A stretch of 64,000 nucleotides of DNA, from positions 22,947 through 86,946 of the forward strand of contig CAXHEV010000003.1 in assembly GCA_964015875.1 (NCBI GenBank). Reading direction: 5' to 3'. The position numbers were made by a program, and so were the translations under genes. Positions 1-64,000 of this stretch are shown one piece after another; the first letter of the stretch is position 1; every line of letters starts with the position of its first letter. The DNA is from an uncultured Candidatus Poseidoniales archaeon (lineage in GTDB: Archaea > Thermoplasmatota > Poseidoniia > Poseidoniales > Poseidoniaceae). Below the pieces are notes generated by a model. That model saw nothing but the letters and a program-made list of their open reading frames with translations, did no database searches and was not told the origin of the DNA.

Positions 1-283
1 CGGTAATGACCTCGTCGTCCAAGGCTGCAATCAGGGCGGTTTGGTAGGTTGTAACATCCCCCATTCTGTGACCGGAGTAATCTTCCTCTAGAGCGTCAAA
101 TGGATTTCGAACCTCGCCCCTAGCGACAGAAAGGCATTCGGCGGTATCGCTCGGACGAACACCAAGAGCGTCTGCTAGAACCCTCAAGATCTGAGCTTCG
201 TCATCAGTAATGATTTCATCACCCAACGCTTCATTCAGTGTTCGCAGGTAGAGGTAGAGTCCACGAGATGGTTCGAGTGCCAT
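1..283 (-). CDS. Partial ORF (N-terminus in window; C-terminus lies beyond position 1), hypothetical protein
   Basis: ATG at 281-283 on the minus strand opens a stop-free frame running to position 1 (MALEPSRGLYLYLRTLNEALGDEIITDDEAQILRVLADALG...). Absent from the ORF track only because it is truncated by the window edge. It is divergent from the RHH gene at 531. Confidence 0.3.
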   Translation of the reverse strand, partial: MALEPSRGLYLYLRTLNEALGDEIITDDEAQILRVLADALGVRPSDTAECLSVARGEVRNPFDALEEDYSGHRMGDVTTYQTALIAALDDEVIT

Positions 284-360
284 GAGCGGACCAGTCGGTT
301 GCGGTATTTAGAGACATATTGACGAATCTTGCGAGAATCTACAGTGTATACAAAAACCCC

Positions 361-370
361 GGCCCGGGCC
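361..370. promoter_or_regulatory. Perfect 10-bp palindrome GGCCCGGGCC in divergent intergenic region upstream of the RHH gene
   Basis: Read directly from the sequence. A second palindrome TGTATACA lies at 345-352. Confidence 0.3.
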
Positions 371-435
371 TTGTTCATCAAGACCTAGTAATCGCCTCTC
401 CTCTGGAAAGGCAACACTGCGAGCCTTTTTGCCAT

Positions 436-462
436 ATTACCTGTGTAATCGTTTGTATTACA
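436..462. promoter_or_regulatory. Iterated ATTAC/GTAAT half-sites (ATTAC-N4-GTAAT-N7-ATTACA): candidate RHH operator
   Basis: attacctgtgtaatcgtttgtattaca lies 70-95 nt upstream of the RHH start codon. Confidence 0.3.
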
Positions 463-530
463 AATTGTCATCAAAAAGAATATCTTTATGTACCCACCGT
501 GAGTAGGGCAGTATACAGGAGCCACCAACG

Positions 531-905
531 ATGACCGCACCAAGCAACCTCGTCTCACTCAGAATCACTGAGGAAGACATGATGCTGCTCGATGCCCGAA
601 TCGGCTTGGATGGTGCTCGAAACCGATCGGACGTCATTCGTCAGGCGATTCAACAATTCCTCAATGGCCAACCCCTCGTTCAAGGCATGGATTCCGTTAG
701 AATTCCACTCGGCCATGGCGACAAGCGAGCCCTAGGCCTGCTTTACGAGCTTCAAGGGACTACGCCAGAGATCGCAGCCCAAGAAGGGCTTTCACTTTAC
801 ATTGCAAACGCTGTCAAAGCGAATGCAGAACAGAACAAGCAACTCGAGGATTTGTTGGCAACTGCCAAGGAATCCACGATGCGACACGAAGAATACCACG
901 AGTGA
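531..905 (+). CDS. Ribbon-helix-helix (CopG/Arc/MetJ-like) DNA-binding protein with a ~80 aa C-terminal domain
   Basis: The N-terminal segment LVSLRITEEDMMLLDARIGLDGARNRSDVIRQAIQQFL has the beta-strand + two-helix pattern of RHH regulators. A GGAG sits about 8 nt upstream of the ATG (caggagccaccaacgATG). An AT-rich TATA-like stretch (tttatgta) lies about 40 nt upstream. Confidence 0.6.
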   Translation: MTAPSNLVSLRITEEDMMLLDARIGLDGARNRSDVIRQAIQQFLNGQPLVQGMDSVRIPLGHGDKRALGLLYELQGTTPEIAAQEGLSLYIANAVKANAEQNKQLEDLLATAKESTMRHEEYHE

Positions 906-1139
906 GTGGGTGAGAGTGCTGGAGGGGATGGAATGAATTGGCAAAACGAAACGGATGAAACTCGTGGCGCCACCTTCAATGCTGTACAGGAAAAGTCCAA
1001 CCTGTATGGATTAGCCGCTTTGTGTCTGCGTGCCCGTCTTGCACGCGCTGGACAAAACAACCCAACACACCTCCCCCCGAAAGACGGGCGGGGGGACTTT
1101 GATTCCACACGACCAGCAAGCTGAGTCCGTGGTTCCCCC

Positions 1140-1168
1140 GTGCCCAGGCCCCCCACGATCCTGGGCAC
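1140..1168. other. 9-bp stem / 11-nt loop GC-rich hairpin (GTGCCCAGG ... CCTGGGCAC) 70 nt upstream of xpd
   Basis: Read directly. Further hairpins at 1028-1046 (GCGTGC/GCACGC), 1073-1095 (CCCCCCG/CGGGGGG) and ~1185-1208. Confidence 0.35.
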
Positions 1169-1238
1169 AATGACGCTCATCAGTGCAGCCGCTGGCTGTT
1201 GCACCTCCCCAATCCTTTAGAGGGGTCGACTGTGAAGG

Positions 1239-3356
1239 GTGATTATGACAACGGGGGCAGAACTCAGTTCTGGTGATGACTTCCCCTACTTGGCCCATCC
1301 AAAACCTCGACCGGGCCAAATCGAAATGATTCATGAGTCAAGAGAAGCCCTTCGAAATGGAGGCTATCACCTTGCTGCTGCACCGACTGGTATTGGTAAA
1401 ACTGCTGCTGCATTGGCGGCTGCATTAGAGATTGCAGAGAAAACCCCCGGTCAGAAAACCATCTTTTTCCTTACTTCACGTCAATCACAGCATCGCATTG
1501 TCGTAGATACTGTTCGCAGGATTAACCAGCGGAGAGTCGACCACGATCCGGTAACGCTGGTCGATATGATTGGCCAATCAGGCATGTGCGTTCAGCCGTT
1601 TGCCAAAGAGTCATCACATGTGTTTTCGATGATGTGCAGCACTGCCCGTCGTGAGAAAACGTGCAAACCATGGATCACCAAAGCACCTGGTTTGACAAAG
1701 CGAATCTTAGCCAGTCCGTTGCATGTTGATGAGTTGGTAGATCTAGCGAAGATTCACAGAGTGGACGGCGAAATCACCCAAACCTGCCCGTGGAAGGCGG
1801 CTCGTGAGGCGGCAAACCATGCCGATGTTTTTGTTGGCGATTACAACCACCTTTTCGATGAGGGCGTGCGAACATCGAGTCTTGAAGCGATGGGTATCTC
1901 CATGGAGGACATCATCCTCGTGGTTGATGAAGCTCACAATCTACCCGATCGAATACGCATGACGATGGAACGTGTCATCACCCCAACCATAGCAAGAAAC
2001 GCCACATTGGAACTGGAAGAATATGTTGGAACATTGACCAACCTCTACCAGCAAAATGGGGCCGATTCGACAGCAATCGAACTCGACATGGCCACGTGGG
2101 CCCTCGAAGTGATGAAAATTGCAAGGATAAAAACAGCGGACTTATTTCGTCGCTTGCACAATGAATTAACTGGAGACCAGAATGAGAGCCATGTTGAGGT
2201 CTCCACCTTCACAGAAATTTTCCATCGTGCATGCGATGAGTATGAAGGGATTTCAGGTCAGAGAACACTCACGGATAGTGAAGAAGAACCCCCTTTTGAG
2301 AAGCATGGAGTCAAGCGTGAACATCGCCTTCCACTGCTCGCAGATTTGTTGAGCCGGTGCGACATCGATCTTGATGCTGGAGAGGGTGAAGACCCTATGG
2401 AGCCTGACTCTCACCGCTTAGGTCATATCTTGAGTTGCGTCAATGAATTTGGTTCAACAACTGCTCTTTGTTTGGTGTTCAGCGCCAAAGGTAAGGAAGG
2501 TAAAATCACCTCACACCTCCTTGACCCTGGTTTAGTTTCAGGGCCAGTCTTTTCATCCACCTCTGGAGCAATTCTGATGTCGGGTACGCTTTATCCACCA
2601 CAAATGTATGCAGACATGTTGGCCCTACCGAAGGAGAACACCACGAAAACAGCCTATGCCTCGCCGTTCGCTGGTGAACGCCGGCCAGTCCTTGTCGCAG
2701 GAGATGTTTCGACCAAATACACTCAACGCTCACCTGCAATGTGGGATAAGATTCGAGCTCATATTCAAGCCCTTATCGATGGGACTCCGGGTCACATTGC
2801 CGTTTTCGCTCCCTCGTACAAAATGATGCAGGAAATTGTCGAAAACACTCATTTCAAAGGCGTACGCAAGGTGATTGAAAGCAGGGATTGGAGTAAGAGT
2901 GACATTGATGCACTCGTTGAACAACTACGTGGTGAGCGTGATGCTGGTCAGCGAATCTTGCTCTGTGGAGTCTACGGTGCTCGCTTGTCCGAGGGGATTG
3001 ATTACAACGGAGGTATCTTGGATGCTGTGGCATGTATCGGCATCCCGAATGCACCACCATCGGTTCGTTCCAACGCTTTGAAAAAATACGCTGGTGATCG
3101 ATTTGGAGCCAACAATGCATGGCGATATACGGTCACCCAACCAGCCATCAACGCTATTCTTCAGGCTATGGGCCGACCGATTCGATCAATTGGTGACCGA
3201 GCACTGATCCTCTTGCTCGACCAACGGCACACAGATCGGACCTATGCCACCTGTTATCCTAAAGACTTGAGAATGAATTCAACTAATGCACCAACCACCA
3301 CTGCAAGTTTTGCTCGACGCTTCTTTTCACGAGTTCACACCATTGATGAAGTGTAG
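1239..3356 (+). CDS. xpd: XPD/Rad3-family 5'-3' DNA helicase (DinG/XPD, FeS-cluster helicase)
   Basis: Walker A AAPTGIGKT is present. The DEAH box appears as VVDEAHNLPD. A four-Cys FeS-domain pattern (C..C..C..C between helicase motifs I and II: CVQPF...MMCST...KTCKPW...TCPW) is present. Length of ~700 aa fits archaeal XPD. Confidence 0.9.
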   Translation: MIMTTGAELSSGDDFPYLAHPKPRPGQIEMIHESREALRNGGYHLAAAPTGIGKTAAALAAALEIAEKTPGQKTIFFLTSRQSQHRIVVDTVRRINQRRVDHDPVTLVDMIGQSGMCVQPFAKESSHVFSMMCSTARREKTCKPWITKAPGLTKRILASPLHVDELVDLAKIHRVDGEITQTCPWKAAREAANHADVFVGDYNHLFDEGVRTSSLEAMGISMEDIILVVDEAHNLPDRIRMTMERVITPTIARNATLELEEYVGTLTNLYQQNGADSTAIELDMATWALEVMKIARIKTADLFRRLHNELTGDQNESHVEVSTFTEIFHRACDEYEGISGQRTLTDSEEEPPFEKHGVKREHRLPLLADLLSRCDIDLDAGEGEDPMEPDSHRLGHILSCVNEFGSTTALCLVFSAKGKEGKITSHLLDPGLVSGPVFSSTSGAILMSGTLYPPQMYADMLALPKENTTKTAYASPFAGERRPVLVAGDVSTKYTQRSPAMWDKIRAHIQALIDGTPGHIAVFAPSYKMMQEIVENTHFKGVRKVIESRDWSKSDIDALVEQLRGERDAGQRILLCGVYGARLSEGIDYNGGILDAVACIGIPNAPPSVRSNALKKYAGDRFGANNAWRYTVTQPAINAILQAMGRPIRSIGDRALILLLDQRHTDRTYATCYPKDLRMNSTNAPTTTASFARRFFSRVHTIDEV

Positions 3357-3387
3357 ACATTGTTCATCACGAGGAGGACGAAGGTTC

Positions 3388-3888
3388 ATGGAGGCCGCAC
3401 ATTACCCACACCGCATGGCAACATGGGAATCCCTACCAGTCGGCACTGACCACACGCAGGTAACTCCCGGTGAAATCGACGCACAGGGCGTGATTGGATT
3501 GACCGCAGAGGTCGAGCAGCTTCATGCAGAATTCCATCAACAAGCTAACCATCTCAACGAAGTTCAATCAATGCACGAAGAGGTATTGGTTTCCGCTGGC
3601 ATGCTCCCAGAAACTCACATGGCAGAAGTTCACCCTGATCGACAACTCAAGTGGATGGTTGAAGCGCTTCATGGCAAAGTCAATCCAGATGGATTGACCA
3701 TTCCTTTGCTTGGAGTCTCGGCCGAAGATGTCGCTCTGTTTACAAAAAAAGACGGCGAGCGGACCATGCTCAAACTTGTCGTTCAAGATGGAGACAATGA
3801 ACCACTTGAGCGTGAAATGCCTCTTCCTGAGGCTGACACAGAAGTCAGTGCCAACTACATCAACGGGCGGTTGCACCTTCGCTGGTGA
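3388..3888 (+). CDS. Hypothetical protein (~166 aa)
   Basis: The ORF track gives 3286..3888 with 70 nt overlap on the XPD 3' end. An internal ATG at 3388 is preceded by gaggaggacgaagg (GGAGG about 9 nt upstream), so the shorter form is preferred. No recognisable motifs; acidic. Confidence 0.45.
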   Translation: MEAAHYPHRMATWESLPVGTDHTQVTPGEIDAQGVIGLTAEVEQLHAEFHQQANHLNEVQSMHEEVLVSAGMLPETHMAEVHPDRQLKWMVEALHGKVNPDGLTIPLLGVSAEDVALFTKKDGERTMLKLVVQDGDNEPLEREMPLPEADTEVSANYINGRLHLRW

Positions 3889-3912
3889 GCCCTTCCGGCA
3901 ATGCGTTGTTCA

Positions 3913-6900
3913 TCAACGGACAGGGACCTTGGTAAGTCCTGAAATCTCCTGACCCATTCGCTCCAATGCTTGCTGTGCAGCGGCTTGGTGTTGGGTTCCA
4001 AGTTCTTCTCGACTGTACCGTGCTTGCTCAAACATATTGTCGAGGGCGACCAGCGCATCTTCTGAAATCTGCGGCATTGCTTGACGAATAGCCATTTCGA
4101 ATTCTCGAACCGTCTCGAAATCACGGCGTAGGAATCCGTGCTGTTGGAAGGCAGTGCAAAGGTTCTGGTAGCAAGTGAAGATGGCTTCACGAACTGAATC
4201 ACCTGCTGCAAGCAACTCTGCAGTGTAGGCAAAGATTTCTGCGGCTTCTTCCATCAGTTCCTGAGTCTTACGGCGACGGTAGAGCACTGTTCCAGCTGCA
4301 GCGGCAGCGGCGATCAAGAGCGCTAAGACATACACCCATGTTGGAACTGGCTCGGACACCTCTTCGTAATTGTACAATGGCGCCCATGGCGATTCTTCTG
4401 CCCTCGCATTGAATGCGGTTTTGCTTTGTTCGGAAAGACGTGGATCGTCAACGATGATTTCGAGGTAGACTTCACCCCATGTGCTCGCTTCCCCGTAAGG
4501 GGGGTCCGAGTTGAATTCGAATGATGCGACACCGTTTTCATCGGTGAGAGGTTGTTTTGGCGTCGATAGCTGAACACCACTTGCGTTGTAGAGGTAAATA
4601 GTGACCTTAACATCGGAGACACCTAGATTAGTATCCAAAGCAGTGATGACAACATTGCCAGCAATGTCTTCTTGTTCCCCTTCGATGACGGTATTGATTG
4701 AAGGTACAATATCTGCATTCACTTTGACATAGATCAAGTGACTTTCAGAAGCACCATTGAGGTACAAGACATCGTTTCTAGGTGAATCAATATGGAGGTA
4801 TTGACCTCCTGCATTCATCCACGCCGGGGCGATGCCATTCATCGAGAAGTTGCCGTTATTCCAAGCAATCTGAATGTTCTCAAGGCACCGGGCCCCTTCG
4901 CGCTTTGACACACAATCGGAACCGTTTCCAAGATAGAGTGTGAGGTTGTTGAAGACTTCACCTTGGCCTCCAATTTCAGAGACAGACCCTGTCAGGACAA
5001 TTGGTGAAAAGACGTCATCGCTACGAATCACAATGTTTTCTGATGTTCCATCGATGGTGATCTTGGTGTTGGACCAAACGAGTGCTGTTGCACTTGTCGA
5101 TGCTTCGAGGTGGGCGCTTGTCCCAGCAAAGGCTACGGTGAAGGTATGCTCGCCTCGAGTGAGTTCCATGGTCGCTGGTACAATTGCAGACCATGTTCCA
5201 TCAGCAAGAGTGACTGATGTTGCAACTTCCACATCATCCAAACGGATGCTGACCAGCATCGATGGCAAACCATCGTTGTTCACGGTATCAATATCGAAAA
5301 GTCGCCCGGACAGCGACCATGTGTCGCCACGTGTAGCGTCCCTGCCATCGTCGAAAATCAGCGTGATGTCTGAGCGATGGGCGAGGAAGAAGGTGGTGTT
5401 TCCTGCGTTTGAGCGATAGAAACCTTGTGCATCCGCACGCGCTTCTAAGGTATGGTTTCCGAACGAGAAAATGTCTGGGACGTACCAATCGAAGGTGAAA
5501 TCTCCGTTGGCGTCTGTAAGAACGCTCGCCAGCAACACACCTTCAACCGATAGGTCCACTGTGTGGCCTTCAATTCCCAACAATTGGTTATCGACAACCG
5601 ACCCTGAGATGGTGATGTTCTCTGCCACAGCGACTGGACTTTCCATGCTTACAGTCACCTGAACAGGGCTATAAATTGTCCATGTCCCACTTGCCTCACT
5701 TGGCAGGTAGAAGGTGGTGCCCGTGAACCGAGTTTCTAGAAGCAGCGGTCCGAGTGTAGCATCAGATGGTACCGGATAAATGGCAGTGAACGTACCGTTC
5801 GCATCGGTGGTGACATTGGTCATCCATTCGCCACCTAGCCAGACCTCAATCGTGAGACCTGGCAATGGCTCGTCAACCAAATCAAGGAGACGCCCCTGAA
5901 TGGTCATCGTTGCTTCTCGATTCACTTCGCCACCTGGGGTGAGAAGCAGAATCTTGGTTGGAACACTAACGTTGAAGTTTACTTGGTCGCTGCTTGGTAG
6001 GTAGTAATCTGGATTGATCAAATCACCTACACCGATTGGGTCGACCCAATCTCGACCTCCGAGGAAGCGGACTTCGATCAGGTGAGCACCTGCTGTAGTA
6101 TCTTCAGGCAAGGTCCACCCGAGAGTGAATGCCCCTGTTTGTGCATCGGTTTCAATGCTCGAGACTGGCACACCATCAACGAGCAAGTGCACAACTGCCA
6201 ACGACGGCACGCCGTTGATGAACAGTGGTTGACCAAGGTCGTCCATTAGCGTTCCATTGACCACAAACGCATCGCCTGCTGTGAGCGTTGTTGGTGCTTC
6301 TGTGATGCTGAGGTTTGTTTGACCGAGCACAACGAATTGTGTGGTTTCATTCGATCCAACCAGACCAGTTGTACCAGGTGTTCCTGCAAATTCCACATAG
6401 AGGTCTGTGGGTCCTACGCTGAGGTTTTCTGGAACCGAGATGCTGCCAATGGCCGTACCGTTAGCAAAGGTCGTGAACGACGAGAGAGCCAAACCTGGCA
6501 AACCGACCAAGACTTGTTGGTTTCCAACTGCTGTATCGGTGTTGTCCCTCAGTAGAATCTGGAATGAGACATTGTTGCCTCGTTCTGTTCGATCGTTCAG
6601 AGATGGATCTCCGATGCCGTCCAGGGCTGGTTTGATGAACAGCAGGGTAGTGAATCCTCGGCTGTCGAATGTCGTATTGGCTTCAGAACCAATGTAATAA
6701 TTGACGCCTGGGATAAATGAGGCTTCGATTCTGTTGGTGCCTGCTGGGAAAGCCGCACCAAGAGTGATTGTTGCGCTCCACAAACCACCTGTTTGGACAG
6801 TACCACCGCTAACGGTGAATCCTACTGGTTGATCGTTAACTGCGAACAGAATGTTCGCTGGGAGTAGACTTCCGTCACGTAGTTCGAGTCCGGATCCGTT

Positions 6901-9900
6901 GTCGCTCTGTACCGTACCTGTGACGTTAAACGAAGTTCCCGCTACGGGGTTGGCCGTAATCGTATCGACGACCAAGATTGTTGTCGAGCGGATGGTAATC
7001 GAAGAGAGATTCACGTTGGTAGCAAGAAGATCGACGCTACCGTTGAAGACCATGGTTACGGTGATCAACCCGAGAGGGTGGGTCGTCGGCACCAAATAAC
7101 TGAAGTTGGCAAAGCCCTCACCATCAGTTTGTGTTCCTGGTAGCCAACTTTCGTGGAACTCAATGTCCACGTCGTAGCCTCCAAGAGGCAAGAACAAGTT
7201 AGACGATTCAACCAATCGGGCGCTGATGTTGACTTCATCGCCACGGTTGACAAGGATTGGGTTCAGTGGTTGAATGTTCTCAAAGCGTGAGACACCCATG
7301 ACCAACATACCGTTTTGTGTGCTTGCTGTAAGATAGAATGGTGATGATCCCTCAATCACTGATATTACCAATACTTTGTTTCCACGTAGGGTTCCGTTTC
7401 CAGAGGTGTCTGTCGGGATGCTCATGTTGAATGTACCATTGACTGCCGTCTGGTAGCTGCCGACGAGCAGTTCATCCGGATTGCTGAGCCAGAATGCGCT
7501 TAGTTCAACAGGTGCGATCAATGGACGTGTTGCATCATCTCCATCCAGAACTTGACCGAGAACATTGAAGTTGAGCCCAGCAGTCACAGTCGTTGGTATG
7601 CTATCAATTCTGAAATTGCTCGGCACTTGTACGGTCAAGTTCACCAAGGTTGAGTTACCGGTGCGTCGAGTATTACCAACAGCAAGTGGATCGCTGAGGT
7701 CGTCATAGACAATCATCAGTACGTCATAGTAGCCAGGCGCGATTCCCGAAGCAGTCCAACCGGTGCTGGCGAATCCTGCTTCGTCTGAAATTGCAGTTCC
7801 AACAGATACATTCGTTCTGCCATAGTCAAAGATGAATTCAACCGTTGCATCACTAATGTTCGAATCATCTGCAACATCGGTCACAGTGACATTGAAATCA
7901 AGCGAACCGTTGACTTCGACGAGCAGATTTCGTTGACCAGTATCAACCACGAACTCTGATTCAAAGCCGACCAAAGTCGATGGAAGCGTTGGCGTTGCGG
8001 GTGGAACTGTGGTGTCGACAAATCGGTAGTATGGTCCGCCGACAGGCGCCTGATTTTCGAAATCCATGTTGAGAATGAACTCATATGCGTTTGATGGGCT
8101 TGTGGTTGGTACGGTGAAACTGAGGTTGTATTCACTCGTTGTGTTGTTGAGTAGGCCTTGTGCCAAATCAATAGGTTGACCTTCAATGGTCGTCATGATC
8201 AGCGAAAGCATGGTGATGTTATCGCCAAGCACCTTTCGATTGGTGTGAACTGCATCGAAGATGTCACCAAAGATGTAGGTAGAATTGCCCAAATGGGTCC
8301 AATCCTGAGCCAGCGTAATGTTCCAACCGACTTCTGCAGCCACACGTACCGAGGTCACACCAACCGATGGTTGGTACAAGTCTGAACCATTGTAAGAGAT
8401 GTCGAGTTGGTAATCACCAGCGTACATGTCAGAATCGAGCAACCAATTCAACGTGATGGTTTCACTTTCAGGGTCGACTGTCGTGTTGACCCATGAACCA
8501 TTGAAGGAGAAATCAAAGTTTCCGGAGGCGAGCAAATCGGTGTCCACGCCTCGGTGATCGACCATCGAAACGAGAACAACTGCTTCTGTATTCCTGAGTT
8601 GTGAAACCGATTGAGAGGTGAATTGCAACCAACCTCGCAAGAGGTAAGGTGCACCAGCGGACATGTTTGCATCGTCGGTAGCTTCAATCGAATCTGGATA
8701 GAAGCGAACTTGAAGTTCAATTTCACCGGCCGCAATCTGTGCAACACCCGCAGTCAAGAAGTGTTGAACCGAGAAGGTCCCGTTGACGGTCTGGTTGAAC
8801 ACTTCAATCCAATCAGTACCGCTACCAACTGAGCGCATTGAGAAGGAAAGGTTGCCGAGCATGGCAACTGGGTTCGCCCCAGATGTCAATGCAGACCCGT
8901 TCACCCAAATATTGTCGTCGATTTGAATGATGCTCTTGTTGGCAAGTGGACCCTCAAGCGTTGCAGTAAGGGTTGGCGCATCGCGAATATCCAAGAGAAT
9001 CGATTTGGTTGTTGGTCGCAAGTGGAACTGGACGGGTGTGATGCTTGGTTCCGAGGCATCTTGCCAACCTGAGAAACCAAGGGTAGCAGAGAGGTTTGTT
9101 TGCGTTTCCAGTGGGTCAAGTTCAACTTCAATGCTCCACGAACCATCGAAGCCAACGGCTGATGTGAGGTTGACTGAACCATTGATTGAGGAAGTGAAGC
9201 TTAGCCAGACTTCCGGAACAGAATCACTGCTTGCTATGGATGAGAACACATTGGCCGGGGTGTTCTCGAGGGAGAGTTGTCCGGTCACGATGGTGGTTGC
9301 ACCAGCACCAACAATTGGTGCGTTAATGGCGTTTGGTCCGGTGTGATTGATGAGTGCATCATCGGTTACATTGACATAGCCATCGTAGATGATACCGTCT
9401 TCAGAAACATATCCTGATTGAATGTGTTTAATGACAACCCTGTGAATGCCCGGCGCACCAGGTTCAAGTGGAGCACCAATGAATTCGAATGTACCGTTTT
9501 GATCGGTGATGAGGGCACCAATTTCGTAGTTAGGGATGGCAGCAGGTCCTGGCACGCCACCAACTTCTGCAAGCGGAACGAGATAGCCAACCATCGGCAG
9601 ATCCGTAATAGGGGTGGAATTGGTTGCAAAGCGCAACTGACCTGTCACATTGATGGAAGATGCACCTTCTCGGTCCCAAACCAACGTAGAGATGGTTTGA
9701 TTGACAATTTCAATTTCCTCGGCAGCAGGGCACGCATCAAAAGCAATCCAGCCGAGGTCAGTGTTTCCATTGGCGCTGTTTTGTTGGAGGCGGACTTCAC
9801 CCCATGTTGTGCGATCTTGTGGGAACACGGCATAGCCGTCTCCATTCCAGGTTCCTCCGGCAAATCCACTCACATAGCGTGCTGGCAATCCAGCAAGCCT

Positions 9901-12900
9901 TGCCATGGTGACGAAAACGGTATTGAATTCATTACAGGTGCCTTCCTTAACAGCCTCGACAAGAACCACGCTCAAGTCTTCGGTGTTCGGAATGCCTGAG
10001 CCGTTGTAGTTGCGCTTGAATTCAGTTGTTGCGTTTCCTTCAGCAAGGAACGACTGAATGGCTGCTGCAGTGTCATAAGCATTGGTTGCTCCAGCCTCGT
10101 TGACGATGGTTGTCGTGGTGTTCAACAACGAGGATTGTGGGCTGCTCAAGTTGGTGAGACCATCCGGCAACTCAAGTTCGTATGCAAAGCCTTGTCCGGG
10201 AACGGTTGTTGATGCGATCGTTGCCCAATCGAAGTAAAATTCTGGTTGTTGAATGAAGACTTCTTGAATCGGACCTGCAACGACGTTGACGTTATGAGAG
10301 TCGTTTGAACGTTCCAGTTCTGCTCCAGAATCCACATAAAATGACATATTTGACCATGAAACAGGTAGAGGTAAGCCCCCGGTTATGGGTGGATTGTTAA
10401 ATGTCATCAGCCATTCAACGGTGTCGTTAGCAAAAGCCATGTCTGCCAAATGTGTAAAGTTGGAAGATGGAAGGATAATAGTTTCAGATGGATGCACTTC
10501 GGCAATGTGTGCATAAGCTGTGCCGGTGTAGAAGTCGTTGGTGTATTGCCTCCAGCGTTGAGTTGCATCGATATCGACCACGCCGCTGGAGTTGTTCGCC
10601 CAGAAGACCACTTCTGACGCCACGAGGTCATCGGTGGGGTCAAATGGGTCAAACGGTGATCCTAAGCAATTGAGAATCCAGAATTCTTGAGTGCATTCCA
10701 AACCGTCAATCATACCACCACCATCGGTATCCGGGTTGGTCCAGTCGGTACCGGTTTGGTTTTCGATGGCATCGGGAATCAAATCGCCGTCAAAATCTGA
10801 AGGCAACAAATCATCCGTAGGGTTGTTTTCCGGGTTTGTTCCATCGAAGTATTCGTCGCGGTCACTCACACCGCCTGAATCTGTGTCAATGCTGGCGTCA
10901 TCGGTGACCCACACATCGGTCGAGCCGTTGGTGATGCCTATGTAGATGAGATCACAGCCAGTGCTGGTTTCGAAGTAATTGTTGAGACCGTCTTGATCGT
11001 CGTCGAGTAAGTTCGTACACGGCTCATTTGGATCCGTATTTGCAAAGACTTCTTCGAAATCACTTGCCCCGTCACCATCAGAATCAACAAGAGTTGGATT
11101 GGAGAACCAACCAAAGGTACCAAGCAATTCTTGCCAATCGGCTAAGCCATCACCATCGCTGTCAGAATAGTCATCATCGCAGTAATTTCGAGTTGTTGTG
11201 ATCGTTCCGTCAGTGGTTGCATCGGTATGGCAGAAGGAACCGTTGCGGTTGGCAACTTGCGTGGCGGTACCAGGGGCGGATGAAACACCCTGAATCAAAT
11301 CATTGACTACCGTTGCATAGGCAAACGGCGTCCATGTTCCAGATATGTTGAACCAACCGACACCCCCTGCAGGGTTGAAACCACTTCCATCAGCGACTTC
11401 GAGTCGCCCATTTCCGTTATTCCATGTGACAATGGTGGTTTCAAAGTTCACCAGCGAGTCACAAGGATCTGTGCCGTGAGAAACATTTTGCTCATCGCCA
11501 TCATTAATGCCACCAAAATCAGTGTCCGCAACATCCCATAGGGTGCATGAGAGGTTTTCTTCCCAATTTTGTATACCGTCGTTATCCTCATCACCTGAGT
11601 CTTCTCGACGGGTTGGGTCGGTTTCACCCGCATCGACCACGCCGTTTCCGTTGATATCTTCTTCACCATCATCGAAGGCGTCGCCATCGGTGTTGTTGTT
11701 TCGTGGATCGCTTGCTTGAGCAGGGCTTCCATATTGTCCAGCAACTTCAATGCCGTCGCTGATTCCATCACCATCTGTATCAGATGATGTCGGGTCAGTT
11801 AGCAACGTCAGAGCTTCTCGTGAATCATTGAGCCCGTCACCATCTGTGTCAGCTCGTTGAGGGTTGGTCGAAGTGATACCGTCAACTTCTGCCGTGAAGG
11901 TTGCACAGCCACCCGGACCAACGCCGCTCACCGGATCACAAGGCGAAGTGGTTTCCGTCACAAGACCAGTCGGTCCGTTACGGAAACATGGGGAGGCGCC
12001 ACACATTGTTGTCCATGTCGGGTTGATGTATTCGAGCAAGTTGTTCAAGCCGTCACCGTCTGGGTCACCGTTCGGACCGTTGTCATTGGTTGGGTCTGTT
12101 GCGTTCAATCCGTTGGCTGCTTCCCAACCATCGTCCATTCCGTCACCATCAGTGTCCCAACCTGCAACGTCTTCGTCCTCGATACCGTCACCGTCATCAT
12201 CGTTGGATGAGCAGTCTGCATCACCGTCGTTATCCGAATCGGCAGAGTCGACGAAACCGTCTTTGTCGTCATCGAACCCGTTGGTACAGATGTTTCCGAC
12301 CGGATCTTCGTCGCAAAGGATGATTGTGCCAGTGCCGTCTGAACCCGAGTCTCCACAACCTGGACGGTTGTATTGGAGAGCATTTTCTTCATCCCAGTTG
12401 TTGACTGGCACGGTTCCATTCCACCAGACACCATTGTCAAGCACACCGCTGGTGCTCGATAGATCCCAGTTCGTAGGTTGGAGATAGTTGTATTCTTGCA
12501 GATTTGACATGCCGTCGCCGTCAGGATCGCCGACAGCACCGTCGCCACCCGTGCTGGATAGCGGGTCAAGTCCATACTGCCACTCCCAACCATCTGGCAA
12601 ACCATCGTTGTCAGAATCTGGGTCGTTGGGTGCCGTGTTCATGAGATACTCAAGCCCGTAAGTCAAACCGTCGCCATCCTGGTCTGTTGCTGCAAGTGCA
12701 TCGAAGGAAACATACTGAATTGAGGCAAATGTGGAGAGCACCATCAACGCAACAAGAGCGACGGATTTGACCGTGTCTCGGTGCTGAAGGATTTGCCACT
12801 GAAAGCGCGGCTTCGAGGGGGAAGAAGGCGTACGCATGGTTGTCACAAGAACTCGGCTGTTTTGATGCCTCATAAGGCAAATGGTACGATGTTCATACAA
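3913..12900 (-). CDS. Giant (2995 aa) cell-surface protein
   Basis: A single uninterrupted 8.99 kb ORF. Architecture, N to C:
- Signal peptide: hydrophobic segment SVALVALMVLSTFASI after a possible alternative start MRTPSS at nt 12837.
- Residues ~70-760: dozens of DxDxDGxxDxxE-like Asp/Gly repeats (thrombospondin type 3 / Ca-binding style).
- Hundreds of N-x-S/T sequons.
- Residues ~985-1040: transglutaminase-like core EGTCNEFNTVFVTMARLAGLPARYVSGF ... GWIAFDA.
- Many beta-rich repeats follow.
- C-terminal hydrophobic helix VYVLALLIAAAAAAGTVLY followed by RRRK.
- A ~115 aa cytoplasmic tail with a TVREF motif resembling DUF4129. Confidence 0.85.
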   Translation of the reverse strand: MYEHRTICLMRHQNSRVLVTTMRTPSSPSKPRFQWQILQHRDTVKSVALVALMVLSTFASIQYVSFDALAATDQDGDGLTYGLEYLMNTAPNDPDSDNDGLPDGWEWQYGLDPLSSTGGDGAVGDPDGDGMSNLQEYNYLQPTNWDLSSTSGVLDNGVWWNGTVPVNNWDEENALQYNRPGCGDSGSDGTGTIILCDEDPVGNICTNGFDDDKDGFVDSADSDNDGDADCSSNDDDGDGIEDEDVAGWDTDGDGMDDGWEAANGLNATDPTNDNGPNGDPDGDGLNNLLEYINPTWTTMCGASPCFRNGPTGLVTETTSPCDPVSGVGPGGCATFTAEVDGITSTNPQRADTDGDGLNDSREALTLLTDPTSSDTDGDGISDGIEVAGQYGSPAQASDPRNNNTDGDAFDDGEEDINGNGVVDAGETDPTRREDSGDEDNDGIQNWEENLSCTLWDVADTDFGGINDGDEQNVSHGTDPCDSLVNFETTIVTWNNGNGRLEVADGSGFNPAGGVGWFNISGTWTPFAYATVVNDLIQGVSSAPGTATQVANRNGSFCHTDATTDGTITTTRNYCDDDYSDSDGDGLADWQELLGTFGWFSNPTLVDSDGDGASDFEEVFANTDPNEPCTNLLDDDQDGLNNYFETSTGCDLIYIGITNGSTDVWVTDDASIDTDSGGVSDRDEYFDGTNPENNPTDDLLPSDFDGDLIPDAIENQTGTDWTNPDTDGGGMIDGLECTQEFWILNCLGSPFDPFDPTDDLVASEVVFWANNSSGVVDIDATQRWRQYTNDFYTGTAYAHIAEVHPSETIILPSSNFTHLADMAFANDTVEWLMTFNNPPITGGLPLPVSWSNMSFYVDSGAELERSNDSHNVNVVAGPIQEVFIQQPEFYFDWATIASTTVPGQGFAYELELPDGLTNLSSPQSSLLNTTTTIVNEAGATNAYDTAAAIQSFLAEGNATTEFKRNYNGSGIPNTEDLSVVLVEAVKEGTCNEFNTVFVTMARLAGLPARYVSGFAGGTWNGDGYAVFPQDRTTWGEVRLQQNSANGNTDLGWIAFDACPAAEEIEIVNQTISTLVWDREGASSINVTGQLRFATNSTPITDLPMVGYLVPLAEVGGVPGPAAIPNYEIGALITDQNGTFEFIGAPLEPGAPGIHRVVIKHIQSGYVSEDGIIYDGYVNVTDDALINHTGPNAINAPIVGAGATTIVTGQLSLENTPANVFSSIASSDSVPEVWLSFTSSINGSVNLTSAVGFDGSWSIEVELDPLETQTNLSATLGFSGWQDASEPSITPVQFHLRPTTKSILLDIRDAPTLTATLEGPLANKSIIQIDDNIWVNGSALTSGANPVAMLGNLSFSMRSVGSGTDWIEVFNQTVNGTFSVQHFLTAGVAQIAAGEIELQVRFYPDSIEATDDANMSAGAPYLLRGWLQFTSQSVSQLRNTEAVVLVSMVDHRGVDTDLLASGNFDFSFNGSWVNTTVDPESETITLNWLLDSDMYAGDYQLDISYNGSDLYQPSVGVTSVRVAAEVGWNITLAQDWTHLGNSTYIFGDIFDAVHTNRKVLGDNITMLSLIMTTIEGQPIDLAQGLLNNTTSEYNLSFTVPTTSPSNAYEFILNMDFENQAPVGGPYYRFVDTTVPPATPTLPSTLVGFESEFVVDTGQRNLLVEVNGSLDFNVTVTDVADDSNISDATVEFIFDYGRTNVSVGTAISDEAGFASTGWTASGIAPGYYDVLMIVYDDLSDPLAVGNTRRTGNSTLVNLTVQVPSNFRIDSIPTTVTAGLNFNVLGQVLDGDDATRPLIAPVELSAFWLSNPDELLVGSYQTAVNGTFNMSIPTDTSGNGTLRGNKVLVISVIEGSSPFYLTASTQNGMLVMGVSRFENIQPLNPILVNRGDEVNISARLVESSNLFLPLGGYDVDIEFHESWLPGTQTDGEGFANFSYLVPTTHPLGLITVTMVFNGSVDLLATNVNLSSITIRSTTILVVDTITANPVAGTSFNVTGTVQSDNGSGLELRDGSLLPANILFAVNDQPVGFTVSGGTVQTGGLWSATITLGAAFPAGTNRIEASFIPGVNYYIGSEANTTFDSRGFTTLLFIKPALDGIGDPSLNDRTERGNNVSFQILLRDNTDTAVGNQQVLVGLPGLALSSFTTFANGTAIGSISVPENLSVGPTDLYVEFAGTPGTTGLVGSNETTQFVVLGQTNLSITEAPTTLTAGDAFVVNGTLMDDLGQPLFINGVPSLAVVHLLVDGVPVSSIETDAQTGAFTLGWTLPEDTTAGAHLIEVRFLGGRDWVDPIGVGDLINPDYYLPSSDQVNFNVSVPTKILLLTPGGEVNREATMTIQGRLLDLVDEPLPGLTIEVWLGGEWMTNVTTDANGTFTAIYPVPSDATLGPLLLETRFTGTTFYLPSEASGTWTIYSPVQVTVSMESPVAVAENITISGSVVDNQLLGIEGHTVDLSVEGVLLASVLTDANGDFTFDWYVPDIFSFGNHTLEARADAQGFYRSNAGNTTFFLAHRSDITLIFDDGRDATRGDTWSLSGRLFDIDTVNNDGLPSMLVSIRLDDVEVATSVTLADGTWSAIVPATMELTRGEHTFTVAFAGTSAHLEASTSATALVWSNTKITIDGTSENIVIRSDDVFSPIVLTGSVSEIGGQGEVFNNLTLYLGNGSDCVSKREGARCLENIQIAWNNGNFSMNGIAPAWMNAGGQYLHIDSPRNDVLYLNGASESHLIYVKVNADIVPSINTVIEGEQEDIAGNVVITALDTNLGVSDVKVTIYLYNASGVQLSTPKQPLTDENGVASFEFNSDPPYGEASTWGEVYLEIIVDDPRLSEQSKTAFNARAEESPWAPLYNYEEVSEPVPTWVYVLALLIAAAAAAGTVLYRRRKTQELMEEAAEIFAYTAELLAAGDSVREAIFTCYQNLCTAFQQHGFLRRDFETVREFEMAIRQAMPQISEDALVALDNMFEQARYSREELGTQHQAAAQQALERMGQEISGLTKVPVR
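10620..12690 (-). repeat. Asp-rich thrombospondin-type-3-like Ca-binding repeat array within the giant protein gene
   Basis: Translated residues ~70-760 contain reiterated D-x-D-x-D-G-x-x-D units (DTDGDGMDDGWE, DPDGDGLNNLLE, DSDGDGASDFEE and similar). Confidence 0.5.
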
Positions 12901-12992
12901 TGCTCAGTTTAAGGGTTTGAAAACAAAAATCATCAAGCCTCAAAAATAAGACTCAGTCTATCGTTTTTCTCAAGACTTAGCACGTGGTCTGC

Positions 12993-15941
12993 TCAAAGAG
13001 CTTCAAGTTCATCCAAAAGTTCGAGATCGTCATCGTCGTCTTCTTCTAGCACGGGTTCTGGAAGGTCGCTTTCCAATGGTTCGAGTTCCTTCTCATCTTC
13101 GTATTCGAATGTTTCTTCTTCAAAAATTGTACCTGAAGCCTGACCGCGCCTGTAAACTGCAAAGATGAATGCAGCACACAATCCAAGTCCCAAAACAAGC
13201 GTTTGTGGTTCGGGGTTGACCAGTTCGTTAACAAAACAACTGGGGCCTTCGCAGGAGGTTTGGTAAGTCTGTTTGCTGGTTTGTGTAAAATCGCTATCGT
13301 ATGGGACCTCTTCATCCATAGGCGTCACCTTGAGGTCGAATTGCACCGTTTCGCCGTTCTTCAGATTATTTGGCGGGGTGATGGCTAATGAGAAATCTTT
13401 GCTTGAATAAGCAGGGAGGGTCAGCAGCAAGAAACTACCACCTGTCTGGTCGGACGATGCTCGCACGAGAACATCCCAACCTTGTGGCTCATTTTCAAGT
13501 GTGATTACAACATCCAGTGGGATGTTGTTTTGATTATCAATGCTGTATTCGACCGTCTGGAATTCACCCGAGGTGAAACGGACAACTGAGCTGCTTGTGT
13601 CAGTGATTTCGAGACGACCAGGTTGGACATCTTCTCTGACTTGAACAGTCACTGGCAAATCGAAGTATCGGGCATCTTGGGCATCAACACCCTCTTCAAC
13701 AACCCGAACGTAAACAGTGTGGTTTCCTGCTTCCACCTTGTCACCAATGGTCACATCGAGTTTGAGGTCTGCATATTGGTCGGATTCAAGATAAACGACG
13801 ACGATATCGGACTGAGAGCCATTCGAAATGTCGTAGTTCCACGAGCCGTAAGGTGAATCGTCCTCGTTATTTCTGTCGAGGTCTTCTGGATTGATGATTC
13901 GCCATGTGGTTTGGCCAATTGTATCGCTTGAATCAGTGATACGCATCTGATACCACAACGAGGATCCCGGGCTCACTGGACCAACGGTGCCCAGTGTTCC
14001 ACTGTCGGAATCGGCTGTGACCTCGACAAGAACACCAAACGTGCGATGCACTGTGAAGGCAACCGAGGTACTGAGTTCAGAATCACCTTGACTGGCAATA
14101 CTGATGGAAACAAGCCCGATGTCTTGAGCGTCTCGTTCCGATGGTGGGAAGACTTCCATACGAACGGTTAGAATCTGGTGGGAGCCGATATCAGGCGTCA
14201 CTGAGTGGATGCCTTCCTCGACCAACTCAAGTCCTGTTTCGTTGTCATAGAACTTGTATTGCCACGCATCCGGTAGTTCGGTCACGCGCAACTTGAATGC
14301 GTCTGTAATGAATCCAGAATTGAAGACGTCAATGAAGAAATCACCGCTGACATCACCTGAATCCACATAGTGTGATAACAGTTCATCGTAGGCTTCTGGG
14401 CGTGTCGAGTCTGCAATCTGCTTCTGATGTTCATCATCCTCAAACACAGCGATCCTCGGAGGTGAAAGGACGTCGGATTCCTCGACATCGAGGACAATGG
14501 TTTCCACAGCAACTTCCACTGTTTGACCTTCGGTGTTTTCAGCGTAGGCACGCGCCTCGATTTCAAGGGTGTTTGGAGCCGAAGTAAGGTCATCATCTGG
14601 CACTTCAATGCTCAAAATTGGACGAGCAAAAGTACCGCCACCTGAGAGGCTGTAGCCTCCAGGCTGATCCCAAACAGGATCTGACCAGGTTGAGGGCAGC
14701 GAGCGTGAAAGAGAAAACACGACGTCCAATTGAGAGGAACTCGCCCCGGTGTGTTCAATCAAGAATTCAACACTGGAAGTCTGACCGGGTGCAATCAAAA
14801 TGACATCAGGTTGACTTTCAGGGAGCGTCAGGTAGACGTCATGCTCAACGAACTCGATACCGCTGTGTTCAAACACCAAGGTGTGACCTTGAACGTCACT
14901 GATTTCAAGGCGGAGTGGGTATTCTCCAGCAGCGATTCCGGTTTCGTATTGGAAGGTGTAGTTTCCAACTAGGCCGTTGTTGTCGAGCTTCAAATCGTCA
15001 TCATCGAAGGACTTCGAAAAGACCGTCCCGGCTTCGTTCGGTGTTGTCATCACAAGGTCCACGCCTTGGATGTCGTCCCTGCCAAAGGCGTCTCTGACAT
15101 CGACCGAAAACTGCATGTTTCGGAACTCAGGTCGATGTGCAGGCGACCATTCAGTCACCTCTGGTTCTAGGAAACCGCCGCCGGGGCGGTGAACCTTGAC
15201 CACGGAATTTGCAAGTGCGTTTGCTTTCATTTCAAGTTTTGAATACCCGTTGGTTTGTTCAACATCACCGAAAGCAACGTTGACTTCACAATTGCCACCA
15301 CCCAATCCGCCACCGCCACTGCTTTCGCAGGTTGCTTGTGCATCGACGTTGAGCCGGAGTTGTTTCCCGTTGGCCACGGTGAAGCCATCAGAGGGAACGT
15401 CGAAGTCGACAATGGAAGAGGTCCAAGAGCACGAACTCGTACCGAATGTACCACCAGTACACGGATCATCAAGTGTTTCAGAAACGGAATCTACTTCCGA
15501 ATCACCGGACTTGAGTGAGTAGGTAATGTCTGCCGTCGAGCCTTGTGATCCCCTGAATTGAAGGAACAGGGTGAGTGTGACCTTGTCGGTGTTATCTCGA
15601 CCATAGACAAGTAAATCGGAGATCATTTCAGCACTTCTGAATTCAACGCCACCAAAAGCACTGGCTTCTTGGTGGGCACCCGTTGGCTCGAGGGTCGTAA
15701 TCGATCCTTCTCCGCCGCTTTCGCTGTTTGCCTCATCAAGGTAGAGATTGTATGACTGACATGTTGAACATGAAGAAGCTGAGTTCATCTGAACGGTTGA
15801 CTCCTCCAATGTTTCTGCTTCGACAGATTCAACATTTACGCTGGTCTGAAGAGGTGCAACACCGCCCAGCATGATCAAAACGAGCAGGACTGCCAAAAAT
15901 CGGCCATTGGGGGATGAAATTGAAGTCATCAAGGTGTTCAC
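12993..15941 (-). CDS. Large (982 aa) type-I membrane/surface protein with acidic cytoplasmic tail
   Basis: N-terminal signal/anchor helix LAVLLVLIMLGGVAPL. Long beta-rich, Ser/Thr/Asp-rich ectodomain with many N-x-S/T sequons. C-terminal TM helix LVLGLGLCAAFIFAVY followed by RRG. Then an extremely acidic tail (EEETFEYEDEKELEPLESDLPEPVLEEDDDDDLELLDELEAL). Same strand and immediately upstream of the giant gene, with a 92-nt gap. Confidence 0.8.
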   Translation of the reverse strand: MNTLMTSISSPNGRFLAVLLVLIMLGGVAPLQTSVNVESVEAETLEESTVQMNSASSCSTCQSYNLYLDEANSESGGEGSITTLEPTGAHQEASAFGGVEFRSAEMISDLLVYGRDNTDKVTLTLFLQFRGSQGSTADITYSLKSGDSEVDSVSETLDDPCTGGTFGTSSCSWTSSIVDFDVPSDGFTVANGKQLRLNVDAQATCESSGGGGLGGGNCEVNVAFGDVEQTNGYSKLEMKANALANSVVKVHRPGGGFLEPEVTEWSPAHRPEFRNMQFSVDVRDAFGRDDIQGVDLVMTTPNEAGTVFSKSFDDDDLKLDNNGLVGNYTFQYETGIAAGEYPLRLEISDVQGHTLVFEHSGIEFVEHDVYLTLPESQPDVILIAPGQTSSVEFLIEHTGASSSQLDVVFSLSRSLPSTWSDPVWDQPGGYSLSGGGTFARPILSIEVPDDDLTSAPNTLEIEARAYAENTEGQTVEVAVETIVLDVEESDVLSPPRIAVFEDDEHQKQIADSTRPEAYDELLSHYVDSGDVSGDFFIDVFNSGFITDAFKLRVTELPDAWQYKFYDNETGLELVEEGIHSVTPDIGSHQILTVRMEVFPPSERDAQDIGLVSISIASQGDSELSTSVAFTVHRTFGVLVEVTADSDSGTLGTVGPVSPGSSLWYQMRITDSSDTIGQTTWRIINPEDLDRNNEDDSPYGSWNYDISNGSQSDIVVVYLESDQYADLKLDVTIGDKVEAGNHTVYVRVVEEGVDAQDARYFDLPVTVQVREDVQPGRLEITDTSSSVVRFTSGEFQTVEYSIDNQNNIPLDVVITLENEPQGWDVLVRASSDQTGGSFLLLTLPAYSSKDFSLAITPPNNLKNGETVQFDLKVTPMDEEVPYDSDFTQTSKQTYQTSCEGPSCFVNELVNPEPQTLVLGLGLCAAFIFAVYRRGQASGTIFEEETFEYEDEKELEPLESDLPEPVLEEDDDDDLELLDELEAL

Positions 15942-16034
15942 CGTACCGTCCTGTTCAACCGACTGTTAAACGGTTTTGCATTGTTTGTTCGGACAAACCC
16001 CCTCTACGAGGGGGAGGAAGGGGTTGGAATGTAA

Positions 16035-16118
16035 TGCAGGGGGTGGGATACGAACCCACGAACCCATACGGGACCGGATCTTAAGCCCGGCGCCTTTGAC
16101 CACCTCAGCCACCCCTGC
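16035..16118 (-). tRNA. tRNA-Leu (anticodon UAA), no intron, CCA not encoded
   Basis: The reverse complement folds as a canonical class II tRNA:
- Acceptor GCAGGGG/CCCCTGC with discriminator A.
- D arm GCT..GGC.
- Anticodon stem CCGGG/TCCGG with loop CTTAAGA (anticodon TAA).
- Long variable arm CCC-GTAT-GGG.
- T arm GTGGG-TTCGTAT-CCCAC.
Very close to haloarchaeal tRNA-Leu(UAA) from memory. Confidence 0.85.
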
Positions 16119-16168
16119 AGTCGGTCCACAGGACCACATGATTTGAAGAAAACCCCTGCTCAAGTTGC

Positions 16169-16915
16169 TCAAGGCGCAACTGACCAACCGCCATCAACTT
16201 CGATGACTTGGCCTGAAAGATAGGTCGAACGAACCAAAAATGACACGGCGTTTGCAACATCTTCGGGCGCACCACCTCGGCCGAGTGGAACCTTTTCGAT
16301 CACTGATGCAAAGTGTTCAGCCTCCCAAGGGGCCGCCATAATTGCGCCCGGTGCAACACAATTGACCCGGACTTCTGGTGCTAAGTCGCCAGCGAGGTTC
16401 ATCATTAACTGACGCAGTCCTGCTTTCGAAGTTGTGTAGTGGGCAAGATCTTTCCAAGCGCGATGAAGCGAGGTATCAATCATACCAATCACACATCCGG
16501 AAGCAGCCTTGAGCGATTGTGTGAATGCTTGTGTAAGGACGAAGGGAACCTCGATATGGATTCTGTTGTTGAGGCGGAGTTCTTCAAGGGAAACCGATTG
16601 GTAGTCCTTTGAATTATAGATTGAAGCGTTGTGAATCAAGACACCCAAACCAACGGCATTTTGAGCCTCGAGAACCTCACGGGTTTGGTCGATGAGAGAT
16701 TGAAGACCTTCGTCGGTAGAAAGATCAGCAATGACGACTTCGCCACACGCTTCTCCGTTTTTCTGTTGAGAAGCATCAGCAAGCAAGCGTTGAGCGTCTT
16801 CCACCGAGGAGCGAACATGGACAATAACATACCATCCCTCTTCGATGAGTGTTGAACAAATCTGTGCCCCAATTCGGCGCCCCCCTCCAGTCACAAGAGC
16901 AACGCCTTTCGCCAT
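16169..16915 (-). CDS. Short-chain dehydrogenase/reductase (SDR) family oxidoreductase
   Basis: N-terminal TGGGRRIG dinucleotide-binding motif (VALVTGGGRRIGAQI). Catalytic YxxxK (YTTSKAG). Length 248 aa. Confidence 0.8.
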   Translation of the reverse strand: MAKGVALVTGGGRRIGAQICSTLIEEGWYVIVHVRSSVEDAQRLLADASQQKNGEACGEVVIADLSTDEGLQSLIDQTREVLEAQNAVGLGVLIHNASIYNSKDYQSVSLEELRLNNRIHIEVPFVLTQAFTQSLKAASGCVIGMIDTSLHRAWKDLAHYTTSKAGLRQLMMNLAGDLAPEVRVNCVAPGAIMAAPWEAEHFASVIEKVPLGRGGAPEDVANAVSFLVRSTYLSGQVIEVDGGWSVAP

Positions 16916-17065
16916 GGTTCGTCGTGAGGTTCATTGCTCATCAATGCTCGTTCAGCCCCAAATGCCAATCGTTAGAGTTTGTTTCACCCCTGAATGGGCG
17001 ATACAAACCCTACGGCGCACCTTTTTGAGAGGCAAGCCGTGGGGGAACCATAGGGGGGAGAATCT

Positions 17066-18094
17066 ATGCCGGGCAAACCACTACCTATGGCGAAGCAACT
17101 CCCACCTGCATTGAGGCCTAAACCAAAGCGTGAACGACTCCCACCATGGTTCAAAACAGCACTTCCATCTGGCGAACAACAGGCTATTTTTAACAGCACG
17201 AAGGCAGCGGTAAAAGACAACACATTGCACACCGTCTGTCAAGAGGCACGCTGCCCGAATATTCACGACTGTTGGGCCAGTGGCGATGCCACCTTCATGA
17301 TTGCAGGACAAGAATGCACCAGAGGGTGCCGATTCTGTGCTGTTGGCACGATCAAGACACCTCCTCCCTTGGATTCTGATGAACCAACCAACCTTGCCAA
17401 TGCTGTCGAATCGATGAACTTGCGACACGCAGTCATTACAGTTGTCAACCGAGATGACCTTCCTGACAGCGGAGCCGACCATTACAAGCAATGCATTCAA
17501 GCCGTCCACGACCGCCAACCACATGTCTCTCTCGAACTGCTCTGCTCGGATTTGGCAGGTGATCATGATGCACTCGCCCATCTCCTCGATGGCAGTCCAC
17601 TTTCCGTCTTCGCTCACAATGTCGAATGTGTCCCCAGGCTCGATGCAACCGTGCGCGACCATCGTGCATCTTTTTCACAATCACTTGAAATCCTAAGAAC
17701 AGCTAAACAACTGCGCCCAGACATCCTCACAAAATCATCGGTCATGGTCGGTGTCGGAGAGACCGATGAAGAAATCACCGAGGTGCTTGGCATGCTCAGA
17801 GAAGCGGGTGTCGATTTGGTAACCATTGGTCAGTACCTTGCACCATCATCCAAACATCTCGCTGTCGACCGCTTTCCGGAACCAGACATGTACGATCAAT
17901 GGGCACAACATGCCATTGCCATTGGATTCTCTGGGATAGCGAGTGGCCCACTGGTTCGGTCCTCGTTCAAGGCTGGACTTTTGCTTAGGAAAACACAAGA
18001 CCCGAACAACTCAGAATCAATGCCAGGAGCATACGTCTATGTGGCCCACCAAGGAAACGAGGCACCGGTACACCTTAAGAGCGGGATGGAATGA
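17066..18094 (+). CDS. lipA: Lipoyl synthase (radical SAM)
   Basis: N-terminal auxiliary-cluster Cys motif (CQEARCPNIHDCW). Radical-SAM CxxxCxxC (CTRGCRFC). Conserved LipA core throughout. Confidence 0.9.
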   Translation: MPGKPLPMAKQLPPALRPKPKRERLPPWFKTALPSGEQQAIFNSTKAAVKDNTLHTVCQEARCPNIHDCWASGDATFMIAGQECTRGCRFCAVGTIKTPPPLDSDEPTNLANAVESMNLRHAVITVVNRDDLPDSGADHYKQCIQAVHDRQPHVSLELLCSDLAGDHDALAHLLDGSPLSVFAHNVECVPRLDATVRDHRASFSQSLEILRTAKQLRPDILTKSSVMVGVGETDEEITEVLGMLREAGVDLVTIGQYLAPSSKHLAVDRFPEPDMYDQWAQHAIAIGFSGIASGPLVRSSFKAGLLLRKTQDPNNSESMPGAYVYVAHQGNEAPVHLKSGME

Positions 18095-18103
18095 GGGGAT
18101 TCA

Positions 18104-19345
18104 ATGACCGAGAGAGTGACAGCCACGACAACGCCGTACACCATCGGCCGTCCACCCTTTCGGCCCGGTGATAAGGCTGACTTTGGTGGTAAATTCAAGG
18201 AACAACCCGGTGATTTGAACCGCCCAGACCCTCTCTCGTGCTCCGCACAAGATACCGTTGACCATGCTGTTGGCTTGGTACGTGTCCTCAATGACGATGG
18301 ACAAGCCAAGGGCGAATGGGATCCAAAGTTGGATGCTGAGACAATGATTCAGGGCCTTGAATACATGATGCGATTACGTATTTTTGATGATCGAATGATC
18401 AAAATGCAGCGCACTGGAAAACTTTCATTCTACATGCGATCTTTTGGAGAAGAAGCCATCGCTATTGCCCAAACAATGGCCCTTGAAACTCAGGATTGGA
18501 TTTTTCCATCCTACCGACAACCCGGTGCACAATTCGTGCGTGGACGGGACATGGTCAGCATGATTTGCCACTGCATCGGTAATACTGAAGACAACGTCAA
18601 GGGACGTCAGATGCCAGTTCACTACACTTGGAAAGAAGGGCGGTTTATCTCCATATCCTCACCTGTTGGCACCCAATTCTCCCAAGCTGTTGGTGTGGCC
18701 ATGGCAAGCGCCTACAAAGGTGATGACGAAGTGTGTATTTCGTGGCTTGGCGACGGTACTTCCGCTCAGGGCGACTATCACTATGCTCTCAATTTCGCCT
18801 CCACCTTCAAGCCTCCAGTCATCCTCAATGTCGTCAACAACCAGTGGGCTATTTCCACTCACGCTAACCTAGCAACTGGCGGACGAACCTTCGCTGAACG
18901 CGGGCTGGCTTACGACATTCCTTCAATTCGAGTGGATGGCAACGATTTCCTCGCACTTTACAGTGTAACAAAGTGGGCTCGAGACCGCGGCGCTGCTGGA
19001 TTAGGTGCCACTCACATCGAGGTCTACACGTACCGTGCAGGTGCCCACTCTTCTTCTGATGACCCATCGGCCTACCGGCCAAATGATGAATTTGAATGCT
19101 GGCCGGGTGGCGACCCGATTGAACGTCTCAAGGATTATTTGATCAAGAACGATATGTGGGATGAAGAACGCAACGCAGCACTCGCTCAGAAAATCGATGA
19201 CGAGGTGATGACATCCTACAAGGCTGCATGCGAATTTGGTGATTTAGCAAGTGGTCCCTATCCGCCCGCATCGACTATTTTCACTGAAGTGTACGAAACT
19301 GTACCATGGCATGTTCAAGAACAACGAGAGGAACTTGGTAAGTGA
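18104..19345 (+). CDS. 2-oxoacid dehydrogenase E1 component alpha subunit (TPP-dependent; pyruvate/branched-chain type)
   Basis: TPP-binding E1-alpha fold motifs (GDGTSAQGDYHYALNFAS, YRAGAHSSSDDPSAYR). Followed directly by the E1-beta, E2 and E3 genes. Confidence 0.9.
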   Translation: MTERVTATTTPYTIGRPPFRPGDKADFGGKFKEQPGDLNRPDPLSCSAQDTVDHAVGLVRVLNDDGQAKGEWDPKLDAETMIQGLEYMMRLRIFDDRMIKMQRTGKLSFYMRSFGEEAIAIAQTMALETQDWIFPSYRQPGAQFVRGRDMVSMICHCIGNTEDNVKGRQMPVHYTWKEGRFISISSPVGTQFSQAVGVAMASAYKGDDEVCISWLGDGTSAQGDYHYALNFASTFKPPVILNVVNNQWAISTHANLATGGRTFAERGLAYDIPSIRVDGNDFLALYSVTKWARDRGAAGLGATHIEVYTYRAGAHSSSDDPSAYRPNDEFECWPGGDPIERLKDYLIKNDMWDEERNAALAQKIDDEVMTSYKAACEFGDLASGPYPPASTIFTEVYETVPWHVQEQREELGK

Positions 19346-19353
19346 GGTGGCGA

Positions 19354-20366
19354 TGATGGCAGACATGAACATGATCAAAGCACTGAACTCCGCCCTTGAA
19401 GTTCAACTAGAGAAGGACCCAAACATCGTCATTTTTGGTGAAGACGTCGGTTTCTTTGGTGGTGTTTTCCGCGTCACTGATGGATTACAGAAAAAATTCG
19501 GTGAACACCGTGTGTTTGACTCCCCTCTTGCCGAAGGTGGCATTGCTGCAATCGCCATGGGTATGGGTTTGAACGGACTTCGTCCTGTTGCAGAAATTCA
19601 ATTTGCCGACTACATCTTCCCGGCGTATGACCAAATTGTCAATGAAATTGCCAAAGTTCGTCACCGCTCTGGTGGCGAATTTACGGCCCCACTCACCTTC
19701 CGCACCCCGGCTGGTGGAGGCATCAAGGGCGGTCATCATCACTCGCAATCACCTGAAGCACAATTCACTCACACACCTGGTTTGAAAGTCGTCTATTGTT
19801 CAAACCCCTACAACGCGAAGGGCTTGTTGACTGCGGCGATTGAATGCAATGACCCAGTCATCTTCTTTGAACCAAAGCGATGCTACCGCGGCCCATTTTA
19901 CGGCGACCCACACAACGTACCAACATGGTCCGGACACCCAGATGCTGAAGTGCCAGAAGGTCACTTCATCGTCCCACTTGAAGAGGCTCGTGTTGTTCGA
20001 GAAGGTGAAGCTTGCACGGTGATTGCTTGGGGTACAATGGTCCACGTCTGCGAGCAAGCGATCAAGGATTCTGGTGTTGACTGTGAACTGATTGACTTGC
20101 AAACGCTGGTTCCTTGGGACCGTGATACTGTGGTCAACTCCATCAAGAAGACCGGACGATGTGTTATTGTCCATGAAGCTCCAAAGACAAGTGGGTTTGG
20201 CGCCGAGATGAGCGCTTCGATTCAAGAGCGCTGCTTCTACCATCTTGAAGCACCAATCACTCGCGTGACAGGTTGGGACACACCCTTCCCTCACACAACG
20301 GAATGGGATTATCTTCCTAGTCCAGAACGAATTGCAGAAGCAATAAAGAAAACACAGGAGGAATGA
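19354..20366 (+). CDS. 2-oxoacid dehydrogenase E1 component beta subunit
   Basis: Transketolase-like beta subunit (MNMIKALNSALE..., VFRVTDGLQKKFGEHRVFDSPLAEGGI). Track ORF 19251..20366 overlaps E1-alpha; the ATG at 19354, just after the E1-alpha stop, is the likely start. Confidence 0.9.
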
Positions 20367-21655
20367 ATATGGGAACATTTGCATTTAAAATGCCAGATAT
20401 CGGAGAAGGCGTCGTCGAAGGCGAAGTTGTAGAATGGATGGTCGCCGTTGGAGACACCGTCAAAGAAGATGATCCAATTCTCTCAGTGATGACCGACAAA
20501 GCAACCGTAGAAATCCCATCACCAGTTGATGGTACTGTCACCAAAGTTGTCGGTGAAGCCGGTGATATCCTCCCTGTTGGTGTCGTGTGCATTGAATTCG
20601 AGGTCGATGGTGCTGGAAACGCATCCGCTTCTGAAGAAGCACCTGCGAAGAAAGCCGCTCCAGAACCAAAGGAAGAACCAACACCTGCTCCAGCAGAACC
20701 CGCACCTGCACCTGCCCCAGCACCTGCTCCAGCCGAGGCACCTGCTGCTGCCCCAGTGGCCCGTGCACCTGGGACTAAGGCGCTTGCCAGCCCTGCAGTA
20801 CGACAGCGAGCGCGAGAAGCAAACATCAGCCTCGACCATGTTGCCGGATCCGGTCCTGGCGGTCGAATCAGTCATGCTGATTTAGACGCCCACATCGCTG
20901 GAGGTGCCTCTGGAGCAAGTCGAGCACGTCCGATGGGTGGTCGTGCACGAACTGAACTCAATGGGACCGAGACCATGAAGGTCATTGGACTGCGCCGCAA
21001 GATTGCAGATTCTATGATTGCATCCTACTCAACCATACCTCACTTCTCGTACTTCGAGGAAGTGGATGTGACTGCACTTGAAGAACTCCGCCAACACCTC
21101 AACGCAACTCGACCGGAAGGTGCTCCAAAACTTACCTACTTGCCTTTCATTATGCAAGCGCTTGTCAAGGCACTTGCTGAGCGCCCAGAGTGCAACGCAC
21201 TCTACGATGACGAAGCAAATGTGGTTACTCGACACGAAGCGATTAACCTCGGCATCGCTACGCAAACTGACCGTGGATTGTTCGTCCCAGTTGTCAAGCA
21301 CGTTGAAGCGATGGACATCTGGCAATCTGCCACAGAAATGGTTCGCGTCACTGGCGCAACCCGTGAAGGCAAGGCCGGAGTGGAAGACCTCAGTGGTTCC
21401 ACCTTCACAATCACCAGCCTTGGACGACTCGGGGGACTTGGTGCGACACCAATAATCAACAAGCCTGAAGTTGGCATCCTTGGAGTCCACAACGCCACGG
21501 ATCGAGCTGTGGTTCGAAACGGCTCAGTCGTCATTCGCCGAATGATGAACCTCTCATCCTCATGGGACCATCGCGTTGTCGACGGTCACGACGGAGCAAG
21601 CTTGGTTCAATTGGTCAAAACATACCTAGAGAATCCAGCTACAATTTTCATGTGA
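20363..21655 (+). CDS. Dihydrolipoamide acyltransferase (E2) of the 2-oxoacid dehydrogenase complex
   Basis: N-terminal lipoyl domain (lipoyl-Lys context SVMTDKATVEIPSP). Pro/Ala-rich flexible linker. Peripheral subunit-binding domain (LASPAVRQRAREANISL). C-terminal catalytic domain with DHRVVDG. 4-nt overlap with E1-beta (ATGA). Confidence 0.9.
   Translation: MNMGTFAFKMPDIGEGVVEGEVVEWMVAVGDTVKEDDPILSVMTDKATVEIPSPVDGTVTKVVGEAGDILPVGVVCIEFEVDGAGNASASEEAPAKKAAPEPKEEPTPAPAEPAPAPAPAPAPAEAPAAAPVARAPGTKALASPAVRQRAREANISLDHVAGSGPGGRISHADLDAHIAGGASGASRARPMGGRARTELNGTETMKVIGLRRKIADSMIASYSTIPHFSYFEEVDVTALEELRQHLNATRPEGAPKLTYLPFIMQALVKALAERPECNALYDDEANVVTRHEAINLGIATQTDRGLFVPVVKHVEAMDIWQSATEMVRVTGATREGKAGVEDLSGSTFTITSLGRLGGLGATPIINKPEVGILGVHNATDRAVVRNGSVVIRRMMNLSSSWDHRVVDGHDGASLVQLVKTYLENPATIFM
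20690..20760 (+). repeat. Tandem low-complexity repeat encoding the (PA)n/(APA)n interdomain linker of E2
   Basis: The stretch gcacctgcacctgccccagcacctgctccagcc gives EPAPAPAPAPAPAEAPAAAP. It explains the spurious antisense and alternate-frame ORFs in the track at 20317..20885. Confidence 0.6.
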
Positions 21656-21667
21656 GGTTTGATTGAT

Positions 21668-23098
21668 ATGGAGACAAAAAAGTGTCAAGTTCTCGTCATC
21701 GGCGCCGGCCCTGGCGGCTACGTGGCCGCTATTCGTGCAGGTCAACTCGGCCTCAAAACCATCATTGTTGAAGGGGAAAAAGCAGGAGGTACGTGCCTCA
21801 TTCGTGGATGCATTCCATCAAAAGCCCTCATCCATGCAGCCCACAAGTTCCATGATTTGGCAAAGCATGCTGCAAAGGATGGTCACATGGGCATCTCGAT
21901 ACCAGGTCCTGCAGAACTCAACATGGCAGACCTCATTGGATGGAAAGAAAACATCGTTAATCGCCTTAACAAAGGAGTCGAACATCTTCTCAAGAATGCA
22001 GGAGCGGAATTGATTACCGGATGGGCAGAATTTCAGGACGCAAAAACTGTCAAAATTGGTGAAGGAAAAGATGCGATAATCGTCCAAGCCGATCATGTCA
22101 TCCTAGCGAATGGTTCAGTTCCAATTGAATTGCCATTCATGCCTTACGATGAGCATGTTATTTCCTCTCGAGAGGCACTTTCTCTCGAAAACCTACCCGA
22201 TCATGTAGCGATTGTTGGCGGCGGCTACATTGGGCTCGAACTTGGCATCACCTTCCGCATGCTCGGTTCAGAGGTCACTGTTGTTGAAGCAATGGACAGT
22301 GTCTTGCCAATCTTCGATAAGGAACTTCGTCGACCACTTGAAATCGCTATCAAGAAGCAGAAAATCAAGACCCACCTCGGCGTGTTTGCAAAGGGAACTG
22401 AAGCAACAAAGGACGGACGTGTTCAACTCAACTTCATCGATAAAAACGAAAAAGATGACAAAAAAATGCAACATGTCGTTGTCGACAAAGTGCTTGTGAC
22501 CGTCGGACGAAAACCAAACTCTGCGTCGCTTGCACCAACTGGCGTTGCGCTCGATGAACGAGGTTTCGTCAAGGTCAACGACCGTTGTGAAACCAACATG
22601 AAGGGTGTCTATGCCATTGGTGACGTGTGCAACTCTGGCGAAATGCTTGCCCACGTTGCATCCTTCCAAGGAGAGATGGTTGCTGAAATCATTGCAGGTA
22701 AGAAGCGCGCTTACGACCCTGTAGCCGTTCCAGCGATTGTCTTTACTGAACCCGAAATTGTCTCTGTAGGATTATCACCTGAAGAAGCAAAGGCTGCTGG
22801 CCATCCGGTCATCATCGGTAAGTTCCCTCTTGGTGCAAACGGTCGAGCTCTTACTCAAGAAGCTGAGAAATCTGCAGGATTCATTCGGGTCTGCGCTCGT
22901 GAGGACGATCATCGAATCTTAGGCATTCAAGGCGTTGGAACTCATATCAGTGAGTTGGTAGGCGAATGGACACTCGCCCTCGAAATGGGTGCGTTGCTCG
23001 AAGATATCGCAGGCACCATCCACGCCCACCCCACCATGACTGAAATGACCCACGAAGCCGTCTTGGCGACCTTGGGTCATGCTATCCACTCAGCATGA
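21668..23098 (+). CDS. lpdA: Dihydrolipoamide dehydrogenase (E3)
   Basis: FAD-binding GAGPGG. Redox-active disulfide GGTCLIRGCIPSK. NAD-binding GGGYIGLE. C-terminal HAHPTMTE dimerisation/His-Pro motif. Track start 21659 is a TTG; the ATG at 21668 follows GAGGT. Confidence 0.9.
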   Translation: METKKCQVLVIGAGPGGYVAAIRAGQLGLKTIIVEGEKAGGTCLIRGCIPSKALIHAAHKFHDLAKHAAKDGHMGISIPGPAELNMADLIGWKENIVNRLNKGVEHLLKNAGAELITGWAEFQDAKTVKIGEGKDAIIVQADHVILANGSVPIELPFMPYDEHVISSREALSLENLPDHVAIVGGGYIGLELGITFRMLGSEVTVVEAMDSVLPIFDKELRRPLEIAIKKQKIKTHLGVFAKGTEATKDGRVQLNFIDKNEKDDKKMQHVVVDKVLVTVGRKPNSASLAPTGVALDERGFVKVNDRCETNMKGVYAIGDVCNSGEMLAHVASFQGEMVAEIIAGKKRAYDPVAVPAIVFTEPEIVSVGLSPEEAKAAGHPVIIGKFPLGANGRALTQEAEKSAGFIRVCAREDDHRILGIQGVGTHISELVGEWTLALEMGALLEDIAGTIHAHPTMTEMTHEAVLATLGHAIHSA

Positions 23099-23194
23099 TA
23101 CTCTGATACAGGGCAAAGAAGTCGAAGGGCTGATCTTTGTCACTGCTGAAGCTGTCAGCACATGGTATGGTAGCCTACCTGTTCGTTGGAAGGC

Positions 23195-25588
23195 TCACGA
23201 ACCGCAACTCAAGCAGTCATCAGGTGAGTCAAGTGAGCATGCAATCGCTTCAAGGCTGGAGATTTCTTCAGCCCTGTCAGCCAAACCACCAACGGTTTGA
23301 TCCTGACCTTTCTTGGCTTCCACTGTGAATTGAATCGCATCTGCGGCTGCCTTGGTTCGCAAGTAGTACATGCCGGTCTTGAGACCCTGCTTCCATCCGT
23401 AAAAGTGCATCGAAGTGACCTTTGCCGGGTTTGCGTCCACCATGTGGATATTCATCGATTGGCTTTGATCGACGTAGGCGCCACGGTCTGCAGCCATATC
23501 GAGAACGTGGCGTTGCTTGATTTCCCATGTGGTCTTGTAGAGTGCCTTGATGTGGTCAGGGATTCCTTCAATGGCCTGAATGGAACCCTTGTGTCGAAGG
23601 ATTTCGTCCTTGATGCCAATGCTCCAGAGATCAAGCGCAATCAAATCTCGGACAAGGTGCTTGTTGAGGACAATGAATTCACCTGAAAGGGTTCGTCGAA
23701 CATAGAGGTTGGAAGTGAAGGCTTCGAAGCATTCGTTATTTCCGAGAATTTGCGACGTTGAAGCAGTCGGCATTGGTGCCAAGAGCAATGAGTTTCGCAT
23801 ACCGTGTTCGATAATTTCGCCCTTGAGCGTATCCCAATCCCAGCGGCCGCTGTGATCATTCATACCCCAAAGGTCGAACTGGAGTTCACCTCTACTTGCA
23901 GGCGAGCCTTTGAACGTCGAATATGCACCTTCTGCAATGGCTGCGTCCTTCGAGGCTGTGCAGGCTGCGAAGTAAATCGTCTCGAAAATTTCCTTGTTCA
24001 ACTTTCGTGCTTCTGGGCTTTCGAATGGAAGCTGTAGCAGAGCAAAGGTGTCAGCCAATCCTTGAACTCCAAGCCCAATCGGGCGGTGACGCATGTTCGA
24101 ATTCCGCGCTTCTTCAACAGGGTAGAAATTGACATCAATGACTCGGTTGAGGTTGCCTGTGGCATGATAAGTCACATCATAGAGCAACTCGTGATTGAAC
24201 GTCTTGCTCTCTGAATCAACATACTTGTTGAGTGCAATTGAGGCGAGGTTGCAGACTGCGACTTCGTCTTTTGCAGTATACTCCATGATCTCGGTACAAA
24301 GGTTCGATGAACGGATGGTTCCGAGGTTCTTTTGATTCGACTTTTCGTTCGCTGCGTCCTTGTAGAGCATGTATGGGGTGCCGGTTTCAATTTGAGATTC
24401 GACAACCTTGTCCCACACGGTTCGAGCAGGCAGTGTTTCGCGAGCAAGGCCAGCCGCCTCGTACTTCTCAAAGAGGGCTTTGAATTCTGCACCATAGGCA
24501 TCTTGAAGCCCAGGGCATTCGTTTGGACAGAAGAACGACCAATCGGCGTTCTGTTCGACACGCTCCATGAACAAGTCAGGTGTCCAGAGTGCGTAGAACA
24601 GATCACGAGCTCGAAGTTCTTCCTTACCGTGATTCTTCTTGAGATCGAGGAAGGCGAGGATATCTGGGTGCCATGGTTCGAGGTAAATGGCGATTGAACC
24701 CTTTCGCTTGCCGCCACCTTGGTCAACGTACCGTGCCGTGTCATTAAACACTCGAAGCATTGGGACAATTCCGTTGCTTTCCCCGTTGGTACCCTTGATG
24801 TAAGAGCCCTTCGAACGAATGTGGTGGATCGACAAACCAATGCCACCGGCGGACTTGGAAATCAAGGCACATTGTTTGAGTGTATCATAAATGCCGTCAA
24901 GCGAATCGTCTTGCATGGTCAAGAGGAAACATGAGGACATCTGTGGGGTCGGTGTACCCGAGTTGAACAGTGTTGGCGTAGCGTGTGTGAAGTATCCCTG
25001 GCTCATTAAATCATAAGTTTCGAGAGCCTTCGTGATGTTTCCATGGTGGATACCAACAGAAACGCGGAGCAACATGTGTTGTGGGCGTTCTGCAATTTCT
25101 CCATTCAAGCGGAGCAAATAAGAGCGCTCTAGCGTCTTGAAGCCGAAGTAGTCGTAGTTGTGATCTCGGCTGTAATCGATGTGGTTGTTGAGTACTTCTG
25201 CATTAGCCATGATGATGTCATAGACTTCTTCTGAAATGAGAGGTGCGTGCTTATTTGACTCAGGGTCGATGTATTCTCGAAGGTCAGTGATGACATCGGT
25301 GAACGTGTCTTTTGTCGAGCGGTGAAGATCATCAACGCAAATACGTGCTGCCAATCGACTGTAATCAGGGTGTTGGGATGCGAGTGAGGCTGCGGTCTCT
25401 GCTGCAAGTTGGTCGAGTTCCCGAGTGGTCACGCCATCGTACAATCCTTCGATCGTCAACTTTGTGACATGACCTGGGTCGACCCATACAGGATCGAGCC
25501 CGTGGGAAAGAGAACGCAACTTTTCATGAATCGCATCAAACCGAACATCTTCTCGTTCTCCTTTCCTGTTTACTACTTGCATTGTCAT
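23195..25588 (-). CDS. nrdA: Ribonucleoside-diphosphate reductase large (alpha) subunit, class Ia, with N-terminal ATP-cone
   Basis: ATP-cone at the N-terminus ([20 protein letters not shown]). Conserved RNR catalytic core ([16 protein letters not shown]). C-terminal Cys pair (DCLSCGS) typical of class I alpha. Immediately downstream of a class I beta subunit gene. Confidence 0.85.
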
Positions 25589-25652
25589 GTGTTTTCCTCC
25601 AGTTCATCCATTGAGTGTGATTGCGCAGTATCTTTCTATGTTCGCGTACGGT

Positions 25653-26699
25653 TCAAAAGTCTTCGTCCACTGAGAAGCGTTGTTGGACGCTTCCGAGGGA
25701 TGAATTGTCCATAACACCAGCCTTTTGGTATTCCGCCACCCGCTTCTCGAAGAAGTTGGTTTTGCCTTGCATGGAAATCATTTCCATCCATGGGAATGGA
25801 TTGACTACGTTGTAGAGCTTGCTTGCCCCAAGCGCAACTAAGAGGCGATCTGCAACGAATTGGATGTACTGTTCCATCAAGATGGAGTTCATACCAATCA
25901 AGGACACAGGAAGTGCGCTTGTGACAAACTCGATTTCGATTTCAACAGCTTCTGCGATGATTCGAGTGATCTTTGCAGCACCCGCACCACGAAGCAGCTT
26001 GTTGTGGAGGAGACAAGCGAAGTCACAGTGAAGGCCCTCGTCTCGTGAAATCAATTCATTCGAGAACGTGAGTCCTGGCATCAATCCTCGCTTCTTGAGC
26101 CAGAAGATGGCACAGAAGGAACCTGAGAAGAAAATACCTTCAACGGCTGCGAATGCAACCAGTCGCTCGGCGAATGAGCCCTTCTTACGAGAGAGCCAAC
26201 GCATGGCCCAGTCACCCTTACGCTTGACCGATGGTACGGTTTCAAGGGCCTTGAACAGGTGATCTTTTTCCTTTTCATCCTTGATGTACGTGTCAATGAG
26301 AAGAGAGTATGTCTCTGCGTGAATGTTTTCCATCATAATTTGGAAACCATAGAAGCATCGTGCCTCTGGCCAACATACTTCGTTGGAGAAGTTTACACCC
26401 AGGTTCTCGTTAACGATACCATCGCTTGCCGCAAAGAAGGCAAGGATATGCTTGAGGAAATGTTGCTCGTCGTTGTTGAGCTCTTTCCAATCTTTGAGAT
26501 CCTCTGCAAGATCAATCTCTTCTGCAGTCCAGAAGCAAGCCATTTGCTGCTTGTACATTTCCCAGATATCAGAGTGTTGAATCGGGAAGAGAACAAACCG
26601 ATCGAGATTCTCTTGGAGCATAGGTTCAAGATGTTCTTGACTCAAATCAACTTCGAATCCATCTGCAGGCGCGTTTGTATTACTATGTTCGATGACCAT
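25653..26699 (-). CDS. nrdB: Ribonucleoside-diphosphate reductase small (beta) subunit, class Ia (diiron-tyrosyl radical)
   Basis: Ferritin-like diiron motifs ([15 protein letters not shown] ... [12 protein letters not shown]). ~348 aa. Upstream of and co-directional with nrdA. Confidence 0.9.
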
Positions 26700-26932
26700 T
26701 TTTGTATCCCCCTCGTTTCTTTCACGCGCTGGATTTTATTGGCCTTCCGATAGAGTGTATAATATATCCCCTTGTCGAGCATTGGAAATGGTCAATTCCA
26801 GCAGTTATTTTCCGTGTCAGATAAGTGGCGCAGTGTCCCATTGCGTTTCGTTTTCCGCCGGATACTATAAAGGCCGGTTTTTGAATGTAAATTCCACACT
26901 TGAGCAGGGTCCGTTTCCACTCGAATGTTACT

Positions 26933-27292
26933 CTAATTTTTCGATGGTTGATCGGAAACGGAGACAAAACTGCCAACCCATTCATAATAGGGAGGTTGTG
27001 AATCGGCAGCCCAGTGTAAAATTTGAGGAACTTCGTAAGGATGATTCGCGCTTAATTGATCTAAAACTGATGCGAGCGCATCAGCACCCACGGTAAACTG
27101 AACTGACCATTCTTGGGAGGATTGAACCGCTCCTTCCCAACCATACATGGAAGTCACCCGTTGGTGTTCGGCACATGCGGCACCTGCGAGAAGCGCTTTA
27201 TGTTTGAACTCACCAACAAATGCTTCAATCCAATCGCCTGGTAATGTTGTCTTGACCAAGAACACCTGACCCATGCGCTGAGGAGGGAGCAT
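26933..27292 (-). CDS. cutA: CutA1 divalent-cation tolerance protein
   Basis: 119 aa. Conserved C-terminal HPYEVPQI ... YYEWV motif of the CutA family. Confidence 0.75.
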   Translation of the reverse strand: MLPPQRMGQVFLVKTTLPGDWIEAFVGEFKHKALLAGAACAEHQRVTSMYGWEGAVQSSQEWSVQFTVGADALASVLDQLSANHPYEVPQILHWAADSQPPYYEWVGSFVSVSDQPSKN

Positions 27293-27465
27293 TCAGCCTA
27301 AGAGTTGAGTGCTCCATCATAATTGAAAACGGAATTGATTAGATGATTCACGCCATGATAGACTACGTTCCTCAGACGCCTTTGCTTAAGACAATCAACC
27401 TTGATGGCAACCACGCCTCCCGAACGGCTAAGAAGGCCACTTCACAGCATCTCACGAGGGGAACT

Positions 27466-28236
27466 ATGAAACTCAGGTTACATCAATTTCTTTCAAAGAC
27501 GGGGGTCTTTTCCTCAAAGGCCGAAGTAAAACAAGCCATTTGGGACGGAGATATTTCTGTCAATGGTTCAGTGGTCAAGAACATGACCTTCCAGTTTAAT
27601 GTCAATACGAAGCTAGTAACATACAAGGGAAGGGTGCTTGAACTTCATGATGAAGAAGTCCATTTCCTCTTGCACAAACCCCTCGGATGCATTTGCTCGA
27701 GATTAAATTCACATGAACGCTCCCTTGGAAAAGAATCAGTGTATGAAGTGTTCAGAGATCATGTAGAACCCACAACCTTTGAGCGATTGGTTACTGTAGG
27801 GCGCCTTGATGAAAACACCACGGGTTTCTTACTTGTAACTACAGATGGAAAAATTGTTCATCGAATCACTTCACCAGAGCACACTGTGAAGAAAACGTAC
27901 GAGGTTCACACAACACATGACATCAACGATGATCATTTGGATGCGATTCGAAATGGAGTGCGTATTGTTGTTGATGACGGCGAGGCAAGCGCAGCGTATT
28001 GGACAAAGCCTGGAGAGGTTGAACGAACAAGCAAGCGCAGTGTTCTTCTCACCATAGGCGAGGGTAAAAAAAGGCAAATCCGAAGGATGTTCGTTGCTTT
28101 AAACAACCCAGTCACAACCTTGCATCGCCATTCAACCGAATCGATGAATCTTGAAGACTACAATCTACGACCGGGAGAATTCATCGGTATTTCGCGCCGA
28201 GAAATTGTAGATTTGATTTTGAACCCGAGCGTCTAG
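27466..28236 (+). CDS. RsuA/RluB-family pseudouridine synthase with N-terminal S4 domain
   Basis: S4-like N-terminus (MKLRLHQFLSKTGVFSSKAEVKQAIWDGDISVNG). Catalytic motif GRLDENTTGFLLVTTDG with the catalytic Asp. ATG at 27466 preceded by gagggga. The track's longer 27343 start would add 41 unconserved residues. Confidence 0.7.
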   Translation: MKLRLHQFLSKTGVFSSKAEVKQAIWDGDISVNGSVVKNMTFQFNVNTKLVTYKGRVLELHDEEVHFLLHKPLGCICSRLNSHERSLGKESVYEVFRDHVEPTTFERLVTVGRLDENTTGFLLVTTDGKIVHRITSPEHTVKKTYEVHTTHDINDDHLDAIRNGVRIVVDDGEASAAYWTKPGEVERTSKRSVLLTIGEGKKRQIRRMFVALNNPVTTLHRHSTESMNLEDYNLRPGEFIGISRREIVDLILNPSV

Positions 28237-28493
28237 TTCGAGGTTGTTGATGAATCTGAACCAAGTCGCTTGAGTCCACGGAACAACAGGCGTGAGAACA
28301 CCATGGATCCGAGTAAAAACAACACAGAAACCCATATTGGAGCTTCTGTTTCACTTGCAAGAAACCAGGTTACGACCAGAATGCCAGCGCCGTAGAAGGC
28401 ACGAAAAATAGCAAACAACATGAACGAGCGAAGAAGAGGATGCTGAAGCATGCGCTGGACAAAACCAGAATCTGTCAAATCCTCTTCTGCCAC
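28233..28493 (-). CDS. Small hydrophobic protein (86 aa), hypothetical
   Basis: Two predicted TM helices (ILVVTWFLASE, IWVSVLFLLGSMVF). Fills the gap between the RsuA-like gene and dut. No homology recognised. Confidence 0.3.
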   Translation of the reverse strand: MAEEDLTDSGFVQRMLQHPLLRSFMLFAIFRAFYGAGILVVTWFLASETEAPIWVSVLFLLGSMVFSRLLFRGLKRLGSDSSTTSN

Positions 28494-28590
28494 AGATGGT
28501 GCTCATGCTCAAGGTTGAAAATCATGACATACGAAATTCCTGCTCACAAGGACCCACAACGGTCAAGTGCTGTCCTCAAAAGGGACGTGC

Positions 28591-29043
28591 ATGAGTCGAA
28601 TTGAACTTTCCGTCGACTTCGCAAAATTGCATCCAGATGCTCGCCTGCCAACACAAGGCTCAGCAGATGCAGCTGGCTGGGACCTCTATGCATTGGAGGA
28701 AACAACCGTGGTAAGGCACAAAAGTTCGCTTATTCGCACCGGTCTTGCAACTGCGATTCCTTCGGGCTGGGAAGGCCAGATTCGCTGCCGTTCCTCATTG
28801 GGCAAAAAAGGTATGATTATGCCCAATGGCTTAGGAACAATCGATTCAGATTATCGAGGCGAACTGATGGTCTTGGCGACTTGGATTGGTGAAGGTGACG
28901 CCTTTGTTGTCGCCAAAGGCGAACGGGTTGCACAACTTCTCTTTGCACCAGTGCCAAAGGTAACCATTGTCGAAACAACGGTGGAATCCCTGGGCACAAC
29001 GACGAGGGGCCAGGGTGGCTTTGGTTCAACAGGCAAGTTCTAA
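28591..29043 (+). CDS. dut: dUTP diphosphatase (dUTPase / dCTP deaminase superfamily)
   Basis: ~150 aa. Motifs AAGWDLYA, RSSLGKKG and IDSDYRGEL (dUTPase motifs I-III). Confidence 0.8.
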   Translation: MSRIELSVDFAKLHPDARLPTQGSADAAGWDLYALEETTVVRHKSSLIRTGLATAIPSGWEGQIRCRSSLGKKGMIMPNGLGTIDSDYRGELMVLATWIGEGDAFVVAKGERVAQLLFAPVPKVTIVETTVESLGTTTRGQGGFGSTGKF

Positions 29044-29104
29044 TGAGTCCGACAAAGCAACTCAACAGTCTAATATACGAGCCAAAGGAAGGGCTAACAG
29101 GGGC

Positions 29105-29638
29105 ATGAGAATGGGTTTGGAATCTTCTGCAATTGCTACCGCCATACAGGCGGTACGAGCCCTGGTCACTGTGTATGACGGCTATGAGAAAGGTCGATTC
29201 ATGAAATCTGATGAAGCGGTTCGATCTGAAATTCAGCGGCGTTGTGAGATGCTTATTCGCCACGCTGAGAAACTTGAGCAAGATGCTCACCGGCGAAATC
29301 ATCGAAATTCAAGAATGGCCTGCGCTCAAGTCATTGAGAATCTTGAATCATACAACAGAGAAGCGCAATTTTCGACTTCTGCAAACCATATTTCAAAACA
29401 TAAAGGAATTGGTAAACTCAAATCTTCATCTGTTCGTAAATTAGTCGACCACGACAGCAAGAGCTTGCAATCACTGGTCGAGGCCACACGCAAAGCCAAC
29501 GAGGTGGCAGAGTCATTGTCCGACCTGCCTGAACAAGAGGGGTTGGCACTCATATCTCAGTTTGAACAAAAAATCAACAGAGCAAGAAACCATTTCCTTG
29601 AACGAAACATGTTCATTGACGGACTCACAACGAGATGA
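29105..29638 (+). CDS. Hypothetical alpha-helical/coiled-coil protein (177 aa)
   Basis: Track ORF 28967..29638 overlaps the dut 3' end; an internal ATG at 29105 is preferred. Highly charged helical sequence with no recognised domain. Confidence 0.45.
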   Translation: MRMGLESSAIATAIQAVRALVTVYDGYEKGRFMKSDEAVRSEIQRRCEMLIRHAEKLEQDAHRRNHRNSRMACAQVIENLESYNREAQFSTSANHISKHKGIGKLKSSSVRKLVDHDSKSLQSLVEATRKANEVAESLSDLPEQEGLALISQFEQKINRARNHFLERNMFIDGLTTR

Positions 29639-29642
29639 TACC

Positions 29643-30860
29643 ATGAGATTTAGATGGCGAGAACACCCAACAGTCGTAGCGCAATACCTCCTCGATACTA
29701 AAATTCCTGAACAAGCAGAAGTCACCCTCAAACCAAATGAGATCTGCGTAGTTCTCGAAAATGGTAAGGTCGTAGGTTCTGTCTCGCAACAACACATGGA
29801 AGTCAACCCTCAACTTGGTTTGTTCAGTAAATTCATCGGAAAGAAAAATCCAAATCGAGCATTTATGTTCTGTTTTACCGGCCCACACCAAGCAATGGTA
29901 CAGGTTCGTGGACAGTCAGACGCACAGGAAGAGATCAACTGCCTTGTCACCCTCAAGGTCGAAATCACACGTGAATCTGCACCTCGACTCGTCACGTTCC
30001 CTGCAAAGGGGACGCTCATGGTAACAGGTGGCCATATTGCAGAGACGATTCGTTCAGAGGTCCAAGCCGCAGTCATGACATTTGTCAAAGCAATGCCTGC
30101 GCCCCAGATGAAAAGTGTAACAACCCATGAGGACTTGGTTTTCCACCTTAAATCAGCACTGAAGGGAACACTCGATGCCCATGGACTCCACTTCCGAGGG
30201 GCACACATCACTTGGAGCGCAACTGTTGTCGAGCAACAACTTCAGCAACAGCAAGCTTTGGACCGATTAAGACTGGAGAAGCAAGATGTTTCTGAACGCC
30301 AGGAAATCGAAATGGAAGCTATGCTTGAATACGAACAGAAAAAGCATGAAATTCAAGCCAGAATGGCGCTCGTCGGCATCAATGGAACTGAAAAAGCCAA
30401 TCTGGAACTTGAACTACAACGGATTCAAAATGACGCAACGCTTTCCTTCGAGCAGTGGAAGAGTCAGAATCAAATTCGCTTGGCTGAATCACAAACCCAA
30501 CGGGATGAACAGATCAGAGACGCCCAAACTGGCCTTGAAGTATCCAAACTTGAGGCAGAGCAACAGCGCATCCGCCAAAGCGTAGATCGTGAAGCTCACG
30601 AGCACAAAACAAAGACAGCGATGGATATGTTTGAACAAGTTCAAGCTCGAAAGAAAGAGCGAATGCAACTCCAACGAGATCAGGAACAAGATCGCCTCGA
30701 CCAACACAACAAGGCATCACAATCCACAATTTCGGTTCTTGAGAATATTGCAGCATCCTCAGATGATCCACAAGTTCAGATGGAGGCGTTGAGGCAGTTG
30801 GCAGAAATACGCAAAGCTGACGTTCAAGGTCAAAAAGACGCCCATAAAGACGATTCGTGA
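29643..30860 (+). CDS. SPFH/band-7 (flotillin-like) domain protein with long Q/E-rich C-terminal coiled coil
   Basis: N-terminal ~200 aa resembles an SPFH domain (EICVVLENGKVVGSV ... LDAHGLHFRGAHITWSATVVEQ). It is followed by QQLQQQQALDRLRLEKQ... heptad-rich EA/Q repeats as in flotillins. No N-terminal TM helix. Start 4 nt after the preceding stop. Confidence 0.5.
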   Translation: MRFRWREHPTVVAQYLLDTKIPEQAEVTLKPNEICVVLENGKVVGSVSQQHMEVNPQLGLFSKFIGKKNPNRAFMFCFTGPHQAMVQVRGQSDAQEEINCLVTLKVEITRESAPRLVTFPAKGTLMVTGGHIAETIRSEVQAAVMTFVKAMPAPQMKSVTTHEDLVFHLKSALKGTLDAHGLHFRGAHITWSATVVEQQLQQQQALDRLRLEKQDVSERQEIEMEAMLEYEQKKHEIQARMALVGINGTEKANLELELQRIQNDATLSFEQWKSQNQIRLAESQTQRDEQIRDAQTGLEVSKLEAEQQRIRQSVDREAHEHKTKTAMDMFEQVQARKKERMQLQRDQEQDRLDQHNKASQSTISVLENIAASSDDPQVQMEALRQLAEIRKADVQGQKDAHKDDS

Positions 30861-30940
30861 ACAAGTGGCTCAAAACTTGAGCACTCATCGAAAGGATGAA
30901 TCCATCAAAAGTTCATTGAGTCGAACCATCTGGCAAGAGC

Positions 30941-31588
30941 ATGGTCCAACTGAGGCATGTCGAGGTTTCTCACCTCGGGACCACCCCTTACCTTGAAGCC
31001 ATGGAATTGATGAAAACCTTACAAGCCAAGCGAATCAATGATGAAATACCTGACACATTGCTCATCCTAGAACATCCAGAAATTGTTACGGTTGGTCCTA
31101 GAGCCCGCAACGATGGTATAGCCCCGCCTGAGGACTACGCGTCCCAAGCGGTGGATCGCGGAGGTGGACTTACCTGGCATGGACCGGGCCAAATTGTGGC
31201 CTATCCAATTTTCAAATGGAATTACGATGATGAAAAATCGGTTGCATTCATCATCGAAAAAATCGAAGCATGGGTTATTCGAGCGTTGGACAAGGTTGGA
31301 ATCCGTGGCGCACGCGATGAGCGAATGCAAGGCGTATGGGTCAAGGGAAGGAAGATCTGTAGCATTGGCCTTTCTTTTTTGAGATGGACATCGAGGCATG
31401 GCTTCACCATTAACCTCAACACACCAGAAGGCCGAGTTGAGGGGATTGCCGGTTGTGGGCTTGAACAAGCAACAACCACATCACTCTCTGTTCTTGGCTA
31501 TGACGTTTCAAATGAAGCAATGGTTTCTTCACTTCTCACAACAATGGGAGAAAGTCTTCAAAGAAGCCCGATAGAATCTGCTCTATAG
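30941..31588 (+). CDS. lipB: Octanoyl-[acyl-carrier-protein]:protein N-octanoyltransferase (lipoate-protein ligase B)
   Basis: LipB signature LLILEHPEIVTVG ... DRGGGLTWHGPGQIVAYPI ... KICSIGL (catalytic Lys/Cys). Confidence 0.8.
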   Translation: MVQLRHVEVSHLGTTPYLEAMELMKTLQAKRINDEIPDTLLILEHPEIVTVGPRARNDGIAPPEDYASQAVDRGGGLTWHGPGQIVAYPIFKWNYDDEKSVAFIIEKIEAWVIRALDKVGIRGARDERMQGVWVKGRKICSIGLSFLRWTSRHGFTINLNTPEGRVEGIAGCGLEQATTTSLSVLGYDVSNEAMVSSLLTTMGESLQRSPIESAL

Positions 31589-31659
31589 AGGAATTGAATA
31601 TGCCCATGTGGCTTCATTTGGAAACAAGTGCCTAAAAGGCAGAACCCTGCCATGCAAAC

Positions 31660-32232
31660 ATGGGCGAAATCGTTGTTGGTATATCTGGAGCCTCCGGCGC
31701 CATCTATGGCAAACGCCTCGTTGAGATTCTTACCTCGAGGGACATCCCTGTCCGACTCGTGGTCACAAAAGCTGGGGAAATCACACTCAAGCACGAGTGT
31801 GACACGACCAAAGAAGCGTTGGCTGAAGCGACTGGTGCCCTGCTTGAAGACGACAAAAATATTGGAGCAAAATCAGCGTCTGGCTCTGCGAACATCGACG
31901 CTGTGGTCCTCTGTCCTTGCTCGGGGACTACCCTCGGCAAACTTGGCGCTGGCATCGGTGACAACCTCATAACAAGGTCTGCCATCGTCGCTTTGAAAGA
32001 ACGCAGAAAACTCATTTTGGTCCCTCGCGAGGCACCATACGCAACCATCCATTTGGAAAACATGCACAAATTGTCGCAATGGGGTGCGATTGTAATCCCT
32101 GCTTCACCTGGTTTCTACAACCATCCAAAATCCATTGATGACATGGTCGATTTTGTTCTCGCTCGAATCCTTGATCATATCGGACTTGACCACAACGTTG
32201 GGACCCGTTGGACGGGTGAAGAAATCCCCTGA
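31660..32232 (+). CDS. ubiX: Flavin prenyltransferase UbiX/Pad1 family
   Basis: Full-length conservation with UbiX (IVVGISGASGAIYGKRLVEILT ... LVVTKAG ... CPCSGTTLGKLGAGIGDNLITRSA). Confidence 0.85.
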   Translation: MGEIVVGISGASGAIYGKRLVEILTSRDIPVRLVVTKAGEITLKHECDTTKEALAEATGALLEDDKNIGAKSASGSANIDAVVLCPCSGTTLGKLGAGIGDNLITRSAIVALKERRKLILVPREAPYATIHLENMHKLSQWGAIVIPASPGFYNHPKSIDDMVDFVLARILDHIGLDHNVGTRWTGEEIP

Positions 32233-32278
32233 ACAAAGAACCGCCGAGTTCTTCAATGAGCGCCAGTATGCCTCAAGC

Positions 32279-34072
32279 ATGGACGAGGCGAGTCTGTCTA
32301 CCAAAACTGTCGCTGACCTGAAGGCCATGCTTTCAGAACAGGGCCTTGCAGTAAGTGGAAGAAAATCTGAACTCATCCATCGTCTCCTTGCAAACGAAAA
32401 GGAGAATCCTTTGGATGCTGTCATCATAAGTCCAGTACAATCCACGATGGCTCTTGAAGACGATCCAATAGAATACGAGCCACGATTGAACTTCAAAGCG
32501 AGGATGCAACAACAGGTCTACGGCCCGATTAACATGGGCGCTGCGATTGCGATTGGCTTGGCCGTTCTCATGGTATCTGCTGTACTCGTGGTCCAACCTG
32601 CATGGCTTGGATTCGGTGAAGATTACGAGTACGAGTTGATTGAATTTGATGCCGCTCAGACCCAAAGATTTGCTCAGAACCTCGTTGATTTGGGCCATCC
32701 TGAGTGGGAAGGGAGAATGAGCGGCACCCAGGAAGAAGCGAATGCTGCGCAATACATTATCTCTGAATTTGCCGCCATGGGTATGCAAACCCAACTCAAT
32801 AGTTACGAGGTCCCAATGCACACTGTCAACAGCGAACCAAGCCTCAGGCTGTGTGTTCAAGGTAACATCGGAGGACTCATCCAATCGCCATGCGAGGGCC
32901 CCGGCTCGGGCGGTTCTGATGTTACAGAATTCCAACACCGAGTGGATTACGTGATCCAAGGTTTCTCCGGTCAGTCAGAATACACCTTCCAGGAAAATGT
33001 CCAACTTACTGACTTGGGCAATGGCAGTGACGATGGATTGTGGAATTCCGCCTCAGGAACCATCGGCTATCTGAGGAGCGATGGTTCAAAAATCAGCAAC
33101 ACAGTGATCTTCTCAAAAGCAGCGGAAAACAATCTTGCAGGACTTATTCGAGTCAATAAAGATCACAATTGTGGTTTGATTGAGGGCAATGACTGCGTAC
33201 CGATATTCAAAGGAAGTTCGATTGACGACGTCACCGCTGCAAACGGTGGAACAATTCCGACTGACTTGCCTTTCATCGCTATGTCGAAAGACGCCGGCGA
33301 AATCCTAGAGGCTGCAGTGTTCAACGCCACGGGGACTCAAGGTGTTCTTGAGATGATCATCGATGTGACCAACGATCAAGAACAGACCATCTACGTCCCA
33401 TGTGGCATCATCAACGGTCAATCCGAGGAGGTGGTCATTATCGGCGCACACCACGACACGGTCTATCAAGGACAAGGAGCTGTTGACGATTCCTCGGGTA
33501 CGGCAAGCGTCATGGAAATAGGCCGACAACTAAGTGAAGTTGTGAATCAATCTGGAACTCCAGAGCGTACCATTCATTTTTGCACATGGGGTGGAGAAGA
33601 GGAAGGTCTCTACGGTAGCAGAGCCTATGTTGCAGCGAATCAAAACTTTTTGAGAGATAACCTTCGACTGTACATCAACCTCGATATGAACCACGTCGAT
33701 GCTGATGCAAATCGAGGAAACTCTGTTTCGTTATTCACCAATAACCGCGATGATTACGGACATATAGAGCGAATCAAAGAACTGTATGAATCAGCCTACC
33801 CCGATATGGCAGAGCGCTATGACATCCGAATGTCCCTGCTTGATGGAGATCGAGGCGACGCCGATGGCATGCCGTACAACTCCGACCATGGACCCTTTGT
33901 TTACGACCTTGGTGACAAGACCGGTCGTGCAGCAGCCTGCTACGGAAGCGGTAGTTGGGAGTACCACACCTACCTTGACACCATGGATCGCTTCAACTCT
34001 GAATCACTTGAGGTCTCAGTGATTATTTACGGGACCTATGTTCGCATGCTTGCCTACAACGCCAATGCTTGA
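32279..34072 (+). CDS. Membrane-anchored M28-family metallopeptidase with N-terminal SAP-like motif
   Basis: Internal ATG at 32279 preferred; the track start 32135 overlaps ubiX. N-terminal LSTKTVADLKAMLSEQGLAVSGRKSELIHRLL is a SAP/HeH-type bihelical motif. One TM helix (INMGAAIAIGLAVLMVSAVLVV). C-terminal M28 Zn-aminopeptidase core (GAHHDTVYQGQGAVDDSSG ... CTWGGEEEGLYGS ... DHGPF). Confidence 0.7.
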   Translation: MDEASLSTKTVADLKAMLSEQGLAVSGRKSELIHRLLANEKENPLDAVIISPVQSTMALEDDPIEYEPRLNFKARMQQQVYGPINMGAAIAIGLAVLMVSAVLVVQPAWLGFGEDYEYELIEFDAAQTQRFAQNLVDLGHPEWEGRMSGTQEEANAAQYIISEFAAMGMQTQLNSYEVPMHTVNSEPSLRLCVQGNIGGLIQSPCEGPGSGGSDVTEFQHRVDYVIQGFSGQSEYTFQENVQLTDLGNGSDDGLWNSASGTIGYLRSDGSKISNTVIFSKAAENNLAGLIRVNKDHNCGLIEGNDCVPIFKGSSIDDVTAANGGTIPTDLPFIAMSKDAGEILEAAVFNATGTQGVLEMIIDVTNDQEQTIYVPCGIINGQSEEVVIIGAHHDTVYQGQGAVDDSSGTASVMEIGRQLSEVVNQSGTPERTIHFCTWGGEEEGLYGSRAYVAANQNFLRDNLRLYINLDMNHVDADANRGNSVSLFTNNRDDYGHIERIKELYESAYPDMAERYDIRMSLLDGDRGDADGMPYNSDHGPFVYDLGDKTGRAAACYGSGSWEYHTYLDTMDRFNSESLEVSVIIYGTYVRMLAYNANA

Positions 34073-34101
34073 ACAGAAGATAGGAGCGACGGCTTGAAAG
34101 C

Positions 34102-34413
34102 ATGCAGTCCAGCCCACGAGGCATGGTCGCACCAAGCGCATGGGCATCACACATCCTTGTTCCTTCGAAATCGGAAGCGATTCAATTGCGTCAGAAAATT
34201 TCGAAGTTGAAGGATTTTCAGAAAATGGCGAGAAAGAAAAGCACCTGTCCATCGAGCCAAAAAGGTGGTGACCTTGGTTGGTTTCGTAAGGGGCAAATGG
34301 TTCGCCCCTTCGAGGAAGTGGTGTGGAACAACGAGCTTGCCACCGTTTCTGACCCAGTCAAAACTCAATTTGGATACCATCTGATTTGGGTCCATGAACG
34401 AGATGAAGCATGA
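34102..34413 (+). CDS. Parvulin-type peptidyl-prolyl cis-trans isomerase (PpiC-like)
   Basis: ASHILV ... GGDLGWFRKGQMVRPFEEVVW ... FGYHLIWV matches the parvulin fold signature. 103 aa. Confidence 0.7.
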   Translation: MQSSPRGMVAPSAWASHILVPSKSEAIQLRQKISKLKDFQKMARKKSTCPSSQKGGDLGWFRKGQMVRPFEEVVWNNELATVSDPVKTQFGYHLIWVHERDEA

Positions 34414-34784
34414 GGGATTTCATGACTGTTCGAGTTGGTTTGGAACGCTATACTGTGATGGCCAAACATGGCTACTATGAGTTTGAGCATGAAGAAAATC
34501 AACCCTTTGTGTTCACGGTGTGGGTCAGCCTTCTCAATGACGAGGTCGCAAATCAATTGGCGAGCACGGTCAATTACGCCGACATCCAAGTCGCCATCGA
34601 TGAGGTCATGCACAACAGTCCCGAACCTATCGCACTGCTGGAACAAATGGCAAGCCAAATCATTCAACGATTGAATGTAAACAAACTTGTGGCTACGATT
34701 CATGTTCGAATTGAAAAGCCAAATGCACCCTTGCCGCATCCAGGTGGTTTGCCAGTAATCGAGGTCGATTGGGCTCGCAACTAA
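34410..34784 (+). CDS. folB: Dihydroneopterin aldolase (FolB-like)
   Basis: ~120 aa with the FolB/T-fold pattern (RVGLERYTVMAKHGYYEFEHEENQPFVFTVWV). 4-nt overlap with the parvulin gene. Confidence 0.6.
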   Translation: MRDFMTVRVGLERYTVMAKHGYYEFEHEENQPFVFTVWVSLLNDEVANQLASTVNYADIQVAIDEVMHNSPEPIALLEQMASQIIQRLNVNKLVATIHVRIEKPNAPLPHPGGLPVIEVDWARN

Positions 34785-34820
34785 CCGAGCCTTCAAACAC
34801 CGGCTAAGCAAACCACCATC

Positions 34821-35333
34821 ATGGCGGAGCAAATCCAACGGGTGTTTGTGCCATCTGCGGTTGAAGAGGGGGGCAATGCACTCTCACTGGGCTGCTTTAG
34901 TTCTGAGGAGACGGCATGGGGCGTTCTCCGGAGTTTCCTCAAGAAAAGCGATCAGATGCTTCTGGAATCAGCCAGTGTCGTCGTTTGGGACATTGATGTG
35001 ATTGGTGAGCATGGACTCACTGTGCTCGCTACACTTGAATGCAAAACCTGTCCTGTATGCAGTCGCAAGACATTTTGGGTGGACCTTGAGAACTTCTCTG
35101 CTCTTTGCCATGGAGAAGCATGTGCAGCTTGGGTTGAAGAAAGCACTCACGAGCCGGGAGTGATTGACTGTGGATGGCCGGCGATGAGATTCTTGAAACA
35201 AACCAAATCGATCGAAGAAGCGTTTACTGAATTGTTTGCAATTGGAGATCGAGTGAAAGCCGCTGGTATTACCGGAACGGGTGATGTGGATGCCTCAATA
35301 GCCATGCTTAGCGAGTTTGAAGACTCTACCTAA
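34821..35333 (+). CDS. Hypothetical Cys-rich protein (170 aa)
   Basis: Contains CKTCPVC ... CHGEAC, i.e. CxxCxxC ... CxxxxC. No family recognised. Sits immediately downstream of folB. Confidence 0.5.
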   Translation: MAEQIQRVFVPSAVEEGGNALSLGCFSSEETAWGVLRSFLKKSDQMLLESASVVVWDIDVIGEHGLTVLATLECKTCPVCSRKTFWVDLENFSALCHGEACAAWVEESTHEPGVIDCGWPAMRFLKQTKSIEEAFTELFAIGDRVKAAGITGTGDVDASIAMLSEFEDST

Positions 35334-35598
35334 GCAACAACGGTCCTATGAAGCTAAAGGCAAAGATGCCAAGGAACACAAACATCCAAATTCTCATTTG
35401 ACGTTGATTTTTCTCATCCCTTGCGTTTTTGTCAATGCAGGCTTGGTCTGAACAAACTCGTGGGTCAACTGACAATTTAATCGGTTTGAAGCAAACCCTG
35501 CAGTGCTTGTGAGGCTGAATCTTTCCGGAGGCAGAAGACACGACTTTGTTCGTCATTCTCTGCAGATTGCTTTTCACTTTACTTGCATCAACCATCAT
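35326..35598 (-). CDS. Small zinc-ribbon protein with C-terminal TM helix (90 aa), hypothetical
   Basis: CRVC ... C ... C pattern followed by hydrophobic WMFVFLGIFAFSFIGPLLL. Low-confidence gene call. Confidence 0.35.
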   Translation of the reverse strand: MMVDASKVKSNLQRMTNKVVSSASGKIQPHKHCRVCFKPIKLSVDPRVCSDQACIDKNARDEKNQRQMRIWMFVFLGIFAFSFIGPLLLR

Positions 35599-35605
35599 TC
35601 ATCAC

Positions 35606-36313
35606 CTAAGGTAAAATCAGAGTTCCATCAAACGGTTTCCCGTCGAGAGCGTGTTCGAGCAGGGACAGGTCTCGACCGTCAAGAACGGCAAGACGTAGAT
35701 CTGCGGATTTCGCCCAACCTACCGCAACAGGGTCAATGACGGCAGAAGCACCCGGAGCCAATGGTGCACCAATCCCTGTAATTTCAGCCAATTCATCAAT
35801 TGACATTGTGGAAAAGGAAACGGCATCTTCGTTGTGTCTTGGATCCATATCGAAGACATGGCTGACATTGGTTGCAATGATACAATGACTAGCACCCGTG
35901 TCACGAGCGAGAGCCACTGCGACCGCGTCTGTGGTGTGGCCTGGCGTCGTACCGCCCATGATAACGATGTGATGGACATCCATAAGTGACGCTGCGTCAC
36001 TGGTTGTGGTTGGAATAATTGGAGCAACATCGCATCCAATGTCAAGAAGGATTTGTTGGATGACTGTCGCATTGAGACGGGTTGCTGCGATGCCAACTTC
36101 ATCCAAACGATGGGTGTCACTGACAAGGGCCCGAGCCAAAGTGATGCCTTCGCGTGCTGGTAGACCTCCACCGACAACCAACGCAAGCCGACGACCATTT
36201 CCCTCCATGTGGACCGCAAGTTGTCGCAAGCGACCAAACCACTCCGTTCGTTGCTCTGCTTCTTCAGGGCGCAGAAGGCTTCCTCCCAAAGCAACAACGT
36301 GACGAGTGGTCAT
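35606..36313 (-). CDS. pyrH: Uridylate (UMP) kinase, archaeal type (amino-acid kinase fold)
   Basis: VVALGGSLL ... LVVGGG ... IMGGTTPGHTTDAVAVALAR ... GASAVIDPVA closely parallels archaeal PyrH (MGGTHPGHTTDAVAALLAE, from memory). The alternate-frame ORF 35719..36297 is rejected. Confidence 0.8.
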   Translation of the reverse strand: MTTRHVVALGGSLLRPEEAEQRTEWFGRLRQLAVHMEGNGRRLALVVGGGLPAREGITLARALVSDTHRLDEVGIAATRLNATVIQQILLDIGCDVAPIIPTTTSDAASLMDVHHIVIMGGTTPGHTTDAVAVALARDTGASHCIIATNVSHVFDMDPRHNEDAVSFSTMSIDELAEITGIGAPLAPGASAVIDPVAVGWAKSADLRLAVLDGRDLSLLEHALDGKPFDGTLILP

Positions 36314-36440
36314 CGCTCCTTCGTTGCGCGCACATGCTTTGAGTATATCCCATGAACCAAGTCAGAAACCCCCAACCTTCCCTTGTTCACACAACCCCAT
36401 CACACGAGAGTTGAAGACCCCTCAACCACGCCCTTGGAGC

Positions 36441-36445
36441 GGAGG
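36441..36445 (+). promoter_or_regulatory. Shine-Dalgarno-like GGAGG for aRF1
   Basis: ggaggccaagcgATG, 7-nt spacer. Confidence 0.4.
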
Positions 36446-36452
36446 CCAAGCG

Positions 36453-37700
36453 ATGTCTGACGATGCAACTCTCGCCACGCGCCGCCTCAGATTGAAACTT
36501 GCACTCGAAGACTTGAGAGAAATGAAAGGCTTTGGCACGGAATTGGTCACCTTAATCATCCCACCAGACCGCCATATCTCAGATGCCCGTTCTTTGCTTC
36601 AAAATGAACACGGCCAAGCCGCTAACATCAAGTCAAAAGGAACACGGAAAAATGTCCAAGGGGCTATCGAGTCGGCCATTTCTACGCTTTCACGCTACAA
36701 GAATCCTGGAGAAAATGGATTGGCCATCTTTGTTGGTTCGATCATTATTGGTAACAACAAGAACAGAATGGTTAACGTGGTTGTCGAAGAGCCTCCACAA
36801 CCCCTCATGTCGTTCAGATACCGGTGTGACTCCGTCTTTGAACTGACGCAACTTGAAGATATGTTGGTCGATAAAAAATCCTACGGCTTATTTGTTATTG
36901 ACCGAAGCGAAGCAGCCTTTGGCATTGCTTCTGGAAAGCGAATTCACGTTCAAGAGCACCTTGTCTCCAACATCATGGGCAAGCACCGCCAAGGTGGTCA
37001 ATCAGCCCAGCGTTTCGAGCGACTTATCGAAGAGGCTGCACACAATTTCTTCAAGCGTGCGACAGAACATGCATGCAATTATTGGCTTCCGAACCTCGAT
37101 AATATTCAGGCGATCATCGTTGGTGGACCTGGTGCAACAAAGGATTTCGTGGTCAAAAACGAGTACTTCCACCACGAAGTAGGCAAGAAAATAGCAAAAA
37201 CACACTTTGACGTTGGTTATTCGAACGAGAGTGGTGTTCGCGAGCTTGTCGAAAATGCAGGTGCGTTGATGGGAGAGATCGAGCTTGATGCTGAGCGTCA
37301 AGTGATGAATTCATTCCTTTCCGAGCTCATTAAAGCAGCACCTCGCGCAACCTATGGTGAGGTCATGGTGCGAGATGCGCTCGGGCGTGGTGCGATTGAT
37401 AAATTATTGATTTCAGAAGGCCTGAGAAAGAATACCATCTCGCTTCAATGCGGCTCCTGCAAGCATGAGTGGAGTGCCACTGTGGGTCGAATGGAAGCGT
37501 TGCCGAGTTGCCCAGCGTGCGATGCATCTGGAGACAATGCCAAGGAATTGCAAAGTGTGTCACTGATCGAGGAACTTGGTAAAATGGCCGAGCGAAGTAA
37601 CACTGAAATCATCTATATTTCAGTCGATACCGAAGAAGGTTCTCAACTTCTCAATGGCTTTGGTGGATTAGCTGCTTTGTGCCGATACCCTATGATGTGA
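36453..37700 (+). CDS. prf1: Peptide chain release factor aRF1
   Basis: NIKS motif (ANIKSKGTRKNV) and GGQ motif (GGQSAQRFERL). ATG at 36453 has GGAGG 7 nt upstream; the track's 36306 start adds 49 non-conserved residues. C-terminal domain carries a C4 Zn-ribbon insert (CGSC ... CPAC). Confidence 0.9.
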   Translation: MSDDATLATRRLRLKLALEDLREMKGFGTELVTLIIPPDRHISDARSLLQNEHGQAANIKSKGTRKNVQGAIESAISTLSRYKNPGENGLAIFVGSIIIGNNKNRMVNVVVEEPPQPLMSFRYRCDSVFELTQLEDMLVDKKSYGLFVIDRSEAAFGIASGKRIHVQEHLVSNIMGKHRQGGQSAQRFERLIEEAAHNFFKRATEHACNYWLPNLDNIQAIIVGGPGATKDFVVKNEYFHHEVGKKIAKTHFDVGYSNESGVRELVENAGALMGEIELDAERQVMNSFLSELIKAAPRATYGEVMVRDALGRGAIDKLLISEGLRKNTISLQCGSCKHEWSATVGRMEALPSCPACDASGDNAKELQSVSLIEELGKMAERSNTEIIYISVDTEEGSQLLNGFGGLAALCRYPMM

Positions 37701-37709
37701 GGTAATAGA

Positions 37710-39491
37710 ATGCAGATGCTAAAAGCGGTAATTACCCCCTTGATTGAGGAGGCTTTGAACGAAGTTGGCGTGGTTAACGAGCATTGGAAAAATATGCTGA
37801 CTCCTTCTCGAGAACTCGAACAAGGCGACATCTCCTTACCATGTTTTCCTTTTGCCAAACAACTTGGTAAGGCACCACCTGTTATTGCTGAATTGATTGC
37901 AGCAGCAATGCCGCACCACGAATCCATTGGAGAAGTCAACGCAGTCGCAGGCTACCTCAACATCAAAGCAAGCCCGACATGGCTTGCTCGAACAATCCTT
38001 ACCTCGCCACAAACCAATGGCCACCCGTTCGGAGAATGCCAACCTACCGGGCGTAAGATCCTCATCGAGCACACCTCAGCAAACCCCAATGGACCGTTTC
38101 ATGTTGGCAGAGCAAGGAACGCAATCTTGGGCGATTCACTCGTCCGCTTACATCGTCTATTTGGCAATGAAGTTCGAGCGGAATACTATGTTGATGACAT
38201 GGGGAAGCAAGTTGGAGTACTTGCCTGGGCACTTGCTCATCTGAGTGAAGACGACGTTAATGCAATCTTGAAAGGAAGTGAAGGTGTCAATCCTAAGTGG
38301 AAAGGAAAGGCAGACCACGAGCGAGTTCGTTGGTACCAAGCAGCGCAAGTTGTACGTCAAGAACGAGACGATAAAGAAGCAATTGAAGAGGAAATAGGCC
38401 GTATGGTTCATGCAAGCGAGCACGGAGACCAAGCTGTCCTCGATGAATTTGAGGCTGCCTACCAACCCGTACTTGATGGGATGCTGATGACGCTTGCTCG
38501 CTTGGGTATTGAATTCGACACGTTCACCAAGGAGTCGATGTTTGTCACCAATGGTGATGTCGGCCGACTCATGCAGCAATTCCGAGGCTTTGACATCCAT
38601 GGAACTGCTGACAACGGTGCGGAATTCTTGGACCTTGGCGCACGTGGACTCAAAGGAAAGACAGAATTTTTCTTCCGCCGAGGTGATGGTTCATCCCTCT
38701 ATGCGACACGAGATATTGCATACCATATGTGGAAATGGCAACAGTGTGACGATCTGATCAATGTTTTAGGTGAAGACCACAAATTGCAGGCAAAGCAAGT
38801 TGGCATGACGCTCACAGAGCTCGGCCAGAATGTCCCCGAGGTTCTCTTCTACTCATTCATCAAGCTACCAGAAGGTAAAATGTCGACCCGTAAAGGAAAC
38901 GTTGTCTTCATGGATGACCTCCTTGAAGAAGCACAAGAGCAAGCTGCTGCTGTAGTAGGAGCACTACGCCCGGATTATGAGAAGGAACAGGTAGATCGAA
39001 TTGCAGGTGCTGCAGGTAAATCAGCGGTTCGATTTAACATCATCAAAGTAAGTCCGGAAAAAGGATTCACCTTCAGGTGGGAAGAAGCGCTTGCCTTTGA
39101 AGGCGGTTCTGCACCTTTCATCATGTACTCGCATGTCCGAGCATGTTCCATTGTGCGACGCTGTCAAGCCGAAGGGGTCGACATCGATGCTGAATTAGCC
39201 AAAACAAACCTTGAGTTGCCAGACTCAATGCCACTTGGGATGATCAGTTTGCTTCGGGCCCTTGCAGTGCATAATGATGTGTTATCGAAGGCAGTCAATG
39301 ACCGTCGACCTCACCTTTTTGCCAACCATCTGCTTCACCTATCGAATTGCTTCAACTCATTCTATAGAGACTGTATGATTGTCATTGAAGGCGAAGTGAA
39401 CACCTTCAACCTACAGATTTCAGAAGTGGCACGACGAATGATGCGAACCGGTATGGAAGGATTGGGGATTGATCCAATCGAACACATGTGA
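37710..39491 (+). CDS. argS: Arginyl-tRNA synthetase
   Basis: Class I HIGH-like motif in TSANPNGPFHVGRARNAILGDSL. ArgRS anticodon-binding C-terminal DALR-type domain. 593 aa. Confidence 0.9.
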   Translation: MQMLKAVITPLIEEALNEVGVVNEHWKNMLTPSRELEQGDISLPCFPFAKQLGKAPPVIAELIAAAMPHHESIGEVNAVAGYLNIKASPTWLARTILTSPQTNGHPFGECQPTGRKILIEHTSANPNGPFHVGRARNAILGDSLVRLHRLFGNEVRAEYYVDDMGKQVGVLAWALAHLSEDDVNAILKGSEGVNPKWKGKADHERVRWYQAAQVVRQERDDKEAIEEEIGRMVHASEHGDQAVLDEFEAAYQPVLDGMLMTLARLGIEFDTFTKESMFVTNGDVGRLMQQFRGFDIHGTADNGAEFLDLGARGLKGKTEFFFRRGDGSSLYATRDIAYHMWKWQQCDDLINVLGEDHKLQAKQVGMTLTELGQNVPEVLFYSFIKLPEGKMSTRKGNVVFMDDLLEEAQEQAAAVVGALRPDYEKEQVDRIAGAAGKSAVRFNIIKVSPEKGFTFRWEEALAFEGGSAPFIMYSHVRACSIVRRCQAEGVDIDAELAKTNLELPDSMPLGMISLLRALAVHNDVLSKAVNDRRPHLFANHLLHLSNCFNSFYRDCMIVIEGEVNTFNLQISEVARRMMRTGMEGLGIDPIEHM

Positions 39492-39493
39492 GT

Positions 39494-40717
39494 TCATTCT
39501 TGGTCACGTCGGTACCATCCTTCTGGCAAAGCCATCGGATCGATTTGACGTGCATCTTTGATGCGGCGAATGATTTCCATTCGCATGGCGTCCATGCCGA
39601 TGAATTCTGTCGCAGACATTGTGACTCTACCCTTGGGATCAAGCAGGAGTGGAAGATCAGGTGTTCCTTCCGAACCATCTTCTCGCCATTCCGATTCTGC
39701 AGTTGACACTTCTTCCCACATCGCTGGCAAAGGTTTCAACAAATCAGCTTTCGACGTCACAACCATCAAATCAGTCCCTGGAAGCATGGCCTGTACATCC
39801 TCAAGTAGGTGCATCTGCTCATCAAGGGGAGTGCCACAAGCCTCGCTTTCGTCCATCAAGAACAGCACGAGAGACCCTATGTGTTCAAGCGCAGCAATGG
39901 CCTGTAATTCGATTGTATTGCGAGCTGTTCTTGGGCGGTCAAGAAGACCTGGAGTATCGACCATCTGATACTGCAAACGTCGATGAGTGAAGTGGCCCAC
40001 GTGAATTTGTTTTGTTGTGAAAGGATAGTGATTGACTTCCATGTTTCCAGAACTCAATGCAGAAATAAATGCTGATTTACCTACGTTTGGAGCACCACAC
40101 ACAACAATGCAGGGCAAAACTTGGTCAATGGTAGGCAGGCGCTTAAGCGTCTCACGAGCCTTACTCAACCAAAGTAAGGAAGGTTTGACTCGTCGCATGA
40201 TGGATGAGATTCGTCCATAGGCTTCTTTCCGTGCATCATGCATCAAATCAGTTCGCCCAGTTCGAATGATTTTCTTACTGTTCTGACCAGCAATATTCAG
40301 AACCTGCTTAGAAGCCCATTGAAGCATCGACAAGTTGTGGCGATAATCATCACAGCCAACGCAAGCGTCAATCATGGCCACGTCGAATTTTGGAGATTGG
40401 TCAAGTGACGGCCACATATTGACAGTGTCCATAAACGTGGTCGAAATGACATCTGCGGCGGTTTGAACCATTCGACTCATCTGCTTTCGAACCCTGAAAA
40501 CTCGATCGGAGTCATCAACCCTATCTGCTGCTTTTCTGGCACGTGAGAAGGCCTTGTCAAGCACTTCATCCTCAAGAAGGACGGTTGGAAGCGTTCGCCA
40601 CGAGACTTTCATCTTCTTCCCCTGTCTTCTGCCGGTGGCCCACCCTTCAAGAATGCATACCCCTAAATTTAGCATTTTCAGCCTTTGAGTGCAACTAAGA
40701 ACAGGAGCGGGGTTCAA
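39494..40717 (-). CDS. Nog1/Obg-related GTPase (archaeal NOG1-family)
   Basis: G1 GAPNVGKSAF. G3 DTPGLLDRP. Further G motifs (TKADL). N-terminal NOG1-like helical region. 407 aa. Convergent with argS, with a 3-nt gap. Confidence 0.65.
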   Translation of the reverse strand: MNPAPVLSCTQRLKMLNLGVCILEGWATGRRQGKKMKVSWRTLPTVLLEDEVLDKAFSRARKAADRVDDSDRVFRVRKQMSRMVQTAADVISTTFMDTVNMWPSLDQSPKFDVAMIDACVGCDDYRHNLSMLQWASKQVLNIAGQNSKKIIRTGRTDLMHDARKEAYGRISSIMRRVKPSLLWLSKARETLKRLPTIDQVLPCIVVCGAPNVGKSAFISALSSGNMEVNHYPFTTKQIHVGHFTHRRLQYQMVDTPGLLDRPRTARNTIELQAIAALEHIGSLVLFLMDESEACGTPLDEQMHLLEDVQAMLPGTDLMVVTSKADLLKPLPAMWEEVSTAESEWREDGSEGTPDLPLLLDPKGRVTMSATEFIGMDAMRMEIIRRIKDARQIDPMALPEGWYRRDQE

Positions 40718-40742
40718 GTAGCCTCGCCTTGTACCTTAGGCC

Positions 40743-41186
40743 ATGGCGAAGAAAAAGCAGAAGGCTACGCTCCCGGATTGGGCAACACAGATGTGGAAGG
40801 ATATGGGCTCGCCAGACCTTGATGAGGTCGCAGACGTCATCAATGGTGACCTTCTAAAACGCCGTCATGGGCTCCGTCGTGATGATTTTGTTGAAATTTT
40901 GATGGATGCTCGCGCACTTCGTGACGATGAAGACGCTTGGATTCGCGGGCGATTGCTTGCCTCTGGGAAGACAAGCATTGAGTTGCTTGGAGAAGATGGA
41001 CAAACCCATTTCGTGGCACGAGATATCATCACTCGAATTGTACTCACCGCTCACACCCGACCTGCTTACATCGATGACAAAGATCTTCTTGCTTTCGAAC
41101 GCGCAGACATGAAGCGTCGTTCAAGCTTGCATGAAAAGGTCGAGAAAGAAAGCAAGGGAAGCGACGATTCTCATCTTTGGGGTTGA
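40743..41186 (+). CDS. Hypothetical protein (147 aa)
   Basis: ATG-initiated, charged, no recognised motif. Confidence 0.45.
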   Translation: MAKKKQKATLPDWATQMWKDMGSPDLDEVADVINGDLLKRRHGLRRDDFVEILMDARALRDDEDAWIRGRLLASGKTSIELLGEDGQTHFVARDIITRIVLTAHTRPAYIDDKDLLAFERADMKRRSSLHEKVEKESKGSDDSHLWG

Positions 41187-41190
41187 AAAA

Positions 41191-41439
41191 ATGAACCTCC
41201 CCACTGGATGGACCATTGTTGATGAACGCTTGATGAGGGATTTCAAATTTCCAAATTTTTTGTCGGCAAAGACCTTCGTGGATACGATTTCAGACATTGC
41301 CGAAGAGGTCAATCACCACCCAGACATCCATTTTGGCTGGGGATACGTCGTTGTGGAGTTATTCACTCATGATGAGAAAAAAATCACTGAGAAGGATACT
41401 GAGGTAGCCCAACGCATCAATGCTTCAATGGAGGATTGA
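41191..41439 (+). CDS. Pterin-4a-carbinolamine dehydratase (PCD/DCoH)
   Basis: Signature [EDKH]-x(3)-H-[HN]-P motif present as EEVNHHPDI. PCD-like flanks (FKFPNFLSAKTFVD ... GWGYVVVELFTHD). Internal ATG 41191 preferred over track start 41131. Confidence 0.75.
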   Translation: MNLPTGWTIVDERLMRDFKFPNFLSAKTFVDTISDIAEEVNHHPDIHFGWGYVVVELFTHDEKKITEKDTEVAQRINASMED

Positions 41440-41443
41440 AGCG

Positions 41444-41785
41444 ATGCCTACTGACCCAAAGGGCAGAACAAAACCCGGCTATCGAAAACACATGTTCGTC
41501 TGCGGGCACGAACGACCTGAAGGTTCAGCACGGCCATCATGCTCACGTCGTGGTAGTTTGGCCCTCATGCAATCCATCAAACGGGCGGCTAAACAAGCAG
41601 GTCTGCACGATGTAAGGGTTCAGAAATCTGGTTGCCTAGACTTTTGTGAGTTTGGTACAACCGCCGTCATATATCCAGAAGGCATCTGGTACACATTGAA
41701 AGGCGAAGAGGCTGTTGCCGCCATGGTTCAACACTTGCAAAGCGGTACCGGAGCGGTAGATCTGCAGATGAATATGGACGAGTGA
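41444..41785 (+). CDS. Thioredoxin-like [2Fe-2S] ferredoxin
   Basis: Four-Cys pattern CGHERPEGSARPSCSRRGS ... SGCLDFCEFGTTAVIYPEG typical of thioredoxin-like (NuoE-type) 2Fe-2S ferredoxins. Starts 5 nt after the PCD stop; the track's 41420 start would overlap PCD. Confidence 0.65.
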   Translation: MPTDPKGRTKPGYRKHMFVCGHERPEGSARPSCSRRGSLALMQSIKRAAKQAGLHDVRVQKSGCLDFCEFGTTAVIYPEGIWYTLKGEEAVAAMVQHLQSGTGAVDLQMNMDE

Positions 41786-41797
41786 GGCATTCTAGGT

Positions 41798-43378
41798 TCA
41801 AGACTCAGAAGATGCCGATGTTCCTTCCGTATCATTCTCACGGGTTCTCTGGCAAGTATCTGCTTGACATGGTTCGTGAGGCTGGGCATTGCTGGTCGAT
41901 GCGAGAAGTGGATCCATTTGGTCAAATGCCTCAAGAAGACTCGGACCGCTTGCTAGGTAGTAAACTGAGCCTCGTCCATCCCGCGAATCTTCAGCACTTG
42001 CATTCTCATTCGTTGCACAATCACCAGTGCAGCCGTCAGCAAATGCGACATAGACTCGACCTTCACGATCGATGTGCAAGTCGTTAAAATCCAGTAGGTT
42101 ACGATTGGAACCACCGATATCTCTGCAATCACCGGAATTGAGACAAATAGAACCAATCTGAACTGGATCATCAGTCACTCGTTGAGTATGGAAAATTGGA
42201 TTCTCATCAAGCGCATTGAGACTGTAGGTGATGTAGAGATGGTAGGTCGCATTGTTCGGAGCATAGTGTGCGTTTCCATCCCAAGGGCTTCCATCAATAT
42301 TTGATTCACCAAGCATTTCAGAATTTTCACTACCAAGGTAGGTGATGGCGATTCGTCCAGGGTCACCGGCATCGGTTTGTGGGAAGACAGTTGAAATGAC
42401 GCCCGCAGGTGAAATTCTGATGCTCTCTTGTTCCCAAGTTTCACCCGAATCTATGGAGCGTGACATGTAGACGCCTTCATCAGCACCAGTCCAAACGTGA
42501 TAGGCGTTTGATGCAGTATCTGCTGCAACCTCTGAATTCTTCCTTGGGTAGGGAGTTCCTGCATCTTCCCCCATCGAGCGCTCGAACCAAGAAAAGCCAT
42601 TGTCTTTGGAAACGATTACGGTTGGTGTTTCTACTCGCGGCGTGACGTAGACTGTGCCATCGGGTGCAGTCGAGATTGCCCCGTGCAGACCTCCATTTGT
42701 TGTCGCAAGTCCGATGATTTGACCACCGGTTTCGAACGTAGCTCCACCATCAAAACTGGTGAAGCAGAAAATGCCTACAAGTTTGTTGTAGCAGTAATAC
42801 ACAGCGGTTTCGTAGAGGTTGGTTGTCAAGGCACCAAGTGCAGCATATGGCCCAGTGTTGGTCCATGGTCCACTCGCTAGTTTGATGTGGTCATTGATTG
42901 GAGTCGTGCCTGAGTCGTGTGGGTTTCCTAGCCATGTATCGCCGTCATCATCGCTCCAACAAATCCATGAAGTTTCAAGTCCAATCATCTGGACATTGAA
43001 AATCCGGTCCGTGATTGGGTCCACCCATCCATAAGGGTCGCTTGTGGTTGGCGAGCATTGAACAGGATCTTGTGTTTCTTCCCACGCTTCACCATAATCA
43101 CATGACCTCATCACCTTCTCCATAGCGATGAAAAAGATGCACCCACTGGAGGTGATGCCGATGCTGGGTTCCTTGCCAGTTTCACCGACATCACTGAATT
43201 GAAACTCTATGTTGAGGGGCGGAACATTGCTGTCATTGCCGTATTTATCTGTGACAAATACCCGCTGATCTTCTACAATCACCACTTCTTCCTCGATTTC
43301 TATTTCCTCAGCGCCAAAACATCCGGAGAGGGAGAGGGTGGCAACCAAAAAACACAGGAGAATCGCTCTGACTCGCAT
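41798..43378 (-). CDS. Secreted BNR/Asp-box repeat (sialidase-like beta-propeller) lipoprotein
   Basis: Signal peptide ending in a lipobox-like LSGC. At least five S-x-D-x-G-x-T-W BNR repeats (SCDYGEAWEE, SDDDGDTWLG, SFDGGATFET, SKDNGFSWFE, SIDSGETWEQ). Confidence 0.75.
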   Translation of the reverse strand: MRVRAILLCFLVATLSLSGCFGAEEIEIEEEVVIVEDQRVFVTDKYGNDSNVPPLNIEFQFSDVGETGKEPSIGITSSGCIFFIAMEKVMRSCDYGEAWEETQDPVQCSPTTSDPYGWVDPITDRIFNVQMIGLETSWICWSDDDGDTWLGNPHDSGTTPINDHIKLASGPWTNTGPYAALGALTTNLYETAVYYCYNKLVGIFCFTSFDGGATFETGGQIIGLATTNGGLHGAISTAPDGTVYVTPRVETPTVIVSKDNGFSWFERSMGEDAGTPYPRKNSEVAADTASNAYHVWTGADEGVYMSRSIDSGETWEQESIRISPAGVISTVFPQTDAGDPGRIAITYLGSENSEMLGESNIDGSPWDGNAHYAPNNATYHLYITYSLNALDENPIFHTQRVTDDPVQIGSICLNSGDCRDIGGSNRNLLDFNDLHIDREGRVYVAFADGCTGDCATNENASAEDSRDGRGSVYYLASGPSLLEAFDQMDPLLASTSNAQPHEPCQADTCQRTRENDTEGTSASSES

Positions 43379-43402
43379 ACATCGCCCTAAAGGGCGCCTG
43401 CA

Positions 43403-43412
43403 ATTATATTAT
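43403..43412 (-). promoter_or_regulatory. Candidate TATA box for the BNR-repeat gene (probably leaderless)
   Basis: AT-rich caattatattatcc lies about 27-34 nt upstream of the ATG at 43378. A second AT-rich box (taaattaatatatc, 43448-43461) lies further upstream. Confidence 0.3.
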
Positions 43413-43511
43413 CCATCAGTAAATCTGTGCAAAATGATACGGGGACGTAAATTAATATATCATTGTGCCTCGAAAGGAGAAGTCTCTTTTCTCTATAGAA
43501 AGACGGGCTAA

Positions 43512-43922
43512 TCATAGTTTGACTGGTCGAGTCGCACCGCATGCTTGGCACTTGAGCAAGGTTGTACGATCGTGCTTCTCGAAGTGAGTATCAGGTGCAC
43601 CACATTGTGTACATTTGATGTAGGCATTGACATAATTGGAAATGGTCTTTTTGATGCGCTTTGGAGGGATACGGCCCTTGAACCGAGCACGGGGCCCATC
43701 ACGAGAACCGGATGTACCCAACTCATTGAGGATGTACTGATAGACATGGTTGTCATCACGATCCATCATTGAGACAACCTCGTTGAAATTACGGAAAATA
43801 GTGTTCTGTCCTTCGATGAGGATCTGTGGCGGCGGTAATCTCCACCTCGACCTTGAAGAGATTTCTTCGGGGATGTTCTCCCGTGCTCGGTCGAGAAGGG
43901 ACTCGTAATCGAAGTCGCTCAT
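43512..43922 (-). CDS. Translation initiation factor aIF2 beta subunit
   Basis: C-terminal C4 zinc ribbon (CTQCGAPDT ... CQACGA). Conserved aIF2-beta core (NFNEVVSMMDRDDNHVYQYILNELGTSG). Confidence 0.85.
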   Translation of the reverse strand: MSDFDYESLLDRARENIPEEISSRSRWRLPPPQILIEGQNTIFRNFNEVVSMMDRDDNHVYQYILNELGTSGSRDGPRARFKGRIPPKRIKKTISNYVNAYIKCTQCGAPDTHFEKHDRTTLLKCQACGATRPVKL

Positions 43923-44014
43923 GCGTCAATGCCTGTGCCGCTCTTTCTTGAAGCCATCGGAGGCGAACGGGCAAAGGATTGATGAGGTTGAGACCTTAGC
44001 CCAACCTGAGAAGT

Positions 44015-44599
44015 ATGGTGTTGAGCATCGAAGAACTGAGAGCACAGGCCTATGGCATGAGAAAAGAAGGGCTTAATTCCCAACAAATTGCTGATGAACT
44101 TTCACTCTCGCAAGACACCATCTCGTGGTTGCTTACTGAAGGTGGAAATGATGACCGTCCAACGGATGTGCGAATTGGTTGGCGAAGCATCGGCGTGCGT
44201 CCAGAGCGAATCGCTGCTGTTGGCACGATCATGGCCGATGTCGCTGACGAAGAGCTGGGACTGGAAGATATTGACACCGTAGTTGGTATTTCCATCAACG
44301 GGATCACATTTGCTCACGAAGTTGCACGAAACTTAGGTGCTGAATTCACCATTTTCCGAAACGTCGAAGGGGAAGACGGTCAAGGTGTTCTTTCGAACAA
44401 GTACGGCAAAGTTGCTGGAAAGAAAGTGGTCATCATCGACGATGTCCTTTCATCCGGAGTCACTATGGGAAAAACCATTGAAGCGATCCGTTCGGTGGGT
44501 GGAGACGTTGGACTTGCCATCGTTCTTGTCAACAAAACCACTCGAAACGAAATCCAAGATGTACCCTTAAGAGGCATCATCCGAGCCGTTCCTGTTTGA
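44015..44599 (+). CDS. Orotate phosphoribosyltransferase-like protein (HTH + PRTase domain)
   Basis: N-terminal HTH (SQQIADELSLSQDTISWLL). PRPP-binding loop VVIIDDVLSSGVTMGKT. 194 aa. Confidence 0.7.
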   Translation: MVLSIEELRAQAYGMRKEGLNSQQIADELSLSQDTISWLLTEGGNDDRPTDVRIGWRSIGVRPERIAAVGTIMADVADEELGLEDIDTVVGISINGITFAHEVARNLGAEFTIFRNVEGEDGQGVLSNKYGKVAGKKVVIIDDVLSSGVTMGKTIEAIRSVGGDVGLAIVLVNKTTRNEIQDVPLRGIIRAVPV

Positions 44600-44610
44600 G
44601 GTGAAGAAGA

Positions 44611-46212
44611 ATGCACTGGGCAGATGTCGCAGCGAAGGCGTTGAGCCACAAAGGCGACAAGCACATTGTTTCAACGGGAATCACACCGAGTGGAGAATTC
44701 CACATTGGGCATCTTCGTGAAATCCTCACAGGGGATATGATTGCAAGGGCAGCTCGAAATGCGGGGTTAGATGTCGAATTTGTTTTTGTCGTCGATACCG
44801 CAGACCCACTGCGGAAGGTCTACGAATTTCTTGGACCTGAATATGAGCAATTCATTGGCCATCAACTTGGATCCATCCCTGCACCTGATGAGGATGGAAA
44901 CCCCGATTGGAAGCGATTTGAGGATGGTTGGACCTATGGTGATCATTTCTTGAAGCCCTTTCTTCAAGCGTTAAACCAAATCGGAGTTCGGCCACGAATC
45001 ATTGACAATCTTGACGCCTATCAATCTGGAAAATTCGATACCCTGGCCAAGATTGCATGTGACAGAGCAGACGATATCCGTGAAGCCATTGAACGAATAT
45101 CAGGGCGTGAATTAGCAGAAGATTGGTTCCCATGGAGCCCACTCGACTCAAAGGGTTCACTCGATGGAGTCAAGGTGACAGGATATGAATACCCACTTGT
45201 TCATTGGCACGATTCGCACGGCGTTGACGGCACGTCAGACATTTCCAAAGGCGAGGGTAAGCTCCCATGGCGGATCGATTGGCCCGCAAAATGGGGCTGG
45301 ATTGGCGTCACCTGTGAGCCATTTGGTAAAGATCACGGTGCTGCAGGTGGATCATATGCAACCGGACGAGAAATAGTGCAGATTTTAGGCCATGAGGCAC
45401 CTCATCCATTGACCTATGAGTGGATCAGCCTCAAGGGTCAAGGAGCCATGTCATCATCTGCAGGAAATACAATCGGTCCAATTGAAGCTCTCGAATTAGT
45501 GCCACCCGAAATCCTTCGTCTCCTCGTTGCAAAATCAAAACCAAACAAGGCTATTGAGTTCGACACAGGGATGAGTTTAGTGAACCTTGCAGACGAGTAT
45601 GAGCGACTTGCAGCAAGGGATTACGCTACCGAATTAGCGAATGAAGAACTAAGTCGACGTCAACGAGTACAAGTGGAAGATGCTGCTGGAGCCATGCGAA
45701 TGGCCGCAGTTGAAGAAGGGGAAGTGGCTCAAGCCACAGCAGTCACCTTCAGGCATCTTGCCCTTCTTGCACAAACCAAAACAACTGATGATGCTGTATG
45801 GGACAGTCTACGAAATGCTGGAGCCATTGAACAGCCAACTCAATCACTCATCGATCGACTAATGCGGATGCGTGCATGGATTGATTCCAAGCATTTCCCT
45901 CTGGAAATGAAAATCAGTATTTTGGATGCTCCGAATCATTCGGCGCTCGCACAACTGAACGATGATGAGCGCTCGGTACTGAATTCGCTTGCCGAGACCC
46001 TCGAAAAATGTGACTGGAATGCTAGCAGCATTAGTGCCGCCATCCCTCAGTCCGCAAAAAACCTCGAACTCTCTCCAAAAGCAGGCTACAGAGCAGCATA
46101 TGCAGCACTCATGGGGAAAGAGCGTGGACCTAGACTTGCTCCAATCCTTGCGGAAATGGACCAGAGCAAAATTGTTGAGCTCTTGAAAGCCTGTGCTGAA
46201 AACCTCAACTGA
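44611..46212 (+). CDS. lysK: Lysyl-tRNA synthetase, class I
   Basis: HIGH motif (EFHIGHLREIL) and KMSKS-equivalent (AMSSSAGN). Full-length class I LysRS architecture (533 aa). Confidence 0.9.
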   Translation: MHWADVAAKALSHKGDKHIVSTGITPSGEFHIGHLREILTGDMIARAARNAGLDVEFVFVVDTADPLRKVYEFLGPEYEQFIGHQLGSIPAPDEDGNPDWKRFEDGWTYGDHFLKPFLQALNQIGVRPRIIDNLDAYQSGKFDTLAKIACDRADDIREAIERISGRELAEDWFPWSPLDSKGSLDGVKVTGYEYPLVHWHDSHGVDGTSDISKGEGKLPWRIDWPAKWGWIGVTCEPFGKDHGAAGGSYATGREIVQILGHEAPHPLTYEWISLKGQGAMSSSAGNTIGPIEALELVPPEILRLLVAKSKPNKAIEFDTGMSLVNLADEYERLAARDYATELANEELSRRQRVQVEDAAGAMRMAAVEEGEVAQATAVTFRHLALLAQTKTTDDAVWDSLRNAGAIEQPTQSLIDRLMRMRAWIDSKHFPLEMKISILDAPNHSALAQLNDDERSVLNSLAETLEKCDWNASSISAAIPQSAKNLELSPKAGYRAAYAALMGKERGPRLAPILAEMDQSKIVELLKACAENLN

Positions 46213-46274
46213 CACGATTTGAAGCCCAAGCGGCGAGTTCGGGTTCGTGAAATGTCGTACAGTCCGCAACAAAA

Positions 46275-47588
46275 TTGCGGCATTTGACCATCACCATTGA
46301 AAGAGGTGAGCGTGTACTTGGGCACATGGCGGGGGTGTACTGTCCAACCTGTGAAGCGGGTGTTGAAGCGGCGGCTAAGTTTTGCCTGTCCTGTGGCCAC
46401 GACCTCACCGGCCAGGGTCCAATCACGGCTACGGGTCACGATTTGAATCAAATCAAGGAAGTGATTCGACACCGCGAAGACCTCTCTATGGCAGAAAAAT
46501 TCGATATGATTGCTAAGGTCGAAGAGGGGGCAAACCCAATCCTTCTTGGCATCGCTGCTCCAGCTGAAGGCGAAGATGTCGATCTGGCAGGAGCATTTGG
46601 CACAGAATTGGAAGAGTCGGCAGGCTCCGCCTATGCCAGCCATGAATGGGGACAATCTCCCGCGGCTAACGCCGCTGTACGAGCTGTTGTTCGTGGAACA
46701 AATGGATGGGATTTAATCCAAGCAGGAAAACTTGACCTCAGTGAAGGTTTGTTCCGAGATGCAATGGACAACGGAATGGAAGCATCCACTCACATTCACG
46801 ATGTTGCAAGTGGTGAACACGAAGGAATTGACCCTGATGCCATGCGTGCAATCCCTGTATTGAAACCACCCAAGCGGAGTTTCTGTCCAAAATGTGGTTC
46901 AGATATTCATGCCAACACCATGCTACAGTGGCGAAAGTGGCGAGATTCTTCTGGTGCGGTTGTGTCGATGCAACTCGAGGCTTCTATGGAGACGTCCCTC
47001 ATACAAGTTGCTGCTCACTATCTCAATGTGATGCAGGCCATGAAGGATGAACGCGATGATGCAATCGCCCGAGCAGCAAAAGGCGATCCTGGGGTCATCG
47101 AAGCAAAGCTTCGCGAACAACTTGAAGTCAGTATTCGAAAAGAACTTGAACAAGAAATTCGCTCTGAGATGGAAGAGGAATTCAAGGGCAGAGCAGTGGC
47201 AAGTGCTGACGCTAAATCCACCCCGAAGAAGCAGACTTCCAAAGGCAAGCAAAGCACTGCCAAGAAGGCGGTGACAAAAGCGGCTTCTGGGACCAAAAAG
47301 AAATCAGGCGGCATGTTTGGGCCAAAGAAGGTCAAGAAAACATACGAAGGTGAACCTGGCGGTAAAGCAGATTGGTTCCTTGGCGAAGCCCTCGACACTG
47401 TCTATGACCCTCACGGCACTGGAAAAACCATCAAACCAGCAACTATTCTTGCCCGTTCAAGTGACGGGAACGTAAGGGTTCGAGATGTCGTGAGGATCTA
47501 TGACATCGAGGGCGAGGCGGGCATCAGTGAACTTGCTTGGACAAGTCCGCTCACCAAATACATCATCGATGCCTACGATGCTTGCTGA
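46275..47588 (+). CDS. Hypothetical protein with two zinc ribbons, a coiled coil and a Lys-rich basic segment
   Basis: CPTCEAG ... CLSCGHDL and CPKCGSD ribbons. EAKLREQLEVSIRKELEQEIRSEMEEEFKG helix. KSTPKKQTSKGKQSTAKKAVTKAASGTKKKSGGMFGPKKVKK tail. Globular C-terminal ~90 aa. Possible start also at M18 (nt 46326). Confidence 0.55.
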   Translation: MRHLTITIERGERVLGHMAGVYCPTCEAGVEAAAKFCLSCGHDLTGQGPITATGHDLNQIKEVIRHREDLSMAEKFDMIAKVEEGANPILLGIAAPAEGEDVDLAGAFGTELEESAGSAYASHEWGQSPAANAAVRAVVRGTNGWDLIQAGKLDLSEGLFRDAMDNGMEASTHIHDVASGEHEGIDPDAMRAIPVLKPPKRSFCPKCGSDIHANTMLQWRKWRDSSGAVVSMQLEASMETSLIQVAAHYLNVMQAMKDERDDAIARAAKGDPGVIEAKLREQLEVSIRKELEQEIRSEMEEEFKGRAVASADAKSTPKKQTSKGKQSTAKKAVTKAASGTKKKSGGMFGPKKVKKTYEGEPGGKADWFLGEALDTVYDPHGTGKTIKPATILARSSDGNVRVRDVVRIYDIEGEAGISELAWTSPLTKYIIDAYDAC

Positions 47589-47591
47589 TGA

Positions 47592-50500
47592 TCAGTAATG
47601 CACCGTCAAACGGCGAGGTTCAAGTGGACCTGCTTTTGCTGCCTTCATTGCAGCGACTTCCATACTTGCGCCTCTGAGTGTGGTGACAAAGGGAATGTTC
47701 AATTCCACTGCTAGCCTTCGCATCATATTACCATCCCGCACTGCTCCACCAGACACTGTTGGAACATTGACAATGAATGAGACCTTCCCCTCACGCATGA
47801 GATCTAAAGCATCTGGATGGTTTTTGTCAGCGATTCTGTACGCAACTGTAGCTGGTACATCATGAGCACGAAGCACATCGCATGTTCCTGGTGTTGCATA
47901 GACGGTGAATCCGAGTTCAACAAGGTCCTTTGCTATAGGAACCAATCGTTGTTTGTCATCGTTTCGGACAGTGAGGTAAGCACCGCCATCGCTGGCTACA
48001 GGCACCTCGGTTGCAATCCTTGCTTTGAGATAGGCAACATCTGCAGAAACATCTGAACCATAGACTTCCCCAGTTGACTTCATTTCAGGCCCTGGAGCGG
48101 GGTCGAGTCCTCGCAGTTTGATGAATGGGAACACTGGTGCTTTGACACAGACTTGCCCCGTAGTTCGTTGGGGAATGGTTTGTTCGGACAGGGGAATGCC
48201 AATTGTGACGTTGGCTGCGATTCGTGCCATTGGTAATCCGGTGGCCTTTGCCACAAACGGGACGGTTCGTGATGATCTTGGGTTGACCTCTAAGGTGTAC
48301 AACTGATCCCCTTGAATGGCAAATTGGATGTTAAAACAGCCTTTAATTTTCAATCCAATGCCAATGGCTTTTGTCTGCTCCTCAATTCGTTTGAGCATGG
48401 CGTCTGGAATGTTCTGAGCAGGTATGAAGCATGTCGAGTCGCCAGAATGAATACCTGCTTCTTCGAGGTGCTCCATGATGGCGCCAATGAGGACTTCCTT
48501 TCCGTCGGCAGCAGCATCGACATCGATTTCTGTCGCATGGCCGAGATATTCATCGACCAGCAAAGGCTTGTCAGGAGCCAAGTATGCCTCACGAAGGTAG
48601 GCATCCAACTGCTGTTGATTGGCCAAAATTTCCATTCCCCTCCCTCCGAGAACGTACGATGGTCGAATCAATACTGGGAAGCCGATTTGCTTCACTGCTG
48701 CCCGAACGTCATCAGAACTTGTCCCCGTTGCTCCTCGTGGCATTTGCAAGTTAATTCGTTTGGCAAAGGCTTCGAATCGTTCACGGTCGCTGGCTTCGTC
48801 GACAGCATCGCATGATGTGCCCATAATCGAGAGGTCGAGTCCCTTTGAGGCGAGAACTGGTAATCGATTGTTCAATGGCAATGCAAGATTAATCGCCGTT
48901 TGACCGCCGAACTGGAGCAGAATTCCATGCGCTTGCTCTCGAAGAAGGACTTCAGAGACATATTCTAACGTCAGTGGTTCGAAGTACAGCCGATCTGAAG
49001 TGTCAAAATCAGTCGAGACGGTTTCTGGATTGTTGTTGATTAAAACTGCATCCTTTCCTGCAGCTCGAATGGCCTTCACAGCGTGGACACACCCATAATC
49101 GAATTCGATGCCTTGCCCGATGCGGATTGGACCACTGCCAACAGTAACCAATCGTTCTTTGGTCCGAGCGTCCATATGTGGAAGCGAGTCGATACCGACT
49201 TCATCATCGATCTCATATGTGGAATAGTAGTATGGTGTCTTCGCAGCGAATTCTGCAGCGCAGGAATCCACCATTCTGTAGCGCGGATGCAGTCCAACGG
49301 CATGCCGACGCTTCATTACAGCCTCTTCATCAAAGCCTGGCTGCAATGATTTGGGACCGGATGCTGGGAAACCAGAAAGTGCATCTGCGATGTGTGCATC
49401 GCTAAAACCAAGGCTCTTCCACGTCTTGAGTTGCTCTCGAGTAAGTTCTCCTGGCGTGGCCTGTGAATCAGTGATTGAACGTTCAGTTTGGGCGATGTGC
49501 TCAAATCTATAGAGGAACCAGCGAGTAATTCGAGTGATTTCATGGACCTTTTCGACCGACCATCCGCGACGGAATGCCTCAATCAGGGCGCCCATTCTCC
49601 GATCCGTTGCCACCCGGCACCATTCGACGAGTGTATTGTCTGGCAATTGAGTCAAGGCACGCTCAGCCATACCATCGCCTTCACTCTCATCAGCGCGGGT
49701 CAGTGGGCGTGGGTGGGCACAGCCTTGTTCAAGAGAAGCCCAAGCCTTGAGGAAGGCCTCTTCGAAGTTGCGTCCAATCGCCATCACTTCTCCGGTCGAC
49801 TTCATCGAAGTGCCAAGGGTTCTGTCGGCTGTTCGGAATTTATCGAAGGGCCAGCGGGGGATTTTGACCACACAGTAATCCAATGTCGGTTCAAAGGCAG
49901 CGGTTGTCCCCTCGCCAGTAATCGGGTTTGGAAGTTCATCCAGAGTATAGCCGACTGCGATTTTAGCCGCCATTCGGGCAATAGGATACCCAGTAGCCTT
50001 GCTTGCTAAAGCCGAGGACCTTGAAACTCGGGGATTGACTTCAATCACGCGGATTTCTCCCGTGAATTGATTGAAAGCAAACTGAACGTTGCAACCACCT
50101 TTGATGTTCAGCTCTCGAATGAGACTCAGGGCCTGGTCACGCAGAACTTGATGATCTGCGTCGGAGAAGGACTGTAGAGGTGCAACAACCGTTGATTCCC
50201 CAGTATGGACACCCATCGGGTCGATGTTTTCCATCGTACAGACAATCGTAGCATTGTCAGCACCGTCGCGCATTACTTCGTACTCAAGTTCCTGCCAACC
50301 GAGAATTGATTCTTCAATAAGCACCTGATTAATTCTGGAGTTACGTAGGCCCAACGTCGCAATTTCGACAAGTTGACCAATATCCCAAGCAGTCCCGCCG
50401 CCAAGACCGCCGAGTGTGAACGCAGGGCGGATCAAGATCGGCCAACTGCCGATTTCTTCGGCAGCAGCGATGACCTCCTCCATCGTGTTGCAGGCAATTG

Positions 50501-50936
50501 CTTCTGAGATAGGCAAACCAATGGAGTCGCAAACTTGGTTGAATAATTCGCGGTCCTCAGCCTTGTCGATGGCATCCAAATCAGATCCTATCAATTCGAC
50601 ACCTATTCGTTCAAGTGAGCCATCATGAGCAAGTTCACTTGCAATATTGAGGGCTGTTTGTCCTCCCATTCCTGCAAGGAGTGCACATGGCTTTTCGATC
50701 TCTAAAATCCTTCGAACCGTGTCTGGTATCAAAGGTTCAATGTAGATTTTATCTGCCATTTCCGGATCATTTTGAATGGTTGCGGGGTTTGAATTGACGA
50801 GGATGACCTCGTATCCATCCTCCCTCAGGGCCTGGACTGCTTGACTTCCTGAGAAATCAAATTCTGCAGCTTGTCCAATTTTAATTGGACCACTACCAAG
50901 CACCATGATGGTCTTGAGGTCATCACGGCGCGGCAT
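47592..50936 (-). CDS. carB: Carbamoyl-phosphate synthase large subunit
   Basis: Duplicated ATP-grasp halves (VLGSGPIKIGQAAEFDFSG ... TVGSGPIRIGQGIEFDY). MGS-like C-terminus. The ATG at 50934-50936 (MPRRDDLKT...) overlaps the carA stop by 1 nt (TAATG). The track's extra 27 N-terminal codons are rejected. Confidence 0.9.
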   Translation of the reverse strand: MPRRDDLKTIMVLGSGPIKIGQAAEFDFSGSQAVQALREDGYEVILVNSNPATIQNDPEMADKIYIEPLIPDTVRRILEIEKPCALLAGMGGQTALNIASELAHDGSLERIGVELIGSDLDAIDKAEDRELFNQVCDSIGLPISEAIACNTMEEVIAAAEEIGSWPILIRPAFTLGGLGGGTAWDIGQLVEIATLGLRNSRINQVLIEESILGWQELEYEVMRDGADNATIVCTMENIDPMGVHTGESTVVAPLQSFSDADHQVLRDQALSLIRELNIKGGCNVQFAFNQFTGEIRVIEVNPRVSRSSALASKATGYPIARMAAKIAVGYTLDELPNPITGEGTTAAFEPTLDYCVVKIPRWPFDKFRTADRTLGTSMKSTGEVMAIGRNFEEAFLKAWASLEQGCAHPRPLTRADESEGDGMAERALTQLPDNTLVEWCRVATDRRMGALIEAFRRGWSVEKVHEITRITRWFLYRFEHIAQTERSITDSQATPGELTREQLKTWKSLGFSDAHIADALSGFPASGPKSLQPGFDEEAVMKRRHAVGLHPRYRMVDSCAAEFAAKTPYYYSTYEIDDEVGIDSLPHMDARTKERLVTVGSGPIRIGQGIEFDYGCVHAVKAIRAAGKDAVLINNNPETVSTDFDTSDRLYFEPLTLEYVSEVLLREQAHGILLQFGGQTAINLALPLNNRLPVLASKGLDLSIMGTSCDAVDEASDRERFEAFAKRINLQMPRGATGTSSDDVRAAVKQIGFPVLIRPSYVLGGRGMEILANQQQLDAYLREAYLAPDKPLLVDEYLGHATEIDVDAAADGKEVLIGAIMEHLEEAGIHSGDSTCFIPAQNIPDAMLKRIEEQTKAIGIGLKIKGCFNIQFAIQGDQLYTLEVNPRSSRTVPFVAKATGLPMARIAANVTIGIPLSEQTIPQRTTGQVCVKAPVFPFIKLRGLDPAPGPEMKSTGEVYGSDVSADVAYLKARIATEVPVASDGGAYLTVRNDDKQRLVPIAKDLVELGFTVYATPGTCDVLRAHDVPATVAYRIADKNHPDALDLMREGKVSFIVNVPTVSGGAVRDGNMMRRLAVELNIPFVTTLRGASMEVAAMKAAKAGPLEPRRLTVHY

Positions 50937-52309
50937 TAGTCTGAACCCCCAAGGTGTTCGTCGACAATTGAGCGGAACCTGCCAAACAATGGTGCAGCAT
51001 CGTGCGGACCTGGGCACGCCTCTGGATGAAATTGTACTGTGAACGAAGGATGTCCGACAAGGTCCAAACCTTCGACTGTTCGATCATTGGCATTGACGTA
51101 TCGAACCTTTACCTCAGCACCGTGCATGTTTTTCCCGGGCGCAGAGCAGGCACCAGAAGGGTGTGCAGCAAGCATACCCGCATCAGGATCTGCAACGGCA
51201 AAACCATGATTTTGACTTGTGATTGAGACTGAACCGGTCACAAGATCGACAACTGGTTGGTTCGCACCACGATGCCCATATCGCATCTTGTAGGTTTGAA
51301 GACCAGAGGCAAGGCCCATGAGTTGGTGTCCAAGGCAAATACCCATAACTGGCATACGGTGTTGTACGGCCTTTGCTAGCGTCGCCCTTGCCAGTGTAGC
51401 CTTTCCTGGATGAGCGGGGTCGCCAGGTCCATTGGAACAGAACAGGGCATCAATTTGATACTCTTCTTGAAGGACTGAAAAAGGAGTTTCAGGAGGACAC
51501 CACACGACTTCGAAATGTTCACACAGGTTGCGTAGAATGTTGTACTTGATACCACAATCAAGAGCCCCAAGTCGCGGCAGCGGCCGGTCAAGGTCATCTA
51601 AAGCACCTGGGTTGAGGACGACTGCTGAGTCGATTGATACCTCATCAACGAGATCTTCAAGCTCGGGTGATGTGAGTGATGCGAGTTTCGTTTTCAGCAG
51701 GTCTTCATCCTCGACTGGTCCGAAGACGCAGAGCACTGTTCCAAGTTCACGAACCCTGCGTGTGATAGCACGAGTATCGATATTTTCTATGCCGGGAACG
51801 CCATGAGAACGGAGAAGTTCATCGACAGTGCCGACTGAAAAGCGGTGATCTGGTTGAGTCATTGCATGACGAACAACAACACCACGAGGCCATACTGATT
51901 TCGATTCAGAAGCACCGCTGTGAACCCCGTAATTTCCAATCAGTGGATAGGTAAACGTGAGCACTTGACCTGCAAATGAGGGATCTGTCAACGATTCTTG
52001 ATAGCCCATCATGCCAGTGGTGAACACCAACTCGCCCTCGCCATGACCGATTGCACCAAACAGAGTTCCTGTATATCGGCCACCATCGGCGGTGAGAAGC
52101 ACACCATCTCCAGTGGCTCCTTCTGGCAATGGCTGACCACCAGTCAAGTGATCTGCTGCGTCAAGAAAGGCAGGTGCCCGAGAAACACCACGACGATTTT
52201 GGCCGGGACTGAATGAGCCAGAACCAAAATCGACTTCCGACATCAGTTTTGGTCGAAAACGGACACCCATAATGATTGGGTTTGAAACTTCATGACCAGA
52301 CGCCGCCAA
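50936..52309 (-). CDS. carA: Carbamoyl-phosphate synthase small (glutamine amidotransferase) subunit
   Basis: Class I GATase triad context (GICLGHQLMGLASG ... H..E). N-terminal CPSase small-chain domain. Confidence 0.9.
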   Translation of the reverse strand: MAASGHEVSNPIIMGVRFRPKLMSEVDFGSGSFSPGQNRRGVSRAPAFLDAADHLTGGQPLPEGATGDGVLLTADGGRYTGTLFGAIGHGEGELVFTTGMMGYQESLTDPSFAGQVLTFTYPLIGNYGVHSGASESKSVWPRGVVVRHAMTQPDHRFSVGTVDELLRSHGVPGIENIDTRAITRRVRELGTVLCVFGPVEDEDLLKTKLASLTSPELEDLVDEVSIDSAVVLNPGALDDLDRPLPRLGALDCGIKYNILRNLCEHFEVVWCPPETPFSVLQEEYQIDALFCSNGPGDPAHPGKATLARATLAKAVQHRMPVMGICLGHQLMGLASGLQTYKMRYGHRGANQPVVDLVTGSVSITSQNHGFAVADPDAGMLAAHPSGACSAPGKNMHGAEVKVRYVNANDRTVEGLDLVGHPSFTVQFHPEACPGPHDAAPLFGRFRSIVDEHLGGSD

Positions 52310-52363
52310 AACCCGCCTTGAATTGGTTTAAAAACGAACGACTCAAGTCAAGTGAGGTGCTGC

Positions 52364-52975
52364 TTACTCTTCTTCACGATCCAAATCCAACACACGCTTG
52401 CCACTGGCCGTCGGCTGGATGATTAAACGAGCGTCGTCGAACGACCTTTCACTGCCAGATTCTCCATGCCATGCGTCTAAAAAAAGCGCCAACGCTGCAA
52501 CTTCAGAATGGGGCTGATTGCCTACCGACAGATTGTACTGACTGTACTTGTAGACGTCACCGGGAACTTTTGCACCACCGACGATGACCACCATGGGACG
52601 ATCTCTGCGAATACGAGGGATCGCTTGTCGAAATGGTTCACCATACATGGTGAGATGGACAGCTACACCCGGTTCGCCATCACCCGCATCCTCCTCAACA
52701 AAGCGTCGCAGCCAACCCATTGGACCATGAACGTGTTCGCATGACATACCTTTACCAAACCTGTCCGCAACAGATTCCAGATTTTCGAACATCTTTGAAT
52801 CTTCATCACCTGCAAGTAAAAACCGGTCTGCACCCAAAGCCCGACTCACGAGCGCCAGATGTGTCGTAATGCGGGGGTCACGGCCCAGACGGTAACCGAG
52901 TCGCAACACATCGAGTCGTTCGCCTGGCATGAGTACGCCCACCAATTCCTCGTTCATCAAAGCGACCGTCGTCAC
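52364..52975 (-). CDS. tRNA (cytidine56-2'-O)-methyltransferase aTrm56-like (SPOUT)
   Basis: LRLGYRLGRDPRITTHLALVSRALGADRF resembles the aTrm56 N-terminal signature ([26 protein letters not shown], from memory). ~200 aa. Confidence 0.55.
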   Translation of the reverse strand: MTTVALMNEELVGVLMPGERLDVLRLGYRLGRDPRITTHLALVSRALGADRFLLAGDEDSKMFENLESVADRFGKGMSCEHVHGPMGWLRRFVEEDAGDGEPGVAVHLTMYGEPFRQAIPRIRRDRPMVVIVGGAKVPGDVYKYSQYNLSVGNQPHSEVAALALFLDAWHGESGSERSFDDARLIIQPTASGKRVLDLDREEE

Positions 52976-53613
52976 TCAACAACGTCGCCATCTACAATCG
53001 TGCCTTGTTCGGAGGCATCTTTGCTCGTAATGATCAGACCTCGAGTCTCCAAGAAGGTCTTGACCCAATACAAATGCCATGCATCGACGAGGAATCTAGC
53101 ACAAAAAGTGACACCAAAGAACAATCCAAGCAGTCGGCTGGACCGCCAAAGCCCAACTTGTGCATTGATTTCATCACCGGTAATGCCATAGAACAGCGGT
53201 TCGATGATGAAGAACCCACAAACAATGAGCATGGCCCCAGACACAAGGGAGTTCACAAGTTGTCCTTTTTCCTTGGCTATCGATGTTAATCCTGATGAAA
53301 TAAGACCAAATAAACCAACTGTGATGGCAACGTTGAGGTAGTTGAGATTGAACAAGAAGGACGTTGCAAGTTCCACATCATCACCACCTTCTGTGATGAG
53401 CACCCACCAACAAAGGACAATCAACATAATCAGAATGCCCCCATTGTAGGCCTTCTTGTTGATCAGTTCGAAAATTTCCTCACTGTTTGTCACTGTGAAA
53501 CGGGACATCAGTCGCTCAGCGAGCCTCAAGCCTTGTTCATCACCAACGCCGGCGACATACTCATCGTGCTCAGGCATGGATGGACTTGATTCACCAACGC
53601 CCCCCTGCGACAT
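52972..53613 (-). CDS. Hypothetical integral membrane protein (4 TM)
   Basis: Four hydrophobic helices. 4-nt overlap with the Trm56-like gene. Confidence 0.5.
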   Translation of the reverse strand: MSQGGVGESSPSMPEHDEYVAGVGDEQGLRLAERLMSRFTVTNSEEIFELINKKAYNGGILIMLIVLCWWVLITEGGDDVELATSFLFNLNYLNVAITVGLFGLISSGLTSIAKEKGQLVNSLVSGAMLIVCGFFIIEPLFYGITGDEINAQVGLWRSSRLLGLFFGVTFCARFLVDAWHLYWVKTFLETRGLIITSKDASEQGTIVDGDVVE

Positions 53614-53708
53614 AGGTCGACTTCAAAGTCACAACTTATCAATTCTGCCACCATCGGCACTCCATGGAGGCAACCTTCGGACCCACTCAGAAACGCCGTG
53701 AGCAGATA

Positions 53709-54530
53709 ATGGCGGGAATATCCAGAAGGGAGGGTTCTGGCTATCACGTCATGGGTGTCCTTAATATTACACCTGATTCATTTCATGAGGCAAGTCGAAT
53801 CAACAGCACTGAGCAAGCAATCACAACTGGGTTGGAAATGTGGAGCAATGGTGCCACATGGATAGATGTCGGCGGTGAATCAACACGTCCAGGTGCAGAT
53901 CCAGTCGACCCTGAAGAAGAGATGAGGCGAGTCCTACCAGTGATTCAAGGGTTGAGAAAAGCGAACAGTGATGGTCTAATTTCGATTGATACTCGAAGGC
54001 CAAGTGTGGCAAGAGCGGCCATCGAAGCTGGGGCCGACCTTGTCAATGATGTGTCTGGTCTACGAGAACCAGCGATGGTTGACCTTGTTCTTGAAGCGCA
54101 GTGTGGTGTGTGCATCATGCACATGCAAGGCACCCCGGGAACCATGCAAGAAAAGCCAAACTATTCCAACTGTACACAGGAAGTAAGTGAACAATTACTT
54201 GAAACCGCAAGAGCTCTCAAATCAGCAGGTCTCCCCCCTGAGTTGATTGCGCTTGACCCTGGCATTGGTTTTGGAAAAACCCTCGAAGATAATATCGAAT
54301 TATTGCAAAACCATCACGCCATGCGGGGCTTGGAAGGATTTGCTCTATTGTGGGGTGTTTCGAGAAAATCAATGATCGGCCAATTGACTGGACGGAAGGA
54401 ACCAAACGATCGGTTAGCAGGGACACTCGCCGTGGCTGCTTTGGCCCATTACGAAGGTATTGATCTTCTACGAGTTCACGATGTTGCAGAGCATATTGAT
54501 GTGCTCAATGTGCTTGATGCCCTCGCTTAA
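53709..54530 (+). CDS. folP: Dihydropteroate synthase
   Basis: Pterin-binding signature VMGVLNITPDSFHEASR ... DVGGESTRPGA ... GADLVNDVSG. The ATG at 53709 gives the canonical N-terminus. Confidence 0.85.
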   Translation: MAGISRREGSGYHVMGVLNITPDSFHEASRINSTEQAITTGLEMWSNGATWIDVGGESTRPGADPVDPEEEMRRVLPVIQGLRKANSDGLISIDTRRPSVARAAIEAGADLVNDVSGLREPAMVDLVLEAQCGVCIMHMQGTPGTMQEKPNYSNCTQEVSEQLLETARALKSAGLPPELIALDPGIGFGKTLEDNIELLQNHHAMRGLEGFALLWGVSRKSMIGQLTGRKEPNDRLAGTLAVAALAHYEGIDLLRVHDVAEHIDVLNVLDALA

Positions 54531-55696
54531 TTACCCAATCCACCCAACAAGCCTGCAGCAGCTACCCAAGCACCGGCCATGCTTCCGAGGTTGGTCAATG
54601 CGGTAACCATGAGGACACGCCCTGCCCGGTTCGACCAAAACATCCCCAAACTATCCATTTTGAGAAAATTTTGCAAATCTTCAGCCGTTGGTTCTCGAAG
54701 TTTCAATTGCACATAGCCAGCAAACCAACCCGCAGCCAAAGTAGGATTCAACGAAGTGATTGGAGAGGCCAATGCAGCTGTTAAGATTGCGAGTGGATGG
54801 CCCCGGGCAAGAATACAACCCAGGGCTGCAAACACAGCATTTGCTGCTGTCCAAACCGTAAACAATTCAACGAGGTCGACAGCGTCGCCTTGGGACACAA
54901 AATAGGCAACCAAGCCCATGACGAATAGGGGAATTAACCAAGGGATAGATTTGGCAAACCTGCCTCGCTTTGGCAGCACCTCCAATTCATCAAGTTGTGC
55001 GGAATTAGGTTGAGTCGATTGGTTCAGATGCGCTTCAATTCCCTTGAGGTGGCCGGCACCTACAACTGCAAGAATACGTTTGTCACTGTTCTGTTCTAAC
55101 GCCGATATTTTTCCTGCGAGATAGGCATCGCGCTCATCGATGAGCACCGACCCTGCGCCCGGTGAAAAAGTCCTCAACTCTTCCATGAGTGAACTCAACA
55201 GATCTTGGTCTTCGAGTAATTGAGAAACTTCCGGAGTCTCTTCGTCGTCTTCATCCCCTAAAAGCGACCAGATGATTTTGACTTTTTCAAAGAATTTCAT
55301 CCGCTTCCAAGCCCTTCGAAGCGTAGTTTGGATGTCCCGATCGATCAACGCTACCTCTAGGTTTGCTTCTTCAGCAGTTTGAACCGCTGCGAGCAACTCA
55401 GCGCCTGGTTGTTCACCTTCATCTAGACCCATCTTTCTTTGTTCTGCCGCCAGAAGGGATTGAAGCATGACCAAAGGGGCTTTGCCTTCTTTCACCACCT
55501 TAAGCAGTCCTTCTTTGTCAAGACGACGATTGGAAGTCAAAGCGCTGTGGCGACTGGCGCACAATTCAACAGCGACTATATCTGGTTGAAATGCCTCAAT
55601 CTGTTCCTTTACCGCAGCGACACTCGTACTGGATACGTGTGCCGTACCAAGCACTCGAACCCGCTCTGAGCGGACAAACATCGGTGAATCAGTCAT
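54527..55696 (-). CDS. TraB/PrgY/GumN-family protein
   Basis: N-terminal VRVLGTAHVSSTSVAAVKEQIEAFQPDIVAVELC matches the TraB family signature (GTAHVS ... VELC). C-terminal membrane-associated region. Confidence 0.75.
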   Translation of the reverse strand: MTDSPMFVRSERVRVLGTAHVSSTSVAAVKEQIEAFQPDIVAVELCASRHSALTSNRRLDKEGLLKVVKEGKAPLVMLQSLLAAEQRKMGLDEGEQPGAELLAAVQTAEEANLEVALIDRDIQTTLRRAWKRMKFFEKVKIIWSLLGDEDDEETPEVSQLLEDQDLLSSLMEELRTFSPGAGSVLIDERDAYLAGKISALEQNSDKRILAVVGAGHLKGIEAHLNQSTQPNSAQLDELEVLPKRGRFAKSIPWLIPLFVMGLVAYFVSQGDAVDLVELFTVWTAANAVFAALGCILARGHPLAILTAALASPITSLNPTLAAGWFAGYVQLKLREPTAEDLQNFLKMDSLGMFWSNRAGRVLMVTALTNLGSMAGAWVAAAGLLGGLGN

Positions 55697-57095
55697 TTGG
55701 GGTGACCTCCTTAGAAAACAGCGATTCCAATTCTTTCGTCATCGCAATGAGGGCAGCCTGGTTTGCCTCGTCCGGATGGCCTGGCACATCACTCAGCAGT
55801 GATTCAAACAGGATTTGGCCACCTGCTAGTGCCTTGTGGCCACCTGCTTGACCTTGTTTCCAATGCTCTGAAAGCAACTTTCCCAAGTGAAGATCGGGAT
55901 TGGTTGTGCGAGCTGATAAGATCACCTTATTCCTACGAACTCCGTAGACGACCACAGATTCGACACCTTCGGTAGGAAGGAGGAAATCAGCGATTTGTGC
56001 CAAAGCATCACGGTTCGGTAGTGCTGAAAGTGGTGCAAGCATCGTGGTCCCGTACTGTCTTCGTTCTTTCAGGGCTTCAGCAAAGGCTTCTAATGTTTCA
56101 ATCGAGCGCGGAGGTTCCTCTATAGAACGCATTACATCTGAATCAACCCATGCATTCAACCAGGAAAGTGCCCGAATGTCAACCGGATTGAAATTCCTAG
56201 TAAATCCAAGGGTGTCAGTTCGAATACCAAACGCCAAGGCAGTCGCCACACGGGGAGTCATTTCAAACTCAAGCTGCATGAGAAGGCTGGCCACAAGTGA
56301 GGAGGTTGCGGAAAACTCGGGATGAACCATAGAGAGATCGGCAGCCACACCTTCCGATGCGTGATGATCGATCACAATGTGAGGTACGCAATCATCTGGA
56401 AGAATATTATTTGCGCCAGGTCGATGGAAGTCAACGGTCATCACCACAGCAGCATCTCGAAGGACATCAGCCACCTCCCACTCAAGGATTAAACGTCGGC
56501 ACGGCACTTCCAAGACATTGACCATGGCTCGGTTTTGTTGGTGTTCAATCAATCCGCCATGATAGAGGTGAGGCATGAGCCCCATCGAATGACAGAGTTC
56601 GTACATGGCCAGCCCAGCACCAAGTGCATCTGGGTCGGGGTTGTCGTGACAGAAAATGGCAATATTAGCGCCTTCAGGAACTGAAGACAGGTAGTGATGT
56701 AACACCGCAGCACCGTCTTTTCGTTCCCACGAACGTATACGGTCTTGCATAGCGGAATACGAAACATCATCGACGCTGATGAGGTCGACGCCATCACCTT
56801 CCAGTGGCAGTGTTGTCAAAATTGGAACGTCCCTCCAGTGATTTCGAATGGATTCGATTGGCTCTTTGCCTTCCAAAGCATTCGGGTCAATGAGTAAAAT
56901 CGCGGTCGGCTTGTGATCTTCAAGCGGCAACGAGGAAAGCGGCATAGCTGCTGGGAGGGCTATAATTTCACATCCATCTATCGGCTCAGTGTCCGGAAGT
57001 GTCGAAGCGAGGCCAACAAGTACGCAGCGTTGGCGTTGGGCACACCAACGGCTCAAACGTACCGCCAAAGGAGTTGAGCCGAAGACTAAGAACAT
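55689..57095 (-). CDS. DHH/DHHA1 phosphoesterase (NrnA/RecJ-like) with N-terminal ~150 aa extra domain
   Basis: DHH motifs: IFCHDNPDPDALGAGLAMYE, then VIDHHASEG, then a DHHA1 Gly-rich C-terminus (GGHKALAGG). 8-nt overlap with the TraB gene. Confidence 0.75.
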   Translation of the reverse strand: MFLVFGSTPLAVRLSRWCAQRQRCVLVGLASTLPDTEPIDGCEIIALPAAMPLSSLPLEDHKPTAILLIDPNALEGKEPIESIRNHWRDVPILTTLPLEGDGVDLISVDDVSYSAMQDRIRSWERKDGAAVLHHYLSSVPEGANIAIFCHDNPDPDALGAGLAMYELCHSMGLMPHLYHGGLIEHQQNRAMVNVLEVPCRRLILEWEVADVLRDAAVVMTVDFHRPGANNILPDDCVPHIVIDHHASEGVAADLSMVHPEFSATSSLVASLLMQLEFEMTPRVATALAFGIRTDTLGFTRNFNPVDIRALSWLNAWVDSDVMRSIEEPPRSIETLEAFAEALKERRQYGTTMLAPLSALPNRDALAQIADFLLPTEGVESVVVYGVRRNKVILSARTTNPDLHLGKLLSEHWKQGQAGGHKALAGGQILFESLLSDVPGHPDEANQAALIAMTKELESLFSKEVTPND

Positions 57096-57127
57096 TCAAA
57101 CACCAATCCGATTGATCGACCTACCAT

Positions 57128-57700
57128 TTAGAACTCGATGACGTAATTCTGATGGTAATAGTCAGGGACATCAACAAGATCACGTCGCTGGGATCCTTTG
57201 AGCAAGGCCACGAGGTTTGCAGGAATCATCTGAATGGCTTTATTCCACGTTGTTGCTTCAGAGTTGTAAAACTCTCGACGATCCGCAAGCCTTTCTTCAA
57301 GACGTACTAATTTGTGTGAGAGGTCGAGGAATGCCTTGTCGGCCTTTATTTCAGGATAGGCTTCAGAAAGAGCATTGAAACGAGGCGTCATTTGAGCAAG
57401 AGCGTTTTGCGCTTGGTTGAAGTCAGAGATGTTCTTTGCAATCAAAGCACCCGAGGCCGCTTGGCGAGCGAGGAAGAGCTGTTCAAAGAACTCAATCTCG
57501 TGCTTTGCTAAACCAGAAACAATGTTGTGAAGGCTTGGGAGCATTTCGTATTTCATTTTGACATCGCTTTCATAGTCCTGCCACGCATTTTCTACATTTT
57601 CTTCCAAATTGATGAACCGATTCCATGTGCTCCAAATGTAAAGGAGCCCCACTGCGCTAAGGAGTGCGCCGAAAAACCCAACGAAGAGTACCAGAACCAT
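57128..57700 (-). CDS. LemA-family protein
   Basis: N-terminal TM helix. LemA-like helical body (ALSEAYPEIKADKAFLDLSHKL). Confidence 0.7.
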   Translation of the reverse strand: MVLVLFVGFFGALLSAVGLLYIWSTWNRFINLEENVENAWQDYESDVKMKYEMLPSLHNIVSGLAKHEIEFFEQLFLARQAASGALIAKNISDFNQAQNALAQMTPRFNALSEAYPEIKADKAFLDLSHKLVRLEERLADRREFYNSEATTWNKAIQMIPANLVALLKGSQRRDLVDVPDYYHQNYVIEF

Positions 57701-57800
57701 GCTTCAAGCAGACAGCCCCAACCTATGAATGATGTGGTTGGGCTTTGTATGAGTCAACATCTTGAAGCAAAACGACATGGCATGGTCGTTGTGAGCCTGC

Positions 57801-58619
57801 ATGTCGATTGAAGTGATGGTTGGAATTAGCCTCGGCGTCTTCCTCATCGCCTTTGCATTTGCACCCGTTGGAATGGGTGGCGGGATGCTGTTTGTCCCAT
57901 TGCTTCACTACGGAGCGGGGTGGGCAATCGATGGTCGAATTATTGCTGCGTCGTTGACATTAACAGCGGTCGTCAGTTACGGGAGTGGACTCGCTCATCG
58001 TCGTGAGGGTCATGTTGATGATTCCATAGTGAAGATTGGACTGGCTGGAGCCATACCAGGAGCCTTGATCGGCGTCGTTATTGTAAGCCTGATTGGAGAC
58101 AATCTTGACCTTGTGTTCAAGATATTGAGTTTATTTATGATTTTGTGGGCGATTCGAAAAACAATTTCAAAAATGGGTACTGAGAACTCAAAGGGGATTG
58201 AAGGAGTCGAACCAACAGACTCCATCATAGAACATTCACAACTACGCTTTGGTTCAGCCATCGGAGGATTGTTGTCTAGCGTGTTGGCGATTGGAGCTGG
58301 TGTGATTTATGTGCCAATACTTCGAGCCTTTGCAAAATTACCTCCAAGGAAGGCTATAGGAAGCAGCCTCCATTTTATGATGGCCGTCATTCCAATATCC
58401 ATTCTAACACATATTCTGTTTTTGCCAACCGATTCAATGCAACGTCTTGCAAGTGATCTACCTTTCATCTCAGTCTTAGCCGCACTCACGTTTCTCGGAG
58501 CACGAAGTGGTGCGAAATTTGGAATGAAATACCTCACAGAAGAACGAATCATGCAAATCTTCCTTGCGCTGATCGTTCTTGTTGCCGTCAGGTACTCGAT
58601 TGATATCATTGGACTTTGA
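57801..58619 (+). CDS. TauE/SafE (DUF81) family anion exporter-like membrane protein
   Basis: Two internally repeated 4-TM halves with Gly-rich helices (PVGMGGGMLFVPLL ... AIGAGVIYVPIL), characteristic of the TSUP/TauE family. Confidence 0.65.
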   Translation: MSIEVMVGISLGVFLIAFAFAPVGMGGGMLFVPLLHYGAGWAIDGRIIAASLTLTAVVSYGSGLAHRREGHVDDSIVKIGLAGAIPGALIGVVIVSLIGDNLDLVFKILSLFMILWAIRKTISKMGTENSKGIEGVEPTDSIIEHSQLRFGSAIGGLLSSVLAIGAGVIYVPILRAFAKLPPRKAIGSSLHFMMAVIPISILTHILFLPTDSMQRLASDLPFISVLAALTFLGARSGAKFGMKYLTEERIMQIFLALIVLVAVRYSIDIIGL

Positions 58620-58621
58620 TG

Positions 58622-60544
58622 TTAATCTCCCCCAGTCATCTCATCTGTTGGTACGATGAAATCCAAAGCCGTTGGGTCTTCTATGGCGACAAGTCCACGG
58701 ATGCTATGTGCATCTTGAAGTTCAACTGTTGGCTGTGCAACCTTGACTCTTGTAACTCCGAGAGAAAGCACGTGACCTGGACTCACTGGTAGTCGACCTT
58801 CTGGTAACCAAAGACCAAGAGCGCCCATTTCACCATGATGCACGATGATGAGGGTATGCCCATGCTCATCAATTTCAGAACGAACAACTCGCATGGATTC
58901 GCCAGATGGAATCAACCGTTCACTGCTTTGCCAATCGTTCCAAGTGTCTTCCAATGGTTTGTTTTGTAGATTTGCAAGTTCATCTATAGCCTCAATTTTC
59001 TCGGTGAAGGCTTGTTCTTTCTCAGCAGCGATTGCATTCAATCCATCGAGGAGATCTCGCAATCCTTCATGATGCAGTGCATCGATTTTGGTCATTGCAG
59101 CATGAGCCATCACCATAAGATCTGCTAGGGATTCGATGTCAGCCTCACTGCCAGATTCTAGGGCACACTCCATCCCTTCATCAAGAATTTCAAGAGCAAG
59201 ACCTGGTTGGTCAATCGATAGCAATGAAGTCCCTATGGCCTTCAAAGATAGGGTTGCGGCAGACTTGTCTTCAATCACATATTCGCGAGCGGTCGCAATG
59301 TGGTGCTTTGCCACATCGAAATCATGATTCAAGTGTCGAGTGACCCCTGAGAGCACGAGGTATCGAAGTCTCTGGCTTCCTGTGGATTGGGCTTGGCGAT
59401 CTGCGGTCTCAAACAACCTTGCTGCTCGGGCCCAATCATCTGAACTTGTTGCGAGCAAACCGAGTTGGTGCATGCCATGCATCTCAGCAAACTCGTCATC
59501 GATCAGGGTCGCTGCTTGAAGGGCTCTTGAGAGGTGGAGGCGGGCTGCAACACGGTCGCCCGACATCTTCGACATCAATCCAAGTGCAGTCTCTGTACGT
59601 TGAACAAAACCAGCAAGAGCAGTGTTGGCCAATTCTGCATCCTTTTCACCAAGCGGGGCAAGACCCAAACCAACCGCTTCTAAGGCCTCACTGTAGGCGA
59701 GCATCGTTGTTCGATAAGCACCTTCAACGTCGTTTGAATAGGCTGTACTTGACAGGTTTGAGAGATGCTGATCTAATCCTGACATAGGAGCGCATATCTC
59801 AGGTAGTGCGCCAAGGGACTTCAGGTGTTTCCCCTTGATTTGCTCACCATTCAAGGTTCGACGCAATGCAGTAGAGAGGACTTCTTCAGCAGGTGAAGTC
59901 TCTTCTTTCTTCGTGGGTGTAGGTTGTGCTTTTGGACTGTTGATCAAGGAATCAACCATCCATGTCAATTTCGCTTGGATATCATATTCATTGACTCGAC
60001 TAATGGCGTACCTCATTTCTGCCGCTCTAATCCGTCGAGAGAGACTATTGAACGCAGATTTTGACTTCACGGATGAGAGCTCAGCGAGTCGTTGCATGAA
60101 GGTTGAAGGTGGGCATGTTGTGTAGCCAAGATTAGCCTTCTCGCTCGTGGTAGTCATCTTGAAATCGTCAGTCACCAACACCACTGTTTTCCCTTCACGA
60201 GTCAATTTCGATGCAAGCACCATAAGCGATAAGTCAACATCTTGAGGTGATGCTTTCTCGCCAATAAGTTGCGCTAAGCCTCTGATTTGAGCGTCATCAA
60301 CAGGTACTGTTGTGAGGATATCTTCGAGAGCATCTAAGAGGAGGGGTTTCTTTTTCCAGCGTTGAAAACGTACGGTTCGAACCTCACCATGTACGCCTGG
60401 AGTTACATAGAACGTATGCCTTGACGCATGCGTCATGGCCTTGATGTCTTTTAGAAACCGATCTGCAGCATAGGAGCCAAGGTGAATGAAGCAATTCGAA
60501 TCAATGACCCATGTATGACTCATCGATGCCTTGTCATAGCCCAA
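58622..60544 (-). CDS. PIN-domain protein fused to TPR-like helical repeats and a C-terminal beta domain
   Basis: PIN acidic residues in VIDSNCFIHL, VTPGVHGEV and VVLVTDDF. ~350 aa of Ala/Leu-rich helical hairpins. C-terminal ~90 aa beta-rich. No Zn ribbon, so not canonical Nob1. Confidence 0.6.
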   Translation of the reverse strand: MGYDKASMSHTWVIDSNCFIHLGSYAADRFLKDIKAMTHASRHTFYVTPGVHGEVRTVRFQRWKKKPLLLDALEDILTTVPVDDAQIRGLAQLIGEKASPQDVDLSLMVLASKLTREGKTVVLVTDDFKMTTTSEKANLGYTTCPPSTFMQRLAELSSVKSKSAFNSLSRRIRAAEMRYAISRVNEYDIQAKLTWMVDSLINSPKAQPTPTKKEETSPAEEVLSTALRRTLNGEQIKGKHLKSLGALPEICAPMSGLDQHLSNLSSTAYSNDVEGAYRTTMLAYSEALEAVGLGLAPLGEKDAELANTALAGFVQRTETALGLMSKMSGDRVAARLHLSRALQAATLIDDEFAEMHGMHQLGLLATSSDDWARAARLFETADRQAQSTGSQRLRYLVLSGVTRHLNHDFDVAKHHIATAREYVIEDKSAATLSLKAIGTSLLSIDQPGLALEILDEGMECALESGSEADIESLADLMVMAHAAMTKIDALHHEGLRDLLDGLNAIAAEKEQAFTEKIEAIDELANLQNKPLEDTWNDWQSSERLIPSGESMRVVRSEIDEHGHTLIIVHHGEMGALGLWLPEGRLPVSPGHVLSLGVTRVKVAQPTVELQDAHSIRGLVAIEDPTALDFIVPTDEMTGGD

Positions 60545-60569
60545 GGCTCTTAGGTTCTTAGGGGGAAAT

Positions 60570-60968
60570 CTACGGAGTAAGACTCGGGAAAATACAGACT
60601 TCAGGCTGCGAGAAGAATTTCATTCGATACTTAGCAACAATTCTGTACACCACATTACGAAGGGGGAGAGGTACAATCCAAGCAAAGGGGAAGAGAATCC
60701 GATAGTGCCATTTGAGATAGAGCAAGCACCGGATGGCTGCTGATGATCGCATGTATGGTTGACCATTGCGTAGGAGGTAAACCGTATCAGCATCTTGAAA
60801 TTTTTGCGGGAATTTAGCAATGATTGAGCGTCCCTCTTCACTTTCTATAGCGATAAACTTCATACTTTGAGGATCCCGTAAACGGGGGTGGAGAAACACC
60901 GCAGAGCGCGTGCATAGACCACAATCGCCATCCATTAAGAGAATGTCAGAATCACTCATCAATTCCAC
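60570..60968 (-). CDS. Thiol-disulfide oxidoreductase DCC (DUF393) family
   Basis: ILLMDGDCGLCTRSAVFL, i.e. D-C-x-x-C near the N-terminus. ~130 aa. Confidence 0.7.
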   Translation of the reverse strand: MELMSDSDILLMDGDCGLCTRSAVFLHPRLRDPQSMKFIAIESEEGRSIIAKFPQKFQDADTVYLLRNGQPYMRSSAAIRCLLYLKWHYRILFPFAWIVPLPLRNVVYRIVAKYRMKFFSQPEVCIFPSLTP

Positions 60969-61755
60969 CCTCCATTGGTAGCAAGTGCCACGTCACAACA
61001 TTAACACCTTCCGACATGTGCATCAGTTCGGGTTTAGTAGCATCCTGAATCCCGAGGTTGTAGCTTTCAACGAGGGTATTTTGCTGAACCTCTGCAATAG
61101 CATCTGCATACCACCATTTGCTATGGTGAGTGTAGCCGTGATGCAGTCGGCCTTTGTGAATGGTGTACAAGCTGTATCTTTCGAACAGGAAGTATTCGAG
61201 TGAACCTTCCTGAGCCTGCTTTAATTCTGAGCACTTCTTTGCAAACCCTTTGAGGCCAACGCCGCCTCTTGAACGACTGGATGACCAGGTGTATCCTTGA
61301 TCCAATGTGCCTTTGACGAAGGCTTTGGCATATCGGTAAGCAAGACCATACTTCCATTTGGCATAGAAGCAAGTGACCCGACTTTTAGCATCTAAGGTCA
61401 AAAAAAAGACACCTGGGACTCCATTTTTCTTAACGTAGGTCCTGATATTGAATTCACCAAACGTCGAGACGCCTGGGACTGGAGGCAAAGGATAAGGCCG
61501 TACATTTTCCATCACGAATGGGATGCATCCAATGTAGGCTTTCCCATGATGCAAATCAATTTCCAACCCGTCTGGCAGATGGTGACGAAGGATGTCAGGG
61601 TCAACCTCCCAATGGAGGAACGTGAGTTTTTTCCAGTTCTGCCTCAAGATCCAACGGCTCTCAGGCATAGGAAATGGAATGTGGTCCACAGCAAGACCAT
61701 CCTTCCTTGTGACCATGTTGGTCCATCGAGGCGAAGGTCTTGAACCATCCCTCAT
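60952..61755 (-). CDS. DUF2071 (COG3361, YqjF-like) family protein
   Basis: LTFLHWEVDPDILRHHLPDGLEIDLHHGKAYIG matches the conserved block of DUF2071 from memory. Overlaps DCC by 17 nt. Confidence 0.55.
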   Translation of the reverse strand: MRDGSRPSPRWTNMVTRKDGLAVDHIPFPMPESRWILRQNWKKLTFLHWEVDPDILRHHLPDGLEIDLHHGKAYIGCIPFVMENVRPYPLPPVPGVSTFGEFNIRTYVKKNGVPGVFFLTLDAKSRVTCFYAKWKYGLAYRYAKAFVKGTLDQGYTWSSSRSRGGVGLKGFAKKCSELKQAQEGSLEYFLFERYSLYTIHKGRLHHGYTHHSKWWYADAIAEVQQNTLVESYNLGIQDATKPELMHMSEGVNVVTWHLLPMEGGIDE

Positions 61756-62229
61756 CTATTCCAGTGATTCCAGTGAACTGGAAGCAATGGTATCCACACG
61801 TCCACCATCACCCCAAGTTGCAGCAATTCCAACCGCACAACCTAACGGTGCCATCATCATGCAAAGGATGAGCACCGGTGTCGAGACATACATCGGTCGC
61901 TTCATAGCCACCATTCGCAACCAAATAAACCGCCCAAGAAACATATCAAAGGCTAGGTAGTGCAACCAGCCGAGGATGATGACGTCTTCATCAGCAAACA
62001 GATCAATGACAATCTGGGGTGTTGGCATATCGCTTCCAAGTGCAAGTAAAATAGTACTTACTTGAGGCAATACCACGATGATGTATGGTACAAGAAGTGG
62101 TAAGAAGCAATACCGAAGATCACCAACAAAACGGCGCGTCAAATGATGTTCTGGTAAGAACCACATCAACACCCAAAATGGAAGAATCCACACCGATGAA
62201 AACCAAAACATAACTTCTGTTAATTCCAT
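61756..62229 (-). CDS. Hypothetical membrane protein (possibly ABA4-like/DUF4281)
   Basis: 157 aa, four hydrophobic helices. Abuts the DUF2071 gene with no gap. Family assignment tentative. Confidence 0.45.
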   Translation of the reverse strand: MELTEVMFWFSSVWILPFWVLMWFLPEHHLTRRFVGDLRYCFLPLLVPYIIVVLPQVSTILLALGSDMPTPQIVIDLFADEDVIILGWLHYLAFDMFLGRFIWLRMVAMKRPMYVSTPVLILCMMMAPLGCAVGIAATWGDGGRVDTIASSSLESLE

Positions 62230-62231
62230 AC

Positions 62232-64000
62232 TTATTCCTCTTCATTCATAGCAGAGATATAACGCTGCGCATCGGTTCTCAAAAAGCGGGCATAGAAAGC
62301 AGGTAAAATCACCAAGCTTGAAAGGAGAGCTAAAGCGATCGCCACAACAAAAGCCTGTCCAAACAATCTCAATGGGAGGAGTGAGGAGAGATTTAGCACA
62401 GCAAATCCACCAGCAGTGGTCAGCGCAGCCATCCACATTGCCCGACCAGTCGTTGCCGATGCGTTAGCGACCCAGTGGTGAGGATCAGCGAACGGGTTGT
62501 GTTCGACTTCCTCTTCCAAACGAATTGAAAAATGGACTGCGTAATCGACACCAAGGCCCAAGGAAAGAGCTCCGATGGTGACAGTTTGTGAATTGATTTG
62601 GTAGCCGGTGAAGCCCATTAATCCATACACCCATACAACCACCATCATCAGTGGTATCCAAGACACAAACCCTCGAGAAGCACCTTGAACCAAATCCTTC
62701 TGCCGAACAGTGTGAATGCCAATCAACATCATCAAAATGACGACGGCAACAACACCCGTGGACAGGATGGCTGAATCAGCTACGTCTGAAGTCGTCTGAG
62801 CAAGGATCAGGCTTCTTCCACCAACACGGAGATCAGCGTCACCCTCCAAGCCTTCTTCTGCCGATTCCAGCGAATCGATCATCCGCTGATTGAGATTGAT
62901 GGTTGCTTGCCAGTCAAGGGTTTCTGCTTGGAATGAAAGTACGGTTTGTTTGCCGTCGGAAGCGAGCACGGAGGAACTGAGGTCCCTACCTTCTGGCGTC
63001 TCAAGCAAGTATGTTGCGAGTTCGTCCCATGTCGATTGATTGGCATCGTCGAGTTGGCTCATCAATCCGTTGAGCATCGAATCTCGAACTTGAGCTTCAG
63101 CCAGTACATTCCACAATCCGCTGGGTGTCCCACTGACATCTGGGCTCTCAAGCAGCACCTGTTCTGCGGCAAGCCATGCCGCGTAGCCATCGGGAGTGAA
63201 GACTTCTACATCAACCACGACATACAATGGTGATCTGCTGTTTTGGAACTCATCTGATAACAGCAAAAAGTCGCCGACAACTGGAACCTCCTCATCGAAT
63301 TGGTCTCGTTGATCAAAACCAACTTCCAATTGTTGGAAACCGATAAACATCGGGGCCAACAACAAGACAGCGATGACACCAACCTTCGTTGGAGTCGCAG
63401 AAAGCCGAGCAAGCCGGTTCGCAATTGGACCAATTTCGATAGAACTGGCTTTTTCAAGTTTGAGTTTTTTCGGAGGGAACATCAGCATCAACGCTGGAAG
63501 TGCAGTAATACTGAGCAGATAAACGAGGAAGAGGCCGATGGCAATCACTGTTCCAAACACTTGGAGGAAGGACAAAGAGGAGAATCTGAAGGAAAGGAAC
63601 CCGACCATATCGGTAAAGATTGCAATCACGAGGGCAATCGAAGTCAAGACGGTCCCTCGGCGGACTGCAACTTGCCTTGCTTCATATGAGAAATCCTTCA
63701 ATGTGGCTCGTTCTATATCGTCTTTAGAATCGATTAAATTCAATTCTTCCCGAATCCTAATCACGACGTGGAGACCATAATCCACACCAATTGCTAGTAA
63801 GAGAACCGGAATTGAATTCATGGCGGCGTTGAACACCATATTGACACCAAAGAATTGCAGCCAACCAGAAAAGCCGTATGTGGCCACAATAGCAAGGACC
63901 GTTAGCGAAGTGACGAATGCGGTGTCACGCACAGAACGGAAATTGAACCACAAAATGACTGCGAGAAGCAATAATGCAGCGCTTGTCAACGTGCCAATTT
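62232..64000 (-). CDS. RND-superfamily MMPL-type exporter (partial; N-terminus beyond window end)
   Basis: Sterol-sensing-like TM bundle (LLLAIGVDYGLHVV). A large extracytoplasmic loop. A second TM bundle (LSLGLGVDYAVHF). Frame open to the window edge, so the true start is upstream of 64000. Confidence 0.75.
   Translation of the reverse strand, partial: IGTLTSAALLLLAVILWFNFRSVRDTAFVTSLTVLAIVATYGFSGWLQFFGVNMVFNAAMNSIPVLLLAIGVDYGLHVVIRIREELNLIDSKDDIERATLKDFSYEARQVAVRRGTVLTSIALVIAIFTDMVGFLSFRFSSLSFLQVFGTVIAIGLFLVYLLSITALPALMLMFPPKKLKLEKASSIEIGPIANRLARLSATPTKVGVIAVLLLAPMFIGFQQLEVGFDQRDQFDEEVPVVGDFLLLSDEFQNSRSPLYVVVDVEVFTPDGYAAWLAAEQVLLESPDVSGTPSGLWNVLAEAQVRDSMLNGLMSQLDDANQSTWDELATYLLETPEGRDLSSSVLASDGKQTVLSFQAETLDWQATINLNQRMIDSLESAEEGLEGDADLRVGGRSLILAQTTSDVADSAILSTGVVAVVILMMLIGIHTVRQKDLVQGASRGFVSWIPLMMVVVWVYGLMGFTGYQINSQTVTIGALSLGLGVDYAVHFSIRLEEEVEHNPFADPHHWVANASATTGRAMWMAALTTAGGFAVLNLSSLLPLRLFGQAFVVAIALALLSSLVILPAFYARFLRTDAQRYISAMNEEE

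Follow-up and report, generated by a model that had tools for sequence, protein, structure and literature searches.

A probable cell-envelope gene pair of Poseidoniales archaea: a giant fibre-like protein with a transglutaminase-fold module that lacks the catalytic histidine, and its acidic-tailed neighbour

Two consecutive genes of a Ca. Poseidoniaceae (MGIIa) archaeon, present in all Poseidoniales examined, probably encode conserved components of the cell envelope or of adhesion and not an enzyme system for cross-linking. They lie in a stretch of 64,000 nucleotides, here called the window. Both products would be lineage-specific envelope proteins of the Poseidoniales (Marine Group II archaea). 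The larger of the two, the giant protein, would be exported and held in the membrane by a single C-terminal helix. Read from the membrane outward, it is predicted to consist of a cytoplasmic DUF4129 domain, a glycosylated beta-sandwich stalk of about 1,800 residues, a transglutaminase-fold module and a head of TSP type-3 repeats. The smaller, the partner protein, would have the same topology with about six beta-sandwich domains, and would be essentially unglycosylated. The account towards which we lean is that the giant is a glycosylated fibre or adhesin with a dead transglutaminase-fold module, accompanied by an anchored partner with a docking-like tail. Such a long surface fibre might serve in a glycocalyx or in contact with particles, other cells or phytoplankton.

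Poseidoniales are uncultured and are among the most abundant archaea of the surface ocean. To our knowledge, their cell envelope is almost undescribed. A pair of core-genome proteins of this kind is a candidate structure for attachment to particles or phytoplankton, a candidate virus receptor and a candidate metaproteomic marker. The best-conserved parts of the locus are the TSP3 head, the DUF4129 tail, the C-terminal peptide of the partner (DDD[LI]E[LI][LV][DE]) and a 38-nucleotide element upstream of the giant gene. Features worth pursuing are the invariant head, the conserved predicted N-glycosylation sites and the conserved cytoplasmic tails. The element offers a handle on a regulator of the giant gene.

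The giant protein and its transglutaminase-like core

A preliminary description of this DNA reported two consecutive, co-oriented genes on the minus strand. Both open reading frames are real. As listed, the giant frame spans 3913-12900 (2995 codons) and the upstream partner frame 12993-15941 (982 codons). The lengths of 2995 and 982 residues have to be revised, since both starts were placed too far upstream; about 2974 and 978 residues are likely. The probable coding sequence of the giant gene is 3913..12837 (minus strand), from an ATG at 12837 (MRTPSS...) to a stop at 3913-3915. The start was moved from the TTG at 12900 because positions 12863-12900 form a conserved non-coding element, and because conservation at the protein level begins at MRTPSS. 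Orthologous frames in 50 loci encode 2829-3047 residues. Residue numbers of the giant called "listed" count from the frame as listed.

Each protein has, by hydrophobicity, one N-terminal hydrophobic segment and one C-terminal transmembrane helix followed by basic residues (YRRRK in the giant, YRRGQ in the partner), as had been described. This arrangement fits a type-I topology. The signal sequence of the giant (12691..12837, minus strand) consists of a basic n-region, the h-region SVALVALMVLSTFASI and then ALA followed by A, with a hydrophobicity peak at listed residues 43-64. By the AxA rule, cleavage would occur after ALA.

The Asp-rich, Cys-containing head of TSP type-3 repeats (10951..12684, minus strand; listed residues 73-650) is defined by matches to the Pfam family TSP3_bac, which give 53.5 bits in four stretches for the 60-400 segment. 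Exact D.[DN].[DN]G..[DN]..E motifs occur 11 times, from residue 95 to residue 644, and looser motifs 16 times. Asp accounts for 11-19% of each 200-residue block, and there are 17 Cys in residues 1-800 of the giant. To judge from the motif, the head presumably binds Ca2+; it would be the distal part of the protein and contain disulfides. It is the best-conserved part of the ectodomain, with 74-99% identity where the partner has 53-97%. A region of about 285 residues separates the head from the transglutaminase-like core (10096..10950, minus strand). It has no Pfam match at E <= 0.1 and is beta-rich in the AF2 model, but pLDDT is below 50 there.

On the other side of the core lies the stalk (4351..9732, minus strand), about 1,790 residues of diverged beta-sandwich (Ig-like) domains. 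It matches Big_3_5, CarboxypepD_reg, Big_7 and bMG3. Judged from its length, it may hold 15-18 domains; BLAST finds no internal repeats in the giant. The stalk is followed by the transmembrane helix WVYVLALLIAAAAAAGTVL with YRRRK behind it (4282..4338, minus strand; listed residues 2855-2873; hydrophobicity 2.19), and then by the predicted cytoplasmic tail with its DUF4129 domain (3916..4281, minus strand). The domain (PF13559) is matched at residues 2910-2980 with 27.9 bits in the whole protein and 33.1 bits in the isolated tail, against a cut-off of 24.8. The tail has a net charge of about -6 and hardly varies in 44 distinct MGIIa sequences. Its identity is 65-79%, compared with 41-74% for the stalk. 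The combination reported earlier, of TSP3 repeats with a transglutaminase-like core and a DUF4129 tail, is borne out, all three being above their Pfam cut-offs. The possibility that domain searches would find generic Ig- or PKD-like repeats alone is refuted, since Transglut_core and DUF4129 both pass.

Both proteins had also been called dense in N-x-S/T sequons. This is correct for the giant and wrong for the partner. The giant has 76 sequons, compared with 34 +/- 5 in composition-matched shuffles (a 2.2-fold enrichment) and 33 for the reversed motif. Its density is about seven times the window background, taken from 24 other window ORFs (0.35 per 100 residues). The partner has four (0.41 per 100 residues; shuffle mean 6.5), which is background. 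A sequon histogram places most of the giant's sequons in the stalk. Their positions are 72-96% common to orthologs at 55-90% identity, and 35 sequon columns are present in 12/12 aligned orthologs. This pattern suggests that the ectodomain of the giant is N-glycosylated at conserved sites.

The transglutaminase-like core (9733..10095, minus strand; listed residues 936-1056) matches Transglut_core (PF01841) with 51.3 bits, against a cut-off of 23 (E 1.6e-13). In the window core, Cys989 and Asp1055 are kept, Thr1031 stands at the position of the catalytic His, and there is an additional Cys1057. The top PDB match by sequence is TgpA (6g49; phmmer, E 0.066), whose catalytic His is aligned with T. 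The region's top Foldseek match is again TgpA (E 4.9e-5), on a low-confidence AF2 model (mean pLDDT 55) that served only to confirm it as the nearest fold. Among the orthologs, the Cys is present in 73/73 loci and the Asp is retained in 69/71 cores. The canonical His occurs in one core of 71. The other 70 have Thr, Ser, Ala, Gly, Asn or Asp instead, and 49 of the 71, the window core (Cys989-Asp1055) among them, have no His anywhere between Cys and Asp. One deep lineage (L084) keeps the full Cys-His-Asp triad. Few regions of the giant are as poorly conserved as the core.

Since the catalytic His is absent in 70/71 cores, and no His is left in the window core, cross-linking or protease chemistry is unlikely, and so is the proposal that the locus is a cross-linking apparatus. 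For the same reason, the transglutaminase-fold module most likely binds or gives structure instead of acting as an enzyme, and the annotation "transglutaminase" should be avoided for the giant. Given the invariant Cys and the Asp kept in 69/71 cores, the module may retain some chemistry, or a disulfide may join this Cys to a second, family-specific one that stands two residues past the Asp.

The combination had been described as unlike any known archaeal system. That claim is too broad, since Transglut_core with DUF4129 is the known TgpA-type architecture (Pfam). TgpA of Pseudomonas aeruginosa (PA2873; PDB 6g49/6g4h) is an inner-membrane protein with the order DUF3488 - Transglut_core - DUF4129. 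Like TgpA, which is its best PDB match by sequence and fold, the giant has an extracytoplasmic Transglut_core, and a membrane helix followed by a C-terminal DUF4129. Unlike TgpA, it has no multi-pass DUF3488 N-terminus (there is no PF11992 match, and a single N-terminal hydrophobic segment) and no intact Cys-His-Asp triad, whereas the triad of TgpA is conserved and the enzyme is active in vitro (PMC3507681). Two further differences are the stalk of about 1,800 residues between core and membrane helix, and about 900 additional N-terminal residues with TSP3 repeats. A TgpA-like operon context was also considered. The genes co-transcribed with tgpA, PA2875 and PA2874, are presumably a MoxR-type ATPase and a DUF58 protein; a scan of 30 window ORFs detected neither AAA_3 nor DUF58, and this context was rejected.

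Inactive relatives of the transglutaminase fold offer another comparison. In erythrocyte band 4.2 and in Rad4/XPC, a catalytically inactive transglutaminase fold has a binding or scaffold role. Like them, the giant keeps the fold with a disrupted triad; the comparison is by fold description. The giant differs in keeping the Cys, in losing the His, and in the predicted extracellular position of the domain.

Bacteria have Ca2+-dependent repeat adhesins of giant size, one of them the Marinomonas ice-binding adhesin (PDB 4p99), which appears among the Foldseek matches. Like them, the giant is very long, acidic and rich in Ca2+ motifs, with numerous Ig-like domains and a distal region of special build. 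The only NCBIfam matches of the giant are CglD and MtsD, adhesion proteins of Myxococcus with TSP3 repeats. Their scores of 80 and 33.3 bits are far below the respective cut-offs of 400 and 800, so the likeness is at the level of the repeats only. The giant differs from the bacterial giant adhesins in being archaeal and sequon-rich, and in having a transmembrane anchor with a cytoplasmic domain in place of type-1 secretion or a lipoprotein anchor. An earlier survey of the same organisms interpreted "thrombospondin" genes of Poseidoniales, with the same repeat type, as adhesion factors (Rinke et al. 2019; PMC6461757). That survey is at the KO level of presence and absence, and describes neither this gene with its transglutaminase and DUF4129 domains nor the partner or the upstream element (PMC6461757). 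A literature search found nothing on transglutaminase in MGII, nor on DUF4129 in archaea. In terms of known systems, the giant is a TgpA-like module within a giant adhesin-like fibre, predicted to be glycosylated, and the partner is lineage-specific.

The partner protein and its acidic tail

The probable coding sequence of the partner gene is 12993..15929 (minus strand), giving 978 residues with a signal sequence, about six beta-sandwich domains, a transmembrane helix and an acidic tail. The most likely start is the ATG at 15929, which has GGTGA 8 nucleotides before it. The resulting length equals that of a database protein of 978 residues (P0002) with 100% identity to the partner. The net charge is -124. 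The AF2 model is all-beta (mean pLDDT 69) with a helix at 912-934. Foldseek returns generic multi-Ig matches only (TM 0.1-0.15), and a profile search finds no relatives in the PDB. One of the six or so domains may correspond to NPCBM_assoc (PF10633), which scores 23.2 bits on the partner, just short of the cut-off of 24.4. Homologs exceed this cut-off, P0152 for instance with 39.5 bits; the match is silent on function.

The transmembrane helix (13140..13208, minus strand) is preceded by an invariant juxtamembrane N-P-E-P-x-T and followed by YRRG. Within the motif, P910 and T914 never vary, and at least 90% of sequences keep E911 and P912. The protein ends in EEDDDDDLELLDELEAL, read from the reading frame, which confirms the extraordinarily acidic tail noted earlier. 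Its last part is the acidic peptide DDDLELLDELEAL-COOH (12996..13034, minus strand). In 30 sequences, down to 55% identity, E974, L975, L976 and L979 never change, and at least 90% have D970-972 and D977. The motif DDD[LI]ELL[DE].L[DE].[LI] is found in essentially all 80 GTDB species copies, and related tails are retained in homologs from MGIIb and L084 that are 24-32% identical. From its sequence, the peptide resembles a motif that docks onto a protein of the cytoplasm. Among the candidates for this protein is the DUF4129 domain of the giant next to it; the giant's tail is itself net acidic, so that there is no obvious charge match.

An element upstream of the giant gene

The giant gene lies behind an unusually conserved element, probably of its promoter region. 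This non-coding element of 38 nucleotides, TTGTATGAACATCGTACCATTTGCCTTATGAGGCATCA (12863..12900, minus strand), ends about 24 nucleotides upstream of the ATG. It is near-identical in 81/86 loci, while the intergenic DNA on either side is unalignable. There is one copy per locus, and it is unique within the window. In MGIIb loci and in L084, a diverged form is still recognisable.

The element is probably a promoter/operator or 5' leader motif of the giant gene. A role as an RNA element was rejected, there being no Rfam match and no consensus pairs by RNAalifold in 34 sequences. Natural variants disrupt a small hairpin, TGCCT-TATG-AGGCA, with no compensating change. An upstream reading frame (MNIVPFAL*) fares no better: it shows non-synonymous substitutions, its third positions are equally conserved, and its stop is lost in three loci. 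The ATG inside the element was rejected as the giant start, because in 26 loci its frame differs from that of the ATG further downstream.

Each gene has an A/T-rich box upstream that may be its BRE/TATA element. The candidate box of the giant gene is CAAACCCTTAAAC (12907..12919, minus strand), read from the sequence; an A-rich patch at its position is semi-conserved. It resembles the candidate box of the partner gene, CAAAACCGTTTAAC (15965..15978, minus strand), which is conserved in 8/10 inspected loci. Oligo-T runs lie between the partner's stop and CAAACCCTTAAAC. To judge by these boxes and the oligo-T between them, each gene seems to be transcribed as a unit of its own. A promoter and terminator scan returned nothing; the scan is of bacterial type and not applicable to archaea.

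Synteny and alternative explanations

The partner family is found only in Poseidoniales, with 171 matches among 1.84 billion representatives. The giant has likewise been seen only there, in searches that cover the partner's restriction exhaustively and the giant's partly; a homolog search with the transglutaminase region of the giant returned mostly gene fragments. Synteny was examined in all GTDB species loci save four that end at a contig end, and in loci L001-L003 and L084-L089. Loss of synteny in related genomes had been named as evidence against a pair. In every locus with enough sequence, the giant gene is downstream of the partner gene, in MGIIa, in MGIIb and in a lineage only 24% identical. 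In one MGIIb locus, two unrelated genes stand between them.

The neighbours of the pair are an SDR gene, a tRNA-Leu gene, lipoyl synthase, a 2-oxoacid dehydrogenase operon and a convergent XPD-like helicase gene. The tRNA-Leu(UAA) gene (16034..16119, minus strand; ARAGORN) is directly upstream of the pair, and adjoins the partner gene in 14/15 loci scanned, MGIIb and L084 included. The SDR gene, the tRNA-Leu, the dehydrogenase operon and the helicase are conserved about equally to the pair. Gene order is preserved throughout this neighbourhood in the Poseidoniales, so that adjacency by itself argues only weakly for coupling of the two genes.

Several other explanations can be set beside the glycosylated fibre with a dead module. 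The giant might be an enzyme at the surface, a transglutaminase or cysteine protease still active in cross-linking or trimming proteins of the envelope, the partner possibly among them. The Transglut_core match above cut-off, the Cys in 73/73 cores and the Asp in 69/71, the activity of TgpA as the nearest solved relative, and the L084 triad would all suit an enzyme. Replacement of the canonical His in 70/71 cores, the 49/71 cores without any His between Cys and Asp, the window's included, and the poor conservation of the core make this very unlikely. Least probable of all is that the partner is an exosortase or archaeosortase substrate, with N-P-E-P-x-T, helix and RR as a sorting signal for cleavage and re-anchoring. 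PEP-CTERM sorting signals, by family definition, sit at the extreme C-terminus, whereas 48 strongly conserved residues follow the basic cluster of the partner. The invariant PEP-x-T directly before the helix and the basic cluster after it do resemble such a signal, and a 46%-identical homolog (P0316) reaches 17.4 bits on TIGR02595 (PEP_CTERM; cut-off 16), in agreement with its NCBI name. However, the partner itself fails to match PEP_CTERM even at E <= 10, the PEP motif is absent from MGIIb homologs, and no sortase gene is present in the window. An S-layer is an unlikely reading too, if less so: the partner would form the lattice, and the giant a fibre protruding through or from it, in a two-gene envelope unit. 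S-layer proteins of archaea typically consist of Ig-like domains and are anchored at the C-terminus. The partner likewise has a C-terminal anchor, along with several beta-sandwich domains; it is also very acidic (-124), strongly conserved across the order and next to another envelope gene. A loose comparison can be drawn with adjacent S-layer gene pairs of other archaea. Yet neither its sequence nor a specific fold links the partner to S-layer proteins of solved structure, and its sequons are at background, while archaeal S-layer proteins are usually glycosylated. Its identity of 53-97% across genera is high for an S-layer protein, and a long conserved cytoplasmic tail is atypical of one.

More serious, though still not the favoured possibility, is that giant and partner are functionally independent, their adjacency being inherited gene order in a collinear region. 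The equal range of synteny of the SDR gene, the tRNA-Leu(UAA), the dehydrogenase operon, lipoyl synthase and the helicase agrees with this, as do the promoter-like box of each gene with oligo-T runs between, and the genes inserted in the one MGIIb locus. The shared restriction to Poseidoniales (with the coverage given above) and the same topology with unusually conserved cytoplasmic tails in both proteins argue for a connection. The account of a fibre with an anchored, docking-tailed partner can be taken further, to an order-wide two-component envelope module. Here, the DUF4129 of the fibre would dock onto DDDLELLDEL or onto a shared cytoskeletal or signalling factor, and a dedicated regulator would act on the 38-nucleotide element. 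Such a module is improbable, more so than the S-layer; if it were real, a giant protein with a dead TgpA-type domain would link the cell exterior to the cytoplasm. Two further observations speak against independence of the genes. In L001, the pair is still together despite a different upstream context. There is also a shorter family of partner paralogs without the acidic tail, and it does not adjoin a giant gene.

The two proteins

Two consecutive, co-oriented minus-strand ORFs are present, as had been described: one for the giant protein at 3913-12900 (listed with 2995 codons and a TTG start) and one for its upstream partner at 12993-15941 (982 codons, GTG start). In both genes the listed start codon has to give way to one further downstream. 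For the giant, the TTG at 12900 sits within a conserved non-coding element, and protein-level conservation begins at the ATG at 12837 (MRTPSS...), giving a product of about 2974 aa. The partner most likely starts at the ATG at 15929, 8 nt after GGTGA. Its product is then 978 aa long, the length of a database protein 100% identical to it. Residue numbers below follow the listed ORFs.

The signal sequence and C-terminal membrane anchor proposed for each protein are borne out by one hydrophobic segment at each end. The segments span residues 43-64 and 2855-2873 of the giant and residues 15-33 and 912-930 of the partner, with the basic stretches YRRRK and YRRGQ, respectively, after the C-terminal segment. 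This pattern fits exported, C-terminally anchored proteins with an N-out/C-in topology. Both proteins are very acidic (net charge -308 for the giant and -124 for the partner).

The domains of the giant that had been called from raw sequence (TSP3-like, transglutaminase-like and DUF4129-like) are confirmed by Pfam. Transglut_core (936-1056, E 1.6e-13), TSP3_bac, DUF4129 (2910-2980), Big_3_5 and CarboxypepD_reg all score above cut-off, and bMG3 is a weak match. Scanned segment by segment, the protein gives up to 53.5 bits for TSP3_bac and 33.1 bits for DUF4129, and its stalk yields Big_7 and additional Ig-like matches. Eleven exact DxDxDGxxDxxE-type motifs occur at residues 95-644, a region with 11-19% Asp; 17 Cys fall within residues 1-800. 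The segment scan found no family match in the roughly 285 residues preceding the transglutaminase core or in much of the 1,790-residue stalk, and there are no internal repeats at BLAST level.

For the partner, neither Pfam nor NCBIfam gives a match above cut-off. NPCBM_assoc reaches 23.2 bits against a cut-off of 24.4, and homologs exceed it. In an AlphaFold2 model based on a 30-sequence alignment (mean pLDDT 69), the fold is all-beta: about six beta-sandwich domains precede a helix at residues 912-934, and the tail is disordered. Foldseek against the PDB returned only generic multi-Ig proteins for this model (TM 0.1-0.15), and a profile search of PDB sequences gave zero matches. Two short motifs are strikingly conserved. 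One is N-P-E-P-x-T, immediately ahead of the helix. The other is the C-terminal peptide DDD[LI]ELL[DE].L[DE].[LI]-COOH, in which E974, L975, L976 and L979 are invariant; homologs at 24-46% identity retain related acidic/hydrophobic C-termini (...LDLELIELD..., ...DEIELVD, ...IDEIEDL, ...DDDEIEILED).

One partner homolog is named a PEP-CTERM protein by NCBI (17.4 bits, cut-off 16). The partner itself is not classed as a PEP-CTERM protein because it does not match that model and has 48 conserved residues beyond its basic cluster.

Dense N-x-S/T sequons had been claimed for both proteins. The claim holds for the giant, with 76 sites (2.54 per 100 aa) against 34 +/- 5 in composition-matched shuffles, 33 for the reversed motif, and a mean of 0.35 per 100 aa in 24 other ORFs of the window. 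The density in its orthologs is 2.45-3.0 per 100 aa. Of its sequon positions, 72-96% recur in orthologs with an overall identity of 55-90%, and 35 sequon columns are present in 12/12 aligned sequences. Together, excess and positional conservation are good indirect evidence, at the sequence level, of selection on N-glycosylation. The claim fails for the partner, whose 4 sequons (0.41 per 100 aa; orthologs 0.29-0.81) are background.

The transglutaminase-like core and the role of the pair

The best solved relative of the core is TgpA of Pseudomonas aeruginosa (6g49), both by sequence and by fold, the latter from a low-confidence model (mean pLDDT 55). In TgpA the Cys-His-Asp triad is conserved, and the protein is active as a transglutaminase in vitro (PMC3507681). 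In a phmmer alignment the nucleophile Cys of the core is matched (GTC vs GFC), and the column of the TgpA catalytic His (DAHAWVE) is Thr in the window core (DRTTWGE).

The same pattern is seen across related loci. The Cys is kept in 73/73 cores and the Asp in 69/71. At the canonical His position, 70 of 71 cores have another residue: Thr, Ser, Ala, Gly, Asn or Asp. In 49 of the 71, including the window core, there is no His anywhere between Cys and Asp. All copies examined from MGIIa and MGIIb, two Marine Group II subgroups, have lost the canonical His, which is retained solely in one deep Poseidoniales lineage (L084); this distribution suggests that the core was ancestrally an active enzyme. 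Conservation of the core is also among the lowest in the giant, at 39-96% identity across loci vs 74-99% for the TSP3 head. Given the loss of His and this weak conservation, the core reads, from sequence, as a degenerated module for binding or scaffolding. Some function may remain for the invariant Cys, which could pair with a family-specific Cys 2 residues past the Asp. The L084 giant ortholog (12969-22880, >3,300 aa) carries its His as HYWSE.

The preliminary description had offered an adhesin or a cross-linking apparatus. With the catalytic His replaced in 70/71 cores, cross-linking is not supported, and an adhesin/envelope role is the best reading of the pair. The giant resembles TgpA in having an extracytoplasmic transglutaminase fold, a membrane helix and a cytoplasmic DUF4129 domain. 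It differs in the long Ig-like stalk inserted between core and helix and in the extra TSP3 head at its N-terminus, and it lacks three defining features of TgpA: the triad, DUF3488 and the operon partners. Functionally, its likely counterparts are giant Ca2+-dependent repeat adhesins. NCBIfam gives just two matches, CglD and MtsD, both confined to the repeats and scoring far below cut-off. Rinke et al. found ‘thrombospondin’ genes to be widespread in Poseidoniales and interpreted them as adhesion factors (PMC6461757). A literature search found no published description of the gene pair, the His loss, the partner tail or the upstream element. The preliminary description was largely right and needs correcting on three points: the sequons, the start codons and the catalytic competence of the core. 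The importance of the pair rests mainly on the ecological weight of the organisms.

Distribution and linkage of the pair

Only 171 relatives of the partner, roughly 20 of them full-length clusters, emerged when 1.84 billion representatives were searched exhaustively with HMMER. All named relatives are Poseidoniales, including Thalassarchaeaceae (MGIIb), and the named partner matches are Candidatus Poseidoniaceae or Poseidoniales MAGs. Among GTDB species genomes, at least 172 have a gene for a relative. The giant gene lies about 200-400 nt downstream on the same strand in all fetched GTDB loci but the four that are truncated by a contig end. The same order is found in L001-L003, in MGIIb loci L087 and L089 and in MGIIa loci L086 and L088. 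The pair is also present, at 87-95% identity, in the first published MG-II genome (CM001443.1), and L084 has it with a partner only 24% identical. In one Thalassarchaeaceae locus (L085, 13344-15094) two unrelated genes stand between partner and giant. Synteny of the pair extends through MGIIa, MGIIb and L084.

The 2-oxoacid dehydrogenase operon, lipoyl synthase, an SDR gene, tRNA-Leu(UAA) and a convergent XPD-like helicase are likewise collinear across the order, so adjacency alone is no proof of functional coupling. A link between giant and partner is favoured by their shared lineage-restricted distribution and identical topology, by the persistence of the pair in L001 despite a different upstream context, and by their unusually conserved cytoplasmic tails. 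The DUF4129 tail is almost invariant in 44 distinct MGIIa sequences and better conserved than the stalk and core. Contact between the two tails in the cytoplasm, as had been proposed, is a hypothesis; the DUF4129 tail has a net charge of about -6, which offers no simple charge match to the acidic partner peptide. A family of shorter paralogs, about 750 aa long and lacking the acidic tail, is located elsewhere with no giant gene nearby.

Several loci show peculiarities. The L085 insertion, seen on one contig, encodes a 483-aa RNase_Zc3h12a/PRORP-like protein and an 84-aa ORF. The L001 giant gene (13018-21958, on a 1.8-Mb long-read contig) is split in the gene calls into two ORFs of 1338 and 1479 aa with a gap between, which could be an assembly frameshift or a pseudogene. 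A contig filed under a ‘Verrucomicrobiales bacterium’ MAG (NZEQ01000074.1) has the pair at 56% identity and is probably mis-binned. Paralogs P0213, P0226 and P0336, from low-GC Poseidoniaceae and outside the window, are extremely Asn- and sequon-rich. Their cytoplasmic tail differs, with the Trp-rich motif WTDNNGYTWKQMSDRSMLWWNGQEWVPV, and their family adjoins an integrase gene.

Non-coding elements and neighbouring genes

Oligo-T runs 3' of the partner stop are followed by an A/T-rich box, CAAACCCTTAAAC, at 12907-12919, between that stop and the giant gene. A similar box, CAAAACCGTTTAAC, lies upstream of the partner gene at 15965-15978 and is found in most loci. The runs and the box ahead of each gene suggest that the two genes would be separate transcription units.

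Directly downstream of the CAAACCCTTAAAC box and directly upstream of the giant gene is a 38-nt non-coding element, TTGTATGAACATCGTACCATTTGCCTTATGAGGCATCA (12863-12900, minus strand). It is near-identical and in the same position in 81/86 loci, where the surrounding intergenic DNA is unalignable, and it is far better conserved than flanking DNA or coding sequence. Each locus has one copy, unique in the window. A diverged form (TGTAYGAAC..GCTCCAWYT..CTTAWG) is recognisable in MGIIb and L084. The element has no Rfam match and no consensus RNA structure. It is probably a promoter/operator motif, or else an unstructured leader, dedicated to the giant gene. A uORF is at odds with the substitution pattern.

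Directly upstream of the partner gene is tRNA-Leu(UAA) (16034-16119, minus), followed by a GC-rich hairpin, CCCCCTCGTAGAGGGGG, at 15997-16013. The tRNA adjoins the partner gene in 14/15 loci scanned across the order, with flipped orientation in three. On the other side, a 200-codon plus-strand ORF (3286-3888) without a Pfam match converges with the giant, with 25 nt between the stops, and overlaps the end of the XPD-like helicase ORF; related loci have a gene of 157-165 aa called at its place. Three further ORFs lack a Pfam match: 432 aa at 29562-30860 (plus; Gln/Glu-rich and coiled-coil-like), 526 aa at 41798-43378 (minus) and 640 aa at 58622-60544 (minus). A complete 2-oxoacid dehydrogenase set (E1 alpha, E1 beta, E2, E3) with lipoyl synthase occupies 17066-23098, near an LplA/B-type lipoate ligase (30941-31588), and this block is syntenic with the pair across Poseidoniales. 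An M28 peptidase at 32135-34072 (plus) has an N-terminal SAP domain, an unusual combination.

Follow-up and report, generated by a model that had tools for sequence, protein, structure and literature searches.

TgpA of P. aeruginosa (PA2873; PDB 6g49/6g4h) is the best and only significant sequence relative of solved structure for the archaeal domain described here. It is a protein of 688 aa with six transmembrane (TM) helices, carries a well-conserved Cys-His-Asp triad, and displays transglutaminase activity in vitro (PMC3507681). In the transglutaminase TG2, Thr360 at the position equivalent to two residues after the catalytic Asp (Asp+2) lines the active-site tunnel over the catalytic Cys (PMC2140088; PMC13073648) and is conserved in all active transglutaminases (PMC2140088). 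The fold is also found in the inactive proteins band 4.2 (EPB42), Rad4/XPC and FBXO21, which serve as scaffolds or binders (PMC10318531; PMC13073648); band 4.2 has no catalytic triad, and the papain-like domain of Rad4 is inactive (PMC13073648; PMC10318531). Inactive transglutaminase-fold pseudo-enzymes of this kind constitute a functional class and not one homologous family. Thrombospondin-type genes of Poseidoniales have been interpreted as adhesion genes (PMC6461757). Literature searches combining Poseidoniales or Marine Group II (MGII) with transglutaminase, or DUF4129 with transglutaminase, retrieved nothing relevant.

The window, i.e., the whole 64,000-nt stretch of DNA analyzed, contains a gene for a giant surface protein with a transglutaminase-like domain. 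The features of this gene and of its upstream neighbor are as follows:

3913..12900, minus strand: giant surface-protein gene, 2,995 aa counted from the first TTG (ORF list and translation)
12688..12837, minus strand: N-terminal signal peptide or signal anchor, aa 22-71, with a hydrophobic core at aa 46-66 (hydropathy scan)
10621..12684, minus strand: acidic Ca2+-binding-type repeat region with thrombospondin type-3-like repeats, aa 73-760 (Pfam and motif count)
10096..10617, minus strand: clade-specific beta-rich subdomain, aa 762-935, abutting the transglutaminase-like core on its upstream side
9727..10095, minus strand: transglutaminase-like core, aa 936-1058 (PF01841, hhalign, AF2 fold match, dN/dS)
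9934..9936, minus strand: Cys989, in the nucleophile Cys column of the family, within the motif EGTC989 (G-x-C)
9808..9810, minus strand: Thr1031, in the catalytic-His column of the family
9736..9738, minus strand: Asp1055, in the catalytic-Asp column
9730..9732, minus strand: Cys1057 (Asp+2), replacing a conserved Thr; proposed disulfide partner of Cys989
4351..9663, minus strand: stalk of diverged Ig-like/beta-sandwich domains, aa 1080-2850, ~1,770 aa (Pfam and fold matches)
4273..4350, minus strand: C-terminal TM anchor, aa 2851-2876, followed by RRRK (hydropathy scan and sequence)
3961..4173, minus strand: cytoplasmic DUF4129 domain, aa 2910-2980 (PF13559, 27.9 bits versus a cutoff of 24.8)
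12993..15941, minus strand: co-directional upstream neighbor gene, 982 aa, with signal peptide, beta-rich ectodomain, C-terminal TM and acidic tail (translation)

The 2,995-codon reading frame is unbroken in translation, and its true start is probably M10 (12873) or M22 (12837) rather than the first TTG. From N- to C-terminus the protein reads as a signal peptide, thrombospondin type-3 (TSP3)-like repeats, a transglutaminase-like head, a stalk of ~1,770 aa, a TM segment and a cytoplasmic DUF4129 domain, and the hydropathy scan found only two hydrophobic segments, one N-terminal and one C-terminal. In all orthologues the N-terminal hydrophobic leader is followed directly by (A/S)TDQDGDGL; a candidate ‘ALA-A’ site precedes TDQDGDG in the giant protein, where cleavage would be possible. 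The repeat region at aa 73-760 contains 14 DxDxDG motifs and eight Cys pairs at close spacing, and Pfam assigned TSP3_bac to four stretches of it (30.5 bits versus a cutoff of 25). The adjoining subdomain (aa 762-935) was modeled by AF2 as mainly beta-strands with low to medium confidence, and an HMM built from it retrieved only members of the clade that lacks the catalytic His. Within the stalk, Big_3_5 (38.8 bits, cutoff 35.5) and CarboxypepD_reg (32.8 bits, cutoff 32.3) scored above their cutoffs and bMG3 and Big_1 matched below the Pfam threshold; the fold matches of the first stalk domain were adhesin, intimin and macroglobulin Ig-like domains, and self-BLAST found no recent internal repeats in the stalk. 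The DUF4129 domain, which contains a CxxxxC pair, is likewise C-terminal in the orthologues P0064, P0072 and P0102. The TSP3 and Ig-like families above threshold, the secretion signal and the surface anchor are together characteristic of a surface adhesin.

The original prediction had assigned part of this protein, at 9780-9950, to the transglutaminase-like superfamily, and this assignment was borne out by sequence and structure comparisons. Transglut_core (PF01841) matched aa 936-1056 with E=1.6e-13 and 51.3 bits (gathering cutoff 23), spanning profile positions 9-108 of 108, and is the single domain of this type in the giant protein; the orthologues scored 46.6-61.8 bits. Alignment of the core with TgpA-like canonical domains by hhalign gave a probability of 99.9% (E=5e-32). 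In the AF2 model of the core (pLDDT 84.3), a helix starts at Cys989, Thr1031 lies on the next long strand, and Asp1055 is at the end of the strand after that, which is the arrangement of the papain/transglutaminase alpha+beta fold, in which the Cys opens a helix and the two strands after it carry the His and Asp positions. The best PDB fold match of this model was P. aeruginosa TgpA (6g49; probability 1.0, TM 0.60, rmsd 3.1 Å over 134 columns), and Foldseek matches comprised TgpA, TglA, TG3, FXIIIa and arylamine N-acetyltransferases. A larger model of 420 aa aligned with the periplasmic domain of TgpA over 250 columns (Foldseek). The segment aa 936-1058 truly belongs to the transglutaminase/papain fold and is of the TgpA type.

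Thr1031 occupies the place of the catalytic His. This placement follows from the agreement of three alignments: phmmer set ‘FDAHAWVE’ of TgpA opposite ‘QDRTTWGE’, hhalign set ‘AHaW~Ev’ opposite ‘~~tW~EV’, and in a profile alignment that covered 373 related domains His stood in this column in 203 of 203 canonical domains, which had been selected for His in that column and for the nucleophile Cys. The reading of TTWGEV in place of the family motif HAWxEV thus proved correct; a scan of aa 936-1070 of the giant protein found no His at all. Among 77 Poseidoniaceae orthologues the column holds Thr in 46, Ala in 17, Ser in 11, Gly in two and Asn in one, with His in 0/77, and in the wider clade, the Thalassarchaeaceae orthologue included, S, A, T, R, D, N or L occur. 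Its entropy of 1.54 bits ranks 28 of 135; next to it, W1033, E1035 and V1036 do not vary. Since the His column ranks among the more variable ones within a very conserved domain, the residue found there is not a substitute catalytic residue. All 77 orthologues have the Cys at 989, and so does every one of the 36 domains from the wider His-less clade with a residue in that column. The Asp column contains D in 68 and E in nine of the 77 orthologues, and D, E, N or R in the wider clade (N and R in a few members).

Several alternatives to the missing His were considered and rejected. Upstream His residues (H798, H803 and H869) were promising within Poseidoniaceae, yet their conservation fails across the order, and no column across aa 700-1200 is conserved as His in all seven full-length orthologues. 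A His displaced by two residues (W-4) was dismissed as well: the W-4 column contains D, H, N or S in the clade and Q, N or D in canonical relatives, so that it behaves like any other polar position. Q1039 and Q1040, which are invariant within Poseidoniaceae, were considered for internal thioester or isopeptide chemistry, an idea discarded because both residues are unconserved beyond this family.

A second change distinguishes the domain. The original prediction had described the Asp block as W..FD(A/P)T, which does not hold at its last position: the actual reading is FDAC-P, with the conserved Thr replaced by Cys1057. The Asp+2 residue is Cys in 77/77 orthologues and in 48/48 domains of the His-less clade, and Thr in 107 of 108 canonical domains sampled; the corresponding 2x2 table reads 148/4/15/48. 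His was probably lost, and Cys1057 gained, a single time in one ancestor, so that their perfect co-occurrence amounts to one event, not 48. The invariance of Cys1057 had been overlooked in the earlier annotation. Cys989 and Cys1057 are the sole cysteines between aa 746 and 2662, i.e., in ~1,900 ectodomain residues. Nearly all other ectodomain cysteines of the seven full-length orthologues come or go as close pairs (for example 182/196, 300/305 and 2663/2672, and additional pairs in P0077 and P0102), the lone exception being the unpaired Cys1778 of P0102. This parity suggests that Cys989 and Cys1057 probably form a disulfide, and Cys989 has probably been retained because the invariant Cys1057 pairs with it.

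The giant protein occurs in every Marine Group II archaeon sampled. Its gene was detected in 79 species-level Poseidoniaceae loci, most of which are syntenic (each flanking gene matched in 51-67 loci), and an orthologue that likewise lacks the catalytic His is present in the sister family Thalassarchaeaceae. Full-length orthologues, which were recovered by an exhaustive profile search combined with a genome scan (word-indexed searches gave mostly short fragments), comprise 2,701-3,088 aa and have a common architecture. In the core, 39 of 135 columns are invariant, and dN/dS was 0.017-0.018 at a dS of 0.54-0.77. Judged by these substitution patterns, the transglutaminase-like domain is functional, under strong purifying selection and not decaying. 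For the 982-aa protein encoded upstream, neither Pfam nor NCBIfam gave a match above cutoff; tblastn detected it in 67/79 loci, and it lies directly upstream of the giant gene in 15/15 loci whose coordinates were inspected. It may be a partner of the giant protein. Bacterial TgpA-like genes have an operon partner of the MoxR/DUF58 type. A partner of this type was rejected here, as such domains are absent from every main ORF of the window.

The explanation that we favor, with moderate confidence, is that the domain is a pseudo-enzyme: a TgpA-type transglutaminase fold, whose Cys989 is probably held in a Cys989-Cys1057 disulfide, would form a non-catalytic binding or structural head of an adhesin-like giant. 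The retained fold, the loss of His across the clade and the purifying selection are the features of the pseudo-enzyme class, and the domain is most likely catalytically inactive. The original prediction had left the choice between an inactive binding module and a variant triad. The evidence favors the former, given the variable His column, the lack of a replacement His, the drifting Asp column and the altered Asp+2 residue, and from it the inactivity, the disulfide and the binding function are inferred. In the proposed scenario, the catalytic His (Thr1031 in the window protein) would have been lost in the ancestor of the Marine Group II archaea (Poseidoniales), and in the same ancestor the Asp+2 Thr would have changed to Cys1057. 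The former nucleophile Cys989 has then most likely been oxidized together with Cys1057 in the extracellular, oxic setting, yielding a disulfide that would clamp the core helix to the loop behind the Asp strand, and the former substrate groove could have become a non-catalytic surface for binding or scaffolding. Located close to the distal end of a giant that has a membrane anchor, Ca2+ repeats and Ig-like domains, the head would have an adhesin-like role or one in organizing the cell envelope; a putative binding or adhesion function fits this architecture.

The most serious competing explanation, which we regard as unlikely, is an enzyme that remains active without His. Cys989 would be activated by Asp1055 or by the clade-specific Glu991 (Cys+2), perhaps with Arg1037, or Cys989 and Cys1057 would act as a redox pair on surface substrates. 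The Streptomyces microbial transglutaminase, which depends chiefly on a Cys-Asp pair, offers a parallel. An active non-canonical enzyme would also be expected to have an invariant nucleophile and a retained acid, as found here with Cys989 in all orthologues, a dN/dS of ~0.02 and an Asp column that is mainly D or E; moreover, the clade has well-conserved residues of its own at Cys+2 (E/D) and at 1037 (R/K/H), which could belong to a remodeled active site. However, some members have N or R at the Asp column, the tunnel Thr required for normal TG2 transamidation is absent, and the tolerance of R, D, L and G at the His column leaves no constant chemistry, while Cys pairing is a simpler reason for the retention of Cys989. 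A related proposal, which we consider improbable, is that Cys989 and Cys1057 constitute a novel two-Cys active center, i.e., a disulfide, reversible or capable of exchange, at the former active-site tunnel and flanked by Glu991 and Arg1037. If true, this center could capture or remodel particle, prey or envelope proteins covalently by thiol-disulfide chemistry, and such His-free chemistry would be undescribed for the superfamily and would occur in an archaeal group that is among the most abundant in the surface ocean.

It is still less probable, and in our opinion very doubtful, that the triad is completed in trans by a His inserted beside Cys989 and supplied by the 982-aa neighbor or, within the giant itself, by the upstream subdomain or one of the Ig-like domains. 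H803 is present in 74/74 Poseidoniaceae orthologues with a residue there (of 77), H798 and H869 are common, and the neighbor gene is found in 67/79 loci and adjacent wherever coordinates were inspected. Yet none of the three His residues is conserved in Thalassarchaeaceae and more distant orthologues, the seven full-length orthologues have no all-His column in aa 700-1200, and the side chain at the His strand position varies freely; we know of no precedent for a trans-His in this fold. An artifact can practically be discounted, whether it be a mis-alignment, an error of sequencing or assembly, or a pseudogene copy in decay. Nothing favors such an artifact except that the Asp block lies slightly outside the range originally given: the Cys and TTW blocks are inside 9780-9950, while GWIAFDA (aa 1050-1056; 9753-9733) is just below it. 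The residue numbering itself matches the minus-strand ORF, with EGTCNEF at aa 986-992 (9945-9925) and RTTWGEV at aa 1030-1036 (9813-9793). Against an artifact, the three alignment methods concur, with the invariant W1033 and E1035 as anchors, the ORF is intact for 2,995 codons, and 77 independent genomes share the same state under strong purifying selection.

Marine Group II archaea, which are uncultured, rank among the most abundant archaea of surface seawater. Their proteins of this type are labeled “transglutaminase-like putative cysteine protease” or “transglutaminase domain-containing protein” in public records, and neither “transglutaminase” nor “cysteine protease” should here be taken as enzyme activity. 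The domain provides a natural example of a catalytic Cys that outlasts the catalytic His, probably via recruitment into a disulfide, which calls for caution where pseudo-enzymes are recognized by the triad residues that remain. The finding alone opens no long-standing question.

Compared with TgpA, the archaeal protein has the Cys, ARxVxG, WxE and GWxxFD motifs in common and the same order of an extracytoplasmic transglutaminase domain, a TM segment and a cytoplasmic DUF4129 domain, although the gap between core and TM segment is ~1,800 aa. In contrast to TgpA, it lacks the catalytic His and the Asp+2 Thr, its domain has an eight-residue insertion (QQNSANGN) and a GGxWxGxGY loop, and the giant has a single signal peptide, with the domain embedded in ~2,700 aa of repeats; neither the hydropathy scan nor Pfam revealed an N-terminal multi-TM (DUF3488-type) region. 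The next-best relatives of the core are giants of 2,000-3,300 aa with multiple transglutaminase-like stretches (for example P0067, P0069, P0070 and P0098; E 1e-48 to 1e-28), which came from the exhaustive profile search. These differ in having two to seven such stretches, mostly with a C-H-D/E-T signature and some of them degenerate, whereas the window protein has a single domain that is uniformly His-less in its clade. P0119, one of the nearest canonical relatives of the core along with P0067-P0071, has a C-H-D-C signature and may represent an intermediate. The overall build resembles the giant Ca2+-dependent adhesins of marine bacteria (1.5-MDa ice-binding adhesin, PDB 5irb) and the TSP3-repeat proteins CglD/MtsD, which combine Ig-like extenders and acidic Ca2+ repeats with a distal ligand-binding region and gave weak fold or sequence matches. 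The archaeal giant is not a member of this group, as its NCBIfam scores fall well short of the cutoffs (80 versus 400 and 33 versus 800), and it differs from these adhesins in being anchored in an archaeal membrane by its own C-terminal TM helix and in having a transglutaminase-like head module. The archaeal domain would be a variant of a kind already known from the inactive transglutaminase folds of, for example, band 4.2 and Rad4. Like band 4.2, Rad4/XPC and FBXO21 it keeps the fold with at least one triad residue lost, but those proteins are eukaryotic, intracellular and not close homologues of the archaeal clade, and the archaeal domain, unlike them, keeps an invariant Cys, loses only the His, and gains a Cys at Asp+2.

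The giant gene is one very long minus-strand ORF (window 3913–12900) of 2,995 codons counted from the first TTG, and the protein likely starts at M10 or M22, with the signal peptide next. The residue numbers of the original prediction fit this ORF, but one of its motifs, GWIAFDA, falls just beyond the interval 9780–9950 to which the segment had been assigned. The following layout is common to orthologues from both MGII families.

Layout of the giant protein, with the motifs of the transglutaminase-like core.
N-terminal end: signal peptide
After the signal peptide: acidic repeats, ~690 aa, 14 DxDxDG motifs, TSP3_bac above threshold
Between the acidic repeats and the core: clade-specific beta subdomain
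Between the beta subdomain and the Ig-like domains: TGase-like core, with EGTCNEF (aa 986–992), RTTWGEV (aa 1030–1036) and GWIAFDA (aa 1050–1056, window 9753–9733)
After the core: diverged Ig-like domains, ~1,770 aa, Big_3_5 and CarboxypepD_reg above threshold
After the Ig-like domains: TM helix, then RRRK
C-terminal, window 3961–4173, minus strand: cytoplasmic DUF4129 (27.9 bits against 24.8)

Membership of the segment in the transglutaminase-like family was borne out by Pfam, profile–profile alignment and the AF2 fold match. Pfam places a single PF01841 Transglut_core domain at aa 936–1056 (E = 1.6e-13; 51.3 bits, cutoff 23). The sole sequence relative with a solved structure is the periplasmic domain of TgpA from P. 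aeruginosa (6g49), and hhalign matched the archaeal core profile to that of TgpA-like domains from bacteria at a probability of 99.9% (E = 5e-32). The AF2 model of aa 920–1080 (pLDDT 84.3, pTM 0.77) has the expected layout, with C989 starting a helix and, after it, the two strands on which His and Asp normally lie. TgpA was its top PDB fold match (TM 0.60, rmsd 3.1 Å, 134 columns, probability 1.0), ahead of S. pyogenes TglA, TG3 and FXIIIa, and was again the top match for a 420-residue model.

The predicted substitution of the catalytic His also holds, as T1031 fills the His column in three alignments, all of them anchored on two invariant residues, W1033 and E1035. QDRTTWGE of the giant protein pairs with FDAHAWVE of TgpA, and hhalign pairs the canonical 'AHaW~Ev' with the archaeal '~~tW~EV'. 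Among 373 related domains in a profile alignment, all 203 canonical ones, which had been chosen for this His and the nucleophile Cys, held His in the column, versus none of the 48 domains of the His-less clade. The sequence of the giant protein contains no His within aa 936–1070. Full-length relatives from the exhaustive search have N, S, A, L, D or T in the column; one of them, the P0072 cluster, carries the NCBI name Thalassarchaeaceae, and the loss therefore spans both families of the order.

Scanning one genome per GTDB species yielded 79 loci, all from Poseidoniaceae/Poseidoniales MAGs and including the original MG-II assembly CM001443.1. Where flanks were present, the gene order was lipoyl synthase, SDR, tRNA-Leu, 982-aa surface protein, giant gene, 200-aa ORF and XPD helicase, each flanking gene being matched in 51–67 of the 79 loci. 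Two loci, NZEQ01000074.1 (L030, filed as 'Verrucomicrobiales bacterium ARS100') and CAXRAI010000077.1 (L065, filed as 'Salinimicrobium sp.'), bear the complete Poseidoniaceae block (lipA, SDR, 982-aa gene, giant gene, orf200, XPD) with proteins at 39–79% identity, and are almost certainly archaeal contigs mis-binned into bacterial MAGs.

Residues at key core positions in 77 orthologues.
C989 (nucleophile Cys in the canonical family): C in 77/77
T1031 (catalytic His in the canonical family): T46, A17, S11, G2, N1; never His
W1033 and E1035 (motif anchors): invariant
D1055 (catalytic Asp in the canonical family): D68, E9
C1057 (Thr at Asp+2 in the canonical family): C in 77/77

The His column (entropy 1.54 bits) ranks 28th of the 135 core columns, 39 of which are invariant. 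Compared with the two closest genomes, core dN/dS was 0.018 and 0.017 at dS 0.54 and 0.77, and the domain is under strong purifying selection. An artefact or pseudogene is excluded by the intact ORF, the residue pattern of the orthologues and this selection.

The original prediction overlooked a second change, at Asp+2. This residue is Thr in 107 of 108 canonical domains and Cys in 48/48 domains of the His-less clade; besides the His, a further active-site residue is thus altered, making two and not one. The canonical Thr corresponds to TG2 Thr360, which all active transglutaminases keep. In the active-site tunnel above the catalytic Cys it stands before the acyl-acceptor entrance, and its mutation reduces activity (PMC2140088; PMC13073648).

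Domains by catalytic His and Asp+2 residue.
His present: Asp+2 not Cys, 148; Asp+2 Cys, 4
His absent: Asp+2 not Cys, 15; Asp+2 Cys, 48

The His-less clade is further set apart by an acidic Cys+2 residue (35 of 36 domains have E/D there, whereas canonical ones have H/N/Q), by a basic residue 1037, by a GGxWxGxGY loop and by the 8-residue insertion QQNSANGN. The only domain seen with both a full Cys-His-Asp triad and Asp+2 Cys, aa 534–640 of a 1,287-aa JGI metagenome protein (P0119), may be intermediate in evolution between the canonical and His-less states. Many related proteins of 1,000–3,300 aa from the exhaustive search (e.g. P0069, P0070, P0098) are multi-domain giants with 2–7 transglutaminase-like domains; 21 such domains have Ser for the nucleophile Cys and keep His, Asp and Thr (S-H-D-T), and some are fully degenerate.

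Cysteines of the giant ectodomain lie in close pairs (182/196, 205/230, 300/305, 321/332, 452/480, 557/574, 628/649, 736/745, 2663/2672), and C989 and C1057 are the only ones between aa 746 and 2662. Among seven full-length orthologues, all of which have both C989 and C1057, the pairs 182/196, 300/305 and 2663/2672 disappear jointly and extra pairs occur in P0077 and P0102. This joint gain and loss, to which the unpaired Cys1778 of P0102 is the sole exception, is the behaviour that would be expected of disulfides. Because the Cys pairs behave in this way, the C1057 equivalent in solved transglutaminases borders the tunnel above the nucleophile, and the His position in Poseidoniaceae holds small residues only, the simplest reading is that Cys989 would be retained as one half of a putative C989–C1057 disulfide.

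It is unlikely that a His for Cys989 is supplied from nearby: H803, H798 and H869 are frequent in Poseidoniaceae but are not kept in Thalassarchaeaceae or remoter orthologues, and no column within aa 700–1200 is His in all seven full-length orthologues. Ordinary transglutaminase chemistry is opposed by the loss of the tunnel Thr and by the Asp column, which reaches N and R in some members. Judging from the residues present, His-independent chemistry is possible, with Cys989 acting together with Asp1055 or Glu991, or through a redox-active Cys pair.

The giant protein, whose pI is 4.05 and whose ectodomain (aa 67–2850) carries 76 N-x-S/T sequons, is probably a very acidic surface protein with heavy N-glycosylation. 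Lys makes up only 0.7% of the same ectodomain. No recent internal repeats were detected in the ~1,770-aa Ig-like region. DUF4129 opens with a CxxxxC pair (C-YQNL-C, aa 2910 and 2915), of which both Cys are kept in four of six full-length orthologues, only the first in P0064 and neither in P0073.

Neighbouring genes in the window.
12993–15941, minus strand: gene of the 982-aa protein, co-directional with the giant gene and 92 nt upstream of it
16034–16119, minus strand: tRNA-Leu (anticodon TAA), flanked by the SDR gene and the pair of surface-protein genes
17066–23098 and 30941–31588, plus strand: lipoyl synthase, complete 2-oxoacid dehydrogenase operon (E1 alpha, E1 beta, E2, E3), lipoate-protein ligase
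29562–30860, plus strand: 432-aa ORF without a Pfam family at E<=1e-5
41798–43378, minus strand: 526-aa ORF, likewise
58622–60544, minus strand: 640-aa ORF, likewise

Besides a signal peptide and a C-terminal TM helix, the 982-aa protein has an ectodomain rich in beta structure and a very acidic tail; it matches no Pfam or NCBIfam family at cutoff. It was matched by tblastn in 67 of the 79 loci, and in each of the 15 loci with coordinates read its gene lay directly upstream of the giant one. The protein may be a functional partner or an envelope protein. The lipoyl synthase, dehydrogenase and ligase genes adjoin the surface-protein pair. Otherwise the window holds archaeal housekeeping genes (eRF1, class-I LysRS, aTrm56, ribonucleotide reductase, carbamoyl-phosphate synthase and the 2-oxoacid dehydrogenase operon). 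The neighbourhood of the giant gene includes no MoxR- or DUF58-like gene.

Inactive TGase-fold domains are well known from band 4.2, Rad4/XPC and FBXO21 (PMC10318531), which makes the giant-protein domain a variation on an established theme. Its novelty lies in the combination of Cys kept, His lost and Thr changed to Cys, a signature fixed across an abundant uncultured archaeal order; the gene was detected at 79 species-level loci of Poseidoniaceae and also in Thalassarchaeaceae. We found no description of this signature in the searchable literature; public records name the protein "transglutaminase-like putative cysteine protease" or "transglutaminase domain-containing protein". The picture is of a membrane-anchored stalk displaying a Ca2+-repeat and TGase-like head, which would fit the role in adhesion that has been proposed for thrombospondin-type genes of Poseidoniales (PMC6461757). 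The giant protein shares the order TGase, TM, DUF4129 with TgpA, which differs in its six TM helices, its intact triad and its activity in vitro (PMC3507681).

Follow-up and report, generated by a model that had tools for sequence, protein, structure and literature searches.

Four co-directional genes of an uncultured marine archaeon form two separable, evolutionarily independent two-gene modules. One encodes an RND-superfamily transporter and an ABA4-like (DUF4281) membrane protein, and the other a DUF2071 protein and a DCC-family CxxC protein. The modules look like they were joined by a single rearrangement. The best explanation of the cluster, held tentatively, is an operon that would handle and export an isoprenoid or polyene lipid with both modules in one unit.

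Poseidoniales are among the most abundant surface-ocean archaea and have never been cultured, and conserved operons provide a rare route to their physiology. The cluster gives genetic context to DUF2071, DCC/DUF393 and ABA4-like/DUF4281, three widespread and poorly understood families. The analyzed window is a 64,000-nt stretch of DNA from an uncultured Candidatus Poseidoniales archaeon of the Poseidoniaceae (Marine Group II), and the names of homologues likewise indicate a Poseidoniales/Poseidoniaceae host. The following features were identified:

62232 to >64000, minus strand: RND-superfamily (MMPL/HAE3-like) transporter, C-terminal 588 codons; the gene runs past the window.
62236 to 62240, minus strand: GAGGA Shine-Dalgarno-like motif, 6 nt 5' of the ABA4-like ATG and within the RND 3' end.
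61756 to 62229, minus strand: ABA4-like (DUF4281) membrane protein, 157 aa; Pfam PF14108.
60952 to 61755, minus strand: DUF2071 protein, 267 aa (254 aa from ATG 61716); Pfam PF09844.
60570 to 60968, minus strand: DCC1-like (DUF393) CxxC protein, 132 aa (129 aa from ATG 60959); Pfam PF04134.
58622 to 60544, minus strand: possible fifth operon gene, 640 aa, co-directional, 25 nt after the DCC stop.

Open reading frames and junctions agree with the original prediction of four packed minus-strand genes. The RND to ABA4-like junction reads TAA, gt, ATG, a 2-nt gap (+2). The ABA4-like TAG abuts the DUF2071 ATG (gap 0). DCC starts inside DUF2071, giving an overlap of 17 nt if translation begins at GTG 60968 and of 8 nt if it begins at ATG 60959. 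The true DUF2071 start may be ATG 61716, as called in relatives, and the gap would then become 39 nt; the initial 20 residues of the DUF2071 model have low confidence. Packing had been taken to imply co-translation, but the genome is compact. About 95% of the window is coding; the median same-strand gap is 9 nt, and 12 of 27 such junctions span ≤5 nt. The tight packing of the four genes is no more than chance in such a genome.

The family calls made earlier for MMPL, DUF2071 and DCC all held, each above its Pfam gathering score. The RND fragment matched MMPL (PF03176) with 80 bits against a cutoff of 20.5 (E = 2e-22) and also matched a Patched SSD domain. Its frame stays open up to the window edge. 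The full-length protein in a relative (L001) is ~926 aa and is identical to the window fragment at 583 of 588 residues; relatives' RND genes carry the PF03176 annotation. Topology was read from Kyte-Doolittle hydropathy only. The 926-aa relative starts with one TM segment, followed by a loop of ~300 aa, a first TM bundle, a loop of ~185 aa and another TM bundle. Two large outside loops and two TM bundles fit a 12-TM (1+5 / 1+5) RND arrangement, of which a strict threshold resolves 9 peaks. By NCBIfam scores, HAE3 (TIGR00921) is the closest relative at 159–173 bits, below its cutoff of 351.9, and the protein belongs to no named equivalog. HpnN equivalogs scored 70 bits against 752 and 50 against 1100, BstA 36 against 1400 and MmpL3 27 against 1400.

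Named comparators are the mycobacterial MmpL-MmpS pairs, the hopanoid transporter HpnN and the sterol transporter BstA. They share the two large outside loops and the MMPL and Patched-SSD matches with the archaeal RND protein. Their clusters likewise hold a small membrane-protein gene translationally linked to the pump and lie near lipid- and acyl-CoA-type genes. The archaeal protein, however, falls far under every named equivalog cutoff, is partnered by an ABA4-like 4-helix protein instead of MmpS, and resides in a monoderm host.

The small membrane protein had been considered uncharacterized; it belongs to the ABA4-like family (PF14108, 82 bits against 27, E = 6.5e-23, profile positions 2–124 of 127). 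Hydropathy indicates three strong hydrophobic helices and one amphipathic helix, and the motif W-L-H-x-L-A-F-D-x-F-x-G-R is conserved. GGAGG or GAGGA is found at the equivalent site before the ABA4-like gene in L001, L007, L091, L010 and L112. The literature found on DUF4281 is plant and algal work only. Plant ABA4 is needed to form neoxanthin and (9-)cis-violaxanthin, a genetic role known from plants alone (PMC8151144). Its biochemical activity is unproven and it fails in E. coli (PMC12317632), and the enzymatic activity itself is not established (PMC8770946, PMC12317632). Like its plant and algal counterparts, the archaeal protein matches the complete PF14108 domain and is a small membrane protein of several helices. 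Unlike them, it is operonic with an RND pump, and Poseidoniales are not known as makers of epoxy-xanthophylls. How ABA4 acts enzymatically in making neoxanthin and ABA precursors is a long-standing question of plant carotenoid biology, to which its prokaryotic partners are relevant.

The DUF2071 protein matched PF09844 with 193 bits against 27 (E = 6.6e-57, profile positions 1–211 of 212). PDB sequence searches with it, single or profile, gave no meaningful match, nor did those with DCC and the ABA4-like protein. An exact-match look-up of the window DUF2071 was empty, and a relative with 95% identity was used instead. Structure prediction, which had been proposed for this protein, gave an AlphaFold2 model with pLDDT 93 and pTM 0.88. 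The best 24 Foldseek matches in PDB were all enzymes of the acetoacetate decarboxylase (ADC) superfamily (E 6e-13 to 7e-10, probability 1.0, TM ~0.6). DUF2071 is confidently predicted to have an ADC-like beta-cone fold that lacks the catalytic lysine. It shares the beta-cone with ADC, MppR, Sbi00515 and Swit_4259 and retains the central-strand Glu of the superfamily (PMC4520260), but identity is only 10–15% and a sequence-level match to solved members is absent even by profile.

Schiff-base-forming Lys115 of C. acetobutylicum ADC is without a counterpart in DUF2071. No column exceeded 26% Lys in an alignment of 50 diverse sequences, in agreement with PMC4520260. The genome scan took an alignment of 17 sequences as query, since the 50-sequence one was too diverse. 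Without the lysine, the chemistry of DUF2071 must differ from that of ADC, and the protein may use an old scaffold for new chemistry. Its conserved polar set comprises H48, D67, E101-x-N103-x-R105-x-Y107, D122, Y140, E192-R193-Y194 and H211. Elsewhere DUF2071 is fused to an MpaB/Lcp-type oxygenase and to CrtI-like NAD_binding_8/amine-oxidase domains. The literature found on the family is a fold-assignment study.

DCC matched PF04134 with 63.9 bits against 27.8 (E = 4.1e-17), and no TM segment was predicted. Like 73 of 76 partners, the window protein carries DGDCGLC; DxxCxxC occurs in 75 of the 76. By family, DCC is predicted to act as a thioredoxin-type thiol-disulfide oxidoreductase. A model of a natural DUF2071-DCC fusion has thioredoxin-like secondary-structure order with the CxxC at a helix N-terminus; its DCC half is of low confidence (pLDDT 50–60), and it was used for no domain-interface inference. 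The Pfam threshold and DxxCxxC are common to other DCC1-like/DUF393 proteins (Arabidopsis DCC1, AT1G52590, bacterial YuxK, HTTM-DCC fusions). Here, in contrast, DCC is a near-obligate neighbor or fusion partner of DUF2071, an arrangement found only in Poseidoniales.

Synteny was compared across 175 related loci. DUF2071 and DCC are neighboring or fused genes in 25 of 26 loci that represent Poseidoniales species, and the pair occurs in at least nine different neighborhoods. Natural fusions of ~376 aa are encoded in many Poseidoniales and preserve the order DUF2071 then DCC. RND lies directly upstream of the ABA4-like gene in 71 of 79 classifiable ABA4-centered loci (~90%), spanning three contexts. 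Type A is the full four-gene cassette and is found in 17 lineages at 90% identity; type B is RND-ABA4 alone; type C is RND, two small genes and ABA4, with different upstream genes. In type D (five lineages) the RND ORF is cleanly missing and ABA4-DUF2071-DCC follow the same promoter element. A near-obligate DUF2071-DCC partnership, fusions included, and an RND-ABA4-like partnership are thus defined as contexts; neither was found in the literature searched. Bacterial DUF2071 neighbors are heterogeneous (SDR in 11 loci), and none of 52 bacterial loci has DCC, ABA4-like or RND nearby. Neighbors are also unrelated at the MGIII (L034), Ca. Poseidonia alphae (L015) and Marinimicrobia (L035) loci.

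The original prediction of a conserved cassette staked on synteny elsewhere and HMM support stands in that type A is syntenic in 17 lineages and the proteins score above Pfam cutoffs. As a single unit it does not stand, because it resolves into two pairs that adjoin only in one Poseidoniaceae clade, that of the window. In this clade the entire ~15-kb neighborhood is syntenic, and with an apparent single rearrangement this makes adjacency weak evidence of shared function. Coincidental neighbors, two real functional pairs that serve unrelated processes and are adjacent and co-transcribed in one clade, are a substantial possibility. Each pair is found without the other in many Poseidoniales lineages and contexts (types B and C; DUF2071-DCC-only loci), the surrounding genes are as well conserved as the cassette, and same-strand gaps are short throughout. 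At L012 the thiolase is directly followed by DUF2071-DCC, with RND and ABA4 gone as a unit. Type D argues against coincidence, since it loses RND yet keeps the ABA4-like gene with DUF2071-DCC behind a retained promoter in five lineages. So does type C, where a second, unrelated CxxC protein lies inside the RND-ABA4 cluster; thiol-redox partners recur, which suggests that such a function is wanted beside ABA4/RND. Each family also has independent isoprenoid-lipid hints (PMC12587418; DUF2071 domain fusions). The type C CxxC protein is a lipoprotein with a sub-threshold thioredoxin assignment and, unlike DCC, is predicted to be extracytoplasmic.

Promoter motifs are consistent with one operon. 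A TATAWA box at -28/-29 of the RND ATG is conserved in clades A and B, which supports a single transcript, and the TATA element upstream of RND is kept in the RND-deleted type D loci. No conserved TATA was found before DUF2071, DCC or the 640-aa gene, and none lies between DCC and the 640-aa gene. The four genes most likely share one promoter, judging from these motifs. Every type A and type D locus has the 640-aa gene behind DCC, but DUF2071-DCC loci elsewhere lack it. Its product has no significant Pfam or PDB match; the N-terminal ~200 aa are highly conserved and show a PIN-like acidic pattern, by motif only.

In clade A a thiolase gene directly precedes the cluster, and in L012 it abuts DUF2071-DCC. 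DUF2071-DCC could accordingly serve the thiolase in acetoacetyl-CoA, mevalonate or leucine/isoprenoid catabolism, with RND-ABA4 inserted. The ADC fold of DUF2071 fits this proposal, as does the clade C RND cluster, which comes after carboxyltransferase, enoyl-CoA hydratase, biotin carboxylase and BCCP genes. We consider it improbable, since the lysine that defines ADC-type chemistry is missing family-wide (PMC4520260), the DUF2071-DCC neighborhoods without a thiolase number at least nine, and an intergenic region with its own TATA box divides the thiolase from the cluster.

RND pumps are often drug exporters. The cluster could encode general efflux or detoxification. The RND protein would then be a multidrug or solvent exporter without a particular lipid cargo, and the accompanying redox proteins would repair or detoxify electrophiles. 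CxxC proteins are frequent in oxidative-stress defense, and the type C CxxC lipoprotein has a distant homologue next to a peroxiredoxin. Such a role is unlikely, as the best RND matches are to the lipid-moving HAE3, MMPL, HpnN and BstA and to the sterol-sensing-type Patched domain rather than to HAE1 drug pumps. Drug pumps are not strictly paired with ABA4-like proteins, and the cluster has none of the regulators that typify efflux operons.

In the preferred lipid-handling operon, the region would be the 3' two-thirds of one archaeal transcription unit. In the window's clade one TATA box ~29 nt upstream of the RND start would drive both modules, so that the modifying pair and the membrane pair would be made together. 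The first gene would have a short leader or none, and a Shine-Dalgarno-like motif would serve the internal ABA4-like gene. The membrane module would combine a 12-TM RND protein of the lipid-moving HAE3/MMPL/HpnN type with the 4-helix ABA4-like protein. The latter may be a dedicated RND partner that binds or isomerizes a polyene/isoprenoid lipid in the membrane and hands it to, or takes it from, the pump. In the cytoplasmic module, DUF2071 and the CxxC thioredoxin-like protein would act as one unit. The beta-cone would form a ligand pocket in which the conserved polar set replaces the Schiff-base lysine, and the pair would potentially be a thiol-dependent isomerase, reductase or lyase on a hydrophobic carbonyl/polyene compound.

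The likeliest role would be to process an isoprenoid-derived lipid and either export it or place it in the membrane, with a carotenoid, apocarotenoid or prenyl-quinone as candidate cargo. The isoprenoid theme of the original prediction is plausible because RND is nearest to HAE3/HpnN/BstA/MmpL3, ABA4 is a carotenoid-pathway family and DUF2071 is fused to oxidase domains. The modification-export function proposed with it, including physical partnership, substrate class, transport direction, chemistry and a common substrate of the modules, we infer from these relationships, whereas gene structure, family membership, fold, lysine loss, modular synteny, fusion and the promoter motif were established here. 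Poseidoniales transcribe crtI and crtD (PMC9723583), and no carotenoid genes are within the window. A xanthophyll-antenna role tied to rhodopsins was dropped, as Poseidoniia rhodopsin pumps are reported to bind no carotenoid antennas (PMC12137139).

A more speculative extension, which we regard as a long shot, is that ABA4-like proteins, instead of being enzymes in their own right, are membrane subunits that act together with a thiol-redox partner (DCC/CxxC), plus a lipid pump in prokaryotes, and that DUF2071-DCC is a new thiol-dependent polyene/isoprenoid isomerase/lyase. If so, the operon would reveal a "missing component" that explains why plant ABA4 makes no neoxanthin in E. coli. A candidate for the plant partner would then be AT1G52590, a DCC protein of the plastoglobule core (PMC12587418).

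Other genes at the related loci were also compared. By hhalign, the two small type C genes show no remote homology to DUF2071, DCC or ABA4 (probability <2%). A lipoprotein-ABA4 fusion was seen in a single case (P0387) on one contig; it could be a frameshift and was given little weight. In type B, ABA4 is followed by a ~780-aa gene for a secreted YHYH/TSP3 protein; this gene is unrelated to the 781-aa one that precedes DUF2071 in L006-type loci.

The minus-strand cluster at the window's end comprises four ORFs, located as the original prediction placed them:

60570–60968, minus strand: DCC
60952–61755, minus strand: DUF2071
61756–62229, minus strand: ABA4-like membrane protein, 157 aa
From 62232, minus strand: RND gene, frame open to the window edge

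Reading the DNA directly, the RND stop codon TAA is separated from the next ATG by "gt", and the TAG of the small membrane-protein gene abuts the DUF2071 ATG. The DUF2071–DCC overlap is 17 nt if DCC starts at its GTG and 8 nt if it starts at the ATG at 60959. Gene calls in close relatives put the DUF2071 start at the ATG at 61716, which could apply here too. In the same direction, a fifth ORF (58622–60544, minus strand; 640 aa) begins 25 nt past DCC. Tight packing had been taken as a sign of co-translation, but the window's median same-strand gap is 9 nt, with 12 of its 27 same-strand junctions at ≤5 nt and ~95% of the sequence coding. Because such packing is normal here, spacing alone provides no evidence of coupling. 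Homologues carry the names Candidatus Poseidoniales or Poseidoniaceae, and the remainder of the window encodes archaeal housekeeping functions (aRF1, class I LysRS, NOG1-type GTPase, RNR, and a 2-oxoacid dehydrogenase complex). The host is a Marine Group II archaeon.

Families were judged against Pfam gathering thresholds and curated NCBIfam cutoffs. The predicted MMPL, DUF2071, and DCC assignments all exceed the Pfam thresholds. The RND protein matches MMPL (80 bits; cutoff 20.5) and also has a Patched sterol-sensing-type match. It is nearest the HAE3 subfamily in NCBIfam, with HpnN, BstA, and MmpL3 weaker and all four scores far under the curated cutoffs. By these matches, it is a predicted RND/MMPL-type transporter of the lipid-moving branch, outside every named equivalog. 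A relative's protein (locus L001), identical to the window fragment at 583/588 positions, supplies the full length sought earlier, 926 aa with a typical RND layout. The small four-TM protein, initially considered uncharacterised, is ABA4-like (PF14108/DUF4281, 82 bits; cutoff 27) over nearly the whole profile. The ABA4 family has a genetic role in xanthophyll conversion (PMC8151144), and the literature treats its enzymatic function as unsettled (PMC8770946, PMC12317632).

DUF2071 scores 193 bits (Pfam cutoff 27), and its family numbers ~4,800 clusters at 50% identity. The structure prediction originally proposed (AlphaFold2, 50-sequence alignment) gave a confident model (pLDDT 93, pTM 0.88). 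All 24 significant Foldseek matches in the PDB belong to the acetoacetate-decarboxylase (ADC) superfamily, including MppR, Sbi00515, ADC, and Swit_4259, with TM scores of about 0.6 and 10–15% identity; sequence and profile searches with DUF2071 had found no ADC-superfamily structure. The fold is shared, but the defining Schiff-base lysine of ADC is missing (at most 26% Lys in any alignment column), in agreement with PMC4520260. Nearly invariant polar residues are H48, D67, D122, Y140, E192-R193-Y194, and H211, along with E101-x-N103-x-R105-x-Y107, a stretch lying on a single strand. DUF2071 appears to be an enzyme, or a specific binder, whose chemistry differs from that of ADC. Among homologous proteins from the representative search (P0185, P0189, P0186), DUF2071 occurs in tandem, and it is also fused to an MpaB/Lcp-type oxygenase catalytic domain or to CrtI-like NAD_binding_8/amine-oxidase domains. 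Fused domains of the latter two kinds typically take part in the oxidation of isoprenoids or polyenes.

The DCC protein matches DCC1-like (63.9 bits; Pfam cutoff 27.8) and has no predicted TM segment. Among 76 DCC partners, 73 have DGDCGLC and 75 have DxxCxxC. Only the DUF2071 half of a DUF2071–DCC fusion model was confident, and therefore no interface can be derived from it. Plastoglobules are a plastid compartment for prenyl-lipid and carotenoid metabolism. In plants, the DCC-family protein AT1G52590 belongs to the plastoglobule core (PMC12587418, PMC13533914).

Searches of Pfam, NCBIfam, and the PDB matched nothing to the 640-aa protein. Strong conservation over its N-terminal ~200 aa includes an acidic pattern resembling that of PIN domains (D8, E47, D95/D97, T118-D119-D120); the rest of the chain appears helical.

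HMMs of the window's own proteins were used to score neighbours in 80 species-representative loci around DUF2071 and 80 metagenome loci around the ABA4-like gene, with targeted look-ups added. RND lies directly 5′ of the ABA4-like gene in 71 of 79 classifiable loci. In 25 of 26 Poseidoniales loci, DUF2071 and DCC are either fused or next to each other, and these pairs span at least nine different neighbourhoods; many of the proteins are natural fusions of about 376 aa. Four architectures were distinguished.

Architectures around the RND, ABA4-like, and DUF2071–DCC genes (lineages de-replicated at 90% identity)
Type A, 17 lineages: RND–ABA4–DUF2071–DCC–640 aa (the window's type)
Type B, 11 lineages: RND–ABA4 only
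Type C, 3 lineages: RND–181 aa–CxxC lipoprotein–ABA4, behind acyl-CoA carboxylase genes
Type D, 5 lineages: thiolase–ABA4–DUF2071–DCC–640 aa, without RND

The cluster is thus two modules, not one cassette. The predicted four-gene order does recur in the 17 type A lineages, but as two separable pairs, and none of 52 bacterial DUF2071 loci, whose neighbours are heterogeneous, has DCC, ABA4-like, or RND genes nearby, even at lax thresholds. In the window's Poseidoniaceae clade (clade A), the entire ~15-kb neighbourhood is syntenic, so order there is not very informative. In one locus (L012), thiolase is followed directly by DUF2071–DCC, without RND or ABA4. The main rival explanation, not much less likely, is that the modules are unrelated neighbours. 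Type D loci nest near type A, at up to 85% identity, and the 640-aa gene is 3′ of DCC in all loci of both types.

In clades A and B, a TATAWA box with an "aaCAC" element ahead of it lies 28–29 nt 5′ of the RND start codon, with equivalents in L007, L091, L010, L112, and L131. In L001, the box occupies a position that would fall just past the window's end:

L001, 6676–6681: TATAAA, at −29 relative to the RND start codon (ATG at 6705)

This element fits an archaeal promoter for a putative leaderless or short-leader transcript. The same element is ~31 nt 5′ of the ABA4 ATG in RND-less type D loci (L143, L145, L150, L151), implying that the pump gene was cleanly excised and the promoter left in place. 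A GGAGG/GAGGA motif lies 5′ of the internal ABA4 start, and no conserved TATA box was found 5′ of DUF2071, DCC, or the 640-aa gene. Promoter and transcript are read at the level of motifs.

One transcription unit joining the two modules is the best-supported reading. The membrane module would pair a lipid-type RND pump with an ABA4-like partner, and the cytoplasmic module a Lys-less ADC-fold DUF2071 protein with the CxxC redox partner DCC. The RND relatives, the xanthophyll role of ABA4, the DUF2071 fusions, the plastoglobule DCC protein, and the expression of crtI and crtD in Poseidoniales (PMC9723583) hint that the compound handled is an isoprenoid or polyene lipid. We infer substrate, chemistry, transport direction, and coupling between modules, and offer everything past architecture and fold as hypothesis. 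The literature searched gave no description of an RND–ABA4-like or DUF2071–DCC partnership, only a fold assignment for DUF2071, and plant and algal work alone on DUF4281. We rate the cluster as a putative RND lipid-transporter operon whose accessory genes are without precedent.

Type C loci, from another Poseidoniales clade, contain two unannotated genes between RND and the ABA4-like gene:

L089, 6818–8011; L168, 6788–7995; L171, 6782–7989: 181-aa multi-TM gene and ~207-aa lipobox gene

The ~207-aa protein has an invariant WVAxGC(S/N)GCHDW and a downstream TPT motif. It may adopt a thioredoxin-like fold, with sub-threshold matches to Thioredoxin_2 (2/5 members, E = 0.005) and disulphide isomerase (E = 0.59). 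Its family (615 matches, none with a Pfam domain) is abundant in Poseidoniales and does not always adjoin RND–ABA4. Recurrence of a thiol-redox partner beside RND/ABA4 is suggestive but weak.

Genes 5′ of the RND cluster include thiolase in clade A (L001:5371–6591) and carboxyltransferase, enoyl-CoA hydratase, biotin carboxylase, and BCCP in clade C (L090:1–3860). Both sets have ties to acetoacetyl-CoA/HMG-CoA-type metabolism, a curious point in view of the ADC fold of DUF2071. In type B loci L112 (8504–10861) and L148 (2038–5010), the following gene codes for a large protein that carries YHYH and thrombospondin type 3 repeat domains, sometimes with an FSH1 serine-hydrolase domain. One group of DUF2071–DCC-only loci (L006:5663–8008; also L016, L019, L021, L036) encodes a 781-aa protein without a Pfam match that has a signal peptide and ~7 TM segments and overlaps the DUF2071 start. 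Elsewhere in the window, a giant 2995-aa ORF (3913–12900, minus strand) combines transglutaminase-core, Ig-like, CarboxypepD_reg, bacterial TSP3, and DUF4129 domains, and next to it comes a 982-aa ORF (12993–15941, minus strand) without a family match; both products are probably cell-surface proteins. Lipoyl synthase, 2-oxoacid dehydrogenase E1, E2, and E3, and lipoate-protein ligase cluster at 17066–23098 and 30941–31588, and a tRNA-Leu(TAA) is located at 16034–16119.
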